Shown piece by piece: positions 1 to 64,000 of a stretch of DNA of 64,000 nucleotides. Positions within the stretch are counted from its first letter, which is position 1; every line of letters starts with the position of its first letter. A program made the translations under genes and the position numbers. The notes beneath the pieces were generated by a model. It had not been told where the DNA came from and did not search any database. It saw only the letters and a program-made list of their open reading frames with translations. This stretch comes from Chloroflexota bacterium. GTDB taxonomy: Bacteria > Chloroflexota > Anaerolineae > Promineifilales > Promineifilaceae. The DNA lies in the NCBI GenBank assembly GCA_048620455.1, contig JBMCFH010000002.1:513-64512 (forward strand). Direction: 5' to 3'.

Positions 1-2
1 AT

Positions 3-809
3 GATCTGATGCTGCGCCAGAATCGGCTGCAGGAAATCGGACTGCGCCACACGCGACTGCCGGGGCAGGGAACCGAGTTTGAACGGCTCCGCGAATACCG
101 GCCCGATGATGAGTACCGCCGCATCAATTGGAAGGCCACAGCCCGCCGCCACCGGCCGATTACAATCGAGTATCAGACGGAGCGCAGCCAGAACATCATG
201 GCAGTGCTGGACACGGGACGCATGATGCAGAGCCCCATCGCGGACATTGCCAAGCTGGATTATGCAGTGAATGCGGTCTTGCTCCTGGCCTACGTAGCCA
301 CGGGCATGGGCGACAAGGTGGGCATGATGACATTCGCCGACGAGGTAGAACAGTATCTGCGACCGCGCCAGGGGCGCGGTCAATTTTACCGCATGCTGGA
401 GCAGCTCTACGCGGTCGAAACCCGACCGGTCGAGCCAGACTACCGGCAGGGCCTGGGCTATCTTGCGCTTAAGCAACGGCGCCGCGCGCTGATCGTTATC
501 TTCACCGACATCAGCAGCGGCGCCAGCGTGCAATCCCTCTTAGAGCACACAAGGCTATTGGCCAGAGACAATTTGCCGTTGGTGGTCACCATCAGCGATC
601 CTGACGTGCACCATCTTGCGCGCCAGATCCCCACAAATTCTATGGACGTTTACCGCCGCGCGGCGGCTCAGCAGTTGCTGCAGGAGCGCAGCAGCACGCT
701 GGAAACGCTCCAGCGCCATGGCGCGCCGACCCTCGACGTGCCTGCCACCCAGCTGTCGATTGGCGTTGTCAATCGTTATCTGCAGCTGAAACGCCAGTCG
801 CGACTCTAG
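3..809 (+). CDS. DUF58 (vWA-like, MoxR-associated) protein, 5' end cut by window edge
   Basis: The frame is open from nt 3, with no stop before the listed ATG at 9, so the N-terminus lies upstream of the window. The translated signature LREYRPDDEYRRINWKATAR, followed by a vWA-like beta-alpha region (ALIVIFTDIS), is the hallmark of DUF58 proteins. Confidence 0.8.
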   Translation, partial: DLMLRQNRLQEIGLRHTRLPGQGTEFERLREYRPDDEYRRINWKATARRHRPITIEYQTERSQNIMAVLDTGRMMQSPIADIAKLDYAVNAVLLLAYVATGMGDKVGMMTFADEVEQYLRPRQGRGQFYRMLEQLYAVETRPVEPDYRQGLGYLALKQRRRALIVIFTDISSGASVQSLLEHTRLLARDNLPLVVTISDPDVHHLARQIPTNSMDVYRRAAAQQLLQERSSTLETLQRHGAPTLDVPATQLSIGVVNRYLQLKRQSRL

Positions 810-928
810 CCGGCTTCCACGATCACGAGCGACAGCGACAACGAAGACCAGCGCCTCTTACGTGATTCTTTGCCACCCTATATAGAATAGGCGAAAGATT
901 CTTCAAGATAACTGATAAGGAGGCCACG

Positions 929-1654
929 GTGCAGGATGGCGTAGAAGAACGTGGGCGCGTGAAGTGGCGCAAGCTCACAACTCTCTATCGGCGAATCACA
1001 CGACTCGAGCTACGCATTTTGATTTTGTTGGCGCTGGTGCTCGGTGGGTTATGGGCCTTCCTCGCGCTGGCCGAGGTCGCCGTGGAGGAAGAATCCCACC
1101 CATTTGACACACGCATCCTATTGGCTATGCGCAATCCTGCGGATAGCGGCGATCCGTTAGGGCCGCCCTGGTTTGAAGAAATGATGCGCGACATCACTGC
1201 CCTCGGTGGGACAGGCGTGGTCGCCTTTGTCACGCTGAGCAGCGTTGGCTTTCTCCTTATTCGCCGTGATTACGGCACCGCAGCACTAATCGTCGTGGCA
1301 ATTGTCGGCGCTTATGCCCTGAGCATTGGATTGAAACTCACCTTTGACCGGCCGCGCCCCGATCTGGTTGCCCGATCCACAGAAGTGTTTAATCCTAGCT
1401 ATCCCAGCGGGCACTCAATGTTGTCTGCTGCTTCCTATCTCACGCTGGGAGCGGTGCTGGCGCGTGTGCAGGCCTGGCGACGGCTAAAGATATATATCCT
1501 GAGCCTGGCCATTGTGCTCACGCTGGCCATTGGCATCAGCCGTGTCTATCTCGGCGTTCACTGGCCAACCGACGTACTCGGAGGCTGGGCTGCAGGCTCC
1601 GTGTGGGCCATCATTGTCTGGCTGCTAGCCAACTGGCAGCGCCGGCCCGGGTAA
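929..1654 (+). CDS. PAP2-family membrane phosphatase (phosphatidic acid / undecaprenyl-PP phosphatase-like)
   Basis: All three PAP2 motifs are present: KLTFDRPRP (KxxxxxxRP), PSGHS, and SRVYLGVHWPTDV (SRxxxxxHxxxD). There are several hydrophobic helices. AAGGAGG at 917-923 lies 5 nt upstream of the GTG start. Confidence 0.85.
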   Translation: MQDGVEERGRVKWRKLTTLYRRITRLELRILILLALVLGGLWAFLALAEVAVEEESHPFDTRILLAMRNPADSGDPLGPPWFEEMMRDITALGGTGVVAFVTLSSVGFLLIRRDYGTAALIVVAIVGAYALSIGLKLTFDRPRPDLVARSTEVFNPSYPSGHSMLSAASYLTLGAVLARVQAWRRLKIYILSLAIVLTLAIGISRVYLGVHWPTDVLGGWAAGSVWAIIVWLLANWQRRPG

Positions 1655-1839
1655 TCAATGGCGTCACCCACGGCGTTCAGCACACAGTGACACTACCCGA
1701 ACTGATGTCCAGCGCAATGTCCACGCGGTCGGCCGCATTCTCGTACGCTTCTGTCTGCCATGTACCCTCATCTCCATTCCCGCCACTCACTCGATCGATT
1801 TAGCCATGGAAACCGTGACAAAAAGCGCCGCGCCGTGCT

Positions 1840-1868
1840 TTGACAACCGCCTGCCTTTCCTCTAGAAT
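1840..1868 (+). promoter_or_regulatory. sigma70-type promoter candidate for the EF-G gene
   Basis: TTGACA (1840-1845), a 17-nt spacer, then TAGAAT (1863-1868), about 75 nt upstream of the ATG at 1942. Confidence 0.5.
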
Positions 1869-1941
1869 CAGGTTGTTTTTAGAGAGGTAGCACATCGCAA
1901 TTGGATCGTAACCTTCCCCCATATCAAGAGGTTGTTCCGGA

Positions 1942-4008
1942 ATGAAAGAATACAAAACGAGAGATATCCGTAATATTGCCCTCGTTTCGCACAGCGGAGC
2001 GGGTAAAACCACCATGGTTGAGCGTTTTCTGTTCAACACAGATGTGACGACCCGCATGGGCAGCGTGCAACAGGGTACTGCAGCGATGGACTTTGAAGAG
2101 GAGGAGATTGCCCGCAACAGCTCAATCGTCACCGCTATCGCACCCGTCGAGTGGAAAGGCAAGAAGCTGAACTTCCTGGACACGCCGGGCTACGCCGACT
2201 TCGTTGGTGAAGTTTTTAGCGCGCTGAAGGTAGCTGAGGGCGCCCTCATCCTGGTCGAAGCCGTCGCCGGCGTCGAAGTAGGCACGGAACTGGTCTGGCA
2301 GTACGCAGAGGAACGAAACCTGCCGCGCATGGTCGTGGTCAACAAGATGGACCGCGAAAACGTGCGCGTGCAACGCGTCAACGAAAGCCTGGAGAATTAC
2401 CTGCCCGGCAACCTGATTCGGCTGCAGTTGCCAATCGGCGAAGGTCCCGACTTCCAGGGTGTGGTGGATCTCATCAGTATGAAAGCCCACATCGGCAGCG
2501 ACGGAAAAACCAGCGATATACCGGACGATCTGGTTGATGCTGCCGAGGAAGCCCGCTTCGAATTGGTGGAAGCGGCGGCTGAAGGGGACGACGAGTTGCT
2601 GATGAAGTATTTCGAAGACGAGCCCCTCAGCAACGAGGAGATCCTGCGGGGTCTGAAGCAGGCGATGCGCAAGGGTACAGCAGTACCCGTGCTCTTCAGC
2701 GCACCGGAGCCTGGGCTGGCAGTCGAACCGCTGTTGGACTATGTTTCCCAATTAATGCCAGCACCTGACGAAGAGACCACATTTGCGGCTGTCAACGCTT
2801 CCGGCGAAGAGGAATCCTTTGAGGTTAGCGATAAGTCGCCACTCACGGCCTTTGTCTTCAAGACCCGCGAGGATCCCTATGGCAAGATGAGTTATCTGCG
2901 GGTCTACGGCGGCGCCCTCTCCTCAGACACGCGCGTGTGGAACGCCAACCGCGAGGAAGAAGTTCGCGTGGGTACCATCGTGCTCCTGCGCGGCAAGGAA
3001 CAGATCGCCGTCGAGCGCCTGCACGCCGGCGACATCGGCGCCGTGGTCAAGCTCGGCGACGCAACGACCAACGACACCCTCTGCGAGCAGGGTCGTTCGC
3101 TAACCATTCAGCCGATTGCCCAACCGGAGCCGATCATGTCTATCGCCGTGCACCCAGTCGCTCAATCAGACATGGCCAAACTGAGCACCACCCTGAACCG
3201 GCTGGCGGCGGAGGATCCCACGCTGCGCTGGCATAACGAACCGGCCACGCGCGAAGTCATTATGTCCGGAATGGGCAACGCTCATCTGGACATTGCCGTG
3301 AAGAAGGCTCGCTCGAAGTTCGGCCTGAACCTGACGACCAGCACGCCCAAGATCCCTTACCGCGAAACAATCACTCGCACCAACTCGGCCGAGTACACGC
3401 ACAAGAAGCAGACGGGCGGCGCGGGGCAGTATGCGCGCGTCTATCTGCGCGTGGAATCGATGAACGACGATCAGACATTTGAGTTCGACTCAGAAGTCTT
3501 CGGCGGAGCAATTTCACAGCCCTTTATACCGGCCGTTGAGAAGGGCTGCCGCCAGGCGTTAGAATCAGGGGTATTGGCCGGCTATCCCATGACCGGGATC
3601 AAGGCCGTCGTTTATGACGGCAAGGAGCACCCCGTAGACTCCAAGGAAATCGCTTTCCAGATCGCGGGGCGCGAGTGTTTCAAGCGCGCGGCGATGGGCG
3701 CCGGCCCCATTCTTCTGGAGCCAATCTACGAAGCGGTCGTCACGGTACCCAATGAGAACATGGGCGACATCATGGGCGATCTCAATTCACGGCGCGCCCG
3801 GGTGCTCGGTATGGAACAGGAAGGAACCAAGGCCATCGTACGCGCCGAAGTTCCTCTGGCTGAGATGCAGACCTACTCGGCGGATTTACGCTCGATGACC
3901 CAGGGTCGCGGCGTTTACAGTATGAAGTTCTTGCGCTATGGGCGTGTCCCGGCGCACATACAAGAGCAGCTCGTTGAGGAGTCGAAGCGCGAAGCAGAAA
4001 CGGCCTAG
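1942..4008 (+). CDS. fusA: elongation factor G family GTPase (stand-alone copy, not in an rpsL-rpsG-fusA-tuf context)
   Basis: GTPase motifs are present: G1 SHSGAGKTT, G3 DTPGYADF, G4 NKMD. The 688-aa length fits the five-domain EF-G layout, and the C-terminal domain IV/V-like sequence is conserved (TLLEPIYEAVVTVP...GDIMGDLNSRRA). Confidence 0.9.
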   Translation: MKEYKTRDIRNIALVSHSGAGKTTMVERFLFNTDVTTRMGSVQQGTAAMDFEEEEIARNSSIVTAIAPVEWKGKKLNFLDTPGYADFVGEVFSALKVAEGALILVEAVAGVEVGTELVWQYAEERNLPRMVVVNKMDRENVRVQRVNESLENYLPGNLIRLQLPIGEGPDFQGVVDLISMKAHIGSDGKTSDIPDDLVDAAEEARFELVEAAAEGDDELLMKYFEDEPLSNEEILRGLKQAMRKGTAVPVLFSAPEPGLAVEPLLDYVSQLMPAPDEETTFAAVNASGEEESFEVSDKSPLTAFVFKTREDPYGKMSYLRVYGGALSSDTRVWNANREEEVRVGTIVLLRGKEQIAVERLHAGDIGAVVKLGDATTNDTLCEQGRSLTIQPIAQPEPIMSIAVHPVAQSDMAKLSTTLNRLAAEDPTLRWHNEPATREVIMSGMGNAHLDIAVKKARSKFGLNLTTSTPKIPYRETITRTNSAEYTHKKQTGGAGQYARVYLRVESMNDDQTFEFDSEVFGGAISQPFIPAVEKGCRQALESGVLAGYPMTGIKAVVYDGKEHPVDSKEIAFQIAGRECFKRAAMGAGPILLEPIYEAVVTVPNENMGDIMGDLNSRRARVLGMEQEGTKAIVRAEVPLAEMQTYSADLRSMTQGRGVYSMKFLRYGRVPAHIQEQLVEESKREAETA

Positions 4009-4035
4009 ATTCTGCTGCTAAGAGAGCAATTCCTG

Positions 4036-4064
4036 AGGGCGCGCCACACGGTGCGCCCTTTTTC
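4036..4064 (+). terminator. rho-independent terminator after EF-G
   Basis: Stem AGGGCGC (4036-4042) pairs with GCGCCCT (4053-4059) across a 10-nt loop, followed by a TTTTT run. It sits between convergent genes. Confidence 0.6.
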
Positions 4065-4099
4065 GTTGCCCTAAACCGTTGCCAGAGCGGCAGTCTCTC

Positions 4100-5068
4100 T
4101 TACGTCGCCAGGCGCCAGCGGCGGGCGTTTACCCCCTTCATGATATTACTGGCTTCGACCGCTCGCGCACTGTCCGTGCGTAGCATGAGCAGGATATGGC
4201 CCCGTTTGACGCTGCTGGCGTAGCGATACTCGTCTTCCTGGGAAACACCGAGGCCGATGATGGCTCCAATCAGGGCTCCGAAGAAAAGCCCGGCGGCTGC
4301 CCCCAGCACAATCGTCCACAAAAACACCTCCAGCGTGCTCAGGCCAAAGAGCGCTGTGCCAGGCGCGACGATGGCGCTGATGCTGGCCACCAGGCCCAGC
4401 ACGACGCCGACAGCAGCGCCGACCAGGGCGCCGGCAAGAGCGCTTTCCACCGTCGTATTGGCCACGTGCTGGCCCTCATACACCGTGAGGACATCCTTCA
4501 AAGGCACTCTTTCCATTTGCTGCGGGTCAAATCCGGCATCCGCCAGATCGGAAACCGCTTCGCCGACGCTATCCTCATCATTAAACAGGCGCACCACCAA
4601 CTGGCGTCCGTCGCGGCCCTGCAACTCCTGTACGCGCCCGTGGACTTCCTGAATGCGCTCATGCTGCGCCGCAATGTCGGGGCGCAGGTCATTGGGCATC
4701 GCGCGTTCCATAGCGTCTTCATAGGTGCGCACTGCCACACTTTCGCCACGCACAACCTCAGACAGGACCACAGCTTCCGTCGCCGGCTGTCCAATCGTCA
4801 TCGCTGCCTTGATGTTGATCCAGCCCCGGTGGATGGCTGCCAGCGGCCCGCCCCCCTGCGCAGGCTCACCACCAAGCGACTCGACAGCTGCTTGCAACTG
4901 TCCGGCGTACTGGGAACGCTCCTGGGCGTACGTCTTGAACATCACCTTCAGGCCGCGGTTTTTTACGTTTTCCGCCGCGACGTTGAAGCCTTTCTCGCTG
5001 GCAATGCACAAACGTGCCAGACGATTCAAGGTTGCGACTGCCTGCCGGTTCTGTGTAGCCATACACAC
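4100..5068 (-). CDS. stress-protein fusion: PA2169/DUF2383-like four-helix bundle + YflT/general-stress-17M-like domains + glycine-zipper TM segments
   Basis: The N-terminus LNRLARLCIASEKGFNVAAENVKNRGLKVMFKTYAQERSQYAGQL resembles the ferritin-like DUF2383 family. The middle (VVRLFNDEDSVGEAVSDLADAGFD) and the C-terminus (SVKRGHILLMLRTDSARAVEASNIM) resemble YflT-type stress domains. Two Gly/Ala-rich TM helices are present (GALVGAAVGVVLGLV; GAAAGLFFGALIGAIIGLG). Confidence 0.55.
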   Translation of the reverse strand: MCMATQNRQAVATLNRLARLCIASEKGFNVAAENVKNRGLKVMFKTYAQERSQYAGQLQAAVESLGGEPAQGGGPLAAIHRGWINIKAAMTIGQPATEAVVLSEVVRGESVAVRTYEDAMERAMPNDLRPDIAAQHERIQEVHGRVQELQGRDGRQLVVRLFNDEDSVGEAVSDLADAGFDPQQMERVPLKDVLTVYEGQHVANTTVESALAGALVGAAVGVVLGLVASISAIVAPGTALFGLSTLEVFLWTIVLGAAAGLFFGALIGAIIGLGVSQEDEYRYASSVKRGHILLMLRTDSARAVEASNIMKGVNARRWRLAT

Positions 5069-5304
5069 ACTCCTTTTGCATCAGCTTACACTGACTATGC
5101 AATTGTCAGGCGATAATGTTGGTTGCGACGAATTACCAGTGGGAATATGGTAGATAGCTCATCACGTTCCAGTATACCGCACTTAACTGAACAGTCGCAA
5201 CGAGGGTGCAGAAGTTACGGTTGGCTCCAGCACGGAGACCTTCCGGCGCAGCTGGCCGGCCGGTGGTAAGTGCACAGAAACCGTGGGCCGCAGAAGCTAT
5301 CGAT

Positions 5305-6276
5305 TTACACGAGATGCTGCGAAAAGAAGTCGGTTAACAGCTCCGGATGCTGAACCGGGTAACGGTAGCCGTCGTGGCGGTGTTGGGCATCGAGGAAGAA
5401 GGGATCGACAGCACCCGGCGTCCGCGCCGCCATCTGCGCCACATTGCTGACGCTGCCCCAGCGGTCCCCGCTGCTCTGCACGTACAGGACGGGCACGTCG
5501 CCGGCGCCGGCGACCACCATTAGTGGCTCAATGCCGCCCAGCGACATATGGCTCGCCCCCTGATAGAGCAGTTCGGCTACGCTCAACACGGGCTTTCCCA
5601 ATGGACCCAACAAATCTGATGTGTAGCGCTCGGCGAAAAGGTGGGGGCTGGTCGGCTGTATAGCTGCCGCCGCACGGACGCGTGTGGTATGCGGCAAGGC
5701 AAAAAGCACGGAGTTGGCGCCCATGGAAAAACCAACGACGCCGATGCGCTCCTCGTCGACATCATCCCGTTCGCCGAGGTATTCCAGCGCCCCCAACAGG
5801 TCGTTCGACTCCTGCAATCCAAAAGTAACCGGCCCGCCCTGCGCGCTACGCCCATGATTTCGCGCATCAAAGCTGAGCACATTGAAGCCCGCTTCATGAA
5901 GCGCATGCGTCAGACGCAAGAGATCCACGGGCAGCGCCCCGCTGACATTGGCCAGAAAAGAATCCGCCGCCTGCCCAAGTCGATTCCAGAGCCAGCCATG
6001 CACCACCACAATCGTGGGTCGCGGACCGTCGGCGCCGTCAGCAGCGGGTATGAACCATCCAGACAGCCGCAATCCATCTCGCGCCGGGAACTCCACCTCC
6101 TCATAGGGTAGCCCTGCGTCGGCGGGCGAAGCCCATAGGACACTGCGAGAAGGACGTATCATCTGCCGGGCCATATAGGCAGCCAGACCCAGCACCAGAC
6201 CGGCAACGAGACCGACTCCAAGCAGGACCAGGCGAACGACACGGCGAAACAAATTCATAATAAGCCTCCTATTCAA
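5305..6276 (-). CDS. membrane-anchored alpha/beta hydrolase
   Basis: There is an N-terminal TM helix, an oxyanion-type HGW motif (VVVHGWLWN), the nucleophile elbow GFSMGAN (GxSxG), and distal Asp/His residues (SSGDRWG ... AQHRHDGY). Confidence 0.75.
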   Translation of the reverse strand: MNRRLIMNLFRRVVRLVLLGVGLVAGLVLGLAAYMARQMIRPSRSVLWASPADAGLPYEEVEFPARDGLRLSGWFIPAADGADGPRPTIVVVHGWLWNRLGQAADSFLANVSGALPVDLLRLTHALHEAGFNVLSFDARNHGRSAQGGPVTFGLQESNDLLGALEYLGERDDVDEERIGVVGFSMGANSVLFALPHTTRVRAAAAIQPTSPHLFAERYTSDLLGPLGKPVLSVAELLYQGASHMSLGGIEPLMVVAGAGDVPVLYVQSSGDRWGSVSNVAQMAARTPGAVDPFFLDAQHRHDGYRYPVQHPELLTDFFSQHLV

Positions 6277-6421
6277 TGGCGCCGGTAACGACCTTCATGG
6301 CTGATTGAGTGTGGCAACCCTCCACATGTGTATTATACCGTATCTCAGCTTTGGCGTATTTGCCAAAAAAGGATAAACTGAATCAGCATCATGATCGAAC
6401 GGCTAAGGGCACATCGCAGCC

Positions 6422-7684
6422 ATGAACCAGTCTGAGCTCGAACAACTTCTACAGCAGGCCCAAACCGCCAGCCAGGATAAGCAGCACGAAACCGCTCTTG
6501 CCTGTTACGATGACGTTCTCTCGGAAACGAAGGAGGAGCCAGAGTATAAGGAGTTGCGGCTGACGGCGATACGCGAGCGCAGCCGGCTGCTTGAACTAAT
6601 GGGGGAGCGCGAAGAAGCCCTGGCAGGGTACGAGAAATATTATCTGGAAGCGGGCTCCAATAAGCACGCCGTAGAGGCACTCGTGCTCATTGGCGATCTG
6701 CACACAGATATGGGCCGGCACCGCGAAGCGCTCGACGCCTACGACGAAGCGCTGAATCTGGCCGAAGCCTTCAACTATACCTTTGGCAGGGCCAAAGCCC
6801 TGGTCGGCTCCTCGTTGACTCTGCACCGGTTGGGACGAACGGAAGAAGGGCTCTCCAATATTCGCAAATCACTGGGCCTCTTCCAGCAAATCGACGACAG
6901 CGAAGGAGAGATGAGAGCCTGGAACCGGCTGGGCATCATCCACGCCCAGGCCGGACAAATTGACCGCGCCATCCACGCCTTCCAGAAAAGCCTGAAACTG
7001 GCACGCGAGATCGGCGACCGCGAAACGGCGATCAATCTCAGCAACATTGGCGAGTGCCATCAGGTGCTGTTCAACATGGAAGAGGCGCTGGAGTACCATC
7101 GCGAAGCCCTCGCTTTGGCCGAAAGCACAGCCTTCCGCTCGGTAGAAGCCGATACCTGTCGCAACCTCGGCTATGATCTCTACAATTTAGGCCAGATGGA
7201 AGAAGGTATTCGCTATCTGCAGCGAGCGTTGGAAATCAGTGACGAAACAACGCAGCGCGATGTAAAGTTGCAATCCTTGTACACGTTGGCCCTTGCCGAG
7301 ATACGGCGCGAAAACAGCCAGCTGGCGTGGAAGTACGCCGAAGAGTTGAAACGGCTTGTAGAATCGCGCAATTATCGCGTCTATCAGGCCGATGCCCTGC
7401 ACGCGCTGGGCCTTTGCCATAAGCTCGATGGCGACCTGGAGGCAGCGGAGCAACGCTGGCAAGAAGCCGTCTTCCTCGCTCACGATACAGGACGGCAGTT
7501 TCTGCTCTGGCAACTACACGCTGCGCTCGCGGACATCGCGCCAAATCCGGGGTTGGCGCAGGTACACCTGCAGATTGCTGCAGATATCATTCACCAGATA
7601 GCGTATCCCATCGAAAACGAGTCCGTGCGCAACACGTTCCTCGAGGCGCCCCAGGTGCAGCGAGTGCTGGCGCACGTCGAGTAG
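6422..7684 (+). CDS. tetratricopeptide-repeat (TPR) protein
   Basis: About 34-aa repeats recur with the TPR pattern, for example ALxxYxxALxLAExxG, ARALNNLG-like, and AIxxFQKSLKLAREIGDR. No catalytic motif was seen. Confidence 0.7.
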   Translation: MNQSELEQLLQQAQTASQDKQHETALACYDDVLSETKEEPEYKELRLTAIRERSRLLELMGEREEALAGYEKYYLEAGSNKHAVEALVLIGDLHTDMGRHREALDAYDEALNLAEAFNYTFGRAKALVGSSLTLHRLGRTEEGLSNIRKSLGLFQQIDDSEGEMRAWNRLGIIHAQAGQIDRAIHAFQKSLKLAREIGDRETAINLSNIGECHQVLFNMEEALEYHREALALAESTAFRSVEADTCRNLGYDLYNLGQMEEGIRYLQRALEISDETTQRDVKLQSLYTLALAEIRRENSQLAWKYAEELKRLVESRNYRVYQADALHALGLCHKLDGDLEAAEQRWQEAVFLAHDTGRQFLLWQLHAALADIAPNPGLAQVHLQIAADIIHQIAYPIENESVRNTFLEAPQVQRVLAHVE

Positions 7685-7695
7685 ACGCCTACCCC

Positions 7696-9342
7696 TTACT
7701 CATCGGTCACATCCAACAGCAGACCCAGTTGCGCCGTGATCTGCTGCAACTCCTGCCATTGCTGTCCGCGCACCACGGCTGCCAGATCACCCAGGCGCTC
7801 CCCAATGTATGGACGCGTCTTCGGGTTAGATTGCAGTGTGTCCAGAATGGACGAGTCGCGCACGCGTAGAATGACCGCGTGCTGCAAGCGACCCTCCAGA
7901 CCTCGTTCCGACCAGCGTTCCACTGCCCGGCGCACACTTGCCGGAATTGGACGACCGCTGGCCTCTTCTAAGAACTCCAACACCCTCTCAGGCCGGATGC
8001 CTGATTCCTGGGCCCGCGACAGGCTATCCGGCGTCAGCCGGTACTGGTAGGGCTCAGACGGGTCCAGCGGCTGCGGCTCTGCGACACGCGCCGCCTGGAA
8101 TCGCTGGTAGCGACTGGCGTTGAAGGGCACCAACAATGACGCATCTGGCTGAACCACCAATGGCACCTGCACATCCGTCCCCTGCAGCGGCGCCCCGTCT
8201 AGCCATTGCAGCGCCGCCTCTGTCAGACGATAGCGCCCATCGCCCACTTCAGTCAGTCCCAGCCAGGCCATCGGTCCGCTGAGCAGAAAGCGCAGCAAGC
8301 GGCCCTCGACGAGATCCCAATTCTCGAAACCACGCACGTAGACGTCCTGTTCCACATCGCGGATGTACCAGGTATCGTAATTACCTTCAGGGCGTTGAAA
8401 ATCAGGGGTTGTTTCTTTTATCAATGCCACCAGGTCGGCGAGTTGATACCAGGAACGATCCCGAGGCAACGCTTCTAGCAACGTCGCCCGTGGGGGAACT
8501 GGCTCGTTGCTCCACCCACTGCCCTCGCAGCGCAACCCTGGTGTGTGGCACAGATCATTCCACGAACTACCGCTCCACGCTTCGGCCAATGATCGCAACT
8601 GTGAGACGCGGTCCTCTTGCAGCCAACCAACAGCCGCCCGCGCGGGACGCAAACTGCCCTCGTGTGCTCGCAACAGCTCCAATTCTTCGGCCAATGTCAG
8701 GAGCAGATCGCTACGCGCCTCATCGCCGGCATACATGTACGGGCGCACAGCAGAGAGTTGCCCGCGCTGCAGGCCATCGCGCTGTGCAAAGGCCAGCAGT
8801 GTCGTCAGGTCATCGACCGCGTGCCCGGTTGCCTCTTCGTACGCCGCGGGTGGTTGCGCCGGATCCAGGGACGAGGCGGCTTCCACGTCCGCATCCGGCG
8901 CGCGTTCCGGCGCCGGGAATTGCTCAAGAAACTCTTTGGGAAGGTAGTAAAACTCCACCAGCCCCCCGTCGTCGCCGGCATTGTCGAAGCCGCGAAAGAG
9001 AAATCCCCGATACCACAGGGCCTCGGCGGGGCTGGCAGGCTCCAACCACGGCTCCTCACGCTCCAGCCGCCCAGGTCCCATCTGGCGCACTTCTCCGTGG
9101 TGGCGACTAAACGCAGCGACCGGCATCCTGCCGCCTTCGCGAACCAGCGCGTGCAGAACAGATGACTCTTCTGGAGGCAGATAGTTCAGTTCAAGCTCGA
9201 AATCCAGCTGCTGCAGCCGCTCGCTCAGCGCCTCAACACACGCCTCCTTGTCCGCTCCTGTCAAATCCAGCTCCCACCACTCACCTATCACGCGCAGGGT
9301 GATTAAATCGTGGTCAGAAAGAGCATTTTCCAGCGTTCGCAT
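7696..9342 (-). CDS. hypothetical protein with C-terminal XPB/Ssl2 N-terminal-like (helicase-associated, damage-recognition-type) domain; no helicase core
   Basis: The C-terminal ~120 aa (YQYRLTPDSLSRAQESGIRPERVLEFLEEASGRPIPASVRRAVERWSERG...ILRVRDSSILDTLQSNPKTRPYIGERLGDLAAVV...ELQQITAQLGLL) follow the pattern I recall for bacterial XPB N-terminal domains. No Walker A/B or DEAH motifs occur anywhere in the protein. GGAGG lies 5 nt upstream of the ATG. Confidence 0.45.
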   Translation of the reverse strand: MRTLENALSDHDLITLRVIGEWWELDLTGADKEACVEALSERLQQLDFELELNYLPPEESSVLHALVREGGRMPVAAFSRHHGEVRQMGPGRLEREEPWLEPASPAEALWYRGFLFRGFDNAGDDGGLVEFYYLPKEFLEQFPAPERAPDADVEAASSLDPAQPPAAYEEATGHAVDDLTTLLAFAQRDGLQRGQLSAVRPYMYAGDEARSDLLLTLAEELELLRAHEGSLRPARAAVGWLQEDRVSQLRSLAEAWSGSSWNDLCHTPGLRCEGSGWSNEPVPPRATLLEALPRDRSWYQLADLVALIKETTPDFQRPEGNYDTWYIRDVEQDVYVRGFENWDLVEGRLLRFLLSGPMAWLGLTEVGDGRYRLTEAALQWLDGAPLQGTDVQVPLVVQPDASLLVPFNASRYQRFQAARVAEPQPLDPSEPYQYRLTPDSLSRAQESGIRPERVLEFLEEASGRPIPASVRRAVERWSERGLEGRLQHAVILRVRDSSILDTLQSNPKTRPYIGERLGDLAAVVRGQQWQELQQITAQLGLLLDVTDE

Positions 9343-9472
9343 TATCCTCCGCTCCTGATTGATGTCCTCATTGGGAACATGCTGTCACTTTAGCACGACG
9401 ACGCCCAAACGACCACCGCGCACAGCCATTTGTATAGTACGAAATACACATAGGCGCCCCGTCTCGCTTACC

Positions 9473-9501
9473 TTTACACCCCCATCTAAACGTGCTATAC
9501 T
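9473..9501 (+). promoter_or_regulatory. sigma70-type promoter candidate for the 9.5-18.7 kb operon
   Basis: TTTACA (9473-9478), a 17-nt spacer, then TATACT (9496-9501), about 40 nt upstream of the first ORF (ATG 9542). Confidence 0.5.
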
Positions 9502-9541
9502 TTGCCTCGAATAACGTTACGTCAAGTCGCTGTGAAGTGCC

Positions 9542-9811
9542 ATGGTTCCTCCCCAATCGTCGGATGATGTGTTTCTGCATGCGGTTGCCGAAAGCATATC
9601 CAGGCGTGGCCTGGGTTCCCTGGCCCTGGTAACGCTCGAGGCTGGACGTCCACTCGCCTTCCTCGGCGGCCAACTGCTATGGCTGACCCAACCCGCGCTG
9701 TGCCTGCTGTGGTCACGAAATCAGATCAGCCGGCTGGCGCGGCTTCTGGAAGAAGGAGAGACACTGGACAGCCTGATCGAGCACCTGCAAACAAATCAAT
9801 CGTATGAGTGA
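9542..9811 (+). CDS. small hypothetical protein (first gene of operon)
   Basis: This is an 89-aa ORF directly downstream of the promoter candidate. Its stop overlaps the next start (ATGAGTGA). It has one hydrophobic stretch (LAFLGGQLLWLTQPALCLLW). I recognise no family. Confidence 0.45.
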   Translation: MVPPQSSDDVFLHAVAESISRRGLGSLALVTLEAGRPLAFLGGQLLWLTQPALCLLWSRNQISRLARLLEEGETLDSLIEHLQTNQSYE

Positions 9812-10559
9812 AAGTCAGCTACTGGTTATTGCAATCGCACTCCTGGCAGCAGCGCTGATGTTACTGGCCTATCGGCGCCTGCGAGCGGGAGAGACCATTA
9901 TCCTACGGCCTTTGCCAGGGTACAATAAGATACAGCAACAGATCGGACTGGCTATCGAAGGCGGTCGTCGCCCGCATCTGACCCTTGGTCGCGGTCCCTT
10001 ACACACTGTCGCCGGTCCCAGTAGCGTTGCCGCGCTCAAGATTCTGGACGAGTTGGGCGCTGCAGGCGCCAAAAGCGCCATGTCGCCGCGAGTGACCGTG
10101 GGAAGCGGCACCCTACTCCCCGCTGCGGAGGATACGTTGCGCCGGGCCTACGAGGCCGCCGGTCGTGGCGAGACATTGCCGCCGCGAAGTGTGGAGTTTC
10201 TCGCCGAAGACACCTTTCCATTCAGCTATGCCGCCGGTTTCTCCGCGATGCAGAACCAGGATGACAGTGGCAGCAATGTCGCTGCCGGTCGCTTCGGCGA
10301 AGAAGTGATTATCATTAATGAGGCAGTCCAACGGGCCGGGCTGGAACAGGTGACTGCAACCGACGATCCGCTGGCGATGGCTCTGGCAACAGCCGGCAGC
10401 GGAGAGACACTTTGGGGCGAAGAGCTGTTTGCGGCCGGAGCCTATCTGGATCAAACGCCTCTACAGTTGGCCAGCGTGCGCGCTCAGGACATCCTGCGTT
10501 GGCTCCTCGCAGCCACCATCGTGATCATTGCCCTGTTGCAACTGTTGACAATGCTGTAA
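9804..10559 (+). CDS. hypothetical bitopic membrane protein (TM - ~200-aa domain - TM)
   Basis: An N-terminal TM (LLVIAIALLAAALMLLAY) and a C-terminal TM (WLLAATIVIIALLQLL) flank a soluble Ala/Gly-rich domain. The start overlaps the upstream stop. Confidence 0.6.
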   Translation: MSESQLLVIAIALLAAALMLLAYRRLRAGETIILRPLPGYNKIQQQIGLAIEGGRRPHLTLGRGPLHTVAGPSSVAALKILDELGAAGAKSAMSPRVTVGSGTLLPAAEDTLRRAYEAAGRGETLPPRSVEFLAEDTFPFSYAAGFSAMQNQDDSGSNVAAGRFGEEVIIINEAVQRAGLEQVTATDDPLAMALATAGSGETLWGEELFAAGAYLDQTPLQLASVRAQDILRWLLAATIVIIALLQLLTML

Positions 10560-10604
10560 ACGCGAATCCGTTAACCGATTCTACGCAAAGTACCGTAACG
10601 AACC

Positions 10605-11213
10605 ATGAACCTTCTGAAGCGCGGATTGCCGGTGACCCTGGCCCTCATTTTTGGGTTTGCCACCCTTGCCGGCCTTCTGGTTCTTCCACCGCTGGCAGAC
10701 CTGCTCCTCAGCTGGGCCGGATTTCTGGCTGCGGTCGCCCTAGTGCTTGGCGTGTTAAACCTTCTTGCGATCCACCTGCGAAGAGCAGCAAGCGGGAATG
10801 GATATAGCCTGATCCTCGTACTCAGCATGTTGGTCGTGTTCGCCCTGGGAATCACAGATGCCCTGTTACTCACCGAGAATGGCCTTGCGTTCGCTTTCAA
10901 CGAGATTCAGGCGCCGCTTGAAGCAGCTGTGGCTTCGCTCGTAGCTTTCTTTCTCCTTTTCGCCGGCGCACGCATGTTGCAGCACCGTCGCAACGCCTGG
11001 TCGATTCTATTCATGATCTCGGCCATCTTTTTTCTACTCACCCAGGGTCCGCTGCCAGAAGCGCTGGCAGCGATCCTCTCCCCAATCCGCAGAGTAGCCG
11101 ATTCCGTACTGGTAACAGCAGGGATGCGCGGTATATTGCTGGGCGTGGCTCTAGGCATCATCACGCTCAGCCTTCGCCTCCTGTCTGGTCTGGAGCGTCC
11201 TTATAGCTCATGA
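10605..11213 (+). CDS. hypothetical polytopic membrane protein (~6 TM)
   Basis: The 202-aa protein is almost entirely hydrophobic helices. Its stop overlaps the next start (ATGA). Confidence 0.6.
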   Translation: MNLLKRGLPVTLALIFGFATLAGLLVLPPLADLLLSWAGFLAAVALVLGVLNLLAIHLRRAASGNGYSLILVLSMLVVFALGITDALLLTENGLAFAFNEIQAPLEAAVASLVAFFLLFAGARMLQHRRNAWSILFMISAIFFLLTQGPLPEALAAILSPIRRVADSVLVTAGMRGILLGVALGIITLSLRLLSGLERPYSS

Positions 11214-14200
11214 GTGAAATCATCTGTCGCAGCTGCGGAGCCCGCAACCCCACGAAGAGCAAATTTTGTAACAAGTGTGGCGCGGAGTTGCGCAGCGGCA
11301 CCTCGCAAATTTGCCCGAATTGTGAACGGTCTAACCCCATCGAGCTGCTCTACTGCGATCACTGTGGCACGTTGCTCGCCGACGACGCCTTGTTAGATCC
11401 ACCTGAAGAGGAAGCGGACGAAGAGGACGCGCCAGAAAGCAGAAGCAAACCGTTCTCGCTGCCTTCGCGACCGCCGGGTCAGACCGGCAACCTGGACGTG
11501 TCCGGCGATATTCCGGAATGGCTGAGAACCGGCGACGCAGATGAAGAGGCCGGCGGCGACGATGAAGAAACGCCGGATTGGCTGCAAGCGGCACAGGCGT
11601 CGGATGAGTGGGAAGATTCGGAGGCGCCTACGCTTGAGGATCTCAGCGGAAGCCACGCCCCCAGTGATGACTTGCCAACATGGTTGCTGGAAGATGAGGC
11701 AGGCGATGCCATCTTCAACAGCGAAAAAGACACAAATGAGCTATTCCGTCAGGGAAGCGGGAGCGAACAAGCGGACATGGCCGACGATGCGCCCCAGCCG
11801 GAAGCGCAGCTACCGGAGTGGCTGGAGGGACTGAGCCCCCCCGACAGCGGCCCACTCCCCTTTATATCCGATGAAGATGAGTCACCTGACGATGTGCAGG
11901 AATCCACCGAGGAAAATCAAACCGGCGACCCTGCCAGCGAATTGCAGAGCTGGTTGAATGCGATGGAGCAGGACGAGAGCGCCAGCGCAGGGTCGGAACC
12001 GCCGGCCGAAGCATCATCTCAGGAACAGCAGAACGCCGAGGACGTGGAGCCGGACGCCGATTGGCTCCAGGAATTCGATTCAGGCGCCGACGAACAGGCG
12101 CAGACGCAGATGGAGCTGGAGACGCCCGCTGATGCTGACGACGATTTTGCGCGATGGTTGACGGGTGAGGAAATTAGCGAAGGCGCCGCCACCGGAGAAG
12201 GGGAGGAGCCGCCGGTTCAATCGCTCGACGATGAAGACTTCCAACAGTGGCTGGCCGATGCCCGGCTGGAAGAATCGGCTTCCAAAAGCGGTGATGACGA
12301 GATGTGGGATGAGGAAGCCGCACCGGCCGAGGAGCCTGATGCCGACACGCCGGTTTGGATGCAGATGTCCGACGATGAGTTTCTGACTGAGAGCGGCGGT
12401 TCATCGCCGACCGATCCTGACTCCGAGGCTGCGCCTGACTGGCTCGCAGAATTCGAAGAGGAAAGCCTGGGGGAAATCCAGCAACCGTTCGCCGAAGATG
12501 ACGACGACGATTGGTTGGAGCCCCTTGAATCACCTTCTGCCGAGGACGTTCAACAGGCTGACGAAGAAGCAGGCGAGGAGATGACAGAGGAGGACTTTCT
12601 TGCCTGGCTCGCCACGCTTGATGAGGGCGGTCTTGATGCAGAGGAAAGTGCGGAGGATGCTTCGCCGGCTGCTGAAGCCGGCGCGCCTGACGAACTTTCT
12701 CTGCCGGAGGACGAGGCAAGCGAAGCGCAAGAGGTGTTGCCCAGCGAGGAAGATCTGGTACCAGAGGAGCCGCGGGCGCAGGAAGCACCCGCCGAACTGC
12801 CTTCCTGGCTCGGCGAATTGGGCGAGAGCGATCAGACGGTTGCAGAGGCCGATGACGACTTCGCCGGCGATTTGCCCGACTGGCTGCAGTCAACGCTGTC
12901 AGAGAGTGAAGCCGGCCCGCTGCCGTATGTGGAGGCGGAAGGCGAGGCGACGGATGAAATTGAGGACGAAGCGGAAGACTCCCTCGCGGAGCCGGCTATA
13001 GAGGAGGATATAGAAGCTGCAGAAAGCGCAGCGGAAGCCGGCGAAGAAGTTCCTGAGTGGCTGGCTGGTGTTTCGGACGAGTTTGATAGTGAAAGCGCCC
13101 CTTCATTTGCAGGTGATGCACCAGAAGTGCAAGACGAGACGCAACCGTCTGGTGAAGAGCCCCTCGAAGCGCTGCAACCGGCAGAGGATGAAATACAGGA
13201 AGATCTGGACTTTGCCGACGCCTCGCTCGATCCCGATGCATCAGACGATCTGGTGCCTACGGAAGACTTACCGGACTGGTTCAGCGACGTTATGGCCGAT
13301 ATCGAGACGGAGAGCGAGCTCGGCGACCAGGTTGAAGTCCCTGCAGAGCTCTCCAACGTGCCGCCACAATTGGCCGCTGACGATTTGCCTGAGTGGCTGG
13401 ACAGTCCATTTGTAGACAGCCCGGATGCCGAACCGACTCCACTGAACGAAATACCCGAGTGGCTAAAGCCGCCCCCTCGTGCGGGCCGGGAAGACACAGT
13501 TGGAGAAGAGGAACTGCTCAGTCTGGGCGCTCCAGAAAGCAGCGATGAGTGGGCCGACCTTCTGGATGCACTGCCGCCTCCTGAACGCGACAGCGAGAGC
13601 CTCAGCCAGGCGGACATACCAGAATGGCTTCAGGCGCTGAAACCTCAGGCGCTGCGCGAAGATTCAGAAGAAGCTCCCGCGCCGCAGGAACCGGAAGAAA
13701 GCGAAGGGCCACTTGCCGGGTTGCGTGGCGTCATCGGCGTGGCGCCGGCAATGGCGCATCCACGAGCTGCCGAACGGATCGATCCCGATCTATCGGCTCA
13801 GGAACACGAGCAACAGGTAGCATTATTGCGGCAGCTGGCCCGTTCGGAGGGCAGCGCAATCTCCCCTCGCGCACTGCCCTCGGCTACAACGACATCATCA
13901 ACGGCCGTTCGCGTGCTGCTGGCGGTGCTGCTGCTGGTCGCGCTGCTTATCGGCCTGTTCTTCACAGAGACGATCGTCGAACTGGCGCCATGGGCGCCGG
14001 TGAGCACCGCAGCGGACGCAGCGGGCATCATCGATGCCGCCGCCGGCGAACCGGTCATCGTCGCCTTCGAGTACACGCCTGCGTTGGCCGGCGCCCTGAA
14101 CGCTGACGCTCATGCTGTCCTGGCAAAGCTCGCCGACAACAATAGTTCTGCAATATTGGTCAGTCAGACTGCAGCGGGCGCGACACTGGCGCAGCAGGCT

Positions 14201-14677
14201 GCATCAGACACCCCTGACTTGCAGAGCGTGGACGTAGGTTATGTCCCCGGTGGAGCGGCCGGTCTGCGCAGCATGGCCCAATGCATCGCCAATGGTCAAC
14301 CATGCCCTTCGCTATTCGGCCGTCCACTGGCCCAGGATGACAGCGCGGCGCTAAACGATGCTGCGTTAATCGTTGTCCTCAGCGGTGAGCGAACCCGGCT
14401 AATTGACTGGGTGGAGCAAGTGCAAACGACAAGCGGCGTCGCCATGCTGACTTTTGTAACGGAGGCCATCGCGCCTGTGGCTGCGCCCTATGCTGATAGC
14501 CGGCAGCTGACCGTCGTCTCCAGCAGCGGGCATTCGACTTTGGAGGCGGATAGTGAACCGCTGCCACCGCAGACAGCAGCCGTCACGATGGGCCGCGGGC
14601 TGGCAATCGGAATCATCCTAATCGGTGCAATCTATTATCTTGTTGCCGGACAAAGGCGGACGCCAACAAATGAGTGA
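11210..14677 (+). CDS. double zinc-ribbon protein with ~700-aa acidic W-L repeat region and C-terminal TM-domain-TM module
   Basis: The N-terminus carries two CxxC...CxxC ribbons (CRSCGARNPTKSKFCNKCG; CPNCERSNPIELLYCDHCG). A long Asp/Glu/Pro-rich region follows with about 19 [P/x][E/D]WL motifs. Then come a TM helix (AVRVLLAVLLLVALLIGLFF), a ~220-aa domain, and a terminal TM (LAIGIILIGAIYYLVAG). Confidence 0.8.
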   Translation: MSEIICRSCGARNPTKSKFCNKCGAELRSGTSQICPNCERSNPIELLYCDHCGTLLADDALLDPPEEEADEEDAPESRSKPFSLPSRPPGQTGNLDVSGDIPEWLRTGDADEEAGGDDEETPDWLQAAQASDEWEDSEAPTLEDLSGSHAPSDDLPTWLLEDEAGDAIFNSEKDTNELFRQGSGSEQADMADDAPQPEAQLPEWLEGLSPPDSGPLPFISDEDESPDDVQESTEENQTGDPASELQSWLNAMEQDESASAGSEPPAEASSQEQQNAEDVEPDADWLQEFDSGADEQAQTQMELETPADADDDFARWLTGEEISEGAATGEGEEPPVQSLDDEDFQQWLADARLEESASKSGDDEMWDEEAAPAEEPDADTPVWMQMSDDEFLTESGGSSPTDPDSEAAPDWLAEFEEESLGEIQQPFAEDDDDDWLEPLESPSAEDVQQADEEAGEEMTEEDFLAWLATLDEGGLDAEESAEDASPAAEAGAPDELSLPEDEASEAQEVLPSEEDLVPEEPRAQEAPAELPSWLGELGESDQTVAEADDDFAGDLPDWLQSTLSESEAGPLPYVEAEGEATDEIEDEAEDSLAEPAIEEDIEAAESAAEAGEEVPEWLAGVSDEFDSESAPSFAGDAPEVQDETQPSGEEPLEALQPAEDEIQEDLDFADASLDPDASDDLVPTEDLPDWFSDVMADIETESELGDQVEVPAELSNVPPQLAADDLPEWLDSPFVDSPDAEPTPLNEIPEWLKPPPRAGREDTVGEEELLSLGAPESSDEWADLLDALPPPERDSESLSQADIPEWLQALKPQALREDSEEAPAPQEPEESEGPLAGLRGVIGVAPAMAHPRAAERIDPDLSAQEHEQQVALLRQLARSEGSAISPRALPSATTTSSTAVRVLLAVLLLVALLIGLFFTETIVELAPWAPVSTAADAAGIIDAAAGEPVIVAFEYTPALAGALNADAHAVLAKLADNNSSAILVSQTAAGATLAQQAASDTPDLQSVDVGYVPGGAAGLRSMAQCIANGQPCPSLFGRPLAQDDSAALNDAALIVVLSGERTRLIDWVEQVQTTSGVAMLTFVTEAIAPVAAPYADSRQLTVVSSSGHSTLEADSEPLPPQTAAVTMGRGLAIGIILIGAIYYLVAGQRRTPTNE
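11510..13630 (+). repeat. protein-level degenerate repeat array: ~19 copies of acidic-flanked (L/I/T/V)P(E/D)WL motif
   Basis: Read from the translation: IPEWL, TPDWL, LPTWL, LPEWL, QSWL, ADWL, ARWL, QQWL, PVWM, APDWL, DDWL, LAWL, LPSWL, LPDWL, VPEWL, LPDWF, LPEWL, IPEWL, IPEWL. Spacing is irregular (about 20-60 aa), so this is not a DNA-level tandem repeat. Confidence 0.85.
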
Positions 14678-15314
14678 GTTTCCTCTGGTTCTGGTGGGGT
14701 TTTTGTTGACCCTGTTTATCTATAGTTACGTGGTGGGCGACAATCCGCTCTATCGTTTGGCCGTTCATTTGCTGGTGGGAGTAAGCGCGGCCTACGCGGC
14801 GGTGATTGCTATTGAAAGCGTCTTCCTGCCCCTGTTCCAACGCCTTCAGGAACAACCCACAGCGCCGGATAACCTGCTATGGGGAATTCCTCTTCTCCTC
14901 TCGCTGCTCCTCTTGCTGAGGTGGCTGCGCCCGTTGGCCTGGGCTGGCAACAGCACGATCGGCGTACTGATTACGGTGGGCGCAGCCGTGGCCCTGGTAG
15001 GCGCCATTACAGGCACAATCCTCCCCCAGGTTTTAACTATGCCAGATGGTGAGCCGTGGTTGGGACTGGCGACGGCGCTGCTCACGGCCTGTGCCTTGCT
15101 CTATTTCCAGTTCACCGGTCGCGCAGATCGGGAGGGCCAGTTCACACGCCCCGCGTGGAAGCGAGTCATTGCCGCCGTAGGACAGGGAGTCCTCATGGTC
15201 ACCTTTGGCGCGCTATTCGCCGGCGCTTTTAGTACAAGTCTCGTCGTGCTCGTGGAACGCCTTAACCATTTCATTACAGAGCTGGCCTCCGCACTGGGAC
15301 CGTTTCTCTCATGA
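14670..15314 (+). CDS. hypothetical polytopic membrane protein (~6 TM)
   Basis: ATG 14670 overlaps the upstream stop (ATGAGTGA). The track ORF from 14625 would overlap by 53 nt, so the internal start is preferred. The sequence is hydrophobic throughout. Confidence 0.6.
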   Translation: MSEFPLVLVGFLLTLFIYSYVVGDNPLYRLAVHLLVGVSAAYAAVIAIESVFLPLFQRLQEQPTAPDNLLWGIPLLLSLLLLLRWLRPLAWAGNSTIGVLITVGAAVALVGAITGTILPQVLTMPDGEPWLGLATALLTACALLYFQFTGRADREGQFTRPAWKRVIAAVGQGVLMVTFGALFAGAFSTSLVVLVERLNHFITELASALGPFLS

Positions 15315-17047
15315 TTGTCGACAGCTATTTCCCCTCCTTCCTCCTGGCAGACTGCGGCTCGACGACGACCACAGCAGCGCTCTTCGATATTACGGAGACA
15401 GGCTATCGTCTCGTGACCCAGGCGGTGGCGCCAACGACCGCTTCTGCTCCCTGGCGAGATGTGACCGTTGGCATCCAGGCCGCAATTGGAAAGATATCGC
15501 AGATTACGGGCCGCCCCCTGCTGACTGATGACGGCGATCTGATAACTCCCCGGAAGGAAAACGGTATGGGGGTAGATCGCTTCGGGGTCACGGTCAGCGC
15601 TGCGCCGCCTTTGCGCCTGGTAACAGCGGGCCTGCTCGAGGAAGTGAGTCTGGCAAGCGCGCGCCGCGCCGTCCGCACAATTTACGCGCAGGAAATAGAT
15701 AGCTTCAGCCTCAAGGACACCCGGGATGAGGAGGAGCAAATAAAGGCGATGGTCGCAATCGAACCGGACCTGATTTTGCTCACCGGGGGAACCGATGGGG
15801 GCGATACGGCGCAGCTGCGCGAACTGCTGCAAAAGGTGGAACTGAGCGTCAATCTATTCAATGGAGCTGCCAAACCGCAGGTGCTGTACGCGGGCAACAG
15901 CCGGCTGCGGGAACAGGTAACCACGTCCCTGGGTTCACTGACCAACGTACACGTTGCCGATAACGTGCGCCCCACCATCCAATCAGAAGAGCTCGCGGAC
16001 ACGATGCAGGTGCTGGGCGAGCTCTATGAGGATCTAAAAGTGGGCACGCTGCCCGGTATTCATGATCTCGTCGAGTGGAGCCAGTTCCCGGTGCAAACCA
16101 CGGCACGGACCTTTGGTCGCATGATAGAGTATTTTGCCGCACTCTACGAATCGCGCATCGTGGGGTTGGACCTCGGCAGTAACAGCGTCGTCCTGGCGAC
16201 GGCGCATGAGCAGGAGAAACAGATATATATCGATAGTAACGCCGGGATGGGACGACCGTTGGTGAATCTGTTGGACAGCGTTCCTCCGCCAACGCTCCTT
16301 GCCCACCTGCCCTTTTCCCTGACCGAGGAAGCGCTGCGCGATTTCATTCAGGAGAAAGCGCTCTATCCCCAGACCGTCCCCATGACGGAAGAAGAACTAT
16401 ATCTGGAACAGACGCTGGCGCGGCAGGTGATCAGGCATGCTTTCGCGGGCGCGGCACAACAGTGGGGGTGGACTGGCGGTGGACATGCTCAGACGCTTCC
16501 ATTTAGCCTGCTCGTCTTGCGCGGACAGATTCTGGCACGCGCGCCGCGCCCGGGCCAGACGATGCTCATGGCTCTGGACGCGCTCCAGCCCTCAGGCATC
16601 TTCTCCGTCGCCGTCGATCGTTATGGCGTGCTTCCGCTGCTGGGATTACTCGCAACCCAGGAACCGTCAGCCGTCGTCCAGATCCTGGAAGGAGGCGTTC
16701 TCGTAGAGCATGGTTGGGTGATTGCCCCCACGGGCCCGGCGCAGCCTGGGAAAAAAGCACTGCGCATTACAGTGGACTCCGCCGACAAAGGCGAATACCG
16801 CATCGACGCGGAGTTCGGCGAGCTGATTAGTGTACCACTCGATCCAGGCGTTCCGGCCCAACTAACCCTGGAACCGGAACGCCGCATTGACGTGGGATTT
16901 GGCCCAGGACGCAGCAAGAAGATCACCGTGCATGGCGGCGCAGCCGGTCTGGTGGTAGACTGCAGAGGACGGCCATTGCAGCTTCCCGACGAGGAAGCCG
17001 ACCGCCAGTCGATTCTTCGCCAGTGGCAATGGGATATGGGCGGTTAG
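15311..17047 (+). CDS. GlmL/MutL-like actin-fold (ASKHA superfamily) ATPase
   Basis: The N-terminal phosphate-1 motif LLADCGSTTTTAALFD and the LLTGGTDGGD motif match the pattern I know from glutamate mutase L (GlmL/MutL) and EutA-type proteins. The second half starts with another actin-fold motif, IVGLDLGSNSVVLA. The start overlaps the upstream stop (ATGA). Confidence 0.6.
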   Translation: MIVDSYFPSFLLADCGSTTTTAALFDITETGYRLVTQAVAPTTASAPWRDVTVGIQAAIGKISQITGRPLLTDDGDLITPRKENGMGVDRFGVTVSAAPPLRLVTAGLLEEVSLASARRAVRTIYAQEIDSFSLKDTRDEEEQIKAMVAIEPDLILLTGGTDGGDTAQLRELLQKVELSVNLFNGAAKPQVLYAGNSRLREQVTTSLGSLTNVHVADNVRPTIQSEELADTMQVLGELYEDLKVGTLPGIHDLVEWSQFPVQTTARTFGRMIEYFAALYESRIVGLDLGSNSVVLATAHEQEKQIYIDSNAGMGRPLVNLLDSVPPPTLLAHLPFSLTEEALRDFIQEKALYPQTVPMTEEELYLEQTLARQVIRHAFAGAAQQWGWTGGGHAQTLPFSLLVLRGQILARAPRPGQTMLMALDALQPSGIFSVAVDRYGVLPLLGLLATQEPSAVVQILEGGVLVEHGWVIAPTGPAQPGKKALRITVDSADKGEYRIDAEFGELISVPLDPGVPAQLTLEPERRIDVGFGPGRSKKITVHGGAAGLVVDCRGRPLQLPDEEADRQSILRQWQWDMGG

Positions 17048-17055
17048 GGAAAGGA

Positions 17056-18117
17056 ATGATGATCACCCCTAGCGTGACGACGGTAAAACCATTGATAAAA
17101 ATCAGGCGTGATCGGCTACTACCGCGCCCCGGCGAGGTCGTGGTTACACCGGGTCAGGAAGTCAATCCTGTGCAGGTAGTGGCGCGCACGTCGCAGCAGC
17201 GGGGATTTACCATCGTCGATGGAGCTGACATTCTGGGCGTGCCGCCTGATGACGTACCCAACTATCTACTGGTAGAGGAGGGCGCGGCGGTTCAGAAAAA
17301 GAAGCCACTATTGCAGAAGAAAGGCTTGTTTGGTAGCAAATCTTACAGCTCGCCCGTCAACGGTATCCTGTATCAGGTCAGCCACGGACGGCTTATTCTG
17401 CAACAGACATCAGATCTGTTAGAATTGCGTGCTATGATCAGAGGTGTCGTAGCCGGTTATCTGGGTAACAGGGGTGTGGTAATCGAGACACAGGGATCGT
17501 TGGTCCAGGGGGTCTGGGCCTCCGGGCGTGAAGGTTTCGGTACGATTAAGATCGCCACAGAGAGCTACGACGGACCCCTTCTAAAAGAGCACATCGGCGC
17601 AGATGCCCGGGGCGCCGTGCTTGTTGCCGGCTACGTCGACAGACCGGGCGTGCTTGACGCAGCAGAAAGTCATTCGGTCCGTGGCGTTATCGTCGGCAGC
17701 ATTCCCGCCAGTATGCTGCACACGTTGCCAGCTTTACGCTTTCCGATTATTGTTACAGATGGGTTCCGCCAACAACCAATGGCGCCACCGATTTTCCAAT
17801 TACTACAACAGTCGGAGGGTCGAGAAGCGTCCCTGTTTGGTGCGGATACGGGGTCCTGGTCTCGTCCGGAGATCGTCATCCCCCTTCCCGCGTCGGATGC
17901 GCCGCAGCAGGAGGTTCACTCGTTGCAGCCACTTGGCGTTGGCCAGCGTGTTCGTCTGTTGCGAGCACCGCATGCCGGTGTCGTTGGCGAAGTCGTAGAA
18001 GTTTACGATCGTGCTCGTGCCACAGAAACTGGCTTTCACCTTCCGGGCGCCAGTGTAGCTATTAATGAGGAAGAGGTACTCTTCGTCCCTTATCCAAACC
18101 TTGATTTGATCCGTTGA
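17056..18117 (+). CDS. hypothetical soluble protein (possible barrel-sandwich N-terminus and KOW/SH3-like C-terminus)
   Basis: ATG 17056 lies 8 nt after the upstream stop and is preceded by GGGAAAGGA. By eye only, VVVTPGQEVNPVQVVAR...LVEEGAAVQKKKPLL...SPVNGILYQV resembles a lipoyl/HlyD-like hybrid barrel, and GQRVRLLRAPHAGVVGEVVEVYD resembles a KOW-like hairpin. I recognise no family. Confidence 0.55.
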   Translation: MMITPSVTTVKPLIKIRRDRLLPRPGEVVVTPGQEVNPVQVVARTSQQRGFTIVDGADILGVPPDDVPNYLLVEEGAAVQKKKPLLQKKGLFGSKSYSSPVNGILYQVSHGRLILQQTSDLLELRAMIRGVVAGYLGNRGVVIETQGSLVQGVWASGREGFGTIKIATESYDGPLLKEHIGADARGAVLVAGYVDRPGVLDAAESHSVRGVIVGSIPASMLHTLPALRFPIIVTDGFRQQPMAPPIFQLLQQSEGREASLFGADTGSWSRPEIVIPLPASDAPQQEVHSLQPLGVGQRVRLLRAPHAGVVGEVVEVYDRARATETGFHLPGASVAINEEEVLFVPYPNLDLIR

Positions 18118-18143
18118 AAACACGGACCGAACAGGAGGGAACT

Positions 18144-18701
18144 ATGTTTAGACAACGTTCGCACACCCGTCACAGCATGGAGGCCGGCCAGGCATCGCCG
18201 TTTGCGATCCTCCTGGCAGCGCTGCTGGGCATTCTGGTGCTGGCCATTATCTGTACTGGCGGCGTCCTCTTTTTTCGCAACGGCGATCAGGTCGAAGTTA
18301 GCGGAACCAGCACGGCGATTGCCGAGGCTAACGCCACAACACTGGCGCAAAATGCCATGGTGACGCAAACGATTGCAGCTCTGGAAACAGAAGCAGCGCG
18401 CCCTACCAACACTCCCACCAACACACCGGTTCCTCCAACGGAGACGCCAACGGCAACAAACACGCCGGAACCGTCTCCGACGGCGGTGGTAGAGGCGCCG
18501 GAAGCGACGCCGACGCCGAATCTCTTCGGTACGAGCATTTTCGACAACACGCCGACACCCATTGCGGGCGCCGCGGATGATGGAACAGGCACCGGCGGTG
18601 ATACGTTGCCGGACACCGGTATTGGTCTGGGACCGGCCCTGGCTGCAGCACTGGGCCTTCTCTTCCTCCTGGTGGTTGCTCGTCGTCTCCGCACCGGATA
18701 G
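18144..18701 (+). CDS. Thr/Pro-rich surface protein with LPXTG-type sortase sorting signal
   Basis: AGGAGG (18133-18138) lies 5 nt upstream of ATG 18144. There is an N-terminal signal/anchor (FAILLAALLGILVLAIICTGGVLFF) and a PT-rich linker (PTNTPTNTPVPPTETPTATNTPEPSPT). The C-terminus is LPDTG (18606-18620) followed by a hydrophobic helix and RRLRTG. Confidence 0.75.
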   Translation: MFRQRSHTRHSMEAGQASPFAILLAALLGILVLAIICTGGVLFFRNGDQVEVSGTSTAIAEANATTLAQNAMVTQTIAALETEAARPTNTPTNTPVPPTETPTATNTPEPSPTAVVEAPEATPTPNLFGTSIFDNTPTPIAGAADDGTGTGGDTLPDTGIGLGPALAAALGLLFLLVVARRLRTG

Positions 18702-18917
18702 GGTGCAACTCCTGCGGGGCGCAGATATCCTTCCGTCACCTGCTGGCGGTCGATACTTCTGCCCCATCCCCCACCTGGTGGAGAGCCGTCGGGCCGCCTG
18801 ATCAAAGTTCAAGTGCGATCAGGAGTTCGCGCGTTCATCCTCTCCTGAGGGCGCGCCTCAATGGGCATACCTTCCATGGTATTCAGTCGTCGCCTGGCAC
18901 GCAACGACGAGATTGCA

Positions 18918-21248
18918 ATGAACAACACAGCCACTATCTTGTTAGTAGAAGATGACCCGTCCATCCTGGACGGTATGGCCGATCTGCTGCAGATCTCAGA
19001 TCTCGATTATGAGATAAATGTGCTCAAAGCGACGAACGGCGAAGAAGGGCTGCTCAGGATGGAAGATCAGGTGCCAGACCTGATTATTTCCGACATCATG
19101 ATGCCACGTCTGAATGGTTTTGAATTTCTGGCCCGAGTCCGCGAAAATCCCTCCTGGGTTCACATTCCATTTATCTTTTTAACGGCAAAGGGCAAGAGAC
19201 AGGACATCATGGAAGGCCGGCGCAGCGGCGCAGAACTGTATATCACGAAACCGTTCGTCAGCGCCGAGCTGTTGGAACTGGTAAAGAGCCAGCTTGATCG
19301 CACCTTCCAACTGCAGCAGGCTCGTCAACAGAAGCTCGGCGCTCTAAAACGCAACATTCTGCAACTGCTTAATCACGAGTTTCGCACGCCGCTCACCTAC
19401 GTCACCGCCTATTACGATATGTTGGCTGACAGTCTGCTGAGCGTTGAAGATAGCAACAATTTACAGGAATACTTGCGCGGCATTCAGGTCGGTTGTGTAC
19501 GCCTCACCAATCTGGTGCAGGACCTTGTTCGAGTGATGGATATCCGCACCGGAAAAGCCGCCGAGAAGTTTAAACAACAGGCGCGGATGCTCGACGACGT
19601 TGGTGGGCTCTTCCGCCAACGCGGCGAAGCCCATGAGCCTCGCGCCAGGCAGGCCGACGTCGCCGTTGAATACGACATCGCAACGAATCTGGCTCCCGTG
19701 TACGCCGATCCGGCGGGTCTGGCCGATGCCATCGATCGCCTGATTGACAACGCCATCAAATTTACGAAAGCACGACGCGACGGCCCGCAGCGGGTGAGGC
19801 TGTCGGCCAAAATGTACAACGAACAGGTCGTATTATCCGTAGAGGATACTGGAGTGGGCTTTCCCGCTCACGTACAACGACAGCTATTTGACCTGTTTTT
19901 TCAATATAATCGCGAGCGGCTGGAACAACAGGGATCAGGATCCGGCCTGGCCATCGCCAAAGGATTGGTAGCGTTGCATCACGGTCACATTGAGGTGGAA
20001 AGCACAGAAAACAGCGGCAGCCGCTTCAGTATCGTGCTCCCACCCTATCAACAGGCCATCAATCTCGACACCCTGTCGGCCCGACCATCCCGGCAGGCGA
20101 CGGTCCTTATCGTAGAGGATGATCGGCACTTGCTGGAGGGCTTGCGCGAGCTAATGGAAATGGCCGACACACCCTATCAGCTCAAGGTGCTGACTGCGAC
20201 CAACGGTGAGGAAGGACTGGCCGTTTTGGAGCAGCATCAGGCCGATCTGATTATCTCAGACGTGATGATGCCCATGATGGGCGGTTACGAATTTTTGCAG
20301 CGCGTACGCTCTAACTCGGCGTGGTTACAGATCCCTTTCATCTTTCTCACCGCTAAGGGCGAGCGCGAAGATATTCATCGTGGGCGGCGCAGCGGCGCAG
20401 AGGAGTACATCACCAAGCCGTACGACATTGACGAGCTGATGCAATTGACCATCACACAGCTCGACCGCTACTTCCAGCGTCAGGGAGCGATGACACAGAG
20501 CTTCGAGGCGCTGAAGCGTAGCATCCTTGGCATGTTGCAGCCGGACTTCAGAGGCCCTCTTGATTTGGTCACCACCTACTCGGAAAAGCTTTCAACCGAC
20601 CTGGAACAAGTCGAAACCGACGAAGATCTGGCTACGTCACTGGAAGGGATTCAGGACAGCAGCGCTCGACTGACACGCCTCGTGGAAGACTTCATCGCCA
20701 TGGCCGAGTTTAAGACTGGCGAAGCTGAGTCGGCCTTTCGTTTGCGCGCAGCGCCCGTCAAAAACATCAGCATGGTGCTCTACGAAGCAGCGTACGGCGT
20801 TCAATTTGATGCGGAACAAAAAGGGATCGAGTTTCGCTATGATCTGAATCACGATCTACCGGCTGTTGTCTGTGATCGGGAGCGTTTGCTAAACGCACTG
20901 GAACGACTGCTGACCTTTGTTCTCAGCAATTGCGAACCTGATGGTAACACGATTATCCATTTGGCGAGCAGAGGGGCAGATAAGTTCGTCGACCTCCAGA
21001 TTCAGGTATTTAACACACGCTTTCCTCCCGACCGTGCGCAACGAATTGCCCAGTTCTTTGCAGGCGACGATGAGACAATGCTGGATCTTCCAGGAGCGGG
21101 CCCCGGACTGACCGTCATCAAGAATACCGTCGCCCTTCACAACGGAAAGATCCGCTTGCAACAACACAGCGGCGATCAGATAACGGTGAGGCTTCTTTTT
21201 CCCGCGCATCACCCGCAGGCGGTCAAGCAGAGCACGCAGCCAGGCTGA
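18918..21248 (+). CDS. hybrid sensor protein with duplicated architecture REC-HisKA-HATPase-REC-(degenerate HisKA-HATPase)
   Basis: REC1 reads ILLVEDD...LIISDIMMP...FLTAKG. H-box 1 is LNHEFRTPL (His codon at 19374), with N box DNAIKF, G1 EDTGVGF and G2 GSGSGLAIAK. REC2 reads VLIVEDD...LIISDVMMP...FLTAKG. In the second kinase-like module the H-box reads LQPDFRGPL (Pro codon at 20541) and G1 is lost (VFNTRF). The track ORF starts at 18861; ATG 18918 (MNNTATILLVEDD) is the likelier start. Confidence 0.85.
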   Translation: MNNTATILLVEDDPSILDGMADLLQISDLDYEINVLKATNGEEGLLRMEDQVPDLIISDIMMPRLNGFEFLARVRENPSWVHIPFIFLTAKGKRQDIMEGRRSGAELYITKPFVSAELLELVKSQLDRTFQLQQARQQKLGALKRNILQLLNHEFRTPLTYVTAYYDMLADSLLSVEDSNNLQEYLRGIQVGCVRLTNLVQDLVRVMDIRTGKAAEKFKQQARMLDDVGGLFRQRGEAHEPRARQADVAVEYDIATNLAPVYADPAGLADAIDRLIDNAIKFTKARRDGPQRVRLSAKMYNEQVVLSVEDTGVGFPAHVQRQLFDLFFQYNRERLEQQGSGSGLAIAKGLVALHHGHIEVESTENSGSRFSIVLPPYQQAINLDTLSARPSRQATVLIVEDDRHLLEGLRELMEMADTPYQLKVLTATNGEEGLAVLEQHQADLIISDVMMPMMGGYEFLQRVRSNSAWLQIPFIFLTAKGEREDIHRGRRSGAEEYITKPYDIDELMQLTITQLDRYFQRQGAMTQSFEALKRSILGMLQPDFRGPLDLVTTYSEKLSTDLEQVETDEDLATSLEGIQDSSARLTRLVEDFIAMAEFKTGEAESAFRLRAAPVKNISMVLYEAAYGVQFDAEQKGIEFRYDLNHDLPAVVCDRERLLNALERLLTFVLSNCEPDGNTIIHLASRGADKFVDLQIQVFNTRFPPDRAQRIAQFFAGDDETMLDLPGAGPGLTVIKNTVALHNGKIRLQQHSGDQITVRLLFPAHHPQAVKQSTQPG

Positions 21249-21317
21249 GTCACAACGCCGGTCGCAACCGGCACAATCAAGCCAGTATAACCCAATGGAA
21301 AGGAGAGAATAGAAACG

Positions 21318-22052
21318 ATGGCAACCCTGTTAGAAAAAGCTCAGACACTCATTTCGGCCAATCTTCACGCCATGGTGGACAAGGCGCTGGAAGCAAACTC
21401 CGTGGCAGTACTGAAGCAGTACATTCGCGATGCGGAGCAAAACCTGACGGAGCTGGAGCAGGCCGCGGCTACCGTGGGAGGAGAAGTAAAGACTCTCGAA
21501 CGTCGCTACAAGGAATACAAGAACAAAGCCGACCAGCTCGATAGAAACATCGACACACTGCTCATGCAGGGCAAGACAGAACTGGCCCGAGCCGCCCAAA
21601 ATGAGTTGAATAGCACCAGGCGACTCCAGGAGCAGTATCACGAGCAGTGGGTGCGCCAGCAGCGCGAGTACGACGCCCTGCTCAACGCGCGCCTGAAGTT
21701 GCAGGCCAAACTGACCACTATCCGCCAGGAGCAGAAAGAGCTTGAAGCATTGCTGGAGCTCGCCAAGTCGAAGGAAGCAACGGTGCGCGCGATCAAGAGC
21801 CTGGACGATCTGATGGGTGTCGGCGACAGCGACATTGCTCGCCTGGGCGAATCGATCCGTGGTCGCCTGGACCGGGCAACAGCGTACGGCGAAATGTACG
21901 CGGACCGTCTCGATAATCAGATGGACGAGGCTCTGGGCAAAGCAGAAATCGACTTGCAACTGGAGGAGCGCAAGCGCCGTCTCGGGCTGGAAGAGGCGCA
22001 GGCTGCTGAGGACACTGCAGAGGAAACAGGAGCCGAGACGCTGAGTGAGTGA
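21318..22052 (+). CDS. pspA: PspA/IM30 (Vipp1) family protein
   Basis: The N-terminus LLEKAQTLISANLHAMVDKALEANSVAVLKQYIRDAEQNLTELEQAAATV is typical of PspA/IM30. The rest is a continuous coiled coil of about 240 aa. AAGGAGAG lies upstream. Confidence 0.85.
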   Translation: MATLLEKAQTLISANLHAMVDKALEANSVAVLKQYIRDAEQNLTELEQAAATVGGEVKTLERRYKEYKNKADQLDRNIDTLLMQGKTELARAAQNELNSTRRLQEQYHEQWVRQQREYDALLNARLKLQAKLTTIRQEQKELEALLELAKSKEATVRAIKSLDDLMGVGDSDIARLGESIRGRLDRATAYGEMYADRLDNQMDEALGKAEIDLQLEERKRRLGLEEAQAAEDTAEETGAETLSE

Positions 22053-22098
22053 GCGCTGCGGCATGCGCGCCACCCGGTTTCCATCAGGCTAACGAACA

Positions 22099-22932
22099 AT
22101 GACCGTCAACAAGCGTACCAGCCTGGAACAGCGAGCACAGCGGGCTATCCTGCAGTATGCCTTCTTTCGGCCTGAAAGCGCTGTGCTATTGGCGCTGACT
22201 ATCCTTGTAGCCTTCTTCGCCCCACAGTACGTCGAGCTGATCCCGTGGTGGGGCTGGTTGTTGGGCGGCCTGGTTGGAGAAGCGGCGCTGGTCTACAGCA
22301 GCCTGACCGATCCGGAGGCACACCGTCGCGTCGTCGCCGATATGCTCCAGGATGAGTTTCATCCCGAACGACTGCAGGACAACTGGCTGAGGGAACAGGT
22401 GCGCAGCGCCTTCGATTATCGGAGCCGGATCACGGCAGCCATTCGCGAGCGCCGCGACAGTGTATTGAAGGATCACCTGGCCGATACAGCAGGTCAGCTC
22501 GACGAATGGCTGGAAGAAGTGTATGGGCTGGCGCAACGGCTCGATCGCTACTTGATGGAGCGCGACCTGCACCGCAGTAATCGAGAACACGCCACCGCCC
22601 GCTTGCGCGAGTTGCGGGAGCAATTGCAGCATACTGATGCTCAGGCTGTGCGGCGGGACATTGAGTACAACATTGAGAGCCTCCAGGGGCAACTGGATGC
22701 GATTGACCAGCTGGAGGATGCCATGCAACGAGCTCGTCTTCGCCTAGAGAACACTCTGACCGCTATGGGTACTATCTACACCCAGACCATGCTGGTAGGC
22801 GCCAAGGATATTGACAGCGGTCGCGCGCGGCGCCTGCGACAGGAGATTACCGACGAGGTAGATGAGCTGAGTGACGTGCTGGCGGCTATGGACGAAGTAT
22901 ACGCAGCCGATAACCAGCGCCAGTTCACCTGA
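22099..22932 (+). CDS. hypothetical membrane-anchored coiled-coil protein (possible PspA partner)
   Basis: Two N-terminal TM helices (SAVLLALTILVAFFAP; WWGWLLGGLVGEAALVY) precede about 200 aa of helical, heptad-like sequence. The gene lies 46 nt downstream of pspA on the same strand. Confidence 0.55.
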   Translation: MTVNKRTSLEQRAQRAILQYAFFRPESAVLLALTILVAFFAPQYVELIPWWGWLLGGLVGEAALVYSSLTDPEAHRRVVADMLQDEFHPERLQDNWLREQVRSAFDYRSRITAAIRERRDSVLKDHLADTAGQLDEWLEEVYGLAQRLDRYLMERDLHRSNREHATARLRELREQLQHTDAQAVRRDIEYNIESLQGQLDAIDQLEDAMQRARLRLENTLTAMGTIYTQTMLVGAKDIDSGRARRLRQEITDEVDELSDVLAAMDEVYAADNQRQFT

Positions 22933-23152
22933 GCACCCCTTTCTGTATAGAGCCTTAGAAAAACCGTTGAATGCCTTTTCCCTTGGGCTAAAGACTCCCG
23001 TACGTTTGCCTAAATGCAGCGCCTCTGGTACCATCTTCGACTGCAGTCATTGAGGATTGTGCAATATTCGGTTGCCATGCAGCCAACTATCCGGCAAACG
23101 AGAGTAACGTTTGAACGGACGCCAAAATTGCCGAACGGAGATTAGATCATCT

Positions 23153-23788
23153 ATGAAAGTACTACTTAATGAAGACGTTGATAACCTCGGCTACGCGGGT
23201 GAGGTTCACGATGTTGCTGACGGCTATGGCCGTAACTACCTCTTGCCTCGCGGCCTCGCCGTATTAGCCACACCCGGCGTTTTGAAACAGGCTGCCGCCT
23301 GGCGCGCCAAGGCTGAGGCGCGACGGGCCGAACGACGCGCGTTGCATGAAGAGCTCACCGAAAAGATCAACGAAACGCACCTGGTGTTCCGCGCCAAAGC
23401 AGGTGAGTCGGGCCGTCTCTATGGCTCCGTGACTATGATAGACGTGGCCGACCGTCTCAACGAAGAGCTTGGGACAGAAATTGACCGCCGCAAGTTTGAC
23501 AGCGATTCACTACGAGAGCTTGGCGAGCATCGCGTTACCATTCACCTGGATCGCGACTTCCACCCGCAGTTGCTTGTATATGTCCACCCCGAAGACGCAG
23601 AAACAGAAGAAGCTGACGAACAGGCGCAGACGGGCGAGGACGAAGTCGATGGCGAAACTGAAACGCCAGTTGCAGAGGAATCTATCGAAGCGGAAGCAGC
23701 TGAGACAGAAGCAGTTGTAGCAGAAGCCGAGGTTGAAGCGGACGCAGAGGCGGAGGCCGAAGAAGAAGCTCTTGAAGACGAGGCCTAA
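23153..23788 (+). CDS. rplI: 50S ribosomal protein L9 with ~65-aa acidic C-terminal extension
   Basis: MKVLLNEDVDNLGYAGEVHDVADGYGRNYLLPRGLAV is the canonical L9 N-domain. The start is taken at ATG 23153; the track ORF begins at an upstream TTG. The C-terminal tail is EDAETEEADEQAQTGEDEVDGETE...EAEAEEEALEDEA. Confidence 0.9.
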   Translation: MKVLLNEDVDNLGYAGEVHDVADGYGRNYLLPRGLAVLATPGVLKQAAAWRAKAEARRAERRALHEELTEKINETHLVFRAKAGESGRLYGSVTMIDVADRLNEELGTEIDRRKFDSDSLRELGEHRVTIHLDRDFHPQLLVYVHPEDAETEEADEQAQTGEDEVDGETETPVAEESIEAEAAETEAVVAEAEVEADAEAEAEEEALEDEA

Positions 23789-23835
23789 AGCAGGCACATC
23801 TGTACCGCACGATTAATGCGGACCGCGCCTCGTTT

Positions 23836-23862
23836 AGCCACTGGTCTGCCAGTGGCTTTTTT
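23836..23862 (+). terminator. rho-independent terminator after rplI
   Basis: Stem AGCCACTGG (23836-23844) pairs with CCAGTGGCT (23849-23857) across a 4-nt loop, followed by TTTTTT. Confidence 0.7.
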
Positions 23863-23891
23863 AAAGAGGTAACTATCGCGAGTAAAAGCTT

Positions 23892-24818
23892 TTGTCAGTA
23901 GAAATGGACGAACTGGGAATAATCTTGCGCGACGCGCGCGAGATGAAAGGCCTGACGTTGGTCGAGGTACAGGAACAGACGCGAATTAGCGCCCGGTATC
24001 TCGAAGCCATGGAGTCAGGTGAATATCATTTACTGCCCACACCGGTCCACGTTCGTGGCTTCTTGCGCAACTATGCTCGCTTTCTCGATCTCGACCCAGA
24101 GCCATTGGTGGAACGTTACGAGGCGAACGAGAGCACCCGCTCGCGGGTGACGGCCTCCCCCTCAACAGAAAATGGGGATGGGCTCACTACGAGGAACGAT
24201 CAGCCCTTCTTCAATCCTGTTAACGTCGACCTGGAAGGGAATGCTGATGGCGCTGAATCGCGGGTGCGTCTGGTGATTATTGTCGCGCTCTTGATCACCA
24301 TCGGGCTCGCCGCCAGCCGCTTCTTGCCCGGGATCACGGGTAACGGGGACGGGGGCGAGAACCTTCCGGCAATGATCGAATCTCTGATGAGCCAGGAGGC
24401 TGAACCTGCCGCCGATGTCGCCCCTGACGGTACGACAACGCCCGAGGCCACAGAAACTGTTGAGGTCACCATCATTCCCAGCGAGCGCAACGATCCTATC
24501 GGCGCGGCGACGGATGAAGCCGCAGGTCCTGTGCCCACGCAACCTCCCCTCCCCGCCACTATGGACCGCATTAATCTGCGTCTCGACATTACGGAGCGGA
24601 CGTGGGTGCGCGTCACCATAGACGGCGAAGTGGTTCTGGAAGACCAGGTAACCCGCGAAGACGGGCCATTTGAGTGGGAAGCCGAACAGGAAGCACACCT
24701 ACGCACGGGTAATGCCGCCGGCGTCTTCATCAACATTAACGACGTCGACATTGGCAAGCTCGGCGGGCGCGGTGAAGTGGCGGAGCAAACCTGGACCACG
24801 ACCACGACCGGAAATTAG
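23892..24818 (+). CDS. RodZ-like cytoskeleton-associated protein (HTH + TM + DUF4115-like C-terminus)
   Basis: The HTH is LRDAREMKGLTLVEVQEQTRISARYLEAMESGEYHLLPTPVHVRGFLRNYARFLDLD, and there is a central TM (VRLVIIVALLITIGLAA). The C-terminal beta domain reads INLRLDITERTWVRVTIDGEVV...LRTGNAAGVFININD. The start could be TTG 23892 or ATG 23904. Confidence 0.8.
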   Translation: MSVEMDELGIILRDAREMKGLTLVEVQEQTRISARYLEAMESGEYHLLPTPVHVRGFLRNYARFLDLDPEPLVERYEANESTRSRVTASPSTENGDGLTTRNDQPFFNPVNVDLEGNADGAESRVRLVIIVALLITIGLAASRFLPGITGNGDGGENLPAMIESLMSQEAEPAADVAPDGTTTPEATETVEVTIIPSERNDPIGAATDEAAGPVPTQPPLPATMDRINLRLDITERTWVRVTIDGEVVLEDQVTREDGPFEWEAEQEAHLRTGNAAGVFININDVDIGKLGGRGEVAEQTWTTTTTGN

Positions 24819-24819
24819 A

Positions 24820-24843
24820 GCCTGAGCGATCCCTCAGGTTTTC
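24820..24843 (+). terminator. weak hairpin + T-run after the RodZ-like gene
   Basis: (G)CCTGAG (24820-24826) pairs with CTCAGG(T) (24833-24839) across a 6-nt loop, followed by TTTT. The stem is short. Confidence 0.3.
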
Positions 24844-24904
24844 GCTGCGATGGTCAGAGTCGAGGGCGCCGTCCTTCCGCTCTGAGCGTTCGACTCCCGA
24901 ATCT

Positions 24905-26299
24905 ATGAGTAAACATAAGACGAAGAAGCAATTTTACCTGCTCAGCCTGGGTTGCAGCAAGAACACGGTCGATTCTGAGAGCATGGCCGCCCTCCTCGAC
25001 CGGGCAGGATATGGCAGCACCTCCGACGCTGACGAAGCCGGAGTGCTCATCGTCAATACCTGTGGCTTTATTCAGGCTGCAAAAGAAGAGTCGATTGACG
25101 CCCTACGCCAGCTTGCTGCTGACAAACGGCCCGATCAGTTGCTCATTGCCGCCGGCTGCCTCTCCCAGCGATACGGTCCAATGCTGGTGCAGGAGGTGCC
25201 GCAAATTGACGGCGTCATCGGCACCCGTCGCTGGATGGATATCGTTCCTTTCATTCGCAAGTTGCGCCGTCGCAGACACCCGGAACCGATGTATCATCTG
25301 CCGGACGAGGCACAGACGGTAGGCAAGGATGAGCGTAACGTGTTGCGCGTGGCGCCACAGGGCGGGAGTGCTTACATTAAGATCGCCGACGGCTGCCGGC
25401 GTCCCTGCGCATTTTGTACCATTCCCGAAATCAAGGGCACGCTGGTCAGCCGACCCAGGGCCTCCATCGTCGAGGAAGCGGTCGCGTTACAGGAGGCCGG
25501 CTTTCGCGAAGCGATTCTCATCGCCCAGGATACGACCGACTACGGACACGATCTGGGGCTCAAGAACGGCCTGAGCAAACTCCTGGAGCAAATAGTGCAG
25601 GCTGCTCCTGATTTAGATTGGATCCGCATCATGTATGCCTATCCTGGTTACGTCACCGACGAACTGGTGGAGACGATGGCGCGCCACGAGCAGATTCTTC
25701 CTTATCTGGACATTCCCTTGCAACATGGCCATCGTGAAACGTTGAAGCGGATGCGCCGCCCGGCGAATATAGAGTGGGTTTACCGCACCGTGGAAAAGCT
25801 GCGCCAGGCGATGCCCGATCTGGCCATTCGTACCACCTTCATCGTTGGTTACCCAGGTGAAACGGACGAGGAATTCGAAGCGCTAAAGCAGTTTGTGCGC
25901 GATCTTCGTTTTGATCGCGTTGGCGTCTTCACCTACTCTTACGAAGCGTCAACGCCATCGGCCACAGTCGCCAAACAGGTACCGGATGAAATCAAAGAGG
26001 CCCGCCGGGACGAACTGATGGCCCTGCAGCAGCAAATTTCGCTGGAAAAGAACCAGGAACAGGTGGGCCGCACCCTGCCGGTGTTGGTAGAAGGGTTTGG
26101 CGACGGCGTAAGCGTGGGACGCAGTTACCGTGACGCTCCCGAAATTGACGGCATGGTCTTCGTGCCGGGCGAACTGCCCGTGGGCGAGATCGTGCCGGTG
26201 ACGATTGACGGCGCCATGGTATACGATCTGACCGGACAACCTGCCGGCTATACGGCCGGTGAGGCGACCATATCGCTGAATCAGACCATCACCACCTGA
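24905..26299 (+). CDS. rimO: ribosomal protein S12 methylthiotransferase RimO
   Basis: The N-terminal UPF0004 domain reads FYLLSLGCSKNTVDSESM. The radical-SAM cluster is CRRPCAFC, and a C-terminal TRAM-like domain is present (VGRTLPVLVEG...GEIVPVTIDGA). Confidence 0.85.
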   Translation: MSKHKTKKQFYLLSLGCSKNTVDSESMAALLDRAGYGSTSDADEAGVLIVNTCGFIQAAKEESIDALRQLAADKRPDQLLIAAGCLSQRYGPMLVQEVPQIDGVIGTRRWMDIVPFIRKLRRRRHPEPMYHLPDEAQTVGKDERNVLRVAPQGGSAYIKIADGCRRPCAFCTIPEIKGTLVSRPRASIVEEAVALQEAGFREAILIAQDTTDYGHDLGLKNGLSKLLEQIVQAAPDLDWIRIMYAYPGYVTDELVETMARHEQILPYLDIPLQHGHRETLKRMRRPANIEWVYRTVEKLRQAMPDLAIRTTFIVGYPGETDEEFEALKQFVRDLRFDRVGVFTYSYEASTPSATVAKQVPDEIKEARRDELMALQQQISLEKNQEQVGRTLPVLVEGFGDGVSVGRSYRDAPEIDGMVFVPGELPVGEIVPVTIDGAMVYDLTGQPAGYTAGEATISLNQTITT

Positions 26300-26311
26300 C
26301 AGTAAACCCAT

Positions 26312-26857
26312 ATGCCCCAGTCACGCTTTACGTGGACGCTACTACTCATCGGTTCTTTCCTCCTCGGTGTGGCCTGGATTATGGAATCGCGGGAGGAGCC
26401 AACGACAGCCGAGGCTGCATCGTCGGTCATGGAGGCTCCGGCCGCCGGTCACCTTGCCCCAGATTTCACCCTGGAGACGCTCAACGGCGATTCCTTCACC
26501 CTCTCTGACTACCGCGGGCAGCCGGTGGTGCTCAACTTCTGGGCCACGTGGTGCCCGCCCTGCCGTGCTGAGATCCCCTTCTTCCAGGCCGCCAGCCGCA
26601 CGTACAATGGACAGGTTGCCGTAGTAGGCATCGATGACGGCGAGCCGCGAGGAATTGTAGCGCCATACGTGGCCGAGATGGGTATGACCTATCCGGTTCC
26701 ATTGGATGAAACCAGCGAAGTCAGCCGCCGCTACCGCATCAGTTCCCTGCCCACCACCTTCTTTATCGACAGTGCAGGCACCATTCAGAACATTCACATT
26801 GGCATCCTGAATCAGGCAGTCCTCGACGACCAGATTTCACAGTTGCTCGACTCATAA
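26312..26857 (+). CDS. TlpA/ResA-like membrane-anchored thiol-disulfide oxidoreductase
   Basis: There is an N-terminal anchor (WTLLLIGSFLLGVAW) and a thioredoxin-fold active site, NFWATWCPPCRAEIP. Confidence 0.85.
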   Translation: MPQSRFTWTLLLIGSFLLGVAWIMESREEPTTAEAASSVMEAPAAGHLAPDFTLETLNGDSFTLSDYRGQPVVLNFWATWCPPCRAEIPFFQAASRTYNGQVAVVGIDDGEPRGIVAPYVAEMGMTYPVPLDETSEVSRRYRISSLPTTFFIDSAGTIQNIHIGILNQAVLDDQISQLLDS

Positions 26858-26858
26858 G

Positions 26859-27623
26859 ATGCTACCCACCATCGACATCGGCCCGCTCGTCATCCCTACC
26901 GCCGGTCTGGTATACATCCTCGGCATCTGGCTTGCACTCTCCGTCGTGGAGAAGGCAGCGGCTGCGTTGCGCCTGCACGTGGCAGCCACTTATACCGTAG
27001 GCGTTGCAGCGCTGGCTGGCGGATTTATCGCGGCCCGTGTCGTTTTCGTCGTTACCCACTGGAGCGCATACGCCGACAACCTTCTGGGCATCATCTGGCC
27101 CCTCACTTCAGGCTTCAATTTCGGCGCAGGCCTGCTGGTTGGTATCGCAGCCGGATTCTTCTACGCCAGGGCGCGCCGGCTACCGGCCGGCGACACCCTG
27201 GATGCTCTCGCCCCAGGCATCCTGGTCGGTCTTGCCATGGTCAGCCTGGCCGACTTTCTGGCCGGCCCGGGATACGGGAAGGAGGCTGATCTGCTCTGGA
27301 GCATCGACCTTTTTGACATTCGGCGTCATCCGGTTCAGATCTATGAGATAGTGGTCGCCGCGCTGGCCCTGTTAGGCTGGCATCTACAACGGTCCCGTCG
27401 CGAGTACGCGGGCCAGCTCTTTTTGCTTGCCGCCGCCATCTACAGTGCAGGGCGACTGTTTGTAGACGCCTTCCGAGCAAATGCCTGGCTGACCGCGGGC
27501 GGCTATCACGTTTTGCAGATCATCCTGTTCATACTCTTCATGGCCTGCCTCTTCCTGTTGGGTTACTTTGCGCGGCAGAATGCTCCGGCCCAGGCAGAAG
27601 TCGAGGCAGCCTCGCAAGGCTGA
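26859..27623 (+). CDS. Lgt-family (prolipoprotein diacylglyceryl transferase-like) membrane protein, divergent paralogue
   Basis: RRHPVQIYEIVVA matches the HPxQxYE motif and GRLFVDAFR matches the distal Lgt motif. The position of the GRxGNFxNxE signature reads SLADFLAGPGYG, so the Arg and Asn are missing. The gene starts 2 nt after the TlpA-like stop. Confidence 0.6.
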   Translation: MLPTIDIGPLVIPTAGLVYILGIWLALSVVEKAAAALRLHVAATYTVGVAALAGGFIAARVVFVVTHWSAYADNLLGIIWPLTSGFNFGAGLLVGIAAGFFYARARRLPAGDTLDALAPGILVGLAMVSLADFLAGPGYGKEADLLWSIDLFDIRRHPVQIYEIVVAALALLGWHLQRSRREYAGQLFLLAAAIYSAGRLFVDAFRANAWLTAGGYHVLQIILFILFMACLFLLGYFARQNAPAQAEVEAASQG

Positions 27624-27762
27624 TGGCTGTTTCCGTCACCCTCTTGCCAGTGCCGGCGGTCACTTATTTCATCCCATCTCTGTTCCCCGTTTACCTTGCC
27701 AAGCTACTCTGAAACGGGTACCATGCAGGCCGAATTAACCCTGGCAGCGAGGGATACAAGAG

Positions 27763-28449
27763 ATGTTTGAAGTAAACGGTACCTACGCCAATCGCAAAGG
27801 GAAGTACACCGTTCTATCTGTCGAACCACCAAGAATGACCGTGCGTTATGAGGATGGCTCGACGGCTGAGCTGAACATGGCCATTCAGGAACGCATCTGG
27901 GAGAACATCCAGAGTGAGGAAGAAGCCCGCGCCGCCAGCCGCCGAGCGCGAGAACGGCGTGGAAACCAGGACACACGCTACTTCATTAAGTCGATCAGCA
28001 TGATCGCCGAGGAAGACCTTTCAGTCCCAGGGTGGCGAGAGCGCGTGATTGTGGTCGGTGCAGATGGACCCAACTTACGTGCAGGCGATCGCATACTATT
28101 CTATGCGGTAGAGGATCACGTTTTCTTCGCCGTGGCAACCGTCACGGGTCCGCCGTCGGACACCGTGCCCAAAGGCTTCTTTTACTCAGAGGACGAGGCC
28201 GGGCAGTTACGCTTCTATCCCATCGACCTGGACGAGCACACTTACAATCTGGATCAGGCAGTAGAGTTGGATCAAGCGGAGCTGGAAAGCGTTCCGAATC
28301 ACAGAAAGCAGTTGCAAAAGGCCAATGTCTTTTTGCAGGTTGACGAAGACGATTTTGAGCTGATCGCCGAACTGCTTACAGAAATCACCGAGGAAGAAGA
28401 CGAAGATTTCGAAGACGAAGAAGAGGAGGAAGAGGATTACGACGAATAA
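27763..28449 (+). CDS. hypothetical protein with poly-acidic C-terminus (possible PUA/EVE-like core)
   Basis: This is a 228-aa ORF. The central GDRILFYAVEDHVFFAVATVTGPP loosely resembles an EVE/PUA-like strand pair, by eye only. The tail is EITEEEDEDFEDEEEEEEDYDE. Confidence 0.5.
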   Translation: MFEVNGTYANRKGKYTVLSVEPPRMTVRYEDGSTAELNMAIQERIWENIQSEEEARAASRRARERRGNQDTRYFIKSISMIAEEDLSVPGWRERVIVVGADGPNLRAGDRILFYAVEDHVFFAVATVTGPPSDTVPKGFFYSEDEAGQLRFYPIDLDEHTYNLDQAVELDQAELESVPNHRKQLQKANVFLQVDEDDFELIAELLTEITEEEDEDFEDEEEEEEDYDE

Positions 28450-30235
28450 CACGAGCAACGCCGAGCACATCCTGGTCTGTGTGGCCTGGCCCTACGCCAG
28501 CGCTGATATACACCAGGGCAACGTCACCGGGTCCTATCTGCCCGCAGACATCTATGCGCGCTTTCATCGATTGCGCGGCAACAACGTTCTCATGGTGTCC
28601 GGTTCAGACAGCCACGGCACGCCGGTCACGGTGAAAGCCGACGAAGAAGGCAAATCACCGCAAGAGATCTTTAACCACTATCACCAGAGCTTCCTTAGCG
28701 TTTTCCAGTCACTGGGACTCAGCTACGATCTCTTCACGCACACGGATACTGAAAACCACAGGCAGGTATCGCAGGATATCTTTCTGTCCCTGCTAGAAAA
28801 CGGCTACCTGTACCGGCAGGTGACGGAGCAAATGTATTCGCCGGCCTCGGATCGTTTTCTGCCCGACCGCTACGTCGAAGGCACCTGTCCCAACTGTGGC
28901 TACACACGGGCCCGCGGCGACCAGTGCGACAATTGCAACACGCTCTTTGAAAGCGCCGCGGAACTAATCGAGCCGCACAGCAAGCTGGACGATAGCGCCC
29001 TGGAACTGCGCGAGACAGAGCATTTCTTCCTCGATCTGCCAAAGTTGGCCGAGGATGGCCTGGCAGAGTGGATCAAGAATGACAAAGAGCACTGGCGACC
29101 GCAGGTAATCAACTTCGCCAGGAACCTGATACTGAACGAAGGTTTGCAGGGCCGCGCCGTGACCCGCGACCTGGACTGGGGTATTTCGGTGCCGGTGCCA
29201 GGCTTTGAGGAGAAGGTGCTTTATGTTTGGTTCGAGGCCGTCATCGGCTATCTGTCGGCGGCTATCGAATGGGCAAAAAATCAGGGCACGCCGGAAGCGT
29301 GGAAAGCATGGTGGTACGAGGATGATGCGCGCACCGTTTATTTCATCGGCAAGGATAACATTCCCTTCCACGCTGTGATCTGGCCCGCACAGCTTCTCGG
29401 CGTGCGCCGACTCTACGAAACAGATGAAGATAAGCGGCTTAATCTGCCCTACGACGTGCCGGCTAACGAGTTCATGAACATGGAAGGGCGTAAGATTAGC
29501 GGCAGCCAGCACTGGGGTGTGTGGATGGTGGATGCCATGGAACGGCATGACCCCGATCCCATGCGCTACTACCTCACCGTCACCATGCCCGAGACTCGCG
29601 ACAGCGACTGGAGCTGGGAGGGGTACGTACAGCGCAACAACAACGAGTTGGTGGCGAACTGGGGCAACCTCGTCCACCGCGTGCTGAACATGACCCGGCG
29701 CTACTTCGACGGTGTGGTACCCGATCCAGGCGCGCTTCGCGAACAGGATGAGGCTCTCTTGCAAACCATCGACGAGGGATTTGCCACCGTCGGCGAGCTG
29801 TTCGACAGTTGCAAGTTCCGTGCGGCGACGGCTGAGGTCTTGAGCCTGGCAACAAAGGTTAATCAGTATCTGGAAGAAATGAGTCCCTGGAAGACGTCCA
29901 AGACGGACCGACAGGCAACGGCGCAGACGTTGTACACAGCATTGCAGGCCATCAACGGGCTCAAGATACTATTCGCGCCGGTGTTGCCCTTCACCGGCCA
30001 ACGTCTGCACGAACTGTTGGGGGAGGAAGGACAACTGTTCGGCGAGCAAAAGGTCAGGGCTTTTGAAGAAGGAAGCAGAAGCCACGTTGCCCTGACATAC
30101 GATCCTGAGCCGGCGGTGGGATCCTGGGAGCGCCTGGAAATTCCGGTTGGACGCTCACTAGAGAAACCGAAACCGCTTTTCAAAAAACTGGAAGAGAGCC
30201 TGGCTGAAGAGGAACTGGCGCGGCTGGGCCAGTAA
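28436..30235 (+). CDS. metG: methionine--tRNA ligase (start uncertain: ATT 28436 proposed, track start GTG 28481)
   Basis: AWPYASADIHQGN is an HLGN-type HIGH motif. Other MetRS features are MVSGSDSHGTP, the zinc knuckle CPNCGYTRARGDQCDNC, the KMSKS-equivalent KISGSQ, and an anticodon-binding helical C-terminus. In-frame codons upstream of 28481 encode the expected first beta-strand (HILVCV). Confidence 0.85.
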   Translation: MTTNNTSNAEHILVCVAWPYASADIHQGNVTGSYLPADIYARFHRLRGNNVLMVSGSDSHGTPVTVKADEEGKSPQEIFNHYHQSFLSVFQSLGLSYDLFTHTDTENHRQVSQDIFLSLLENGYLYRQVTEQMYSPASDRFLPDRYVEGTCPNCGYTRARGDQCDNCNTLFESAAELIEPHSKLDDSALELRETEHFFLDLPKLAEDGLAEWIKNDKEHWRPQVINFARNLILNEGLQGRAVTRDLDWGISVPVPGFEEKVLYVWFEAVIGYLSAAIEWAKNQGTPEAWKAWWYEDDARTVYFIGKDNIPFHAVIWPAQLLGVRRLYETDEDKRLNLPYDVPANEFMNMEGRKISGSQHWGVWMVDAMERHDPDPMRYYLTVTMPETRDSDWSWEGYVQRNNNELVANWGNLVHRVLNMTRRYFDGVVPDPGALREQDEALLQTIDEGFATVGELFDSCKFRAATAEVLSLATKVNQYLEEMSPWKTSKTDRQATAQTLYTALQAINGLKILFAPVLPFTGQRLHELLGEEGQLFGEQKVRAFEEGSRSHVALTYDPEPAVGSWERLEIPVGRSLEKPKPLFKKLEESLAEEELARLGQ

Positions 30236-30248
30236 AGGAGTACGTGGC

Positions 30249-30887
30249 ATGGTATACACCGACGACCAACTGAGCCGCTATCTGGATAACCTGGTCCCCA
30301 AACGCCCTGACGAGTTACGGGAAATGGAGGCGTACGCCGAGGAACATGGCTTTCCCATTATCGGGCCTGCCGCCGGTTATTACTGTTACCTCACTGCGCG
30401 CATGATCGGCGCCCGGCATATTTTCGAGCTGGGGTCGGGATACGGCTACTCTACCGCCTGGTTCGCCAGGGCCGTCCACGAAAATGGTGGCGGAGAGGTG
30501 CACCACGTGGTGTGGGACGAACAGCTGTCACGCCGCGCGCGAAAGCATCTTGAGGCATTAGGCTACGGTGACCTGGTCCGCTACCATGTGAGTGAGGCGG
30601 TACAAACACTCCGCGAGACAGACGGGCCTTTCGACCTGATATTCAATGACATCAACAAGGATGCGTATCCCGCCTCGTTGACTGTCATCGAGGAGAAGCT
30701 ACGTCCCGGGGGCGTGCTGATTATCGACAACATGCTCTGGAGTGGGCGCGTTTTGGACGATGATAACCAGGAGGAATCGACACAAGCGATCCGCGAGGCA
30801 ACCTCTCACGTGGTCAATAGCGACCGTTGGTTGGGCTCGCTCGTTCCCATCCGCGACGGCCTACTCGTCGCCTATCTGAGACATTGA
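30249..30887 (+). CDS. class I SAM-dependent O-methyltransferase (caffeoyl-CoA OMT-like)
   Basis: The SAM-binding motif I is HIFELGSGYGYST. DLIFNDINKDAYP and GGVLIIDNMLWSG are typical of the Methyltransf_3/24 OMT family. Confidence 0.75.
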   Translation: MVYTDDQLSRYLDNLVPKRPDELREMEAYAEEHGFPIIGPAAGYYCYLTARMIGARHIFELGSGYGYSTAWFARAVHENGGGEVHHVVWDEQLSRRARKHLEALGYGDLVRYHVSEAVQTLRETDGPFDLIFNDINKDAYPASLTVIEEKLRPGGVLIIDNMLWSGRVLDDDNQEESTQAIREATSHVVNSDRWLGSLVPIRDGLLVAYLRH

Positions 30888-30891
30888 CCGG

Positions 30892-32253
30892 GTGGCAAGC
30901 CGTCCCCCATGGCATCAACGGAAAATGCGCCAGTACTCACCGTTGCTTCTTCTCCTCACCGCCTATCTATTCGTAGGCAGCCTCTATGCAATCTATACGC
31001 CGCCCTGGCAGGCGCCTGACGAACCGGCCCACTATAATTACATTCGCCAACTGAGCGGCGGTCGACTGCCGGTAATCGAGCCGGACGACTACGACGAGGC
31101 ATACCGGCGTGAAATCGTCTCCGCACGATTCGACCCCGCGTACTCCATAGACCCCCTTACTTATGAAGACTGGCAACCCCCACTATACTATTTACTCCTG
31201 ACGCCCATCTACCTGTTGTTCTCCGGCCTGTTGCTGCCGCTGCGATTGACAAATGTCGTGCTGGGAGCCGGCGTCGTGGGCCTGACCTATGTCGTCTCCC
31301 GGCAAGTATGGCCAAGGAAACAGTGGCCCGCGCTGCTGGCGGCGTCTTTCGTCGCCTTTCTACCCCAGCATGTAGCCATGCTCGCTGCGGTAAATAACGA
31401 CAGCCTGGCGGAGCTTCTCATTGGCGTCCTTCTGGCCCTGCTCCTCCATCAGAGCGCGCGTCCAGATACATCGCACCGCCGCTGGCTGCTCATTGGTCTC
31501 GTGCTCGGCCTGGGCTTCCTCGCCAAGGCGACCGTTTACATCATGGCGCCTGTCATCGCCCTGGCGATTTTCTTGCTCTACCGGCGCGACCGGGCCCTTA
31601 TGCTGCGCATCGGCGCCCTCACTTTTGTGCCCGCTTTCCTCCTTGGTTTGCCCTGGTGGCTACGAAATTTGTTTCTCTATCCGGGCCTAGATCCAATGGC
31701 CACTGCCGCCCACGATCGCGCCGTCGTGGGCCAGGTACGAACCGCAGAGTGGGTGAGCCAGTTCGGGCTAATAGAAACAGTTATGCGCCTGTTGCGCACC
31801 ACGTTTCAGAGCTTCTGGGGCCAGTTCGGCTGGATGGGTGTGGTCATGGACGGTCGCATCTACTTGCTGCTCTTCATTTTCACGATCGTCGTTCTGCTGG
31901 GACTACTATGGGCCACTGTGCGGGTGGTTAGACCTGGGCACCATCCAGCAGCGAACAGGAATCGTCTGCTCCCTGCCGTAATCCTCGTTGTTACTTTCTT
32001 GCTCAGCCTGGGCGTGTTTATCGGCTACAATATCACCTTTGTGCAACATCAGGGGCGCTATTTATTCCCGGCTCTGATTCCCATCGCTGCCGGAGTCACG
32101 TTGGGCCTTAAGAGCTGGCTGGCGCCGTTGCTGGAGCGCGCTCGCAATCTGCCGCTCGCCGGCGCCGTCGTGTTCCTGTTCGCTGTCGCCTTTCTGGCGC
32201 TAGATTTATGGGCCCTATTCCGCTTCATCGTGCCCCAGCTCACCCTCCCCTGA
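30892..32253 (+). CDS. GT-C fold membrane glycosyltransferase (ArnT/PMT-like)
   Basis: The protein has about 11 TM helices. The first extracytoplasmic loop carries the acidic motif PPWQAPDEPAHYNYIRQL (the DE motif of GT39/GT83-type enzymes). The start could be GTG 30892 or the internal ATG at 30925. Confidence 0.6.
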   Translation: MASRPPWHQRKMRQYSPLLLLLTAYLFVGSLYAIYTPPWQAPDEPAHYNYIRQLSGGRLPVIEPDDYDEAYRREIVSARFDPAYSIDPLTYEDWQPPLYYLLLTPIYLLFSGLLLPLRLTNVVLGAGVVGLTYVVSRQVWPRKQWPALLAASFVAFLPQHVAMLAAVNNDSLAELLIGVLLALLLHQSARPDTSHRRWLLIGLVLGLGFLAKATVYIMAPVIALAIFLLYRRDRALMLRIGALTFVPAFLLGLPWWLRNLFLYPGLDPMATAAHDRAVVGQVRTAEWVSQFGLIETVMRLLRTTFQSFWGQFGWMGVVMDGRIYLLLFIFTIVVLLGLLWATVRVVRPGHHPAANRNRLLPAVILVVTFLLSLGVFIGYNITFVQHQGRYLFPALIPIAAGVTLGLKSWLAPLLERARNLPLAGAVVFLFAVAFLALDLWALFRFIVPQLTLP

Positions 32254-32277
32254 CCACCAACTAAGGAGCGCTCACAG

Positions 32278-32514
32278 ATGGAATCAATCGCCGTAGATTG
32301 TGTTATAGAAGAAGACGGAAGCGTTCGAGTTCGACGCATCAGGCGCAACAGTGTCTGGGAAGCCGTGGAACAGGGACGCCAGTGGCAGGACGAAGATGGG
32401 CGACACGTACTGCTCATGTTACAGGGAACGTCCGTGCGCGAAGCCGTATTGTCCTCCGCTGATTTACGCTGGCGACTGAAGGAGGGACATGGCCCGCGGC
32501 GTCAAATCGTCTGA
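32278..32514 (+). CDS. small hypothetical protein
   Basis: This is a 78-aa ORF with AAGGAG 7-8 nt upstream of the ATG. I recognise no family. Confidence 0.4.
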   Translation: MESIAVDCVIEEDGSVRVRRIRRNSVWEAVEQGRQWQDEDGRHVLLMLQGTSVREAVLSSADLRWRLKEGHGPRRQIV

Positions 32515-32528
32515 CCGCGGCTTCCCGG

Positions 32529-33326
32529 TCAGGACGATAGAGACGCCAGCTTTCGATATTTGAGCCACTCGTAATAAGCCATATAAAGAGACAGCCGCAG
32601 ACCGTGCAACCCGTCGCGGTAGCCCTTTAGCGACACGAAACGCCACCAGAAGTGCCGTAGAGGCTGGGTCAACGGCGTATAGAATTTGGGTTGGATGCCC
32701 TGCTCCCGCAAAATCCGCGCGTCATACTCCGTATACTGTCGCTGCTTCTGATGGAAATGGGCTTCATCACGGTAGTTGTAATGGCGCAATACACTCTGCA
32801 GATAACCAACCTGACCGTCGACGACAGCCACTTCATGCACCGGTCTCTCGTACCGCACACAGCCATGGCGAAACAGGCGAAGCTGGTAATCGGGATACCA
32901 GCCGGCTCCCAGCGTCAGACGACCGAAAATATAGTTGTGACGCGGCACGTACCAGCCCGCCTCAGGACGTTCCGCCATCACCTGGCGAATTTCCCGACCC
33001 AGTTCTGACGTTCCGCGCTCGTCTGCATCCACAAAGAGCACCCAATCCGTCTCCACCGCATCCAGCGCCGCGTTGCGTTGCTGAGCATAATTTTGAAAGC
33101 GTGACTGGCTCACGTCGGCGCCCGCAGCCCTGGCACGTTCAATCGTATCATCATCACTATACGAATCGAACACGAGGACGCGATCGGCCCAGCTCAGCGA
33201 TGCAACGCACTCGCCAATGTGATCGGCTTCATTAAGCGTGAGGATGATGGCCGTCAGTTTCTGCGGCTCGGCGGTTATCCGTCGCCCGCTGCCCGCATCG
33301 GCAGGCGCTGTTTCAGGCACTCGCAC
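32529..33326 (-). CDS. family 2 glycosyltransferase
   Basis: LTAIILTLNEADHIGECVASL...VFDSYSDDDT...LFVDADE shows GT-A fold features including the DxD. The track ORF extends to 33407 and would overlap the upstream gene by 74 nt. GTG 33326 (or 33320), just after the upstream stop, is the likelier start. Confidence 0.8.
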   Translation of the reverse strand: MRVPETAPADAGSGRRITAEPQKLTAIILTLNEADHIGECVASLSWADRVLVFDSYSDDDTIERARAAGADVSQSRFQNYAQQRNAALDAVETDWVLFVDADERGTSELGREIRQVMAERPEAGWYVPRHNYIFGRLTLGAGWYPDYQLRLFRHGCVRYERPVHEVAVVDGQVGYLQSVLRHYNYRDEAHFHQKQRQYTEYDARILREQGIQPKFYTPLTQPLRHFWWRFVSLKGYRDGLHGLRLSLYMAYYEWLKYRKLASLSS

Positions 33327-33333
33327 CCCATCC

Positions 33334-34296
33334 CTAACTTGTGACAACCTCGCCCTGCTGCGGCTGCAGCATGGCTTCCGGCGCCCACTGCGCAGCAGCT
33401 TTCTCATACGCCTCGCGCAAGGCCGGTTTCTGGGCGCCGGCAGCCTTGCGCATCAGCCCCATGCGAGCCACGCGACGCGAAATAGCCAGCGTCACCCGAT
33501 CATGGTGTTTGCGATACAGTTGGGCCCGGCTGCTCCATAGGTTCACAATCGAGCGCGCCGGCACCTGCCTTGTGCTCTCCCCGCCATAATGCACTATCTC
33601 CGCCGCAGGCACTGTATATATGGCCCAGTCGGCCTTATGGATTCGCCAGCACCAGTCAATTTCCTCGCAGTACATATGGAACGACTCGTCAAAGCCGCTC
33701 GTCTTTTCGGCGACGTCGCGCCGCACCATCATAGCCGCGCCCAGCGGATGATCGACGCGGAATGGCTCCCCGTCGGGCCGATATAGGCGCCGCGGGTAGC
33801 GCCCGTTGAGGCGACTGTCGTACAGCCGTGCCGAGATGGGCCACAGGTCGAAGACAAGCTGCGCTACGCCCGGAAAAGCAAACGCGCTGTGTTGAAAGCG
33901 CCCGTCGCGGTATACGAGGCGCGCACCGGCCATCCCCGCCTCCGGATGAGTGTCCAAAAAGTCGATCATACGGCGCATGGCGCCGGGGCGCACAAGGGTA
34001 TCCGGGTTCAGCAGAAACAGATAGCGTGGTGAGCGCTCCGCCGCGGCTATCATCCCCTGATTATTCGCTGCCCCAAACCCGGCATTATGCTGGTTGGCAA
34101 TGACCTGTGTCGCCGGAAATAGATTCTCCAGAATGGCCAGCGTGCCATCCGTGGAGCCATTGTCCACCACCCAGATCTCACCCCTCAGCCGTGACCGGTT
34201 CAATTCAGAATACACCGACGACAGGCATTCGGACAGATAGTCGCGGACGTTCCAACTAACAATGATGACGGCTAGATCGAGCATATCAATATTCAA
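33334..34296 (-). CDS. family 2 glycosyltransferase (rhamnosyltransferase-like)
   Basis: LAVIIVSWNVRDYLSECLSSV...VVDNGSTDGT...NAGFGAANNQG...LLNPDT matches the typical GT2 RfbF/WbbL-like pattern. Confidence 0.8.
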   Translation of the reverse strand: MNIDMLDLAVIIVSWNVRDYLSECLSSVYSELNRSRLRGEIWVVDNGSTDGTLAILENLFPATQVIANQHNAGFGAANNQGMIAAAERSPRYLFLLNPDTLVRPGAMRRMIDFLDTHPEAGMAGARLVYRDGRFQHSAFAFPGVAQLVFDLWPISARLYDSRLNGRYPRRLYRPDGEPFRVDHPLGAAMMVRRDVAEKTSGFDESFHMYCEEIDWCWRIHKADWAIYTVPAAEIVHYGGESTRQVPARSIVNLWSSRAQLYRKHHDRVTLAISRRVARMGLMRKAAGAQKPALREAYEKAAAQWAPEAMLQPQQGEVVTS

Positions 34297-34533
34297 CTTG
34301 GCAGGAGACCTGCCCTACTTATACCAGATACAGATAATCAGTCGAGACGGGTAAGCGTCTCGCCTTCGTCTCGTCCCGCATGAAAAAGAAGTATACCAGT
34401 TCTAAACAAATGCCAGTTAAGGACGGCATTAGAGGGATCTGAAGAAATAATCCGCCGCAATAATTGCATACCGGTAAATACCAACTTGTTTTGCCGTAGA
34501 GAACCCCCGGTACAAACCAGAATGCGAGCAGAC

Positions 34534-35970
34534 TTAATCGGAAGCTTCATCCTGATCCGGGCGCTGCGGAATGTCGCGTTCTTCACAATCGGACTGGTTT
34601 TCCGCATCCGGCATGTCCACGAGAATCTCCTGAGGATCGACACGATTGTTAAACTCTGAGATCTCGACATCTTCGTGAATAAGACCGGCCCACATCGGTT
34701 GCGGGTTGCGTACACCAAAGCGATCCATAACTCGAATACCGCCGCGAATCACCACGCGCTGATCGGGCATAAGATAGTAATTACCATCGATCAGTTCAAG
34801 GTCGGCGGGATCACCCAGGCCCCAACGGTAAGGATAATCACTCAGAGCATTCTCGAACCCGATGCCCAGACGCCAGGCACCCGACTCGGTGGGCCACCCC
34901 ACCGTATTGTAATTCCAGGTCGAGTCATAGACTGTGCCAGACCAGGGCCCCACCGTGCGGATCGGCGTCGTTCCGTAATTCTCAACTGTGACCGAGAAAT
35001 ACAGCGTGTCACAGAGTTGCACAGCCGTCGAATCGTAGCGCACGGTATCGCCCGTCACCGGCGACACAATCTTGGCATAGGGCACACCACCCAGGGCGAT
35101 GGTTAATTGATCTTCAACCCGTACTCGTTGCCCCTCAGCATCCTCGGCCACGGCGACCACGGGATATGTGCCGTCGGGCGGAGGCTCGGTCCCCTCATCA
35201 ACGCCACCGGTATACTCAAACGTGTGCCGGCCGCCTTCACGTTCCGGCACCTCCAACGGCGTCTCCGGAATAGGTCTTTCGCGCCCATCCGGCATCAGCA
35301 GAAACACGCGCAGGCGTTCCACCGGTTTGGCCAGGTCAAAGTTAATATTGACCCGATCTGCAATACCGTCACGGTTGGGCGTGAACTCATGCCGGTCCAT
35401 GCTAAACCCGCGAATGTCGGGCAGGACGGCGTCGGCGTCGACAATGGTGATCTGGCCTTCGACTTGCTCTTGAACACCACGCTCATCTGTGGCTTCGATT
35501 ACCCAGCGATACACGCCATTCTGCAACAGGCGTGATATAATCTCTCCATCAAACATTTCGTCAGGCAGACGATAGCCCGCAACGACCCCGCTGAAGTACA
35601 CTTCATACTGGCCCGCACCTCGCGCTTCTTCACGGCGGAAGTAATAGCGCTCCCCGGCGTCATCTTCGAAGTAGATTGAGACAGTCCCATTGCGCGCCAA
35701 CGTGTACTCAATGAGTGTAATATCATTCTCTCCATCGGCGTTGGGGCTGATACGGTCATCCGCAAACGTTGCCCGGGGCAGCAAGCGACCATCGCCGCGC
35801 ACGACGCGCCAGCCAACGACAATGGAAACGGCAACGACCAGGAGCGAAACAACAATTACCAGTAAACGATAAGAACCCTTCCCGAGCATGGGTACTAGTT
35901 TACCAAAGGGACAGGGGGAGGGCGAGTGTCGATCAGTCCATGACCAACCTCCTCTTCCCATATTAGCCAA
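34534..35970 (-). CDS. membrane-anchored extracytoplasmic protein with at least two FlgD-Ig-like motif-bearing domains
   Basis: There is an N-terminal TM (YRLLVIVVSLLVVAVSIVVGW). Two copies of the xSPNxDGxxD strand motif occur (ISPNADGENDITLIEYTL; FTPNRDGIADRVNINFDL), which is characteristic of FlgD-Ig/CHU_C-type beta-sandwich domains. The start is ambiguous (TTG 35970, ATG 35961 or ATG 35889). Confidence 0.6.
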   Translation of the reverse strand: MANMGRGGWSWTDRHSPSPCPFGKLVPMLGKGSYRLLVIVVSLLVVAVSIVVGWRVVRGDGRLLPRATFADDRISPNADGENDITLIEYTLARNGTVSIYFEDDAGERYYFRREEARGAGQYEVYFSGVVAGYRLPDEMFDGEIISRLLQNGVYRWVIEATDERGVQEQVEGQITIVDADAVLPDIRGFSMDRHEFTPNRDGIADRVNINFDLAKPVERLRVFLLMPDGRERPIPETPLEVPEREGGRHTFEYTGGVDEGTEPPPDGTYPVVAVAEDAEGQRVRVEDQLTIALGGVPYAKIVSPVTGDTVRYDSTAVQLCDTLYFSVTVENYGTTPIRTVGPWSGTVYDSTWNYNTVGWPTESGAWRLGIGFENALSDYPYRWGLGDPADLELIDGNYYLMPDQRVVIRGGIRVMDRFGVRNPQPMWAGLIHEDVEISEFNNRVDPQEILVDMPDAENQSDCEERDIPQRPDQDEASD

Positions 35971-35992
35971 CTACTCATATAGTTGTGGCAGG

Positions 35993-36021
35993 TTGCCCAC
36001 CAGACACCCTGATGTTAAAAT
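35993..36021 (+). promoter_or_regulatory. sigma70-type promoter candidate for psd-pssA-DUF374 operon
   Basis: TTGCCC (35993-35998), a 17-nt spacer, then TAAAAT (36016-36021), about 35 nt upstream of ATG 36056. Confidence 0.45.
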
Positions 36022-36055
36022 GCCGCGTCGCAACCACCACGGGACAGATTGAAAT

Positions 36056-36754
36056 ATGCAGGATTACGGCAAGGACAGGCGCTGGCCATTTGCGGAAGGC
36101 GGCGGCGCCACAATAGGAGTTGTCTCGGCGTTGTTCTTCACAACGCTGGCATTGTGGCGCGCCCGTCCCAGCTTCCTGACGCGCGCAATCGCCGGTCTTG
36201 GCGCCGTGATATGGACCCTCGTCCTCTACTTCTTCCGTGACCCCAACCGCAACCTAACACAAGCGCCGGGCCTCGTGGTCAGCGCCGGCGACGGCGAAAT
36301 AGTGGACGTTCGGCGAGAGAGAGAAAACGAGTACCTCCGCTGCGAAGCAATACGCATCAGCACATTCCTTTCCATCACCGACGTCCACGTGCAGCGTGTG
36401 CCAATAAGCGGTCGGGTGACACAGATTAAACACCGTCCGGGCCGTTTCCTCCAGGCCTTTCGCCCCGAAGCATCCACCCAGAATGAACACATCGCCATGA
36501 CCATCGAAACGCCCCGGGGCCCCGTCCTCGTAAAGCAAATTGCGGGCATCATGGCCCGTCGTTGCGTCAATTATTTGCAGCCCGGTGAATGCGTGGAGAC
36601 AGGACAACGCTTCGGTCTCATACGCTTCGGTTCCCGTGTCGATCTCTTTGTGCCGCCCGCAGCGGAGATCCTGGTAGGCATCGGGACAAAGGTAAAAGGT
36701 GGGCTGACACCGGTCGCACGCCTGGAAAGTGGAGGATCGGATGATACAGAATAG
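36056..36754 (+). CDS. psd: phosphatidylserine decarboxylase proenzyme (short, archaetidylserine-decarboxylase-like type)
   Basis: FFRDPNR...SAGDGEIV...ISTFLSITDVHVQRVPISGRV is typical of Psd. The self-cleavage site equivalent is IRFGSRVDLFVP (G-S). Confidence 0.85.
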   Translation: MQDYGKDRRWPFAEGGGATIGVVSALFFTTLALWRARPSFLTRAIAGLGAVIWTLVLYFFRDPNRNLTQAPGLVVSAGDGEIVDVRRERENEYLRCEAIRISTFLSITDVHVQRVPISGRVTQIKHRPGRFLQAFRPEASTQNEHIAMTIETPRGPVLVKQIAGIMARRCVNYLQPGECVETGQRFGLIRFGSRVDLFVPPAAEILVGIGTKVKGGLTPVARLESGGSDDTE

Positions 36755-37454
36755 CAAGTACCGCTACGTGATCCCCAATTTCGTGACCTTCACCTCTCTG
36801 GCCTGTGGTGTCGTCTCGATTATCGCTGCCGGAAGTGGAGATTTGATGCTTGCCGGCATCCTGATCCTCGCCAGCTATGTGCTGGATTTGCTCGACGGCG
36901 AACTGGCCCGGCGCCTGGATGCTGGTACCGACTTTGGCCTTCAGCTCGATTCGCTCACCGATCTTGTCAGCCTGGGCGCCGCGCCGGCAATGCTTGCCTA
37001 TTTCCACCTGACTGCCGAAGGAAACGTTCCGGTGCCTGTGCTGGGTCCGGCCATCGTTATTTACGTCCTTGCCGGCGCCTACCGTCTGGCTCGCTTCAAC
37101 CTTCTGCCGGTCAAAGAGGGTCAGACCGACTCCGTTGGCCTTACTATTTCCACCAGCGGTGCTACGCTGGCGCTGGCGGTGCTTTCAGACATCGTCAACA
37201 CCGGCGAGGTCATCCACAACGGGTTCTTCATACCGTTGCTCGTCATTCTCAGCTTGCTGATGGTGAGTCGCATCTCCTACCCGTCAGTCGTCTGGGTCTT
37301 TTCACGACGCTGGGCCAACTTCTTGTACATGGTTTACTTTGTAACAACGCTCGTCCTGCTGCAGCTCTCCTTTTTCCACGTCTGGTTCTTGTTCAACAGC
37401 GGGTATCTGAGCGCGGCGCTGGTGCGGGCCGGCTACCACGTAATCGAGGAATAA
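36741..37454 (+). CDS. pssA: CDP-diacylglycerol--serine O-phosphatidyltransferase
   Basis: The CDP-alcohol phosphatidyltransferase motif is DLLDGELARRLDAGTDFGLQLDSLTDLV (DGxxARx8Gx3Dx3D). GGAGGA lies 4 nt upstream of ATG 36741. The gene overlaps the end of psd. Confidence 0.8.
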   Translation: MIQNSKYRYVIPNFVTFTSLACGVVSIIAAGSGDLMLAGILILASYVLDLLDGELARRLDAGTDFGLQLDSLTDLVSLGAAPAMLAYFHLTAEGNVPVPVLGPAIVIYVLAGAYRLARFNLLPVKEGQTDSVGLTISTSGATLALAVLSDIVNTGEVIHNGFFIPLLVILSLLMVSRISYPSVVWVFSRRWANFLYMVYFVTTLVLLQLSFFHVWFLFNSGYLSAALVRAGYHVIEE

Positions 37455-37539
37455 AGGGCCCAGGCATGCGCCCGGCATCGAGGCCGGACGGCAGTTCAGC
37501 CAACGGCGGGTGTAGCACGATCGTCCACGGGCACATCTG

Positions 37540-38211
37540 ATGAGTTCTTTTCGCACGCGATTGATAGGCAATGGCCTGTATCTATTGTCGCAGATGACGC
37601 GCAGAACGGCGCGTTATCACGTCAGCGGGCGCCACCATTTCGAGCGCAGTCGCGCGGATGACACTCCCACGGTGTGGGTTGCCTGGCACGGGATGACGAT
37701 GATGCTCGCCGGGTTCGTGTTACAGAATTACGATGCGGGCTCGCTGGTGATTATGATGCCCGACGATTGGCGGGGAGAGGCGCTCGGCCATTGGGCGCGC
37801 CGCCTGGGCGCCACACCCTGGCAACTGAATCTGAAGGGCGATACCAGCATGGCTACTGCCCGCCGCCTCGCCGCCATGCTTCGCCTGCTGCGCGAGGGCT
37901 GCGACGCGTATGTCACCCCGGACGGACCGGATGGCCCGGCGTATAAGATCAAGCCCGGCGTGGCGTACCTGGCGCAAAAATCGGGAGCCACCCTTCTCCC
38001 GATCGGCGCTTATACGCGACGCGGTCACCGGCTGAATCGATGGGACCGCTATGTTGTCCCCTATCCCTTCAGTCGCATTGCGGTCGTGATCGGGAGCCCC
38101 ATCACGGTTCCGGGCGACGTTGAGCTTGCCGACATCACGGAACCGCTGACGGACGTTCTGCACCGCGTCACAGCCCAGGCTGCGGCCAACTATTATGAGG
38201 CTGACGAGTGA
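37540..38211 (+). CDS. DUF374 / lysophospholipid acyltransferase (LPLAT)-superfamily protein, copy 1
   Basis: WHGMTMML...YVTPDGPDGPAYKIKPGVAYLAQKSGATLLPIG...NRWDRYVVPYPFSR matches the DUF374 pattern. Confidence 0.7.
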   Translation: MSSFRTRLIGNGLYLLSQMTRRTARYHVSGRHHFERSRADDTPTVWVAWHGMTMMLAGFVLQNYDAGSLVIMMPDDWRGEALGHWARRLGATPWQLNLKGDTSMATARRLAAMLRLLREGCDAYVTPDGPDGPAYKIKPGVAYLAQKSGATLLPIGAYTRRGHRLNRWDRYVVPYPFSRIAVVIGSPITVPGDVELADITEPLTDVLHRVTAQAAANYYEADE

Positions 38212-38888
38212 GCGAACTGGGAATAAGGTGGCGACATCTTCAAGGCAGCGGGCTCTACTTCTACAGTCGTGTATTGGCCCGCACAGCGCGCATCCACGTA
38301 GAGGGATGGGAGAATTACACCAATACCGGCGACGATGGGCGACCGCTTCTCTGGTCGTTCTGGCACGGACAACTGATGCCCTTCATTACCTTCGGTCAGC
38401 GATACCTCGACGCCAGCGACTTTGTAGTCATTACCGTGGGCGACGACCGTAATGACACGCTGGGCACATTCGCCCGCCGGCTGGGCGGCGTCAGTGTAGG
38501 CGTTGACATGCAGGGCAACCCCTTCGCCGCAGGTCGCGCCGTGCTGCGCGTGATCAAAGCCATGAAGTCAGGCCGCCAGTCGGTTCTGGCTCCCGACGGG
38601 CCGGACGGCCCGGTGTTTACGCCTAAGGCAGGGGTAGCCTTTCTGGCACAGAAGGCCGGGGCCAGCATCCTGCCCGTGGGCGCCTGGACGCGCCACGCCT
38701 TACAGATGGAGCGCTGGGATCGATACTTGCTCCCCCTGCCCTTTGCCCGCTACTCTATCGTTATCGGGCAATCATTGACCGCACAGCCAGATGGCGACCA
38801 GCATCAGCTTCTGGCGCAGATCTCAAGCAGCCTTCACGAGGTCCGGGCGCGGGCGCAGGTGTTGGCCGGTGTACGCCCCTGGCGTTAG
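38208..38888 (+). CDS. DUF374 / LPLAT-superfamily protein, copy 2 (tandem paralogue)
   Basis: WHGQLMPF...VLAPDGPDGPVFTPKAGVAFLAQKAGASILPVG...ERWDRYLLPLPFAR aligns residue-for-residue with the upstream gene. The start overlaps the upstream stop by 4 nt. Confidence 0.7.
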   Translation: MSELGIRWRHLQGSGLYFYSRVLARTARIHVEGWENYTNTGDDGRPLLWSFWHGQLMPFITFGQRYLDASDFVVITVGDDRNDTLGTFARRLGGVSVGVDMQGNPFAAGRAVLRVIKAMKSGRQSVLAPDGPDGPVFTPKAGVAFLAQKAGASILPVGAWTRHALQMERWDRYLLPLPFARYSIVIGQSLTAQPDGDQHQLLAQISSSLHEVRARAQVLAGVRPWR

Positions 38889-38908
38889 GCGATTGCCGCC
38901 GGCAGCGC

Positions 38909-40399
38909 TTATGCCGCATAGACGATTCTGACCACCATCGGCGTCACATAGGCCTCAACCAGGGCGGCGAGCAGCAGGAGGGGAGCGATAACTCCCAGCA
39001 AGATGCGTGCAAAATCAGCGCCAGCCTCCAGCCAGCTCTGGCTCACACTCTGGTCCGGCTGCGGCGCAATTACGGCAGTTTGCCAGCGCAGCGCAGCTGC
39101 CGCAACCAGCAGCAGCGCCGGCAATTCTATCGCGCCATGCGGCGCGATGGTAGCCAGCACAAATAGCGCAGCGCTCTCCCCTGCGTAAGCCAATTGCATG
39201 GCAATGAAGCCGATTACGGCCCAGGGCAAAAGGAAAATAGCCAGACCGAGCACCCCAAACGTGAAAACACCCAGGATAATGGCCAACAGCACCACGCGCA
39301 CGTTGTGCACAAATATCATGGCGGGCAGGCCGCTCAGGACACCCTCTAACCGCGACAGGTTTTCAATCTGGTCGGCCTGCTGCAGCGCACTCTGTACGGT
39401 GGCGGGAAAGGTATACTGTTGCGCCAATAACACGCCCAACAAGACAGCACCGGCAAAACCGATGAAGGTCATCAGCAGAGCCTCGCGCAGCCGTGTTAGC
39501 AACCCCACTGTCTGCCGGTACCAGCGCAGCACTCCAGGATACTCACCGGTTTCTCCACGTCCGCGAAAGCGCGCCCAGAAAACACGCCACATCCAGCCAA
39601 GTCGAATCTGGTCGATGTCGCGGCCAAGTAACTCCTCGCGATTGAAGACGGCGACGCCCATGCGCATGAGCACGATGGCGCTGACGACAAGGCCGGCGAT
39701 CAACCACCACAGCCCGGCATAGTTACCCCAGAACATCACCACAGCCTCGACCTGCACCAGAAGGGCCATCGGCACTATGATGAAACTGGCCAACAGGTTG
39801 GCCGCTCGCGTGCTCGTGGTCTGGCTGGAGACGACCACAGCGCCCGCCACCATCACCACCCCCTGCACCGTCGTAATCAGGATCGTCTGAACAAACAGTT
39901 GCAGGCTGGGGTACCACTCAACGGTCAGAGCCAGTCCCACCAGATAAACGCCTATGCCCAGATAGCTGGCTGCGAGCGGCGGCACGAGGGCAGCAAGCAT
40001 CTTCCCCAGGTATAGCTGCTTGTTCGTCAGTGGCGTCGCCAGCAGCGGTTCCAGACTCTTTCTTTCTTTCTCGCCGACAAACGTCTCCAAGGCGATTACC
40101 AGCGAAAAGGAGGTGGGAAAGAATCCCACGACCAACAACAGGAAGGGAATAAGCCGCGTACCAATCAGCTCAGCGCCATAATCGGTCACAAATTGTAACA
40201 GGCGCCCGGCTGTATAGTTCATAAGCAGTGGGAAAAACAGAGTGAGCAGAATGATCGGAATGATAATGCGCCAGTCGCGGAAAGAATCGCGCACCTCGCG
40301 CCGCGTTACGATCAGGGCCATGCGCACGTCCCGACCGTCGAATGGCAGCAACCGCTGTTTAGACGCGGGGCGGTCGGCCGGAATCATATGCTCGCTCAC
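38909..40399 (-). CDS. ABC-2-type permease fused to a SpoIIM/DUF95-like membrane domain
   Basis: The N-terminal half has a 6-TM ABC-2-like layout after a cytoplasmic leader. The C-terminal half carries SpoIIM-family signatures: IFVHNVRVVLLAIILGVFTFGVLG, PHGAIELPALLLVAAAAL and LLLLAALVEAYVTP. Confidence 0.6.
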   Translation of the reverse strand: MSEHMIPADRPASKQRLLPFDGRDVRMALIVTRREVRDSFRDWRIIIPIILLTLFFPLLMNYTAGRLLQFVTDYGAELIGTRLIPFLLLVVGFFPTSFSLVIALETFVGEKERKSLEPLLATPLTNKQLYLGKMLAALVPPLAASYLGIGVYLVGLALTVEWYPSLQLFVQTILITTVQGVVMVAGAVVVSSQTTSTRAANLLASFIIVPMALLVQVEAVVMFWGNYAGLWWLIAGLVVSAIVLMRMGVAVFNREELLGRDIDQIRLGWMWRVFWARFRGRGETGEYPGVLRWYRQTVGLLTRLREALLMTFIGFAGAVLLGVLLAQQYTFPATVQSALQQADQIENLSRLEGVLSGLPAMIFVHNVRVVLLAIILGVFTFGVLGLAIFLLPWAVIGFIAMQLAYAGESAALFVLATIAPHGAIELPALLLVAAAALRWQTAVIAPQPDQSVSQSWLEAGADFARILLGVIAPLLLLAALVEAYVTPMVVRIVYAA

Positions 40400-41385
40400 G
40401 ATACAACTTCCTGCAGCGAAGCTATGGCAGGCCGCCTCGTAGGAGCACTCCTCGCCGCTTCATCTTCGCGCAAAACGCTCAAATAGACGTCTTCCAGGCT
40501 CTGAGGCACAGAGTGTAGAGAAACGACGCCGATGCCGAGTGCTGTCAGTTTCTTAACCAGCAGCGGGTTGGCCACGGCCGGGTCACCGGCATGATAGTGC
40601 AGCAAATTGCCATCCACGCTCTGTAGAGTGATGAAGTCTGGAAGTTCATCTGCAACGTCGTCGAGCGCGCCATCCAACGGACGATCCAGGCGCATTTCTA
40701 GCAACGGCGGACCCAGAAACCGGCGCTTTAACGCGTCGGGCGTCCCGGAAGCGATAATGCGTCCCTGGCTGATAATGGCGATGCGGTCAGCCAGGCTTTC
40801 CGCTTCCGCCAGATTGTGGGTACAGAGAATAATACCGCGCCGGTCGCGGCGCAGCTGGTGGATGGCATCACGTACCAGTCGCGCGCTGTGTGGGTCCATC
40901 GCCGATGTCGGTTCGTCCAGCAGCAAGGCGGCCGGATCGTGCAACATGGCTCTAATGAGCCCCACCTTCTGCCGCATGCCCTTTGAGTAGGTGCCCAGGC
41001 GTCGCCGCGCCGCGCCGTTCATAGCGAAGCGCTCAAACAGCTCCAGGGCCCGTTTTTGACTGACCGTGTCGGGCAGGCCATACAGGCGTCCAAAAAAGAC
41101 GAGGTACTCCAACCCCGTCATGCGCAGATACAGACCGGGCTGTTCGGTGAGCATGCCAATACAGCGGCGAACGCGATCCGGTTCCGCAATAACGTCATGG
41201 CCATTGATACGGGCCCGGCCCAGCGTGGGACGCAAAATAGCGCCCAGCATGCGCACCGTCGTCGTCTTTCCGGCGCCGTTGGGACCCAGGAGCGCCAGCA
41301 ACTCTCCCTGTGAGACGTGAAGATCCAGATCGCGGACGGCGTATTCAGTATCGAATTGTTTGGTTAACCCGATTGCCTCAATCAT
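40396..41385 (-). CDS. ABC transporter ATP-binding protein
   Basis: Walker A is GPNGAGKTT, the signature motif is YSKGMRQK, and Walker B is LLLDEPTSAMD, followed by an H-loop (CTHNL). The stop overlaps the permease start. Confidence 0.9.
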   Translation of the reverse strand: MIEAIGLTKQFDTEYAVRDLDLHVSQGELLALLGPNGAGKTTTVRMLGAILRPTLGRARINGHDVIAEPDRVRRCIGMLTEQPGLYLRMTGLEYLVFFGRLYGLPDTVSQKRALELFERFAMNGAARRRLGTYSKGMRQKVGLIRAMLHDPAALLLDEPTSAMDPHSARLVRDAIHQLRRDRRGIILCTHNLAEAESLADRIAIISQGRIIASGTPDALKRRFLGPPLLEMRLDRPLDGALDDVADELPDFITLQSVDGNLLHYHAGDPAVANPLLVKKLTALGIGVVSLHSVPQSLEDVYLSVLREDEAARSAPTRRPAIASLQEVVS

Positions 41386-42431
41386 ATTGTTTCACGCTCC
41401 CCAGCCTCCTGTTCCTCATAAAAGCGCGCCAGTTCGTCGCGCTCCGGCCGGGCCAAAAGCTCCTGTCCGTCCTCATTGGCCAGCCAGACGGCTGGCGGCC
41501 CTGGCGCCACTTCCCCAATGGTAGACGAGGTGATGCCATTTTCTCGCAAGACTGCATTCACCTGGGGCGCATCGGCCGCTTTTGTCGTCAGCAACAGCGC
41601 ACCTGATGCAATCGTAGCCAACGGATCAAGCCCCAATTCAGTGCAAATCTTCTGCGACACGGCGGGCACCGGAATGGCGGCGCGCTGCACCACGAGGCTG
41701 TTGCCGCTGGCCTCAGCCAACTCCCAGAGCGCAGCCGCCAGCCCCCCTTCCGTCGGATCGTGCATGGCCGTGACCCGTCCGGCAGACAACGCCGTGCGGG
41801 CGTCGTCCACCACGCTGATCCCTGGCTCATAGAGAAAATCAGCCGCTCGCCGCACCTCGTCCGGCGAAAGGACCTCGGCCACTCTCTCCGGAAACTCTCG
41901 GGCCAGAATTGCCGTGCCTTCGATTGGCACGCCCTTGGTCAGCAGCAGAGCATCGCCCGGCGTCGCGCCCTGTGGTACAACGAGACGCTCTTCAGAGACT
42001 TCTCCCACAAGTGTACCCACCGCAATCGGCCGCTCCAGACCGTGCGTAACCTCTGTATGACCGCCAATGACGGCGATGTGCAGGTCGCGACAGGCCCTGT
42101 AGATCTGTGAGGTCAGGGTTTCCACCAGCGCCTCGTCGCTCTCGCCCTGGGGCAAGAGCAAAGTCACCAGGAGCCACCGCGGTATGGCCCCTGTGGTGGC
42201 AACGTCGTTCGCATTAACCTGCACCAGATACCAGCCCAGTTCGTCGCTGGCAAACGTAATCGGATCGCTCTTAAAAACCAGCAGGCTGTCACCGTGACGC
42301 ACCACGGCGCAATCCAGACCGATTCCAGGGCCCAGCAAGACATCGTCGTCCGCCACGGGCGCGCGCGCCAACAGGCGCTGGAGGAGATCGGGCGGGAGCT
42401 TGCCCACCGGTAAAGGCGTCTCAGCGCCCAT
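41382..42431 (-). CDS. AIR synthase-related (PurM/HypE/ThiL superfamily) protein
   Basis: VGKLPPDLLQRLL...GPGIGLDCAVV...FKSDPITFASDELGWYLVQVNANDVATTGAIPRWLLVTLLLP matches the PurM-like N-domain pattern. The C-domain reads AMHDPTEGGLAAAL. The start is taken at ATG 42431 (MGAETPL); the track ORF extends to TTG 42488. Confidence 0.7.
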   Translation of the reverse strand: MGAETPLPVGKLPPDLLQRLLARAPVADDDVLLGPGIGLDCAVVRHGDSLLVFKSDPITFASDELGWYLVQVNANDVATTGAIPRWLLVTLLLPQGESDEALVETLTSQIYRACRDLHIAVIGGHTEVTHGLERPIAVGTLVGEVSEERLVVPQGATPGDALLLTKGVPIEGTAILAREFPERVAEVLSPDEVRRAADFLYEPGISVVDDARTALSAGRVTAMHDPTEGGLAAALWELAEASGNSLVVQRAAIPVPAVSQKICTELGLDPLATIASGALLLTTKAADAPQVNAVLRENGITSSTIGEVAPGPPAVWLANEDGQELLARPERDELARFYEEQEAGERETI

Positions 42432-43626
42432 TGTTTGCCCGCCGGTGACGAAGGTAGATCCAGGCAGCCATAAGCAAGGCCAGAACAATCGAAACCAGCG
42501 TCGCTATGGGAAGCTGGACCGCGCCCACTTCCATCTGCCGGCTATCCAGGCGTACTGTCTCCAGTAACGTGCGGCCCACGGCATAAAGGATCAGGTAGAC
42601 AGCCATAACATCGCCCTTTAAGAGCCGCTCGTGGTAACGCCGTACGAGCGTGAGCAAAATCACAAAGGCCAGTAAGTTCCATAAGGACTCATAGAGAAAG
42701 GCGGGGTGAAAGCGCTCGAATTGCTGAAAGCCGTCCAGACGGTAAGCCGGTTCGATCCACACGGCCCACGGCGCCGAAGTAGGCCGACCATACAGCTCCT
42801 GATTGAAGAAATTGCCCCAACGCCCCACAAATTGTCCCAGCGCCACGCCAACGACTGCCAGATCTGCCCAGCCCAGCCAGGAGATACGCGTTCGATAGGC
42901 GTAGATCAGTAGACCCAGCGCGCCCCCGGCGATTCCACCGTAAATTCCCAGCCCGCCGCGCCGCAAATTGACCAGCTGCAGTGGATTGCGAAAGTAGTCC
43001 GCCGGCGAGGTAATGCCCACCTCGGCCATACTCGGCGATGGGGTAAACACGTGGTATAGGCGCGCCCCGACCACAGCAAGAATCAGACACCAGATGAGCC
43101 CGTTCCACACGTGGTAGGGGTTCCACTGCCCCCAGCGCGGATTGTCCAGCCAGCGCGCATCTATCCCCGGCTGAGCCGCCAGCGTCTGGCGTACAACGTC
43201 CCGTCCTTCACTATTCAGGGGCAGCCCGTCGGACCCAAATCCCAGATAAAGCAACAACTCCCCCATACGATCCACGTCCTTGCCGGCCAGGACCTTTTCG
43301 ATTTCCTCAGGCAAATCCAGTCTGTCCACGGGACGGCTGCGCACGTTACGCGGCACCTCGTCTCTCAACACACGGCGCGCCTGTTCCAGCGCAAGACGGA
43401 AGACTACGTAGGATCCGAGGGCGATACCGCCGGTGATAATCAGACCATACCAGTAGATGTTAAATTGCAGGGCCTCAACACCGAGGGCCACACGGTCAGG
43501 GGTGAAACCGGTAAATATGTGGTAGAGATACAGCCCAACTGCCAGGAGCAGGAATAGGCCGATTGCATACCAGTATGGCTGCACCTCTGTCAGGCGTGAT
43601 TTGTTCCGGGCTGTCTGTTCCATCAC
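42421..43626 (-). CDS. lgt: prolipoprotein diacylglyceryl transferase with ~85-aa cytoplasmic insertion
   Basis: The Lgt signature GRWGNFFNQELYGRPT is present, along with FHPAFLYESLWN and GRTLLETVRLD. At 401 aa it is longer than the usual ~260-290 aa, owing to an insertion after the second TM helix. Confidence 0.85.
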   Translation of the reverse strand: MMEQTARNKSRLTEVQPYWYAIGLFLLLAVGLYLYHIFTGFTPDRVALGVEALQFNIYWYGLIITGGIALGSYVVFRLALEQARRVLRDEVPRNVRSRPVDRLDLPEEIEKVLAGKDVDRMGELLLYLGFGSDGLPLNSEGRDVVRQTLAAQPGIDARWLDNPRWGQWNPYHVWNGLIWCLILAVVGARLYHVFTPSPSMAEVGITSPADYFRNPLQLVNLRRGGLGIYGGIAGGALGLLIYAYRTRISWLGWADLAVVGVALGQFVGRWGNFFNQELYGRPTSAPWAVWIEPAYRLDGFQQFERFHPAFLYESLWNLLAFVILLTLVRRYHERLLKGDVMAVYLILYAVGRTLLETVRLDSRQMEVGAVQLPIATLVSIVLALLMAAWIYLRHRRANNGR

Positions 43627-44252
43627 TCGCTAACGGTTTGTTGCCAGACGTGGAAGATTCGTTGTGCAACGGTAATGTAGGCAAAGATTGCGATTATTGC
43701 CAATCCTACCATGGGATAACCCAGAAGAAGTGTAGCCGTCAGCACAAAGTAGCGCTCAACCCTGCTCATGATGCCAATGCGGCAGGATAGATCCAGGGCC
43801 TCAGCTCGCGCCCGCGCATAACTGACCATCAGGGAGCCGGTAATCGCGATGTACGTCGTGGACAGCATCAACAGATCCTGGCTGTTGGCAGCATAGATCA
43901 AAAAGCCGCCAAATAAGACAATTTCGGCCAACCTGTCCAACGTCGAATCGAGAAAGGCGCCGAAGCCATCCGCTTTGCGCCCTTGCTTGCGGGCAAGCGC
44001 ACCGTCCAGACCATCCAGCGGTGCTATCAGCGCGATCGCCAGACCGGCGGCGCGCATCTGATCCTGGATGATGAGCCAGGCGATCAGAAAGTGGCCCACT
44101 GTGCCCAGTACAGTGAGCGTGTTAGGCGAAATCTGATAGCGAGCGAGAAATGTGACGATAGGATCGACGATAAAGAAGGTGCGCTCGCGCAGCACGTCGG
44201 TCACGGTTTTTCTTTGTGATGCGGGTGTTTCCTGTGACGTAGAACGGTTCAT
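43623..44252 (-). CDS. CDP-alcohol phosphatidyltransferase (PgsA / phosphatidylinositol-phosphate synthase-like)
   Basis: The motif DGLDGALARKQGRKADGFGAFLDSTLDRLAE is present (DGxxARx8Gx3Dx3D) and the protein has 5-6 TM helices. The head-group specificity cannot be read from the sequence. Confidence 0.75.
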   Translation of the reverse strand: MNRSTSQETPASQRKTVTDVLRERTFFIVDPIVTFLARYQISPNTLTVLGTVGHFLIAWLIIQDQMRAAGLAIALIAPLDGLDGALARKQGRKADGFGAFLDSTLDRLAEIVLFGGFLIYAANSQDLLMLSTTYIAITGSLMVSYARARAEALDLSCRIGIMSRVERYFVLTATLLLGYPMVGLAIIAIFAYITVAQRIFHVWQQTVSE

Positions 44253-44591
44253 TGGTTTCCTGACCTTCCTGAGAAGGGCTCACTGGCGCCGTGCAAGGCG
44301 CTTTCAATCGCCGGACGCCGACTAAGCGTCGAGGCGAAACGCGTACCATGGCACACTCATCTCCTGAGGAGAGAGGCCGCCGTGCCGGCGGTCCATCTGC
44401 TGAACAAACCGGGTTTCATCCCTGGTCATAAGAGCATATCTATACTCCATACCGGCGTGGAAAAAGGCAATTTTACGCTATAATTGGCTCTGCGCCAGAA
44501 GCCAGGAGTTTACTCAGGATAGCCGGTGGCTACTGGTGTTGGCTGAACCGGACGCCTTAGCATCATACTACTCATGAAGGAGAATTGCGCA

Positions 44592-45275
44592 ATGAAGCAC
44601 GAAATTCACGGCACGACATTACAGACGCTGGATCTGTATCTGAGTCAAGGAGAAGCGGTCTATACCGAATCGGGGGGGATGGCCTGGATGACGGGCGACG
44701 TTGACATGGAGACGAACACCCGCGGTGGACTGATGAAGGGCCTGGCGCGCTCGCTCGCGGGCGAATCGCTCTTCTTGACCACCTACACCTGCCGCGGTAG
44801 CGGGGCACTGATCACCTTTACTCCAGAGGCTCCCGGTTCCATTATCACGGTTGAATTGGGCGCCGGCGAGAGCCGCATTTGCCAGAAAGACGCGTTCATG
44901 GTTGCCGAAAGTTCGGTTGAACTGGAGGTTCATTTTCGTAAGAAGCTGGGAACGGGTCTCTTTGGTGGTGAAGGCTTCATCCTGCAAAAACTGACGGGCC
45001 CTGGCACGGCCTGGGTTGAAATAGCAGGCGAGGTGCGCAGCTACAACTTAAAGGCGGGCCAGACCATGCGCGTGGATCCGGGTCACATCGCCATGTATGA
45101 GCCAAGCGTCAGTTACGAGATCAACCGCGTCAAGGGGGTAAGAAACATCCTGTTTGGCGGTGAGGGCCTCTTCCTGGCGACACTCACCGGACCAGGAAAA
45201 ATCTGGCTGCAAAGTATGCCTCTGGCCAACCTGGCCTCGAGTCTGGCGCGCTACATACCAACTTCAAGCAGCTAA
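44592..45275 (+). CDS. AIM24 / TIGR00266 (DUF124) family protein
   Basis: LDLYLSQGEAVYTESGGMAWMTGDVDMETNTRGGLMKGLARSLAGESLFLTTY...GEGFILQKLTGPGTAWV...GGEGLFLATLTGPGKIWLQS is the family's repeated beta pattern. AAGGAGA lies 8 nt upstream of ATG 44592. Confidence 0.8.
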   Translation: MKHEIHGTTLQTLDLYLSQGEAVYTESGGMAWMTGDVDMETNTRGGLMKGLARSLAGESLFLTTYTCRGSGALITFTPEAPGSIITVELGAGESRICQKDAFMVAESSVELEVHFRKKLGTGLFGGEGFILQKLTGPGTAWVEIAGEVRSYNLKAGQTMRVDPGHIAMYEPSVSYEINRVKGVRNILFGGEGLFLATLTGPGKIWLQSMPLANLASSLARYIPTSSS

Positions 45276-45283
45276 AACCAAAT

Positions 45284-45313
45284 GAGGCCAGAGCACTTTT
45301 GCGCTCTGGCCTC
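45284..45313. terminator. strong hairpin between convergent genes (likely terminator, mainly for the minus-strand atp genes)
   Basis: GAGGCCAGAGC (45284-45294) pairs with GCTCTGGCCTC (45303-45313). The minus strand has a U-rich tract after the stem (ATTTGGTTTT). Confidence 0.6.
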
Positions 45314-45433
45314 ACCGGTCCGTGTGCTCAGATAGTGGCTGCTTAACTGCTGCCGTCTTCTCCCACTTCTAACAAGAGTCAGCTATCAGAACAGAGCATA
45401 CGGATCTTTATAGCTTACGTCGCAGACCCGGCC

Positions 45434-46138
45434 TTAGGCAAGCGACTCACGCATATTCCCCATCTTACGGGCGACGCTATCGTCCACCACCTGATCGCCC
45501 ACGCGGATAATGAGACCGCCAAGTATACTGGGATCAACCTTATACTCGACGTTATCTATGCCCAACGTCTGTTGGACGCGCTGCTTTTCCTCATCCGTCA
45601 GGGGCAGAGCGCTGGTCACCACCGCCTGATCGCCAGACAGTTGTGAAACACCGGCCGGCGGTTCGGACAGGAAGCTGTTGATCAGCGCCCGCTGGCGATC
45701 GCCGTCGAGTGAATCTTGCACCAGTTTGTTGGTGGCTGCGATGGCAATGGACGCCACTTGACCACGCAATTCAGCCAGAATTCGGTTTCTCTCCTCTTCC
45801 GCCTCGCTGCGGGCCTCGGCAACGATTTCCTTCGCCTCTACCTCGGCCTGCTTAATGATACCCTTCCGCGTCTCTTCAGCCTGCTCGGTCGCCTGCTGGC
45901 GGGCCTTCGCTGCTTCAGCGCGCGCTGCATCCAGAATCTTCTTTGCCTCAGCATCGGCGTTGTCGCGTGCAATGGCCGCCTGCCGGGCATCCTCTAAGCC
46001 TTTCGCAATTCGCGCCTGCCGTTCCTCAAGCACCCGGAGAATCGGCTCGTAGGCGAATGCCTTCATGAAGGCAAGAATGACGATGATACCCAGGATCTGG
46101 ATGAGGAGGTAGCCTATATTTATGCCTAAGCCTTCCAT
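45434..46138 (-). CDS. atpF: ATP synthase subunit b fused to a delta(OSCP) C-terminal-like segment
   Basis: The N-terminal TM (IGYLLIQILGIIVILAFM) and charged coiled coil (ARIAKGLEDARQAAIARDNADAEAKKILDAARAEA...) match subunit b. The C-terminal LTDEEKQRVQQTLG..VEYKVDPSILGGLIIRVGDQVVDDSVARKMGNMRESL matches the conserved end of subunit delta. Confidence 0.75.
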   Translation of the reverse strand: MEGLGINIGYLLIQILGIIVILAFMKAFAYEPILRVLEERQARIAKGLEDARQAAIARDNADAEAKKILDAARAEAAKARQQATEQAEETRKGIIKQAEVEAKEIVAEARSEAEEERNRILAELRGQVASIAIAATNKLVQDSLDGDRQRALINSFLSEPPAGVSQLSGDQAVVTSALPLTDEEKQRVQQTLGIDNVEYKVDPSILGGLIIRVGDQVVDDSVARKMGNMRESLA

Positions 46139-46165
46139 TCGCTATCTCCTTTATCAGATAGTTGG

Positions 46166-46414
46166 TTACAGAACAAACAGAATAATCAGCGCTACAACCA
46201 GCGCGTAAATGGCCGTGGCCTCGGCGAATGCAATACCCAGAATCAGGTTGGTCTGGATCGTGCCGGCGGCATCCGGATTGCGCGCGATACCCTGCGTTGC
46301 GCCACCGGCGAGAATACCGATACCCGCGCCTGCGCCAATCACGCCCATCATTGCCAGCCCGGCGCCCAATGCTTTCAGACCGTCTACAAGCACGAGAGCA
46401 GCTGCTTCATCCAT
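46166..46414 (-). CDS. atpE: ATP synthase subunit c
   Basis: The 82-aa protein forms a two-helix hairpin, [19 protein letters not shown]...[23 protein letters not shown], with the conserved carboxylate (E) in helix 2. Confidence 0.9.
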
Positions 46415-46542
46415 TCGTAATTACCTCCAATAATTATGTTTCTGTTCTGACAGGTTTTCTGAGATTAGGGATTGGGGATTCGAGATCAGGATAGCATCTT
46501 AATCTCAATCTCCAGTCTCTAATCTCCAATACACTAAGTTGA

Positions 46543-47640
46543 TTAATGCTCTTCGCCGTGGTCGCCGTGATGTTCGGTGGCGCCCGCCATGAAGACAAGC
46601 GTAAGCATGGCGAAGACGATGGCCTGGATAAGTCCCACGAAGAACTCGAGGGCAAAGAAGGCCACATTGGCTACCGGCAACAGGAACGCCATCACAAACA
46701 GCAGCACCTGACCGGCAAAGATATTGCCAAGAAGACGGAAGGAGAACGATAGAATCTTGGACAGCTCGGAGACAAACTCCAGGATACCAACCGCCGGATC
46801 CAAGGCTCGAATCGGATTCTTGGCAATCTCATTGATGGGCAGCGTAAAGAATTTCTTCAGATACGATGCCCCAAGATACTTGAAACCGTAATACTGCACC
46901 ATGAACATCGACACCAGCGATAGGGCCAGCGTGAAGTTCAGGTCGGTCGCCGGAGCGCGCAAGAAAGGCACAATTGTCCAGTCGGCAAGCTCGGGATTAA
47001 CCCTCAACCCCAGGAATCCACTCTCTCCTTCCACATTGCCGTCAGCGCGCACCAGCAGGCCAAAGAAAGCCTCCTGTGGCACACGCAAATCGCCGACGTT
47101 TTCCTCGTCAATCTCGTGTTCGATATCGTGGATCATGTCATCCGCAGCGTCGGGGCTGACTTCGCCGGCAGCCACAAGCTCGTCAACCTCTTCCACCGCG
47201 TAAAAATGGGGAAGATTCTCCCAGATACCGACGCTATCTACCGTGGGTACCAGCTCCAACCAGTTGGCGATCAGGATCACAAACAAGAACGTAAAGAAGT
47301 AAGGGAAAAAATCGCGCACCTTGTTGCCAGCGATGTTCTTGGCGAAGTTATAGGTGGATTCGATGAGCATCTCGAAGAAATTGTAATAGCCGGTGGGCAC
47401 CTCGTCCGCGGTTCGCGAACGAGCCCGCAGCGCCAGGACCATTACAATGACGATGGCATATGTTACCAGCGTAGCCATAAATGTGTTGGTAACACCACCG
47501 ATGACCGGCAAATGCGTGCCGGGATAAATTTCACCCGGGAGCTGAATAAAGGGCAAAACGGGCTTGGTAACAGCCACAACCGATCCCAGGATAATCATCA
47601 AGAGAATCGAACCGAGTATGACGTACCGTTTCTTAATCAT
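46543..47640 (-). CDS. atpB: ATP synthase subunit a with ~85-aa acidic loop insertion
   Basis: LSFSFRLLGNIFAGQVLL contains the essential Arg motif, and PATDLNFTLALSL is also conserved. At 365 aa it is longer than the typical ~230-270 aa. Confidence 0.85.
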   Translation of the reverse strand: MIKKRYVILGSILLMIILGSVVAVTKPVLPFIQLPGEIYPGTHLPVIGGVTNTFMATLVTYAIVIVMVLALRARSRTADEVPTGYYNFFEMLIESTYNFAKNIAGNKVRDFFPYFFTFLFVILIANWLELVPTVDSVGIWENLPHFYAVEEVDELVAAGEVSPDAADDMIHDIEHEIDEENVGDLRVPQEAFFGLLVRADGNVEGESGFLGLRVNPELADWTIVPFLRAPATDLNFTLALSLVSMFMVQYYGFKYLGASYLKKFFTLPINEIAKNPIRALDPAVGILEFVSELSKILSFSFRLLGNIFAGQVLLFVMAFLLPVANVAFFALEFFVGLIQAIVFAMLTLVFMAGATEHHGDHGEEH

Positions 47641-47945
47641 TAATCTGTCTCTTCCTCATGCTCTTGATCGTCGTTCTCGTCTTGGCCTGGCGCCATCAGA
47701 TTTTGGGCGCGAGCCGCCGTTGATAAAGCAATACGCAAGATAATGTAAAGCGTAACGGGAAAACTACCGACAAGGAACAAGACGGTGAAAATACCGCTTG
47801 TACCTAGATAGTTGTCAAGGAACCGGCCCGCGCCAAAAGCTACGGCGATGATGATGATACTCGCCAGACTCGTAGTGCATCCAATCTGACTGATTAGGCC
47901 AGCGTAGGCTGCCGCATTATCATTCGACTGTTTACGTTGGGACAC
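47640..47945 (-). CDS. AtpZ/AtpI-like small membrane protein of the atp operon
   Basis: The 101-aa protein has two TM helices (SLASIIIIAVAFGAGRFLDNYLGTSGIFTVLFLVGSFPVTLYIIL), matching the pattern of F0F1-ATPase 'gene 1' proteins. It starts at a GTG, and its stop shares 1 nt with the atpB start (TAATG). Confidence 0.6.
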   Translation of the reverse strand: MSQRKQSNDNAAAYAGLISQIGCTTSLASIIIIAVAFGAGRFLDNYLGTSGIFTVLFLVGSFPVTLYIILRIALSTAARAQNLMAPGQDENDDQEHEEETD

Positions 47946-48020
47946 AATACCTTCTTTTTGGGCGCGACTTTGCGCATTATATCACAATCAATTTATGTGA
48001 CAACGTGAAGGAGGCCGGGG

Positions 48021-49544
48021 TTACCCGGGAAAACCGAGCAACGGGAAAAAGCTAAGACCCGCTTCACGCGTCCACTCGAAAGCTGGGCCGGCGGCCACAC
48101 CCAGGTAGATAATGCCGAACGCGGAGGCGATCAGCGCCACGCGAGCCGCGCGCGATACCGGGATGCGGGCGTCCTCTTCCTCCGACCGGTACAGATACAT
48201 GTACTTTACAACAGTCAGATAGTAGTAGAGCCCCACGAAGGCATTTAGCACTCCGATCCCGGCCAGCCACCACAGACCGGCGTCAACCGCGGCTTTGAAC
48301 ACAAAGAATTTGGCGATGAAGCCCGCCGTCGGCGGAATTCCGCCCAGCGACAGCAGCGCCAGTAACATCGCCAGCGCAAGATAGGGCGCCCTGCGGCTCA
48401 AGCCGTAGAAGTCACGCATATCGTCGGACCCCGTCTGCTCGCTAACCAGAACAATGACGCCAAAGGCCACGACGTTAGTGACAACATACATCAGCAGGTA
48501 GAACATCGCTGCGGCGGACCCGTCCGGCGTCAGCGCCACAAGTCCAATCAGGGCGTATCCTGCCTGGGCAATGCTGGAGTAAGCCAACATACGCTTGAGA
48601 TTGCTCTGGAAAATGGCCAGGACGTTCCCCAGAGACATGGTCACAATGGTGATGGCGACCAACATAGCCCACCACTCGCTGCCGAAATCGGGAGCGCCCA
48701 GCGCGCCAGAGGCAAACACACGGATAAACACGGCAAACCCGGCGGCCTTGGACGCGGTGGAAACAAAGGCCGTCACCGGCGTTGGTGCGCCTTCATAGAC
48801 ATCCGGGGTCCAGAAGTGAAAGGGAACAGCGGAAATCTTGAAGCCAAAACCGGCCACAATCATCACCGTCGCCAGCAGGAACAGGCCGTTTACCTCAGGG
48901 GGAATAGCGCCTGCCTGCGCCACAAGCGCGCCGATGACGAAAATGTTCGTCTGCCCGATGATGCCATAGATCAGGCTCAAACCATAAAGCATGACGGCCG
49001 AGGCGAAGGCGCCATAGACGAAATATTTAATTCCCGCTTCGGTTGAACGTTCGCTGTCGGTAATGAAGCCCGCCAGCACGTAGAGGGATATACTGGCCGT
49101 TTCGATGGCCAGAAAAATCATGATCATATCCGAACCGGCGGCCATGAGGCTGAAGCCAATGGTCGCCGTCAGGAGCAAGGCGAAGTATTCGCCCCGCTGA
49201 AGCGCCGGTACGTCAAGGGAAATCAAACTCACCACCATGGTGGTAATGAGGAACATGACACGGAAAACCAGCGTAACAAGGTCGTGGCGCACCATACCGC
49301 CCCACAGCAAGGACTCGCCGACGCTACGCCCGGAATCAGGTTCCCCCGCAAAAACCCACACGCCAATAGTCAGCAGTAAGATAGCCAGGCTGCCCCACGC
49401 CGTCAGAAGGCCAACCCGCCTTCTCTCAGCCGGTCTCAAAAGCCGGTCATAGGTCAATACCGCAAGAATTAGTACGGCGAGTGAAATCTCCGGCACGATG
49501 GCCAGGAGTTCCGGTAGCGTAGGCACGATATTCTGGGGATTCAC
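48021..49544 (-). CDS. nuoN: NADH:quinone oxidoreductase subunit N
   Basis: FHFWTPDVYEGAPTPVTAFVSTASKAAGF is the NuoN-type antiporter-like signature. The protein is 507 aa with about 14 TM helices. Confidence 0.85.
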   Translation of the reverse strand: MNPQNIVPTLPELLAIVPEISLAVLILAVLTYDRLLRPAERRRVGLLTAWGSLAILLLTIGVWVFAGEPDSGRSVGESLLWGGMVRHDLVTLVFRVMFLITTMVVSLISLDVPALQRGEYFALLLTATIGFSLMAAGSDMIMIFLAIETASISLYVLAGFITDSERSTEAGIKYFVYGAFASAVMLYGLSLIYGIIGQTNIFVIGALVAQAGAIPPEVNGLFLLATVMIVAGFGFKISAVPFHFWTPDVYEGAPTPVTAFVSTASKAAGFAVFIRVFASGALGAPDFGSEWWAMLVAITIVTMSLGNVLAIFQSNLKRMLAYSSIAQAGYALIGLVALTPDGSAAAMFYLLMYVVTNVVAFGVIVLVSEQTGSDDMRDFYGLSRRAPYLALAMLLALLSLGGIPPTAGFIAKFFVFKAAVDAGLWWLAGIGVLNAFVGLYYYLTVVKYMYLYRSEEEDARIPVSRAARVALIASAFGIIYLGVAAGPAFEWTREAGLSFFPLLGFPG

Positions 49545-51178
49545 TAAGCACCTCCCAGCCAGTTAAAGAGATCAATAGCCGCCATCTGCATAGAATGGAA
49601 AACCGTCTCAGCCTGTTGCGCGTCATTCAGGCGCGCCACCACAGGCTCCACACCGGCCTGTACGACGGGTGCAATCACCGAAGGGAAAATGCCGATGACG
49701 ATAAGAATCACGCTGAAGCCCACCAGGGCAACGATGTCGATACCCAGCAGCGGTCGCATGTCGTGCCACTTCTCCGCATCATAATCACCCAGAAAAACGG
49801 TGCCGATGGCGCGCAAAATGTAGGCCGCGGTGATGATGATGCCGAACACGGAGAGGATAGCCACGATGGGATAGAATGACGCCGGATTGAGGCCCAGAGC
49901 CACCTCCTGCAGATTCAGCGTGCCGCCGGCCCACACACCAAGGAAGATGGGGAATTCCGCCACAAAGCCGGAGAGGCCGGGCATTCCCATCGAGACCAGG
50001 CCGCCGATGGTAAAGGCCACCATCGTCGCCGGCAGCACCTTCACCATACCGCTCAGGTTGTCCATGTCGCGAGTGTGGGCGCGGTCGTAAATCATACCAA
50101 CGACCGCAAAGAAGAGAGCCGTCATCACGCCGTGGCTCACCATCTGGATAGCGGCGCCGGTGAAGCCCAGCACATTCATTGCAGCAAAGCCCATGGACAC
50201 CAGCCCCATATGGCTCACGCTGGAGTATCCGATCAGGTACTTCATGTCGCGCTGGCGCATGGCGATGAGCGAGCCGTAAATGACGTTGACCACCGTGAAG
50301 ATGATCACAAACGGCAGCCAGTACACGGCGCCATCCGGTAGCAGGTGGATGCCCACGCGCATGGCAGCATATGCGCCCAGCTTCATCAGCACACCGGCGT
50401 GGATCATGGAGACGGCCGTGGGCGCCGCCACGTGGCCGTCAGGCGACCAATTGTGGAACGGCCACAGACCGGCCAACACGCCAAATCCCAGGAATATGGG
50501 CAGGAAGGTCCATAACTGCAGGGTACGCGGGAAGTCGCTTTCAGCCCACACGCGTAAATCAAAAGTCAGCTCCTGTCCCAGCTCAGGCAATTGGAAGTAC
50601 AGAACCAGGAACGGAACCAGCGCGATGAAACTGCCGATCAGCAGATAGAGAGTCAACTTCATCGCCGCGTACTCGCGCGTCTTCTCCCAGCCCCAGATGA
50701 CGATGAGCACGTACATGGGCAGGACGGCCAGTTCGTAGAAGAAGAACAGCAAGAAGCCGTCAACGGCAACGAAAACACCATGAACGCCGGCCACCAGGAG
50801 CATGAAAAAGGCAAAAAACTCGCGCGGACGATCTTCAATCCCCCACGAAATCAGCACGCCGCCCAGGCCCACAATGGCTGTCAGCAGCACCAGCGTCACG
50901 CTGAGGCCATCGACGCCCACAATGTAGTTGATGCCGACGCCGGGCACCCAGCTGTACTCCTCGACGAACATAAGCGTCTCGCGCCAGGAGGCATCGGGCG
51001 ATGGTAGATTCTGGTAATAGGCTACATAGGTGTAGGCCGATAGGATAAACCCTATGATCATTGCGGCCAGCCCCAACATCCTCGCATTTTCCTTGCGTTC
51101 CTCAGAGAGGAGCAGGATGATGATAGCCGTCGCAATCGGCGATAGCGCTATAACCGAAAGAAACGGAAAATTCTCCAT
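49544..51178 (-). CDS. nuoM: NADH:quinone oxidoreductase subunit M-like, second (more divergent) copy
   Basis: FHNWSPDGHVAAPTAVSMIHAGVLMKLGAYAAMR is a NuoM-type motif (HxEAPTAGS...LLKLGxYG class). The protein is 544 aa. Confidence 0.75.
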   Translation of the reverse strand: MENFPFLSVIALSPIATAIIILLLSEERKENARMLGLAAMIIGFILSAYTYVAYYQNLPSPDASWRETLMFVEEYSWVPGVGINYIVGVDGLSVTLVLLTAIVGLGGVLISWGIEDRPREFFAFFMLLVAGVHGVFVAVDGFLLFFFYELAVLPMYVLIVIWGWEKTREYAAMKLTLYLLIGSFIALVPFLVLYFQLPELGQELTFDLRVWAESDFPRTLQLWTFLPIFLGFGVLAGLWPFHNWSPDGHVAAPTAVSMIHAGVLMKLGAYAAMRVGIHLLPDGAVYWLPFVIIFTVVNVIYGSLIAMRQRDMKYLIGYSSVSHMGLVSMGFAAMNVLGFTGAAIQMVSHGVMTALFFAVVGMIYDRAHTRDMDNLSGMVKVLPATMVAFTIGGLVSMGMPGLSGFVAEFPIFLGVWAGGTLNLQEVALGLNPASFYPIVAILSVFGIIITAAYILRAIGTVFLGDYDAEKWHDMRPLLGIDIVALVGFSVILIVIGIFPSVIAPVVQAGVEPVVARLNDAQQAETVFHSMQMAAIDLFNWLGGA

Positions 51179-51195
51179 GAACGTTTCCTACTTCG

Positions 51196-52752
51196 TCAGC
51201 TAAATAACTTCGTTACAGTATCATTGATGATGGCCACCAACCATTGGGGCCACAGACCCAGGCTCAGCATCAGCGCCATCAGCGGCCAGATGACCAGGTG
51301 TTCGCGCAGGGTCATATCCTGCAGGTCGGCCCATTCCGGCAACAGGGGCCCGTGCAACGTCTGCCCGATGCCTTTCAGGATGTAAGCGCCGGTCATGATC
51401 AGACCGATCATGGACAGCGCGACCTGCACGGTAAAGACGTTCCAGGCGCCGCGCACAATCATGAACTCGCTCACGAAGCCATTTAGGCCGGGCAACCCCA
51501 GGGAGGCCATGCTGGTGAAGATCAGGATCGCGCCAAAGGCCGGCAGCACAGACCAGATGCCACCATACCGTTTCAGGTCGCGAGTGTGTGTGCGTTCATA
51601 GATCACACCGACCAGAAAGAACATACCGGCGGCCGAGAGTCCATGATTAAACATCTGGAACACAGCGCCGTTGGTAGCCATGATGGCATCCTGCACGACG
51701 TCGGGCGCAAAGGTTGTGCCGGCCCCGTAGGCCGCGCCATACACATAAGCCATGACGGCGATACCCAGTATGACAAAGCCCATGTGATTGATGGATGAAT
51801 AAGCCACCAGTCGCTTGAAGTCCCACTGCCCGTAGGCCGCAAAGCCGCCAAATATAATGCTCAGCATACCCAGGATGGCCAACACCCCGGCCGTCAGGTA
51901 CGCCTGCTCCGGAAACAGAGGGACGACGAGGCGCACAAAACCATAGGCGCCCAGTTTCAACAACACACCTGCCAGGATCATGGAACCCGCCGTCGGTGCT
52001 TCCGTATGCGCGTCTGGCAGCCACGTGTGGAAGGGCCACACCGGCACCTTGATGGCAAAGGCGATCACAAACAGGACGTACGCCACCGATTTGACCAACG
52101 CCGTGGATAACCCCGAAACCGGCAGCGTGGCGCTGTCCAGATTGACCCAGACCGTCATCAGTTCCAGCATGTCAAATGTGCCTGCTGACAGACCAATCAA
52201 CTGAATGGAAAGCAACAGACCCAGGCTGCCCGCCATCGTATAGATGAAAAACTTAAATGAGGCGTACTGGCGGTCCTTGCCCCCCCACAGACGAATAAGG
52301 AAGTACATGGGAACCAGCCCTATCTCCCAGAAGATGAAAAAGATGAGCAGATCCAGCGCGCCGAACAGGCCAATCATACCCGTCTCTAGCGCCAGGAAGA
52401 GCACCATGTACATCTTTACCCGCTCCTCGACGTTGAAAGAAGCGAGAATGGAAAGCGGGGTCAGGATCGCAGTCAGTAGAATCAGGGCCAGGCTAATACC
52501 ATCTACGCCGATGTGATAACTGGCCCCTATCGCCGGAAACCACTCGGCCATCGTCTCAAACTGGATACCCGCGTCGACGCGATCGTAGTTGAACCACATG
52601 ATCAACGTCAGAACCAACGGAACCAGACTGAAAACAAAGGACAGGCGTCTGATCAGCGTCTTTTCATCGTCCGGCAGCAGGAAGATGATCAACGCCGCAA
52701 TCGCCGGGAAGAAGATAATTAGCGTCAGTAAATTATTCTGCAGGAATTCCAT
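51196..52752 (-). CDS. nuoM: NADH:quinone oxidoreductase subunit M
   Basis: FHTWLPDAHTEAPTAGSMILAGVLLKLGAYGFVR is the canonical NuoM signature. The protein is 518 aa. Confidence 0.85.
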   Translation of the reverse strand: MEFLQNNLLTLIIFFPAIAALIIFLLPDDEKTLIRRLSFVFSLVPLVLTLIMWFNYDRVDAGIQFETMAEWFPAIGASYHIGVDGISLALILLTAILTPLSILASFNVEERVKMYMVLFLALETGMIGLFGALDLLIFFIFWEIGLVPMYFLIRLWGGKDRQYASFKFFIYTMAGSLGLLLSIQLIGLSAGTFDMLELMTVWVNLDSATLPVSGLSTALVKSVAYVLFVIAFAIKVPVWPFHTWLPDAHTEAPTAGSMILAGVLLKLGAYGFVRLVVPLFPEQAYLTAGVLAILGMLSIIFGGFAAYGQWDFKRLVAYSSINHMGFVILGIAVMAYVYGAAYGAGTTFAPDVVQDAIMATNGAVFQMFNHGLSAAGMFFLVGVIYERTHTRDLKRYGGIWSVLPAFGAILIFTSMASLGLPGLNGFVSEFMIVRGAWNVFTVQVALSMIGLIMTGAYILKGIGQTLHGPLLPEWADLQDMTLREHLVIWPLMALMLSLGLWPQWLVAIINDTVTKLFS

Positions 52753-52785
52753 AGAAACTCCGAAACCTGGATCGTGAGTCGAGAC

Positions 52786-55053
52786 TTAGTTGATGCCCAG
52801 CCAGCCGCCAAGAACGCCGAGCCAGCCGTAGTTAATGGCCAGGATAAGGATAGCCAATACAGAAGCGATGCCCGCCGAGACGAGAGCGTACTCCTGCAGC
52901 TTCCCCGTCTGGATGGTGCGGAATTCACGGGACAGGTCCAGGAATCCGTCCTTGACACGGTCGACGCCCTCGCTGATAACGACTTCTTCGAACCGCTTCA
53001 TAAACTGGCCCACGCGATACACAGTGCGGGCGATCAGGTGTAAGGTCCCGTCAATCAGCCCTTTGTCCACCCACTGGTAAACGACCGTCGCCGAGAACCA
53101 CTCTACCGGCTGTACCAACATCATGTCGTACAGCTCATCCCAATACCATTTGTTGGCAAGGAACGTGTGCAGCGGGCCCAGCGGACGTACCAGCGGGTCC
53201 GGCTGCTCCTCTTCAAGGGGCTCGCGCCCATACACCCACCAGCCCAGCGCCAGACCGCCCAGGGCCACGACAAGGGATGTAAGCAACGGAATGGGACTGA
53301 ACGGTATCGTCTCCAATTCGTGCACGGCGATACCCAGTTCATTGAGGCCGTGCAAAGTCTCTTCTATTGTGGCGCCGACGAAATGGTGAAAATAGTTGTA
53401 GAAGATACCATCGGTGCCCAGGAAATTATCCGGGATGCCCAGCCACCCGAAGGCTACGGCAAAGAAAGACAGGCCCAAGAGTGGCGCCAGCATAAAATTG
53501 TCGCTCTCGTGCGCATGCTCCGCCAGCGGCGTGCGCGGTTCGCCCAGAAACGTCAGCGAAATCTGGCGCATTGTATAGAAAGCCGTGAGGAACGCTGCTA
53601 CGGCGAGCACAATGAAGACGAGAAGGGCAAAGGCGTCTCCATGCGTGCCCAGGGTAAACGCTTCGGCCAGAATCTCATCCTTAGACCAGAACCCCGCCGT
53701 GATAAACGGAAACCCGGACAGGGCAAAGCCGCCGATAACAAAGGTCCAGAAGGTTACCGGCATCTTGTGGCGCAAACCACCCATATTCATCATATCCTGT
53801 GGATCTGTATGGTGGTCGTGCACCTCGTTTGCCCCGTGTTCCATGCCGTGAATGATGGATCCAGAACCGAGGAACAGCAATGCTTTGAAGAAAGCGTGCG
53901 TAATCAGGTGGAAAGCAGCGGCTACGTAGGCGCCGATACCAATGGCAGCAACCATGTAACCAAGCTGCGAAATCGTGGAATAGGCGAGCACACGCTTGAC
54001 GTCGTTTTGGGCTACGGCAATCGTCGCCGCCATCAACGCCGTAAAGGCGCCGATGCCACCTATCACGAGGCCAACCGCCGGCATGCCTTCCGTTGCGGTG
54101 GTGATCAGGGGAAATACGCGCACGATCAAGTAGACACCGGCGGAAACCATCGCCGCCGCGTGGATGATAGCGCTGACCGGCGTTGGGCCTTCCATTGCGT
54201 CCGGCAGCCAGGTGTGCAACGGCCATTGTGCCGACTTACCCACCGTACCCGCAAAGAGCATCAGGGCCATGGCGCCCACGCCGGTGAAACCGACCGCCTG
54301 CACTGCCGATGCCAGACTCTCCGCCGTAAAGGCCTCGCTGAAACTGAGCGTGCCGAATGCCCGATAAAAGAAGACGATGCCCAGGAGCATAATCACATCG
54401 GCGACACGCGTGGTCATAAAAGCCTTAATCGCCGCCTTGCGCGGAGGCGTGGCCTTGGGATCGTCGTATTCGCGCGCATACCAGAAGCCGATGAGCAGAT
54501 AGGAGCAGAGCCCCATTATCTCCCAGGCCATAAACAACAGCAGCAAATTGTCGGCCACGACCAGTGCCAGCATTGCGCCGCCGAACAGCGACATAAAGGC
54601 GAAGAAACGCGAGAAAAGCGGATCGACTCCCGCGTGGCTCGGCGCGCCAAGAACGGCGTGGTCTTCCACTTCTAATCCCCAGCGGAGGTACCCGACGCTA
54701 TAAACCATGATCATGGCCGTAGCAAAAGGAACCATCAAAAGCATAGCCGCCGTCAGTGGATCAACCGCGACGCCCATCTGCAGCCAATTGGGAAAATCGC
54801 CAAAAGGCAACCAGGCAATGGCACTTGAAATGACCGTGGGGTGTTCGGCCAACTCATGGATGTGCCCCATACCATCGACGAAGACCGTAATGGCTACCGT
54901 CCAACCCAGAGCCAGCGACGAGAAAATGGCCACCCAGGAGACAATCCAGCTTGCCGTCTTATTGCGGTTGAAGACGAGGGTGATTAAGAAAAATGCAAGC
55001 AGCGGACCCGCGGGAATAAGCCAGGTCAACAATCTAAGAGTTTCTTCCGTCAT
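52786..55053 (-). CDS. nuoL: NADH:quinone oxidoreductase subunit L (unusually long, 755 aa)
   Basis: HTWLPDAMEGPTPVSAIIHAAAMVSAGVYL is the NuoL signature. The C-terminal region is long and amphipathic (DKGLIDGTLHLIARTVYRVGQFMKRFEEVVISEGVDRVKDGFLDLSREFRTIQTGKLQEY) and precedes the final TM helix. Confidence 0.9.
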   Translation of the reverse strand: MTEETLRLLTWLIPAGPLLAFFLITLVFNRNKTASWIVSWVAIFSSLALGWTVAITVFVDGMGHIHELAEHPTVISSAIAWLPFGDFPNWLQMGVAVDPLTAAMLLMVPFATAMIMVYSVGYLRWGLEVEDHAVLGAPSHAGVDPLFSRFFAFMSLFGGAMLALVVADNLLLLFMAWEIMGLCSYLLIGFWYAREYDDPKATPPRKAAIKAFMTTRVADVIMLLGIVFFYRAFGTLSFSEAFTAESLASAVQAVGFTGVGAMALMLFAGTVGKSAQWPLHTWLPDAMEGPTPVSAIIHAAAMVSAGVYLIVRVFPLITTATEGMPAVGLVIGGIGAFTALMAATIAVAQNDVKRVLAYSTISQLGYMVAAIGIGAYVAAAFHLITHAFFKALLFLGSGSIIHGMEHGANEVHDHHTDPQDMMNMGGLRHKMPVTFWTFVIGGFALSGFPFITAGFWSKDEILAEAFTLGTHGDAFALLVFIVLAVAAFLTAFYTMRQISLTFLGEPRTPLAEHAHESDNFMLAPLLGLSFFAVAFGWLGIPDNFLGTDGIFYNYFHHFVGATIEETLHGLNELGIAVHELETIPFSPIPLLTSLVVALGGLALGWWVYGREPLEEEQPDPLVRPLGPLHTFLANKWYWDELYDMMLVQPVEWFSATVVYQWVDKGLIDGTLHLIARTVYRVGQFMKRFEEVVISEGVDRVKDGFLDLSREFRTIQTGKLQEYALVSAGIASVLAILILAINYGWLGVLGGWLGIN

Positions 55054-55084
55054 AGAATGAACCTATTTGGTACTCAGTCGTCGT

Positions 55085-55393
55085 CTAATACTTCAGCGTA
55101 TCCAGTTCCTCGGCGATGACTGAGTCTCGCTGACGATAGATAGAAATGATCAGAGCCAATCCCACAGCCGCCTCAGCCGCAGCGAGAGCCAGGACAAAGA
55201 TGGCCCAGGCCAGGCCAATCGGCTGATCGGGGGTGCGGTAACGCCAGAAGGCGATGAGATTGATGTTCACAGAATTTAGCATCAGCTCTACAGCCATCAA
55301 TATGGCTACGGCGTTGCGCCGCGCCAGTACGCCGTAAAGGCCAATACAAAAGAGAGCAGCAGAAACTATCAGATACCAGGATAAAGGAATCAT
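55085..55393 (-). CDS. nuoK: NADH:quinone oxidoreductase subunit K
   Basis: The 102-aa protein has 3 TM helices and reads GLYGVLARRNAVAILMAVELMLNSVNINLIAF. Confidence 0.9.
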   Translation of the reverse strand: MIPLSWYLIVSAALFCIGLYGVLARRNAVAILMAVELMLNSVNINLIAFWRYRTPDQPIGLAWAIFVLALAAAEAAVGLALIISIYRQRDSVIAEELDTLKY

Positions 55394-55929
55394 TCTTTTC
55401 TCTCCGGCCAGGCAACGACGATGGCGCCAATTAGCGCCGCCAGCAGCAGGACGGAAGTGACTTCGAAGGGCAATACGTACTGATTGACGTCAACCAGCGC
55501 CCTACCCAATTGCACGACGCTTCCCTGCAACACCGCTTCTGGGACTTCCGGCGCTGCCCCGAACGGTTCCGCTCCAGGTTGCCAGGGCCAGACCTGTAAA
55601 ATGACAAATACGATTACGGCGAAAAGGACCAACGCCGTCACGCCGCCGAGCGCCCACTGGCTGTTGAAGGGCGTCTCCGTCGTCTGCATCAGGCGCCGGG
55701 TCATCATGATGGCAAAGATTATCAGAATCGAAATCGCGCCTATGTACACGAGGAGCTGAGCCGCGGCAAGGAACCCGGCCTCGAGCAACACGTACAGACC
55801 GGCGACGCCCAGGAAAGAGCCCATGAGCGCCAGCGCCGCATGGAACAGGTTGCGGTTGGTAACCACGACCCAGGCCATCAGCAGGGTGAGGAAACTAATC
55901 ACAATAAAAATGATCTGTTGCGTCATCAT
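55390..55929 (-). CDS. nuoJ: NADH:quinone oxidoreductase subunit J
   Basis: NRNLFHAALALMGSFLGVAGLYVLLEAGFLAAAQLLVYIGAISILIIFAIMMT matches the typical NuoJ pattern. Confidence 0.85.
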   Translation of the reverse strand: MMTQQIIFIVISFLTLLMAWVVVTNRNLFHAALALMGSFLGVAGLYVLLEAGFLAAAQLLVYIGAISILIIFAIMMTRRLMQTTETPFNSQWALGGVTALVLFAVIVFVILQVWPWQPGAEPFGAAPEVPEAVLQGSVVQLGRALVDVNQYVLPFEVTSVLLLAALIGAIVVAWPERKE

Positions 55930-56048
55930 TTCTCCAAATCAGCATTCAGCTACCAATTGCCATCAGGCGGCAACTGGCCTGAACACCGTCGCAAAGCAAA
56001 TTATTGACCCTTATGCCAGAGACTCACACACTACCGGCCGCAGCAACC

Positions 56049-57299
56049 CTAGTGCGCTCCTTCCACTACCAATTCGTCGCGCGCTTCCGTCGCTTCTGTC
56101 AGACGCGACTCATGAGCTTCGCGCTCCCGCACCGCTCTCCGGCGCAAAATCTCCAGCGCTGAAAAGCCGACCACAAGATTGCTGACCAGGTGCACACCCG
56201 CGCGGAAGTATGGTCCGGCGCCGACCGGAATCAGCTTATCGACAACGGCGACGACAAGCAACAGAATCAGAGACAGCGGCACAAGGAACTTCCAATTCAG
56301 ATCCAGCATCTGGTCCACGCGCACACGAGGGAACGTCCCGCGTATCCAGATGAACACGAAGTACACGGCGAACATCTTAATAAAGAAAACAACGAGCCCA
56401 ATCAGACGGCCAAATGTCTCCAGGCGTTCCAGACCAAAGAAGCGCCAGCCGCCAAGGAAGACGGTAGCAAAGAGCGCCGACATGAATAAAGTAGAGATGA
56501 ACTCGGCCAGGAAGAACATTCCAAACTTCATGCCCGTATATTCCACGTGGAATCCGGCCACAATTTCAGACTCTGCTTCCAACAGATCGAATGGCGTACG
56601 CCCGGTCTCCGCAAGCGCCGAGATAAAGAAAATGATGGCGGAAACAGGCGCGACAATGAAAAAGGGCACCGTCTGGGCCCCAACCAGCTCCTGCATATAC
56701 ATAGAACGAGCCAACAAGATGGGAATCAGGAGCGAAATCACCATCGGCACTTCATAACTGACCAGCTGCGCCACAGCACGGAACGCTCCGAGCAAGGCAT
56801 ACTTGTTATTTGAGCCCCAACCGGCGAGAAGCAACGTCACCACAGAGGCAGAACTAACCGCCAGGATATAAAAAAGCCCGATGTTCAGGTCTACACCGAT
56901 CACATCAGGCGCAAAGGGGATTACGGCCCACATGAGAAGGGCCGCCATCACCGTCAGAAGCGGGGCCAGGTTGTACGCCAGCCGATCCGCACCTGCCGGC
57001 ATAAGCGATTCTTTGGTGAGAAGCTTCAGCACGTCCGCCACTGTCTGCAACAGCCCAAAGCGACCGCCAACGCGATTGGGCCCAACACGATCCTGAATTC
57101 GAGCCACGACCTTGCGCTCCAGCCAGATGAGGAACAGCACGATTAGCAGCAAGAAGGTGGAAACGGTAAAAACGCCGATCAGGTCAAGCAGAAACTCAAT
57201 CGTTTCCACACTCATGTTATCGGCCCAGATATCACGCAAGTAGTCAAAGGTCGTCAGCGTGACCAGGCTGCGCAGAAACTCCAGAATATTAAAGCTCAT
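56049..57299 (-). CDS. nuoH: NADH:quinone oxidoreductase subunit H (with hydrophilic C-terminal extension)
   Basis: ERKVVARIQDRVGPNRVGGRFGLLQTVADVLKLLTKE is the NuoH N-terminal signature, and EAESEIVAGFHVEYTGMKFGMFFLAEF is also present. The 416-aa protein ends with RRRAVREREAHESRLTEATEARDELVVEGAH. Confidence 0.9.
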   Translation of the reverse strand: MSFNILEFLRSLVTLTTFDYLRDIWADNMSVETIEFLLDLIGVFTVSTFLLLIVLFLIWLERKVVARIQDRVGPNRVGGRFGLLQTVADVLKLLTKESLMPAGADRLAYNLAPLLTVMAALLMWAVIPFAPDVIGVDLNIGLFYILAVSSASVVTLLLAGWGSNNKYALLGAFRAVAQLVSYEVPMVISLLIPILLARSMYMQELVGAQTVPFFIVAPVSAIIFFISALAETGRTPFDLLEAESEIVAGFHVEYTGMKFGMFFLAEFISTLFMSALFATVFLGGWRFFGLERLETFGRLIGLVVFFIKMFAVYFVFIWIRGTFPRVRVDQMLDLNWKFLVPLSLILLLVVAVVDKLIPVGAGPYFRAGVHLVSNLVVGFSALEILRRRAVREREAHESRLTEATEARDELVVEGAH

Positions 57300-57363
57300 T
57301 TACAGCACTCCATGAGGAATCTTTCTGTCCTGTGGGCAGGCAGCGAGCGACAAGTCATATGTA

Positions 57364-57720
57364 CTACGTCCACTCCAGCGCGCCGCGCGCCCAGGCATAG
57401 ATGAGCCCATCAGCCAGCAGTATGATGAAGAGGGCTGTGGCGCCCACCGCGAACCAGCCAAGCTGATCAAAAGCGGCAGCCACGGGGAACAAGAACACGG
57501 CTTCAATGTCGAAGATGACGAACACCAGAGCGTAGATGTAATATTGCACCTTGAACTGAATCCAGGTGTCGCCAACCGTTTCGATACCGCACTCATACGT
57601 CTGCTGTTTGAGCGGATTCGGCTTCCGCGGTCCAAGCAACCAGTTCGCAATGATCGGCGCCGCCGGGAAAATGGGTGATAGTGCCAGGAAGATGCCAATA
57701 AATTGCCAGTCAGCTAGCAC
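57364..57720 (-). CDS. nuoA: NADH:quinone oxidoreductase subunit A
   Basis: YECGIETVGDTWIQFKVQYYIYALVFVIFDIEAVFLFP is the NuoA signature. Confidence 0.9.
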   Translation of the reverse strand: MLADWQFIGIFLALSPIFPAAPIIANWLLGPRKPNPLKQQTYECGIETVGDTWIQFKVQYYIYALVFVIFDIEAVFLFPVAAAFDQLGWFAVGATALFIILLADGLIYAWARGALEWT

Positions 57721-57936
57721 GCAAAATTCTCCTTAAAAGGGGCATTTGTGAAATATGTCTCATTTATAGCACATGGCTATAACCATGGCAACGAAACCGG
57801 GATTCCGATTCTAACAGAAATGGATGTCGGGGCAACCACCCTCCAATTGTGAAACAGCCTACTGTAACCGTTAAAAGCCTACTATAATGTAATGGAACTG
57901 TTGCAGACAATGAACAAATAAGGAAGACCGTGGAAA

Positions 57937-58929
57937 ATGTTACTGGCAGGTGATATCGGCGCGACGAAGACTGTCCTTGCGCTCTATTCGTTGGAACAGG
58001 GACCGCGGACCCCCATCGTCAGCCGAACCTTCTCCAGCAAAACGTACGACTCCCTGGAAGCAGTCATCGGAACCTTTTTGAGCGAATTTGACTACGCCGT
58101 CTCTCACGCCGCCTTTGGCGTCGCCGGGCCGGTCGTCAAAGGTCGTGCTGAGATCACCAACCTGCCCTGGATCCTTGAGGAAGAGCGACTCAACGACGCC
58201 TTCGGGTTGCAGGAAACTCACCTGCTCAACGACCTGGAGTCAATCGCAACGTCTGTGCCGAACCTGGAAGAAGAAGATCTTCACACTATAAATGAAGGAG
58301 TTGCCGACCCAACCGGCGCTGTCGGCGTCGTCGCCCCGGGAACAGGCCTTGGCGAGGCCTTCCTGACATGGGACGGTCGTCGCCTTCGCGCCCACCCGTG
58401 CGAAGGCGGGCACACTGACTTCGGCCCGGTAAATGACCTTCAGCGCGAGTTGCTGGCTTTTCTCCAACCGCGCCTGGGCCACGTCAGTTACGAGCGGCTC
58501 TGTTCAGGTATCGGCATTCCCAATCTTTACAGCTTCTTTCGAGAGACGGGGCGCTACCACGAACCACAATGGCTGAAAGAAGCGCTGAGCGAGGCCGGCG
58601 ACAAGACGCCCGTAATTGTGCAGGCTGCCCAGGAACAAAAAGCCGACATCTGCACGGCCACACTGGATCTGTTTCTCGACGTTCTGGCGCAGGAGGCCGG
58701 CAACCTGGCCCTGAAATTATTAGCTACCGGCGGTATTTACCTGGGAGGCGGCATTCCCCCGCGTATTTTGCCACAATTGGAGCCGGAGCGCTTTATGCGT
58801 TCCTTTGTCAGCAAGGGACGTTTTCACCACTTACTGGCAGAAGTGCCCATACACGTCATCTGCAAGCGGGACGCGGCGCTCCTGGGAGTCGCCACCAATG
58901 GTCTGCGCATGGTCGACCATAAGGAGTAA
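57937..58929 (+). CDS. glk: glucokinase
   Basis: The N-terminal ATP motif is LLAGDIGATKTVLAL. GPVVKGRAEITNLPW and the central EGGHTDFGP are typical of the Glk (PF02685-type) family. Confidence 0.8.
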   Translation: MLLAGDIGATKTVLALYSLEQGPRTPIVSRTFSSKTYDSLEAVIGTFLSEFDYAVSHAAFGVAGPVVKGRAEITNLPWILEEERLNDAFGLQETHLLNDLESIATSVPNLEEEDLHTINEGVADPTGAVGVVAPGTGLGEAFLTWDGRRLRAHPCEGGHTDFGPVNDLQRELLAFLQPRLGHVSYERLCSGIGIPNLYSFFRETGRYHEPQWLKEALSEAGDKTPVIVQAAQEQKADICTATLDLFLDVLAQEAGNLALKLLATGGIYLGGGIPPRILPQLEPERFMRSFVSKGRFHHLLAEVPIHVICKRDAALLGVATNGLRMVDHKE

Positions 58930-58943
58930 GGCGGGACCATTCT

Positions 58944-59702
58944 ATGAGTACAGCACAGATTCTGATCTTTGAACCAGGTCAATCGATGTTTACGACGGCT
59001 GCTGCCTACATCCAGCAACGAGCCGAACAATCGATTGCCCGGCGCAGCCGCTTTTTCTTCGTCCTCTCTGGTGGCGGCACCCCGCGCCCGCTCTACCGTC
59101 TGCTCGCCTCTCCACCTTACCGTGACACATTTCCCTGGGCTCAGACCCATCTCTTCTGGAGCGACGAGCGCACCGTACCGCCCACGGATCCAGAGAGCAA
59201 CTTTGGCATGGTGCGCGACCTGCTGCTGGATCACGTCGACGTGCCCGAAGAGCACGTTCACCGTATTCGTGGCGAGCTGAAACCGGCCCTGGCTGCCGAG
59301 GCTTACGAACAGGAACTTCTGTCGCTGGCTGAGGATGGCAACGCCTGGCCTCACTTCGACCTCGTCTTGCTCGGTCTGGGCAGCGACGGGCACACGGCCT
59401 CCCTCTTTCCCGGCTCGACCCACCCCGTTCGCGATGGACAACCTGTGCTCGCCGTAACCGCCAGTTATGGCGGTCGCCCGGCAGGGCGCGTGACACTGAC
59501 GCCGCCAGCACTAAACAGCGCCCGCGACGTGATTTTCCTGGTCAGCGGTTCTGAAAAAGCCCGCGCGTTGGCCGCGACCTTACAGGGACCACAGAACGGT
59601 GTCGCCTATCCCGCGCAACGCATCCAACCTGCAGGCGATAAGATCGTATGGTTTGTCGATAGTGACGCAGCCGCTAAACTTGATGTGATACACGCGACTT
59701 AG
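58944..59702 (+). CDS. pgl: 6-phosphogluconolactonase
   Basis: FVLSGGGTPRPLYRLL...FWSDERTVP...DLVLLGLGSDGHTASLFPG matches the canonical Pgl/NagB-fold motifs. Confidence 0.85.
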   Translation: MSTAQILIFEPGQSMFTTAAAYIQQRAEQSIARRSRFFFVLSGGGTPRPLYRLLASPPYRDTFPWAQTHLFWSDERTVPPTDPESNFGMVRDLLLDHVDVPEEHVHRIRGELKPALAAEAYEQELLSLAEDGNAWPHFDLVLLGLGSDGHTASLFPGSTHPVRDGQPVLAVTASYGGRPAGRVTLTPPALNSARDVIFLVSGSEKARALAATLQGPQNGVAYPAQRIQPAGDKIVWFVDSDAAAKLDVIHAT

Positions 59703-59765
59703 GGAAGCGGCGGCAGCCGTCACCACAAGGGTAGCCACTTTCACTTACCAATAAAGGAGCAAACG

Positions 59766-62543
59766 ATGTCCAAACTTCATGACCTGGCCGATTTGGGGCA
59801 ATCCATCTGGCTGGACTATATCCGACGCGACATGCTTGATTCAGGCGAGCTTAACCAGCTCAAGGTTACAGGCGTGCGCGGCGTCACGTCCAACCCTTCC
59901 ATTTTCGAGAAAGCAATCGCCGGCAGCGACGACTATGACGATGCCTTGCGCCGCCTGGCAGCCGAAGGCCTTTCTCCCATGGCCATTTATGAAGCATTAG
60001 CCATCGAAGATATACAGCGCGCGTGCGATGTATTCGAAGGTCTCTACCACCAGTCGGACGGCGGTGATGGCTACGTCAGTCTGGAATGTAACCCTGACCT
60101 GGCGTACGAAACCGAAGGAACCATTGAAGAAGCGCGTCGCCTGTTCAAAGCTGTGGACCGGCCGAACGTCTATATCAAAGTGCCGGCTACCGCGGAAGGA
60201 ATCCCAGCCATCAGGCAGCTCATCGGCGAGGGAATTAACATCAACGTGACCCTGATCTTCGCCGTCAGCGCCTACGAAGCCGTTGCCGATGCCTACTTGA
60301 GTGGCCTGGAGGACTTGTTAGAGCGCGGCGGTGACCTTAGCCAGGTAAGTTCCGTTGCTTCCCTTTTCGTCAGCCGCATGGACAGCAAGGTCGATAAAGC
60401 GCTGGATGCGCTTGGCAACGACGAGCTGCGCGGCAAAATCGGCATCGCTAACGCAAAGATGGCTTACCAACGCTTTACGGAAATTTTCAGTGGCCCGCGC
60501 TGGCAGCGGCTGGAAGAGCAGGGAGCCAATTTACAACGACCGCTGTGGGGCAGCACCAGCACCAAGGATCCAGCCTACCCCGATACCCTATACGTGGACA
60601 ATCTCATCGGGCCGCACACCGTGAACACCGTGCCGCCCGACACGCTCGACGCCTTTCTGGATCATGGCACGGTCGAGCGCACAATTGACAGGAACCTGGA
60701 GCAAGCGCGCCGGCAGTTGGAGCAGCTATCAGCCCTGGGCATCAGCCTTGACGAGATCACAGACGAACTGCTTGAAGAGGGCGTCGAGAAGTTTGTGGCG
60801 CCCTTCCAGAGCCTTATGGACGCCATCGAACGCCGTCGCAGCAAGATTCGGGCGGAAGGAGCGCGGCGCGACCGCTGGGAGAGTGCCCTCGGAGCGTATG
60901 ACGAGGACGTCAGGAAGGCGCTGGCGCAACTGGAAGAGGACAATGTCCTGCAACGGATCTGGGACAAGGATTACACGCTGTGGGCGGACGAACCCACCGA
61001 GATCACCAACCGTCTGGGCTGGCTGGACAGCGCCGGCATCGCTCAAGACAAACTGGACGATCTGCAGCAGCTGGCCGAGTCATTGCGCGACGAAGGATAC
61101 ACCGATGCCGTTCTGCTCGGTATGGGCGGCTCCAGCCTGGCCCCCGAGCTTTTCAGCCGTACCTTTGGCCCAGCGCCCGGCTATCTGGCGCTATCCGTCT
61201 TGGATAGCACCGATCCTGGTGCTGTCAACGCGCACCGCATGCGTCTGGACCCGGCCAAAACGATATTCATCGTCTCCAGCAAATCAGGAACAACGGTCGA
61301 GACGCTTTCCTTCTTCAAGTACTTCTACGCCTGGGTTCGTGACTCTCTGGGTGAAGCTGAGGCCGGCCGGCACTTCATCGCCATCACCGATCCTGACACT
61401 CATCTAGAGGAGCAAGCCGACCACTATCACTTCCGCGCGACGTTCCTTAACGACCCTGACATCGGCGGCCGTTATTCGGCGCTCTCCTATGTAGGGCTCG
61501 TTCCGGCAGCGCTGCTCGGGCTTGATCTGCAGAAGTTGATCAAACATGCCGCACAAATCGCCGGGCCAGAAGACGCGCGCCCGGCTGCCTATCTCGGTGC
61601 GGCGATGGGCACGATGGCACAGGCCGGTCGCGATAAACTAACGTTCATTCTCTCCCCGGAACTGGCCAGCTTTGGCGACTGGGTAGAGCAGCTGATTGCC
61701 GAGAGCCTGGGTAAGGATGGCAAGGGCATCCTGCCCGTCGTCGGCGAACCGCCCGTCGCGCCTGAAGCCTACGCGGATGACCGCGTGTTTATCTACATGC
61801 CGCTCGCCGGCGGCGCCGATTATGGATCGGAAGTGGCCGAGCTGATTGAGGCCGGTTTTCCCGTACTGTCCTTCCGTCTCCACGATCCCTACGAGCTTGG
61901 CGAACAGTTCCTTCTGTGGGAGCTTGCGGTCGCCGTCGCCGCCAACATCATGGGTGTGCATCCCTTTAACCAACCCAACGTCGAAGCCGCCAAAAAGCGA
62001 GCGGCGGAAATGCTTCAGGATTTTGAAGAAACCGGTTCCATCTCGGAGCAGGCGCCGGCCCTTAAGAGCCACGGTATCACGGTTCACGAGATGCGCGCGC
62101 CGGCGAACACCCCGGCCGAAGCGCTGGATACATTTCTTGAGTACGCGCGTGAGAGTGGCTACATTGCCGTGCACGCTTACGTGCAGCCGACCGAAGCCAA
62201 CGACGCCGCGCTCGCTGCATTCCGCGCTTACCTGCGGCAGAAGACTGGCCTGGCTGTGACGGTCGGCTATGGACCGCGCTTTCTGCACTCTACCGGACAA
62301 CTACATAAGGGCGACGGCGGCAACGGTCTCTTCATCCAGCTGGTTTCCGAGCCGCTTCAAGATACCATCATTCCCGACGAGCCAGACTCCTCCCGGGGCT
62401 CACTCTCTTTCGGCGTCCTTAAGGTTGCCCAGGCCCTGGGCGACGCTCGCGCCTTGCGCGAGGCCGGCAGGCACCTGATCCGCTTCCAGTTGCACGGTGA
62501 CGTCCCCTCGTTGCTGGCCGATCTGCAAACCGGCGATCGCTAA
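59766..62543 (+). CDS. bifunctional transaldolase / glucose-6-phosphate isomerase fusion
   Basis: The N-terminal ~365 aa are transaldolase (GQSIWLDYIRRDML...GVTSNPSIFEKAI...YIKVPAT...INVTLIFA). The C-terminal ~550 aa are a PGI-type SIS domain (LLGMGGSSLAPE...IVSSKSGTTVET...GGRYSALS). Confidence 0.85.
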   Translation: MSKLHDLADLGQSIWLDYIRRDMLDSGELNQLKVTGVRGVTSNPSIFEKAIAGSDDYDDALRRLAAEGLSPMAIYEALAIEDIQRACDVFEGLYHQSDGGDGYVSLECNPDLAYETEGTIEEARRLFKAVDRPNVYIKVPATAEGIPAIRQLIGEGININVTLIFAVSAYEAVADAYLSGLEDLLERGGDLSQVSSVASLFVSRMDSKVDKALDALGNDELRGKIGIANAKMAYQRFTEIFSGPRWQRLEEQGANLQRPLWGSTSTKDPAYPDTLYVDNLIGPHTVNTVPPDTLDAFLDHGTVERTIDRNLEQARRQLEQLSALGISLDEITDELLEEGVEKFVAPFQSLMDAIERRRSKIRAEGARRDRWESALGAYDEDVRKALAQLEEDNVLQRIWDKDYTLWADEPTEITNRLGWLDSAGIAQDKLDDLQQLAESLRDEGYTDAVLLGMGGSSLAPELFSRTFGPAPGYLALSVLDSTDPGAVNAHRMRLDPAKTIFIVSSKSGTTVETLSFFKYFYAWVRDSLGEAEAGRHFIAITDPDTHLEEQADHYHFRATFLNDPDIGGRYSALSYVGLVPAALLGLDLQKLIKHAAQIAGPEDARPAAYLGAAMGTMAQAGRDKLTFILSPELASFGDWVEQLIAESLGKDGKGILPVVGEPPVAPEAYADDRVFIYMPLAGGADYGSEVAELIEAGFPVLSFRLHDPYELGEQFLLWELAVAVAANIMGVHPFNQPNVEAAKKRAAEMLQDFEETGSISEQAPALKSHGITVHEMRAPANTPAEALDTFLEYARESGYIAVHAYVQPTEANDAALAAFRAYLRQKTGLAVTVGYGPRFLHSTGQLHKGDGGNGLFIQLVSEPLQDTIIPDEPDSSRGSLSFGVLKVAQALGDARALREAGRHLIRFQLHGDVPSLLADLQTGDR

Positions 62544-62578
62544 CATCGACCTGGCTGACAGGACCTGAGAAATGACGC

Positions 62579-62601
62579 GAGGCCCGGCAATGCCGGGCCT
62601 C
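62579..62601 (+). terminator. perfect 10-bp GC-rich hairpin between tal-pgi and zwf (terminator/attenuator or mRNA-stability element)
   Basis: GAGGCCCGGC (62579-62588), AAT loop, then GCCGGGCCTC (62592-62601). No U-run follows, so a classical intrinsic terminator is uncertain. Confidence 0.35.
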
Positions 62602-62632
62602 AACTACAGTTCTTGAGCAAGGATTATGGCCT

Positions 62633-64000
62633 ATGCCTGAATCACCTTCTATTATCATCTTCGGCGCTTCCGGCGACCTGACGTGGCGCAAATTGATTCC
62701 GGCGTTCTTCAATTTATATCGCAAGGAGCGCCTTCCTGATGACTTTCGCATCGTAGGCTACGCACGATCGGAGTATTCCCAGGATGAGTTCCGGAAGCAT
62801 CTGCAGGACGGAGTGAGTCAGTTTGCCAGCCTTGAAGGGGACGAGGAGTTATGGCGCGACTTCGCAGAGCGGCTGCACTATGTGCAGGGCGGCTATGACG
62901 ACGCAGAAGACATGAAACGCCTGGGTCAGCGCCTGAAGGAGCTTGAACCGGAAGGCGCAGGACACCTCTACTATCTATCGGTGCCGCCCATCCTGTACGC
63001 GACGATCGTCGATTGTCTGGGAAAGGTGGACATGGCGCGCCCCGGAAATGGTTGGCGACGTCTGGTCATCGAAAAGCCTTTCGGACACGATCTGCAATCG
63101 GCGCGCGAGCTTAACCGCCAATTACACCAGGTCGTCGGCGAAGACCAGATCTTCCGCATCGATCACTATCTGGGCAAAGAAACGGTGCAAAACATCCTGG
63201 TGTTCCGCTTTGCCAACGCCATCTTCGAACCTGTATGGAACCGCAATTACGTCAGCCACGTGCAAATCACCGCGGCAGAGGATGTTGATGTTGAACACCG
63301 CGCCGGATATTACGATGACGTGGGCGTCTTGCGTGACATGTTCCAGAATCACCTGATGCAACTGCTGGCGTTGGTCAGCATGGAACCTCCCACATCCTTT
63401 GAAGCGGACGCCTTGCGCAATGAGAAAGTGAAGGTGTTGTCGGCCATTCGCCCGCTGTCGCCGGAGGAACTGGCCCACCAGAGCGCGCGAGGGCAGTATG
63501 AAGGGTACTGTGACACCAAAGAGGTTGACGAACAGTCGCAGACGGCAACGTTCGGGGCATTAAAACTGTACATTGACAACTGGCGCTGGCAGGGTGTCCC
63601 TTTCTACCTGCGCTCGGGGAAGGCTATGGCTCGCAAGACGACGGAAATCGTGGTGCACTTTAAGTGCCCGCCGCACCTCATGTTCCAATTGGATTCTGAA
63701 GACGACATGCGCGCCAACTACATCGCCCTCTGCATTCAGCCTAACGAAGGCATCCACCTGCGCTTTGAGGCCAAGGTGCCCGATAACACGACGATGCGCT
63801 CAGTTGATATGGAGTTCCACTACGGGGACGAATTTGGGCCCGCGGCAATTCCCGAAGCATATGAACGCCTGCTGCTGGACGCCCTCCAGGGCGACGCCGG
63901 GCTTTTCACGCGGGCAGACGAAATTGAGCTGGCCTGGCGCCTGATCGACTCTGTGATTGAAGCGTGGAAAACGGAACAGGCGCCGGCGCTGGAGTCGTAT
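62633..64000 (+). CDS. zwf: glucose-6-phosphate dehydrogenase, 3' end cut by window edge
   Basis: This ORF is not in the track because no stop occurs before the window end. My own translation from ATG 62633 gives [46 protein letters not shown] (the NADP motif GASGDL). Downstream are RIDHYLGKE and the EKPFGHD active-site region. The frame stays open for 456 codons to nt 64000. Confidence 0.9.

Follow-up and report, generated by a model that had tools for sequence, protein, structure and literature searches.

In clostridia, the gene for the accessory protein GlmL lies between those for the two subunits of glutamate mutase. The ASKHA ATPases DdrA/GdrA and EutA use ATP to open a partner protein, and two other ASKHA proteins, FtsA of the divisome and PilM of the type IV pilus, are membrane associated. 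In the window (the whole 64,000-nucleotide stretch of Chloroflexota DNA analyzed here), eight ORFs, all on the + strand between positions 9542 and 18701, include a gene for an ASKHA-fold protein. A preliminary description had read these genes as an uncharacterized ATPase-coupled envelope module without a B12 partner, and this reading is supported by the synteny and by the profile and structure searches reported here.

Gene layout

The features of the locus are listed below.

9473..9501, +: candidate sigma-70-type promoter, TTTACA-17-TATACT with TG before the -10 box, 10/12 matches
9542..9811, +: g1, small protein of 89 aa with a moderately hydrophobic central stretch (ORF and gene call)
9804..10559, +: g2, DUF6754 protein (PF20539, E=4e-35)
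10605..11213, +: g3, 202-aa core member with six predicted transmembrane (TM) segments
11210..11389, +: g4 N terminus (aa 1-60), double zinc ribbon, predicted cytoplasmic
11390..13849, +: g4 acidic arm (aa 61-880), probably disordered, seen only in Chloroflexota
13907..14632, +: g4 C-terminal module (g4C, aa 900-1141), predicted TM segment, extracytoplasmic domain of about 200 aa, TM segment
14670..15314, +: g5, 214-aa core member with six predicted TM segments
15311..17047, +: g6, 578-aa ASKHA-fold ATPase of the Pfam MutL (GlmL/hydantoinase-A) branch
17056..18117, +: g7, 353-aa soluble, predicted cytoplasmic partner of g6
18144..18701, +: g8, 185 aa, with the sortase-type signal LPDTG at 18606-18620, seen only in Chloroflexota

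The ORF calls agree exactly with the public gene calls (GCA_048623735.1, contig JBMCYC010000002.1), in which g1 to g8 encode 89, 251, 202, 1155, 214, 578, 353, and 185 aa. Overlaps of 8 nt are found at the g1/g2 and g4/g5 junctions (ATGAGTGA, read directly), and 4-nt ATGA overlaps at g3/g4 and g5/g6. Between g6 and g7 there are 8 nt with GGAAAGGA inside, between g7 and g8 there are 26 nt with AGGAGG inside, and 45 nt separate g2 from g3. The ORF positions, confirmed by the ORF list and the public gene calls, and the overlaps and SD-bearing gaps, read directly in the sequence, all hold as first described. The TTTACA-17-TATACT promoter described earlier is also present, in the 199-nt gap before g1, and no other site on the + strand precedes g1. 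The region contains four promoter-like sites versus 3.1 expected from shuffles, which is not above expectation, so the match alone is no proof and the site remains a candidate only. We regard the eight genes as a real operon, an inference made from sequence alone; since the junctions overlap, a single transcript is inferred, and there are no transcript data.

Distribution of the gene cluster

Neighborhood conservation, the check named in the preliminary description, was examined, and the homologs are strongly syntenic, which favors the reading as an uncharacterized module. Of about 80 other Chloroflexota genomes (Anaerolineae-type) that were examined, essentially all have the same genes in the same order, at identities down to 34%, and the order and strand of g2 to g7 are kept in essentially all Chloroflexota loci with enough flank. 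By ORF clustering, g6 is present in 81 Chloroflexota loci, g7 in 73, g4 in 72, g5 in 71, g8 in 58, g2 and g3 in 55 each, and g1 in 41. The ATPase g6 is carried by at least 559 species-level genomes.

In Planctomycetota, Marinimicrobia, and other bacteria, clusters encoding seven of the eight products are also found. This core consists of g1, g2, g3, g4C, g5, g6, and g7 and is found in a Planctomycete locus (L084), three Marinimicrobia-type loci (L085, L088, and L089), and two more (L086 and L090), with core family HMM matches at E-values of 1e-16 to 1e-163. The identity of g6 between the Planctomycete locus and a Marinimicrobia-type locus is 79%. Sometimes the blocks are separate, each intact: L091 has only g1 and a g6-g7 fusion, and L059 and L069 have only g6, g7, and g8. 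Fusion of g6 and g7 into one polypeptide is seen in about 45 sequence clusters, one of them with 223 member sequences, and occurs in the other-phylum set (Planctomycetota, Marinimicrobia, and other bacteria). Gene set, order, conservation, and fusion are directly shown, as are the folds and the conserved motifs described below. With its order kept across dozens of species-level genomes and its core found again in other phyla, the gene set is far beyond chance. The eight-gene module of the preliminary description holds in part: the core has seven genes and is not lineage limited, and the zinc ribbon and acidic Trp-repeat arm of g4 and the LPXTG protein g8 are lineage-specific additions, seen only in Chloroflexota. 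Seven genes found together in very distant phyla may therefore well form one ATPase-driven membrane machine.

The g6 ATPase is not a typical GlmL

The match of g6 to Pfam PF13941 MutL (E=9e-64, 216 bits) and its AlphaFold model (pLDDT 91.8) show the ASKHA fold. All three GlmL/MutL-type motifs of the preliminary description were found (ADCGSTTTT at aa 13, TGGTDGGD at aa 158, and GLDLGSNS at aa 285). These nucleotide-binding motifs are kept across phyla, and the conserved positions are acidic residue 14, G16, T20, G159, G160, D/E162, D/E287, G289, and W572, the last in a conserved C-terminal helix that follows a C-terminal beta domain (aa 465-560). The best Foldseek matches are acetophenone/acetone carboxylase beta, Hsp70, FtsA, PilM, and DdrA, with TM-scores of 0.2 to 0.46. 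Fusions to TM anchors and extracytoplasmic domains are seen in other relatives of g6 (P0339, P0382, and P0360), and the g6 ATPase clade is therefore tied to membranes.

Could g6 genuinely serve a B12-dependent mutase as an accessory or reactivating factor of the GlmL/MutL type? It shares with GlmL/MutL (PF13941; NCBIfam NF040745) the Pfam domain and the ASKHA motif set DxGxT, GGTDGG, and DxG, and automatic annotation names it "glutamate mutase L" or "methylaspartate mutase." However, its scores are far under the curated cutoffs (87 versus 475 bits for GlmL, 74 versus 600 for Or-4, and 55 versus 204 for glmL_fam), the Planctomycete ortholog is below all three as well, and the extra C-terminal beta domain of about 115 aa runs past the GlmL-type models (448 to 459 positions). 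The preliminary description had claimed that no mutase, lyase, or cobalamin gene is present, and this held: none is recorded closer than about 10 kb to g6 in the window. The same distance around g6 is free of mutase and B12-binding genes in L084 to L086 and L088 to L090, and no such gene recurs near g6 in the 80 Chloroflexota loci. The constant partners are g7 and membrane proteins. We consider the B12-factor reading largely refuted, with hardly any room left for it, and the database label "glutamate mutase L" is probably wrong. The ATPases DdrA/GdrA (PDB 2d0o and 1nbw) and EutA match g6 in Foldseek at E of about 1e-6, but the TM-scores are about 0.3, and the g6 locus has neither a DdrB-type subunit nor a B12 enzyme.

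The partner g7 and a possible enzymatic function

The model of g7 (pLDDT 87.7) shows a beta-rich N-terminal domain, an alpha/beta middle domain, and a KOW/SH3-like barrel, with partial Foldseek matches to RraA, AF_0055 (UPF0107), and ribosomal uL24 and a weak sequence match to KOW. It aligns end to end with P0333 (E=6e-27), and its equivalent forms the C terminus of the fused proteins of 995 to 1,005 aa. The N terminus has weak sequence matches to Biotin_lipoyl/RnfC_N. The lysine at the tip of this domain is present in only 29 of 84 sequences; since it is not conserved, g7 is no biotin or lipoyl carrier.

The best structural neighbors of g6 are enzyme subunits (carboxylase beta), and on this count a metabolic enzyme therefore fits equally well. 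Under this alternative, the cluster would encode a membrane-associated ATP-dependent enzyme complex with hydantoinase/oxoprolinase/acetone carboxylase-like chemistry, in which ATP-dependent activation of a small substrate would fall to g6, the remainder of the active site would come from g7 and the acidic DUF6754 domain, and substrate uptake or coupling to ion movement would be the task of the membrane subunits. In its favor, the acetophenone/acetone carboxylase beta matches (E=3e-10 to 1e-9 over 625 to 670 aligned columns; PDB 5svc_B, 5m45_B, and 5l9w) lead the Foldseek ranking and span nearly all of g6, and g6 relatives have weak Hydantoinase_A matches. Further support comes from the weak g7 matches and the likeness of its middle domain to RraA and AF_0055, from the invariant E52, E167, E206, E207, and D229 of g2, which could bind metal, and from the g6 identity between Planctomycete and Marinimicrobia-type loci, as for a strongly constrained enzyme. 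Against it, the TM-scores are only 0.25 to 0.38 at 9 to 12% identity, the context is membrane proteins without an HyuB or alpha-type catalytic subunit in the cluster, g7 is no carrier and has almost no invariant catalytic-type residues, and no metabolic gene is a consistent neighbor. Overall, we think this alternative unlikely.

Membrane subunits and the acidic arm of g4

All membrane topologies given here are predictions. Protein g2 is predicted to have an N-out TM segment (aa 4-22, followed by RRLR), a cytoplasmic domain of about 200 aa, and a C-terminal TM segment (aa 227-245). DUF6754 is placed in the cytoplasm because in diderm orthologs it is preceded by a signal peptide, an additional N-terminal domain, and a TM segment, in this order. 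The earlier claim that every partner is an envelope protein is thereby refined, as the soluble part of g2 faces the cytoplasm. Its invariant residues also include R35, G205, and Q228 (in G205-E206-E207 and Q228-D229), and no PDB relative was found. By the positive-inside rule, g3 is oriented N-in; N52 and H57 (both in TM2), R175, and R198 are invariant, its HMM matches other-phylum orthologs at E=2e-42, and it has no consistent Pfam family. The g5 HMM matches other-phylum orthologs at E=1e-37, with T14, S19, D24, Y42, Q120, F146, F148, and R197 invariant, and no Pfam family was matched; no relation between g3 and g5 is detectable. In g2, g3, and g5, invariant charged or polar residues lie in or beside TM segments. 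The small g1, which matched no Pfam or NCBIfam family, is encoded directly before g6 in other phyla; its HMM matches Planctomycete and Marinimicrobia proteins at E=1e-16 to 1e-20, and L32, P37, Q44, P51, and L69 are invariant.

The description of g4 as a zinc-ribbon, acidic W-L repeat, and TM-domain-TM protein held. The zinc ribbon is supported by DZR (36.4 bits versus a cutoff of 27.3) and Zn_Ribbon_1 (35.4 bits) matches and by CxxC pairs at aa 6, 20, 35, and 49, four CxxC being present in most close homologs. The arm is 31% D+E and has 22 Trp sites, mostly in [DE][LIV]P[DE]WL motifs; the logo built on 1,012 sites from 63 homologs reads [DE][LIV]P[DE]WLx[DE]L, and none of the other ORFs in the window contains the strict motif. 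In g4C, TM segments at aa 900-918 and 1123-1141 enclose a domain with an alternating hydrophobic/polar pattern, and the C-terminal tail is positive. P102, W212, Y239, and Q244 (numbered in the 300-aa fragment used) are invariant. No Pfam or PDB match was found. The g4C HMM matches stand-alone proteins in the Planctomycete and Marinimicrobia loci at E=1e-36, and these other-phylum orthologs, of 284 to 321 aa, lack the arm.

Such an arm recalls a second alternative, a membrane-anchored actin-like cytoskeleton or positioning system that organizes growth, septation, or filament architecture. Here g6 would form polymers on the membrane that are anchored by the membrane proteins, and the Chloroflexota arm would act as an adaptor, by analogy with MamJ for MamK or with MreC, MreD, and RodZ for MreB, systems in which the partners encoded with an actin-fold protein are likewise an acidic repetitive adaptor or small polytopic and bitopic membrane proteins. 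Besides the acidic partner, support comes from the ASKHA fold with Foldseek matches to FtsA and PilM (TM normalized to target, 0.41 to 0.46) and from the presence of filament-forming lineages among the carriers; in close relatives, PspA and a RodZ-like gene also lie downstream at a distance of a few genes. FtsA and PilM are cytoplasmic ATP-binding proteins encoded with membrane partners. However, g6 sits in the MutL/hydantoinase-A branch, whose characterized members are enzymes or chaperone-like factors and include no known filament formers. In Foldseek, g6 reaches its best E-values with carboxylase beta subunits and Hsp70, and it has no Pfam match to MreB, FtsA, ParM, or PilM. No sequence or family relationship to MamK/MamJ or MreB/MreC/MreD/RodZ was detected, no partner has a PilN-type INLLP peptide, and the cluster has no pilin, secretin, FtsZ, or other divisome gene. 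The arm is missing outside Chloroflexota, and the cluster is also found in Marinimicrobia and Planctomycetes, which are known as nonfilamentous lineages. A cytoskeleton is, in our judgment, improbable.

The wall-anchored protein g8 and neighboring regulators

Protein g8 was described earlier as an LPDTG-anchored Thr/Pro-rich protein, and this held: an N-terminal TM anchor is followed by a stalk rich in Thr, Ala, and Pro, then by LPDTG at aa 155, a second TM segment, and the tail RRLRTG. Among the downstream ORFs, 41 of 62 have an exact LPxTG, most others have near variants, and nearly all end with a TM segment and RRLR. The signal, hydrophobic segment, and positive tail are those of sortase substrates, a likeness limited to g8, but its long N-terminal hydrophobic segment resembles an uncleaved anchor. 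No ORF with a sortase-like TLxTC was found in the window, and no g8 counterpart was detected in the other-phylum loci.

Regulators around the cluster suggest a third alternative, an envelope stress or signaling module that senses the state of the membrane or wall and reports to adjacent regulators. A hybrid response regulator/histidine kinase follows g8 in 44 loci and an AAA_16 and Trans_reg_C regulator in 19 more distant ones, PspA is downstream in 27 loci, and a GGDEF response regulator or guanylate cyclase is upstream in L085 and L090. Yet the regulator type varies by lineage, none is beside the cluster in L084, L086, or L088, and seven conserved structural genes far exceed the needs of known sensors. 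We therefore rank this alternative lowest among the three.

A putative ATP-driven membrane machine

The explanation we prefer, though we would not put it above an even chance, is that the operon encodes a multisubunit cytoplasmic-membrane machine driven by an ASKHA-fold ATPase, with unknown cargo and chemistry. Physical assembly, ATP hydrolysis, direction of coupling, and cargo are inferred; there are no interaction, ATPase, or transcript measurements. To our knowledge, no ASKHA ATPase powers a transporter or translocase, which counts against the machine, as does the lack of any indicated cargo. The profile and structure searches against known machines, also named as a check earlier, placed no subunit in a characterized machine (Pfam, NCBIfam, PHROGs, PADLOC, PDB sequence profiles, and Foldseek). 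For subunits other than g6, no characterized family or solved structure was matched, and there was no mention in the literature searched. For g1, g2, g3, g4C, and g5, which lack predicted structures, a distant fold relationship to a known machine remains possible.

In the proposed machine, a soluble block would consist of g1, g6, and g7, with g6 binding and hydrolyzing ATP and g7 as its obligate partner, encoded adjacent or fused. The membrane block would comprise g2, presenting its conserved acidic domain on the cytoplasmic side, the unrelated six-TM proteins g3 and g5 with their invariant polar residues, and the TM-domain-TM end of g4, displaying its conserved domain outside. In its favor, topology predictions place g6, g7, and DUF6754 inside and the g4 domain outside. 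ATP-driven movements of g6/g7 at the cytoplasmic face would pass through the membrane block to the outer face. The output would be the moving or assembling of some component of the membrane or envelope, for which lipids or lipid-linked molecules are a first guess. In three Marinimicrobia-type loci cdsA overlaps the first cluster gene, a DAGK_cat/YegS-type lipid kinase is nearby in 15 Ardenticatenales loci and L085, and PlsX is nearby in L059 and L085; these neighbors possibly hint at lipids, but weakly, as they are few and lineage bound and may be coincidence. In Chloroflexota, the cytoplasmic zinc ribbon and acidic arm, with about 10 to 28 of the [DE][LIV]P[DE]WL motifs, would add a multivalent docking platform, and the sortase-anchored stalk g8 could tie the complex to the cell wall. 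By analogy, the principle used by DdrA/GdrA and EutA may be the working principle of g6.

Gene organization of the operon

The preliminary description had read eight same-strand open reading frames in the window (operon at 9542 to 18701, + strand), and all eight were found exactly where it placed them. They correspond to the public gene calls of GCA_048623735.1, a Chloroflexota metagenome-assembled genome (MAG), and their products are listed here in order.

g1, 89 aa, + strand, small protein
g2, 251 aa, + strand, DUF6754 protein
g3, 202 aa, + strand, six-transmembrane (TM) protein
g4, 1155 aa, + strand, zinc ribbon, acidic arm, and a TM-domain-TM end (g4C)
g5, 214 aa, + strand, six-TM protein
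g6, 578 aa, + strand, ATPase of the ASKHA fold
g7, 353 aa, + strand, soluble partner of g6
g8, 185 aa, + strand, LPDTG protein

The g1/g2 and g4/g5 junctions are 8-nt overlaps (ATGAGTGA), read directly, and the g3/g4 and g5/g6 junctions are 4-nt overlaps (ATGA). Gaps of 8 nt and 26 nt precede g7 and g8, respectively, both with a Shine-Dalgarno-like purine run, and a 45-nt gap lies ahead of g3. A near-consensus promoter (TTTACA-17-TATACT) had also been proposed. The site exists and has a TG before the -10 box, but it remains merely a candidate, because four sites of this type were observed in the 10 kb scanned against 3.1 expected. Downstream of 18701, the + strand shows no terminator-like site before the next gene begins, and transcription may therefore run on into that gene, which encodes a hybrid kinase.

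Conservation within and beyond Chloroflexota

When the g6 alignment was scanned against one genome per GTDB species, at least 559 g6 relatives were confirmed. The best 80 all come from Chloroflexota MAGs, with labels such as Ardenticatenaceae, Promineifilaceae, Anaerolineaceae, and Thermoflexia. Results of tblastn and ORF clustering showed that essentially all loci with sufficient flanking sequence have g2 to g7 in one order and on one strand, and this synteny reaches down to 34% g6 identity within the phylum. Families of g1 and g8 were also recovered at fixed positions.

Using phmmer with g6 as the query, we found 567 matches at E ≤ 1e-30 among 1.84 billion cluster representatives; the best 150 of them span the whole protein with its C-terminal domain, at identities as low as 29%. 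The cluster representative P0333 (995 aa) consists of g6 followed by a complete g7, which aligns end to end (E = 6e-27). A search with P0333 gave about 45 clusters of such g6-g7 fusions of 990 to 1020 aa, whose records carry the NCBI name Candidatus Neomarinimicrobiota in two cases and Planctomycetota in one. The P0333 search also returned many unfused forms of about 600 aa, 70 to 73% identical to its g6 part, from Planctomycetota, Marinimicrobia, and Deltaproteobacteria.

An apparent 940-aa g6-g7 fusion in a Chloroflexota locus (L067:11680-11760) was rejected as evidence. It is due to a frameshift in an A-run (caaaaaatgg), and the true frame, with the C terminus QKWLWTLGG, ends just before the g7 start; apparent fusions in assemblies of this kind call for caution. 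The Marinimicrobia-type fusions are in frame and independent.

Five contexts from other phyla share one common gene pattern: the Planctomycete locus L084, the Marinimicrobia-type loci L085 and L088/L089, and two others, L086 and L090. The order is a gene that we call x, then g1, g6, g7 (separate or fused to g6), DUF6754, and three more proteins of 232 aa (635 aa in L086), 284 to 321 aa, and 216 to 335 aa. The opening gene x encodes a small PH-domain-like membrane protein, of which no homologue was found in the window or in 82 Chloroflexota loci. HMMs built from the Chloroflexota families identified the other-phylum counterparts of seven proteins.

Matches of HMMs from Chloroflexota families to their counterparts in other phyla
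g1: E 1e-16 to 1e-20
g2: E about 1e-45
g3: E about 1e-42
g4C (TM-domain-TM part of g4 only): E about 1e-36
g5: E about 1e-37
g6: E about 1e-158
g7: E about 1e-86

The window proteins are 23 to 32% identical to those of the Planctomycete, and the Planctomycete and Marinimicrobia-type sets are 55 to 79% identical to each other. The core shared across phyla thus has seven genes and is broader than the preliminary description could see. It can be divided into a soluble block (g1, g6, and g7) and a membrane block (g2, g3, g4C, and g5), because the blocks are separated in the locus L091, where only g1 and a g6-g7 fusion occur together, and in two Thermoflexales loci, where g6-g7-g8 lie apart from g1 to g5. 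The internal order is retained in each block.

g6 is an ATPase-fold protein of the MutL family

The g6 protein matches the Pfam family MutL (PF13941, Actin_ATPase clan) with 216.3 bits over model positions 2 to 447 of 450, above the gathering score of 27 bits. Its AlphaFold model (pLDDT 91.8) has an ASKHA fold with an extra beta domain at aa 465 to 560 and a terminal helix. This C-terminal helix, with its conserved Trp, was considered as a membrane-targeting helix and dropped, since it is internal in the natural g6-g7 fusions. The best Foldseek matches were acetophenone/acetone carboxylase beta, Hsp70, FtsA, PilM, and diol dehydratase reactivase, at 8 to 12% identity and TM scores of 0.17 to 0.46, a similarity at the level of the fold only. 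Profile searches against PDB sequences gave no significant match.

The phosphate-binding motifs (acidic-x-G-x-T, GGTDGG, and D-x-G) are conserved. Of 82 sequences, 80 have D or E at residue 14 and two have a gap there, and G16, T20, G159, G160, D/E162, D/E287, and G289 are kept in 79 to 82. Most of these residues are also invariant in five added orthologues from other phyla. ATP hydrolysis itself is inferred.

That g6 is a true GlmL reactivase, as its likeness to GlmL might suggest, can be practically ruled out by scores and gene context. Against the equivalog for GlmL, the methylaspartate mutase accessory protein (NF040745), g6 scored 86.8 bits, over aa 11 to 239 only, and the Planctomycete orthologue 231 bits; the cutoff is 475. 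Against the GlmL-related ornithine degradation protein Or-4 (NF040744, cutoff 600) and glmL_fam (TIGR01319, cutoff 204), g6 scored 74.4 and 55.1 bits and the Planctomycete orthologue 203.5 and 172.2 bits, respectively. A GlmL would also be expected to be encoded with GlmS and GlmE, the subunits of the B12-dependent glutamate mutase. Within about 10 kb of g6, neither the window nor L084 to L086 and L088 to L090 have a B12-binding or mutase family on record, and none was seen among the conserved neighbours of 80 Chloroflexota loci.

Some relatives carry additional domains. The cluster representatives P0339 and P0382 start with a signal peptide, then have a large extracytoplasmic domain and a TM segment ahead of the g6-like part, and in P0360 only an N-terminal TM segment precedes that part. 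We infer that these are single-chain, membrane-tethered versions of the g6 ATPase clade. The extracytoplasmic part contains Peptidase_M1 in P0382 and TSP3 repeats in P0339.

g7 and the membrane block

In the g7 model (pLDDT 87.7), a beta-rich N-terminal domain is followed by a middle domain like RraA/AF_0055 and by a KOW/SH3-like barrel; searches against PDB sequences gave weak KOW/uL24 matches only. Invariant catalytic-type residues are nearly absent from g7, and tblastn against PLSDB plasmids found no match. The N terminus of the Planctomycete g7 has weak matches to Biotin_lipoyl (19.7 bits; cutoff, 22.1) and RnfC_N. A role as biotin/lipoyl carrier was rejected, with a lysine at the hairpin tip in just 29 of 84 sequences.

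In the membrane block, g2 matches DUF6754 (PF20539), a family without known function, with 121.7 bits (gathering score, 27), and its Planctomycete orthologue with 413 bits. The two six-TM proteins, g3 and g5, are unrelated, and hhalign found no internal paralogy for g2 versus the g4 C terminus, g3 versus g5, or g1 versus g3 and g5. No Pfam or NCBIfam family was matched by g1, g3, g4C, or g5, and nothing in the PDB sequences by g2 or g4C. The PDB profile searches of g2, g4C, g6, and g7 also returned one weak lysozyme match, which we take to be chance.

The topologies of g2, g4, g6, and g7 are predictions. Diderm g2 orthologues carry a signal peptide, then an additional domain at the N terminus, and next a TM segment with basic residues after it. 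Since the basic residues come after that TM segment, the DUF6754 domain is predicted to be cytoplasmic, and the window g2 is consistent with this, having RRLR after TM1. In g4, TM1 follows the zinc ribbon and arm, taken as cytoplasmic, and a basic tail follows TM2, so the domain of about 200 aa between them is predicted to lie outside the membrane. Hydrophobic segments are absent from g6 and g7.

Residues invariant across phyla include E52, E167, E206, E207, and D229 in g2; N52, H57, R175, and R198 in g3; and D24, Q120, and R197 in g5. The acidic residues of g2, together with the best Foldseek matches of g6, would be in favor of a membrane-associated ATP-dependent enzyme like acetone carboxylase or hydantoinase. 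We consider this unlikely, as the catalytic partner is missing: neither HyuB nor an alpha-type partner was found in the clusters. Hydantoinase_A and Hydant_A_N domains were not reported for g6, and relatives scored 15.7 to 24.8 bits against Hydantoinase_A (cutoff, 22.9), mostly without a separately significant stretch.

Parts found only in Chloroflexota

The g4 protein is built from a double zinc ribbon, an acidic arm of 820 aa, and the TM-domain-TM module. Its N terminus matches DZR (PF12773) with 36.4 bits (gathering score, 27.3) and has CxxC at aa 6, 20, 35, and 49. The zinc ribbon is kept by the homologues in most loci, and each protein has 4 to 28 Trp-Leu type sites. Across 63 proteins, 1012 such sites yielded the logo [DE][LIV]P[DE]WLx[DE]L. 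The g8 protein is Thr/Ala/Pro-rich, with an N-terminal TM segment (aa 20 to 38), LPDTG at aa 155, a second TM segment (aa 160 to 178), and the tail RRLRTG; its family keeps the (L/V/M)PxTG, TM, and RRLR sorting signal. It fits the signal of a sortase substrate (LPXTG, hydrophobic segment, basic tail, and N-terminal export signal), and wall anchoring itself is inferred. Both g8 and the zinc ribbon/acidic arm are found in Chloroflexota only. Two genes downstream of the Marinimicrobia-type cluster L085, a 159-aa membrane protein has a C-terminal double zinc ribbon (L085:18701-19180); it is possibly a free-standing counterpart of the g4 ribbon, or else a coincidence.

A membrane-anchored actin-like cytoskeleton could be proposed from the FtsA and PilM fold matches of g6 and the acidic arm, which resembles MamJ. 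We find it unlikely: g6 sits in the MutL/hydantoinase branch and the arm is lineage specific. The MreB, FtsA, ParM, and MamK families of Pfam and NCBIfam were not matched by g6 at E ≤ 0.1. As for the PilM-PilN alignment complex of type IV pili, which would call for a partner with an INLLP-type peptide at its N terminus, there is no [IVL]NL[LI]P motif in g1 to g8, and no pilin, secretin, or PilO/PilP family at the window locus.

Flanking genes and other observations in the window

The following features were noted in the window around the operon and elsewhere.

7696-9342, - strand, divergent 548-aa protein with a Helicase_C_3 domain and no helicase core
18861-21248, hybrid protein (response regulator, HisKA, HATPase, second response regulator)
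21318-22052, PspA/IM30
34534-35970, - strand, 478-aa ORF with a sub-threshold match to CHU_C (type IX secretion signal), 26 bits versus 27
48021-57299, - strand, complex I (nuo) run with four Proton_antipo_M subunits (507, 544, 518, and 755 aa) and NuoH
59766-62543, 925-aa ORF with transaldolase (TAL_FSA) and phosphoglucose isomerase (PGI) domains

Helicase_C_3 is a C-terminal domain found with XPB-type helicases; only Ardenticatenales-type relatives also have the gene for the 548-aa protein upstream of the operon. Synteny holds for the hybrid kinase in 44 loci and for PspA in 27, and in more distant Anaerolineae, a regulator with AAA_16 and Trans_reg_C replaces the hybrid kinase in 19 loci. 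The Helicase_C_3 gene upstream and the hybrid kinase, PspA, L9, RodZ-like, and MiaB-like genes downstream were rejected as parts of the system, being syntenic among close relatives only. That the operon is a stress or signalling module is very unlikely, as the adjoining regulators differ between lineages.

The nuo run coincides with a strong positive + strand AT skew (0.22 to 0.29). The 925-aa ORF is probably a bifunctional fusion, as inferred from sequence alone. The CHU_C match is unexpected in Chloroflexota and is likely to be a chance or distant one.

Comparison with known systems and proposed mechanism

Family tests were passed only by the MutL domain of g6, the DUF of g2, the zinc ribbon of g4, and the sorting signal of g8. 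GlmL, Or-4, HyuA/HyuB, FtsA/MreB/ParM, PilM-PilN, and biotin/lipoyl carriers each fail at least one tested defining feature, and a phage or defence system was rejected, as PHROGs and PADLOC gave no meaningful matches. The literature searched has no mention of DUF6754, PF13941, TIGR01319, or such a cluster. The whole system therefore matches no known kind, although remote kinship cannot be excluded, as five membrane or small subunits have no fold prediction. The preliminary description had seen an uncharacterized ATPase-coupled envelope module; the finding is real, and that cautious reading was right.

The best-supported reading, which may equally prove right or wrong, is a multi-subunit machine of the cytoplasmic membrane. 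In this view, the ATPase g6, whose constant partner is g7, would act from the cytoplasmic side upon the DUF6754 domain and both six-TM proteins, and the work would be passed on to the external g4 domain. Co-inheritance, g6-g7 fusion, protein folds, and conservation of the ATP-binding motifs are shown, while assembly, ATP hydrolysis, and coupling are inferred. The Trp-motif arm of g4 in Chloroflexota may be a multivalent docking platform. The long hydrophobic N-terminal segment of g8 resembles an anchor that stays uncleaved, and the C terminus is a sortase signal, which makes g8 a putative membrane-wall tether.

A link of the machine to membrane lipids is possible, on weak evidence from neighbouring genes. 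In three Marinimicrobia-type loci, cdsA (phosphatidate cytidylyltransferase, CTP_transf_1) overlaps the first cluster gene, x, by 4 nt (L085:8332-9612; L088/L089:8349-9634). A YegS/DAGK-type (DAGK_cat) lipid kinase is encoded close by in L085 and 15 Ardenticatenales loci, as is PlsX in L085 and the locus L059. The cargo itself has not been identified.

No transporter or translocase is known to be powered by an ATPase of the actin/Hsp70 fold, as opposed to motors of the ABC, P-type, AAA+, or SecA type. A bolder reading, which we would not expect to hold on balance but cannot dismiss, is that the seven-gene core is an unrecognized class of inner-membrane machine in several phyla and the first ASKHA-powered transporter or translocase, which Chloroflexota wired to the wall and to a Trp-motif scaffold.

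Significance

Seven genes are co-inherited in at least hundreds of Chloroflexota species and in abundant environmental bacteria, yet none of the subunits of this block has been characterized, its structure is unsolved, and the literature searched contains no paper on it. Public names for g6, where there are any, are "glutamate mutase L" or "methylaspartate mutase." Such a name suggests amino acid fermentation and, in this setting, is very likely a misnomer; renaming g6 would change metabolic reconstructions of these lineages. The natural g6-g7 fusions and the compact Planctomycete and Marinimicrobia versions suit structural work, and a knockout is conceivable in the genetically tractable Planctomycetes that exist. 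If the reading as an ASKHA-powered membrane machine is true, it would be a new motor type in bacterial envelope biology.

Follow-up and report, generated by a model that had tools for sequence, protein, structure and literature searches.

A probable membrane-biogenesis operon of Anaerolineae with a recurrent four-gene core and an optional PurM-like passenger gene

Lgt of E. coli is specific for phosphatidylglycerol (PG), and Lgt is generally regarded as strictly PG-dependent. In the PurM superfamily, HypE is the carbamoyl dehydratase of hydrogenase maturation, in which the cysteine of a C-terminal PR(I/V)C motif bears first the carbamoyl and later the thiocyanate group, ThiL is thiamine-monophosphate kinase, and the chemistry of ThiL, PurM and HypE consists in phosphorylating either a phosphate or a carbonyl oxygen. 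Bacterial phosphatidylinositol-phosphate (PIP) synthases are known from M. tuberculosis (PgsA1, 6h53) and Renibacterium (PIPS, 5d91) (PMC4634129, PMC6506517), and two arginine residues of the M. tuberculosis enzyme, R155 and R195, bind the phosphate of inositol-1-phosphate (PMC4634129). We found homologs of these proteins encoded together in the window (the whole stretch of 64,000 nucleotides that was analysed), where five minus-strand ORFs at 38909-44252 each overlap the next, by 4, 11, 4 and 4 nt. The features of the locus are the following:

43623..44252, minus strand: PIP-synthase-like CDP-alcohol phosphatidyltransferase, 209 aa, first gene of the operon (Pfam PF01066)
42421..43626, minus strand: Lgt, prolipoprotein diacylglyceryl transferase, 401 aa (TIGR00544)
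41382..42431, minus strand: PurM-superfamily HypE-like protein (P0001) without C-terminal cysteine, optional genus-specific insert, 349 aa (AIRS and AIRS_C)
40396..41385, minus strand: DrrA-type ABC transporter ATPase, 329 aa (PF00005 and DrrA1-3_C, TIGR01188)
38909..40399, minus strand: ABC-2 permease fused to a SpoIIM/DUF95 membrane domain, 496 aa (PF12679, PF01061, PF01944)
44253..44573, no strand: presumed promoter region, 321-nt intergenic region upstream of the operon (sequence reading)
36056..38888, plus strand: convergent neighbour operon psd-pssA-DUF374-DUF374, context outside the unit (Pfam and NCBIfam)

The ORF list, the reading of the junctions and the Pfam/NCBIfam searches agree with the preliminary description of five coupled genes with these domains; the AIR-synthase-like ORF extends over 41382-42488 in the ORF list, and the ATG at 42431 gives the protein of 349 aa. 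The transferase and lgt genes meet at GTGA; with the ATG at 43623 as the start of Lgt, the junction would instead be TGATG and the overlap 1 nt. The junction of lgt with the PurM-like gene is ATGGGCGCTGA, with an 11-nt overlap, that of the PurM-like gene with the ABC ATPase gene is ATGA, and that of the ABC ATPase and permease genes is GTGA, with a 4-nt overlap. The 321-nt upstream region is common to the operon and to a divergent AIM24-family gene (44574-45275), and AIM24 is found divergent upstream in many related loci. At the other end, the convergence on a psd-pssA-DUF374 operon was observed as described, with a second DUF374 gene present there and 20 nt between the stop of that operon and the stop of the permease gene; the same convergent arrangement occurs in 16/80 permease-anchored loci. 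In consensus scans of the operon, matches to internal promoters and terminators were no more frequent than in shuffled sequence. No RNA run containing window DNA was found, the matching runs being DNA runs from a hypersaline-lake/microbial-mat study and runs with small shares of its words.

We interpret the locus as a membrane-biogenesis operon consisting of a four-gene core (PIP-synthase-like transferase, Lgt, DrrA-like ATPase and ABC-2/SpoIIM permease) and one optional passenger, a reading to which we give a probability of about 0.7. The order transferase-lgt-ABC ATPase-permease is repeated in many Anaerolineae, and the complete cassette is present in the cultured Thermanaerothrix solaris and Longilinea arvoryzae, while F. 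flocculi has the transferase-lgt pair, its lgt being the sole one found in that genome. The transferase and lgt genes lie upstream of the permease in 46/56 informative permease-anchored loci; in the lgt-anchored set, the transferase is directly upstream of lgt in 34/80 loci, with the ABC genes downstream in 27 of those 34. Variant arrangements were also found, namely MIPS-transferase-lgt, MIPS-transferase-ABC-permease and transferase-ABC-permease without lgt, where MIPS is inositol-1-phosphate synthase. The transferase gene is the hub of the cassette, its partners differing by genome between lgt, the ABC pair and MIPS. The cassette is patchy in the class: when one genome per family was sampled (44 families), lgt was found within 8 kb of the transferase in 6, the ABC pair in 8 and MIPS in 7, and the transferase had none of these within that distance in 29. 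The claim that the five genes form a single functional unit is upheld in part, by the tight coupling and by the recurrence of the transferase-lgt-exporter link, but it does not extend to the PurM-like gene, which is not a conserved member.

In the proposed mechanism, the transferase would combine CDP-diacylglycerol and inositol-1-phosphate into PIP, from which PI would then be formed, and Lgt would transfer the diacylglyceryl group onto the lipobox cysteines of prolipoproteins. The ABC-2/SpoIIM exporter may carry a compound arising from these lipid or lipoprotein reactions through the membrane or away from it. The PurM-like enzyme would carry out the ATP-dependent phosphoryl activation of a probably soluble substrate, its gene having presumably landed in the variable lgt/ABC junction in the ancestor of the genus and become translationally coupled afterwards.

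Judged by its sequence, the transferase appears closest to PIP synthases and not to a generic or PG-making enzyme. It matched the PIP/archaetidylinositol-P (AIP) synthase models of NCBIfam with E-values of 1e-41 and 5e-38, although with 142.8 bits for AIP synthase (NF040950, cut-off 180) and 130.7 bits for PIP synthase (NF045883, cut-off 170) it is below both cut-offs, and the pgsA model gave no match at E < 0.01. Its PDB matches were limited to PIP synthases and an AF2299-type enzyme, the nearest solved structures being the PIP synthases 6h53, 5d91 and 6wm5 (E 2e-18 to 6e-15). In the alignment to 6h53, the CDP-alcohol phosphotransferase signature is present (PLDGLDGALAR...GAFLDSTLDR), and residues S144, R147, R167 and R198 of the window protein are aligned to S132, K135, R155 and R195 of the M. 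tuberculosis enzyme, both phosphate-binding arginines being kept (R167 and R198). An orthologue of the transferase was found in 100/101 genomes of the class, in at least 16 of them at 5 kb or less from MIPS and in several directly beside it. Both genomes examined from the same family encode MIPS; neither an HMM search nor tblastn found it in the genome of the window, a miss which is not evidence of absence because this genome is 77.6% complete. Inositol-phosphate specificity is not secure, since MIPS occurs in 70/101 class genomes compared to 100/101 for the transferase and was not found in this genome.

The Lgt protein scored 153.7 bits with TIGR00544, above the cut-off of 118.9, and its alignment to E. 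coli Lgt (5azb) indicates that it is probably catalytically intact. The GRxGNFxNxELxG and RxxxExxR blocks are conserved, the stretches YWYG, GRWGNFFNQELYG and GRTLLETVR can be aligned with 5azb, and the residues important in E. coli Lgt (Y26, R143, N146, E151, G154, R239 and E243) are matched. Where E. coli has H103, the window protein has Tyr and the copies of Anaerolineaceae have Pro. TM1 and TM2 are separated by an insert of about 85-95 aa, located at about 43123-43374, which G057 and L171 share and the Anaerolineaceae copies lack. LspA is encoded in the same genome. Canonical pgsA was not found in the window's genome; among the class genomes, its model (TIGR00560) passed the cut-off in 3/101 and canonical pgsA was not found in the other 98. 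Literature searches, judged by title and abstract, retrieved no relevant paper on Anaerolineae polar lipids or on PI/PG in Chloroflexi, and no paper was found on Lgt and Chloroflexi.

The ABC ATPase contains PF00005 and a DrrA-type C-terminal domain, with 271.7 bits for the drrA subfamily (TIGR01188). In the permease, PF12679 (ABC2_membrane_2) and PF01061 are located at residues 30-216 and the SpoIIM domain PF01944 at residues 312-487. The ATPase and permease genes were found together in 75/80 permease-anchored loci, the upstream DNA having ended early or no ATPase match having exceeded the threshold in the remaining 5. Clusters of the ESM Atlas with the ABC-2/SpoIIM fusion are commonest in Chloroflexota, and a literature search on SpoIIM and ABC-2 yielded no paper naming the fusion.

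The PurM-like protein, with AIRS and AIRS_C domains in Pfam, is a member of a widely distributed family which is nearest to HypE and lacks its cysteine. Where the preliminary description left the choice between ThiL, HypE, SelD and PurM, the comparison places the protein closest to HypE both in sequence and in fold. The best PDB sequence match is HypE 2z1t (E 7e-19), and the best folds retrieved by Foldseek with the AlphaFold model (pLDDT 95.7) are HypE structures (3vyt_C, 3wjp and 2z1e, TM up to 0.78/0.81), followed by SelD, ThiL and PurM. In NCBIfam the protein is below the cut-offs of hypE (TIGR02124, 104 bits for a cut-off of 251.6), thiL (TIGR01379, 93.6 bits for 184.15), selD and purM. 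Its C-terminus reads ...EAGERETI, and a 42-sequence alignment of the family showed no conserved C-terminal Cys, the invariant residues being an N-terminal G-K, GGHTE and MHDPTEGG. The idea that the gene might be an ordinary thiL or hypE orthologue was not borne out. An ordinary hypE is ruled out by this missing cysteine and by the true HypE of the same genome, which is on another contig (C51) and scores 451 bits. An ordinary thiL is ruled out for the family as a whole by the coexistence of a family member with canonical ThiL (263-311 bits) in 5/5 non-Anaerolineae genomes tested; this rejection does not cover Anaerolineae, because canonical ThiL was found neither in the four Anaerolineae genomes tested (G001-G004) nor in the window's own incomplete genome. 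T. solaris has SelD and HypE together with a member of the family.

The PurM-like gene separates lgt from the ABC genes in 8/11 congeneric species, at 57-83% protein identity. In the three other congeners (G125, G133 and G135) the operon is present without it, with lgt directly next to the ABC gene, and in G125, which is 100% complete, no orthologue was found anywhere at E <= 1e-30. Orthologues were present in 5/21 genomes sampled from the family (20 genera). In a set of 80 loci of PurM-like orthologues (42-66% identity, many phyla), 79 had no cassette gene within 6 kb; in these 79 loci, outside the genus, lgt, the transferase or the permease were never beside the orthologue, and no neighbour was conserved across the 80, the best cluster occurring in 10/80. 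Seven genomes carry both the PurM-like gene and the cassette, unlinked (JACKCD01, CBDCWU01, CAWFZT01, DOXE01, JAPKMQ01, T. solaris and F. flocculi). Elsewhere, in 11 loci, the lgt/ABC junction is occupied by an ECF sigma factor with DUF6596, DUF998, GNAT, a PIN domain, an esterase or DUF5640. In a quick tree of the family, four operon-linked copies fall in one weakly supported group (SH-aLRT 90), which also contains four MAG sequences labelled Gammaproteobacteria. Confinement of the synteny to this genome had been named as a refuting condition; for the PurM-like gene the synteny is confined to one genus, and the four-gene core recurs in many Anaerolineae. No tie of the family as a whole to lipids was seen, and we infer that the gene is an optional passenger, co-expressed with the core but not required; its retention, with tight coupling, in 8 congeneric species would agree with a functional link acquired locally.

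Two other accounts of the gene arrangement were weighed. According to the earlier model, all five genes form one pathway and the PurM-like enzyme activates a lipid or lipoprotein intermediate before export in an ATP-dependent manner. The overlaps of 11 nt and 4 nt with both neighbours, the exact same position of the gene in the 8 congeneric species and a superfamily chemistry that could in principle act on PI/PIP head groups are in keeping with it, but three congeners keep the four-gene operon without the gene, one of them with a complete genome that showed no orthologue at E <= 1e-30, the 79 loci from many phyla lack lgt, the transferase and the permease in the vicinity, and the family has no conserved neighbour. 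Unrelated genes occupy the same insertion point elsewhere, and the protein itself has no membrane feature, only the two AIRS domains in Pfam and a HypE-type fold in its model; membership of the PurM-like enzyme in the pathway thus appears improbable. The opposite account, in which the transferase, lgt and the ABC pair stand side by side through an inherited order of housekeeping membrane genes, kept for convenience of co-expression without a shared pathway, would explain the transferase standing alone in 29/44 families, the unrelated genes tolerated in the lgt/ABC junction and the presence of the unrelated ftsK directly upstream in T. solaris and F. flocculi. However, the transferase retains a partner through rearrangements, be it lgt only, the ABC pair only, or MIPS plus either, and the partners are kept at 35-60% protein identity across several families, which is unusual for neutral gene order, so that we give this account little credit as well.

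The four-gene core with an optional passenger can be combined with more than one lipid donor for Lgt. The proposal that synthesis of this donor is coupled to Lgt was reasonable in its first half, because the transferase-lgt-exporter link recurs widely, but the transferase appears PIP-synthase-like and not PG-making. The transferase could be the actual phosphatidylglycerophosphate synthase of Anaerolineae, or an enzyme of dual specificity, with PgsA function derived from the PIP-synthase branch and PG synthesis coupled to Lgt. This would fit the PG specificity of E. coli Lgt, the 3/101 genomes with canonical pgsA, the excess of the transferase over MIPS, the transferase-lgt pair of F. flocculi, where MIPS was not found, and L. 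arvoryzae, which showed the transferase as sole CDP-alcohol phosphatidyltransferase; the conserved arginines do not discriminate, since both candidate substrates are phospho-alcohols. We consider it rather unlikely, as the sequence is nearer to PIP/AIP synthases, with no pgsA match and PDB matches only to PIP synthases and the AF2299-type enzyme, and as MIPS is linked to the orthologue in at least 16 genomes and present in both same-family genomes. Quite doubtful is also the broader view that the anionic CDP-DAG-derived phospholipid of Anaerolineae is an inositol lipid and not PG, that the primary Lgt draws the diacylglyceryl group from PI/PIP, that the exporter handles the product (a PI-based lipid or lipoproteins), and that the HypE-like enzyme may be recruited within the genus for head-group modification. 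An inositol lipid as the donor for Lgt here is a testable possibility, raised by the PIP-synthase-like transferase, the MIPS linkage in at least 16 relatives and the rarity of canonical PgsA, and the lipid-donor question is directly testable because the cultured T. solaris and L. arvoryzae carry the cassette.

A class in which the main lgt stands next to a PIP-synthase-like gene, and in which canonical PgsA passed its cut-off in so few genomes, makes one ask which lipid serves as donor for lipoproteins outside model organisms. The ABC-2/SpoIIM fusion permease gains a genomic context, as it recurs beside the transferase and lgt. The Cys-less HypE-like clade of the PurM superfamily gains one too, the main lesson there being a negative one, that tight coupling of translation within a single genus is no evidence of pathway membership.

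Compared with the described systems, the transferase resembles bacterial PIP synthases by its size of about 200 aa, by the DxxDGxxAR...GxxxDxxxD signature, by the equivalents of S132, R155 and R195 and by the linkage of its gene to inositol-1-phosphate synthase in relatives. It differs from the M. tuberculosis enzyme by the replacement of K135 by Arg and of P153 by Val, and from PIP synthases by scores under the PIP/AIP cut-offs and by its presence also in genomes of the class in which no MIPS was found. Unlike actinobacterial pgsA1, for which we know of no report of such an arrangement, its gene shares an operon with lgt and with the genes of an ABC exporter. Lgt keeps the R143/N146/E151/G154 and R239/E243 blocks of the E. 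coli enzyme (5azb/5azc), whereas it has the insert of about 85-95 aa and a replaced H103, and the partner of its gene is PIP-synthase-like, in a class mostly without canonical PgsA. The PurM-like protein has in common with HypE (2z1e, 3vyt, 2z1t and 2i6r) the DPTxGG block and the two-domain architecture of the superfamily, but its family is devoid of the PR(I/V)C cysteine and has invariant residues of its own. With ThiL, SelD and PurM it shares the superfamily and the fold (TM 0.61-0.72), and ATP-dependent phosphoryl-transfer chemistry is therefore expected, while it is below every equivalog cut-off and its family coexists with canonical ThiL in the 5/5 genomes from other lineages and with SelD in T. 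solaris. The exporter is like those of the DrrAB/NatAB/GldAF type in its ATPase, nearest to the drrA subfamily, and in the ABC2_membrane_2 N-terminal half of its permease, the C-terminal half of which is like SpoIIM (PF01944); unlike in these exporters, the permease and the SpoIIM domain are joined in one polypeptide.

The five minus-strand open reading frames of the preliminary description (38909-44252) were present exactly as stated in the ORF list and when each junction was read in the sequence, and the domains attributed to them were borne out by Pfam and NCBIfam in all five genes. In operon order these are:

43623-44252, minus strand: CDP-alcohol transferase gene, CDP-OH_P_transf domain
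second gene, minus strand: lgt, LGT domain (TIGR00544, 153.7 bits for a cut-off of 118.9)
41382-42431, minus strand: PurM-like gene (349 residues), AIRS and AIRS_C domains
fourth gene, minus strand: ABC ATPase gene, ABC_tran with a DrrA-type C-terminus
fifth gene, minus strand: permease gene, ABC-2 membrane domain fused to SpoIIM

At the transferase/lgt junction, stop and start codon share a GTGA (1 nt of overlap with the next ATG as start), the Lgt stop overlaps the PurM-like gene, whose ATG is at 42431, by 11 nt, and the PurM-like/ABC ATPase and ABC ATPase/permease junctions are ATGA and GTGA overlaps, respectively. These overlaps point to co-transcription of the five genes. A consensus scan for promoters and terminators inside the operon gave no signal above chance. 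Only 20 GC-rich nucleotides (38889-38908) separate the convergent stops of the permease gene and of the second DUF374 gene; this stretch could be a shared bidirectional terminator, with none called there by the terminator scan. The whole analysis was comparative and done in silico, and the window's genome is an incomplete 4.08-Mb MAG (77.6% complete). A study of a hypersaline lake and microbial mats is the main source of the contigs with this DNA, and the genome is related to Promineifilaceae and Ardenticatenaceae-type Anaerolineae.

The PurM-like protein scored under all NCBIfam equivalog cut-offs, with 104 bits against the hypE profile (cut-off 251.6), 93.6 against thiL (184), 67.7 against selD (125) and 35 against purM (236). 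Sequence and fold comparison with these four families placed it nearest HypE. The closest solved sequence was HypE (2z1t, E 7e-19), followed by ThiL, PurM and SelD, and Foldseek, run with a confident AlphaFold model built from 42 homologues (pLDDT 95.7, pTM 0.93), put HypE on top (TM 0.78/0.81), with SelD at 0.72, ThiL at 0.67 and PurM at 0.61-0.66. We rejected its identification as HypE because the C-terminal PR(I/V)C cysteine of HypE is missing across the whole family, the true HypE of the genome (451 bits) lies on contig C51, and T. solaris carries HypE, SelD and the PurM-like family together. The family was likewise rejected as a general ThiL, since canonical ThiL (263-311 bits) stands alongside it in all five genomes tested, from Gammaproteobacteria, Acidobacteriota, Rokubacteria and Dehalococcoidia. 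The family is well conserved (mean column identity of 50% in the 42-sequence alignment), and the N-terminal G-K, D40, N75-D76, GGHTE, MHDPTEGG and D332 are invariant. The enzyme would catalyze ATP-dependent phosphoryl activation of a predicted, probably soluble substrate, unrelated to those of its neighbours. In four Anaerolineae genomes, the isolates T. solaris and F. flocculi and two Chloroflexota MAGs (G001-G004), no canonical ThiL and no canonical PurM (best 39 bits, cut-off 236) were found, an indication that the class may lack, or have replaced, TMP kinase and the de novo synthesis of purines.

The pathway role that had been proposed for the PurM-like gene is not supported by its genomic placement. 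Its orthologues in the best 80 species span many phyla (42-83% identity), and the nearest one only (locus L007, 83%) is found in the operon context; the other 79 had no lgt, transferase or permease gene within 6 kb. All-against-all clustering of the flanking ORFs gave no conserved neighbour, the best one occurring in 10 of 80 loci. The gene and the cassette are both present but unlinked in seven genomes (JACKCD01, CBDCWU01, CAWFZT01, DOXE01, JAPKMQ01, T. solaris and F. flocculi). A DNA search of ten other congeners found it in the operon position in seven (G132, G134, G136, G137, G138, G139, G140) and absent from the operon in three (G125, G133, G135), where only about 30-260 nt separate lgt from the ABC genes; G125, which is 100% complete, had no orthologue genome-wide at E <= 1e-30. 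Of 21 genomes sampled across 20 genera of the GTDB family, only 5 carry an orthologue.

The lgt/ABC junction is an insertion hot spot. In 11 other loci it holds 0.6-2.7 kb of unrelated genes, coding for an ECF sigma factor with DUF6596, DUF998, a GNAT acetyltransferase, a PIN domain, an esterase or DUF5640. The occupants in other Promineifilaceae and Ardenticatenaceae are DUF998 membrane proteins, a GNAT, a PIN-domain gene, and an ECF sigma factor that either is fused to DUF6596 or has it next in line. Inserts were located at:

L185:2396-3655, lgt/ABC junction insert
L196:2331-3176, lgt/ABC junction insert
L187:2982-3743, lgt/ABC junction insert
L188:3245-4078 and 4374-4784, lgt/ABC junction inserts

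The operon-linked PurM-like copies form one, weakly supported, group in a quick tree, consistent with one relocation into the operon. We conclude that the PurM-like gene is probably an accessory gene which landed in a permissive junction and there became translationally coupled, and that the core operon would be independent of it. In G139 (C14:54652-58759) the apparent order is DUF374, PurM-like, lgt, transferase and AIM24, without the ABC ATPase and permease genes, and only about 500 nt lie between the DUF374 and PurM-like matches. The nearest relative (L007/L312), titled 'Candidatus Sulfomarinibacteraceae' (Acidobacteriota according to the tree tool), is fully syntenic with the window's Chloroflexota-type genome and 81% identical to it in DNA over 6.4 kb, and its label therefore looks wrong.

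All four core genes (transferase, lgt, ABC ATPase and fused permease) are found in cultured T. solaris and L. arvoryzae, and in both of them no Lgt scores higher than the one in the cassette. F. flocculi has the transferase-lgt pair and no other lgt was found in its genome, by searches whose first-look filter divergent genes may escape. Among permease-anchored loci with enough upstream sequence, 46 of 56 had transferase and lgt upstream, two the transferase alone and eight neither gene. The transferase was directly upstream in 34 of 80 Lgt-anchored loci, and the ABC genes were downstream in 27 of those 34. All these sets of 80 best matches are skewed towards close relatives. The even class sample, with one genome per family, shows patchiness: within 8 kb the transferase was alone in 29 of 44 families and was accompanied by lgt in 6, the ABC pair in 8 and inositol-1-phosphate synthase (MIPS) in 7. 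The association is thus not universal in Anaerolineae, and the transferase is the hub of its arrangements, which also include MIPS-transferase-lgt, MIPS-transferase-ABC-permease, transferase-ABC-permease without lgt, and transferase-lgt without ABC genes. Some of the loci also retain the psd-pssA-DUF374 operon in convergent and the AIM24 gene in divergent orientation. The gene directly upstream of the transferase-lgt pair in T. solaris and F. flocculi codes for an ftsK-type DNA translocase (L307:10627-12816 and L308:6354-8534).

The best profiles of the transferase were archaetidylinositol-P synthase (E 1e-41) and PIP synthase (E 5e-38), the pgsA profile gave no match, and its solved relatives were PIP synthases and an AF2299-type enzyme, with no others. 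Arg155 and Arg195 of M. tuberculosis PIP synthase, which bind the phosphate of inositol-1-phosphate (PMC4634129), align with Arg167 and Arg198 of the transferase, and Ser132 with Ser144. Among 101 Anaerolineae genomes, 100 had a transferase orthologue and 70, both same-family genomes included, had MIPS; the two genes were 5 kb or less apart, often adjoining, in at least 16. Canonical PgsA exceeded its cut-off in just three of the 101, with two further genomes near it and about 12 showing weak separate PgsA-like matches of 40-56 bits. The only CDP-alcohol transferases found in the window's genome are pssA and the cassette enzyme, and in L. arvoryzae the cassette enzyme is the sole CDP-alcohol phosphatidyltransferase found. 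On this evidence we put the probability that the cassette transferase is a PIP synthase at roughly 0.6. The strongest competing reading is an enzyme that produces PGP, or PGP as well as PIP, in favour of which the transferase persists in genomes without MIPS, F. flocculi for one, and Lgt classically requires PG. A further CDP-alcohol transferase, about 270 residues long, is encoded in each of T. solaris and F. flocculi (L309:8104-8949 and L310:7593-8390); it matched no NCBIfam equivalog (best 39 bits, AIP synthase) and bears on their PG or PS capacity.

With a PIP synthase in the cassette, CDP-DAG and inositol-1-phosphate would give PIP and then PI, Lgt would lipidate lipobox cysteines with a donor that is possibly the product of the neighbouring transferase, and the ABC-2/SpoIIM pump would export or flip a putative lipid or lipoprotein cargo. 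That an inositol lipid replaces PG as Lgt donor in Anaerolineae seems improbable to us. LspA is present in the window's genome. Both the cassette Lgt and another copy, on contig C378, retain intact catalytic blocks. Two paralogues besides these are unlikely to be active as diacylglyceryl transferases because alignment showed their GRxGNFxNxE catalytic block to be missing:

about 26871-27560 of the window, plus strand: Lgt paralogue without GRxGNFxNxE
C27:7545-8240 of the window's genome (G000): Lgt paralogue without GRxGNFxNxE

An insert of about 85-95 residues between TM1 and TM2 of Lgt (43123-43374 inside lgt; also in L268 and L171) is common to the window's genome, G057 and L171, and missing in the cassette copies of T. 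solaris, F. flocculi and L. arvoryzae. Compared with the E. coli enzyme, His103 is replaced by a tyrosine in the window's Lgt and by a proline in the Anaerolineaceae copies.
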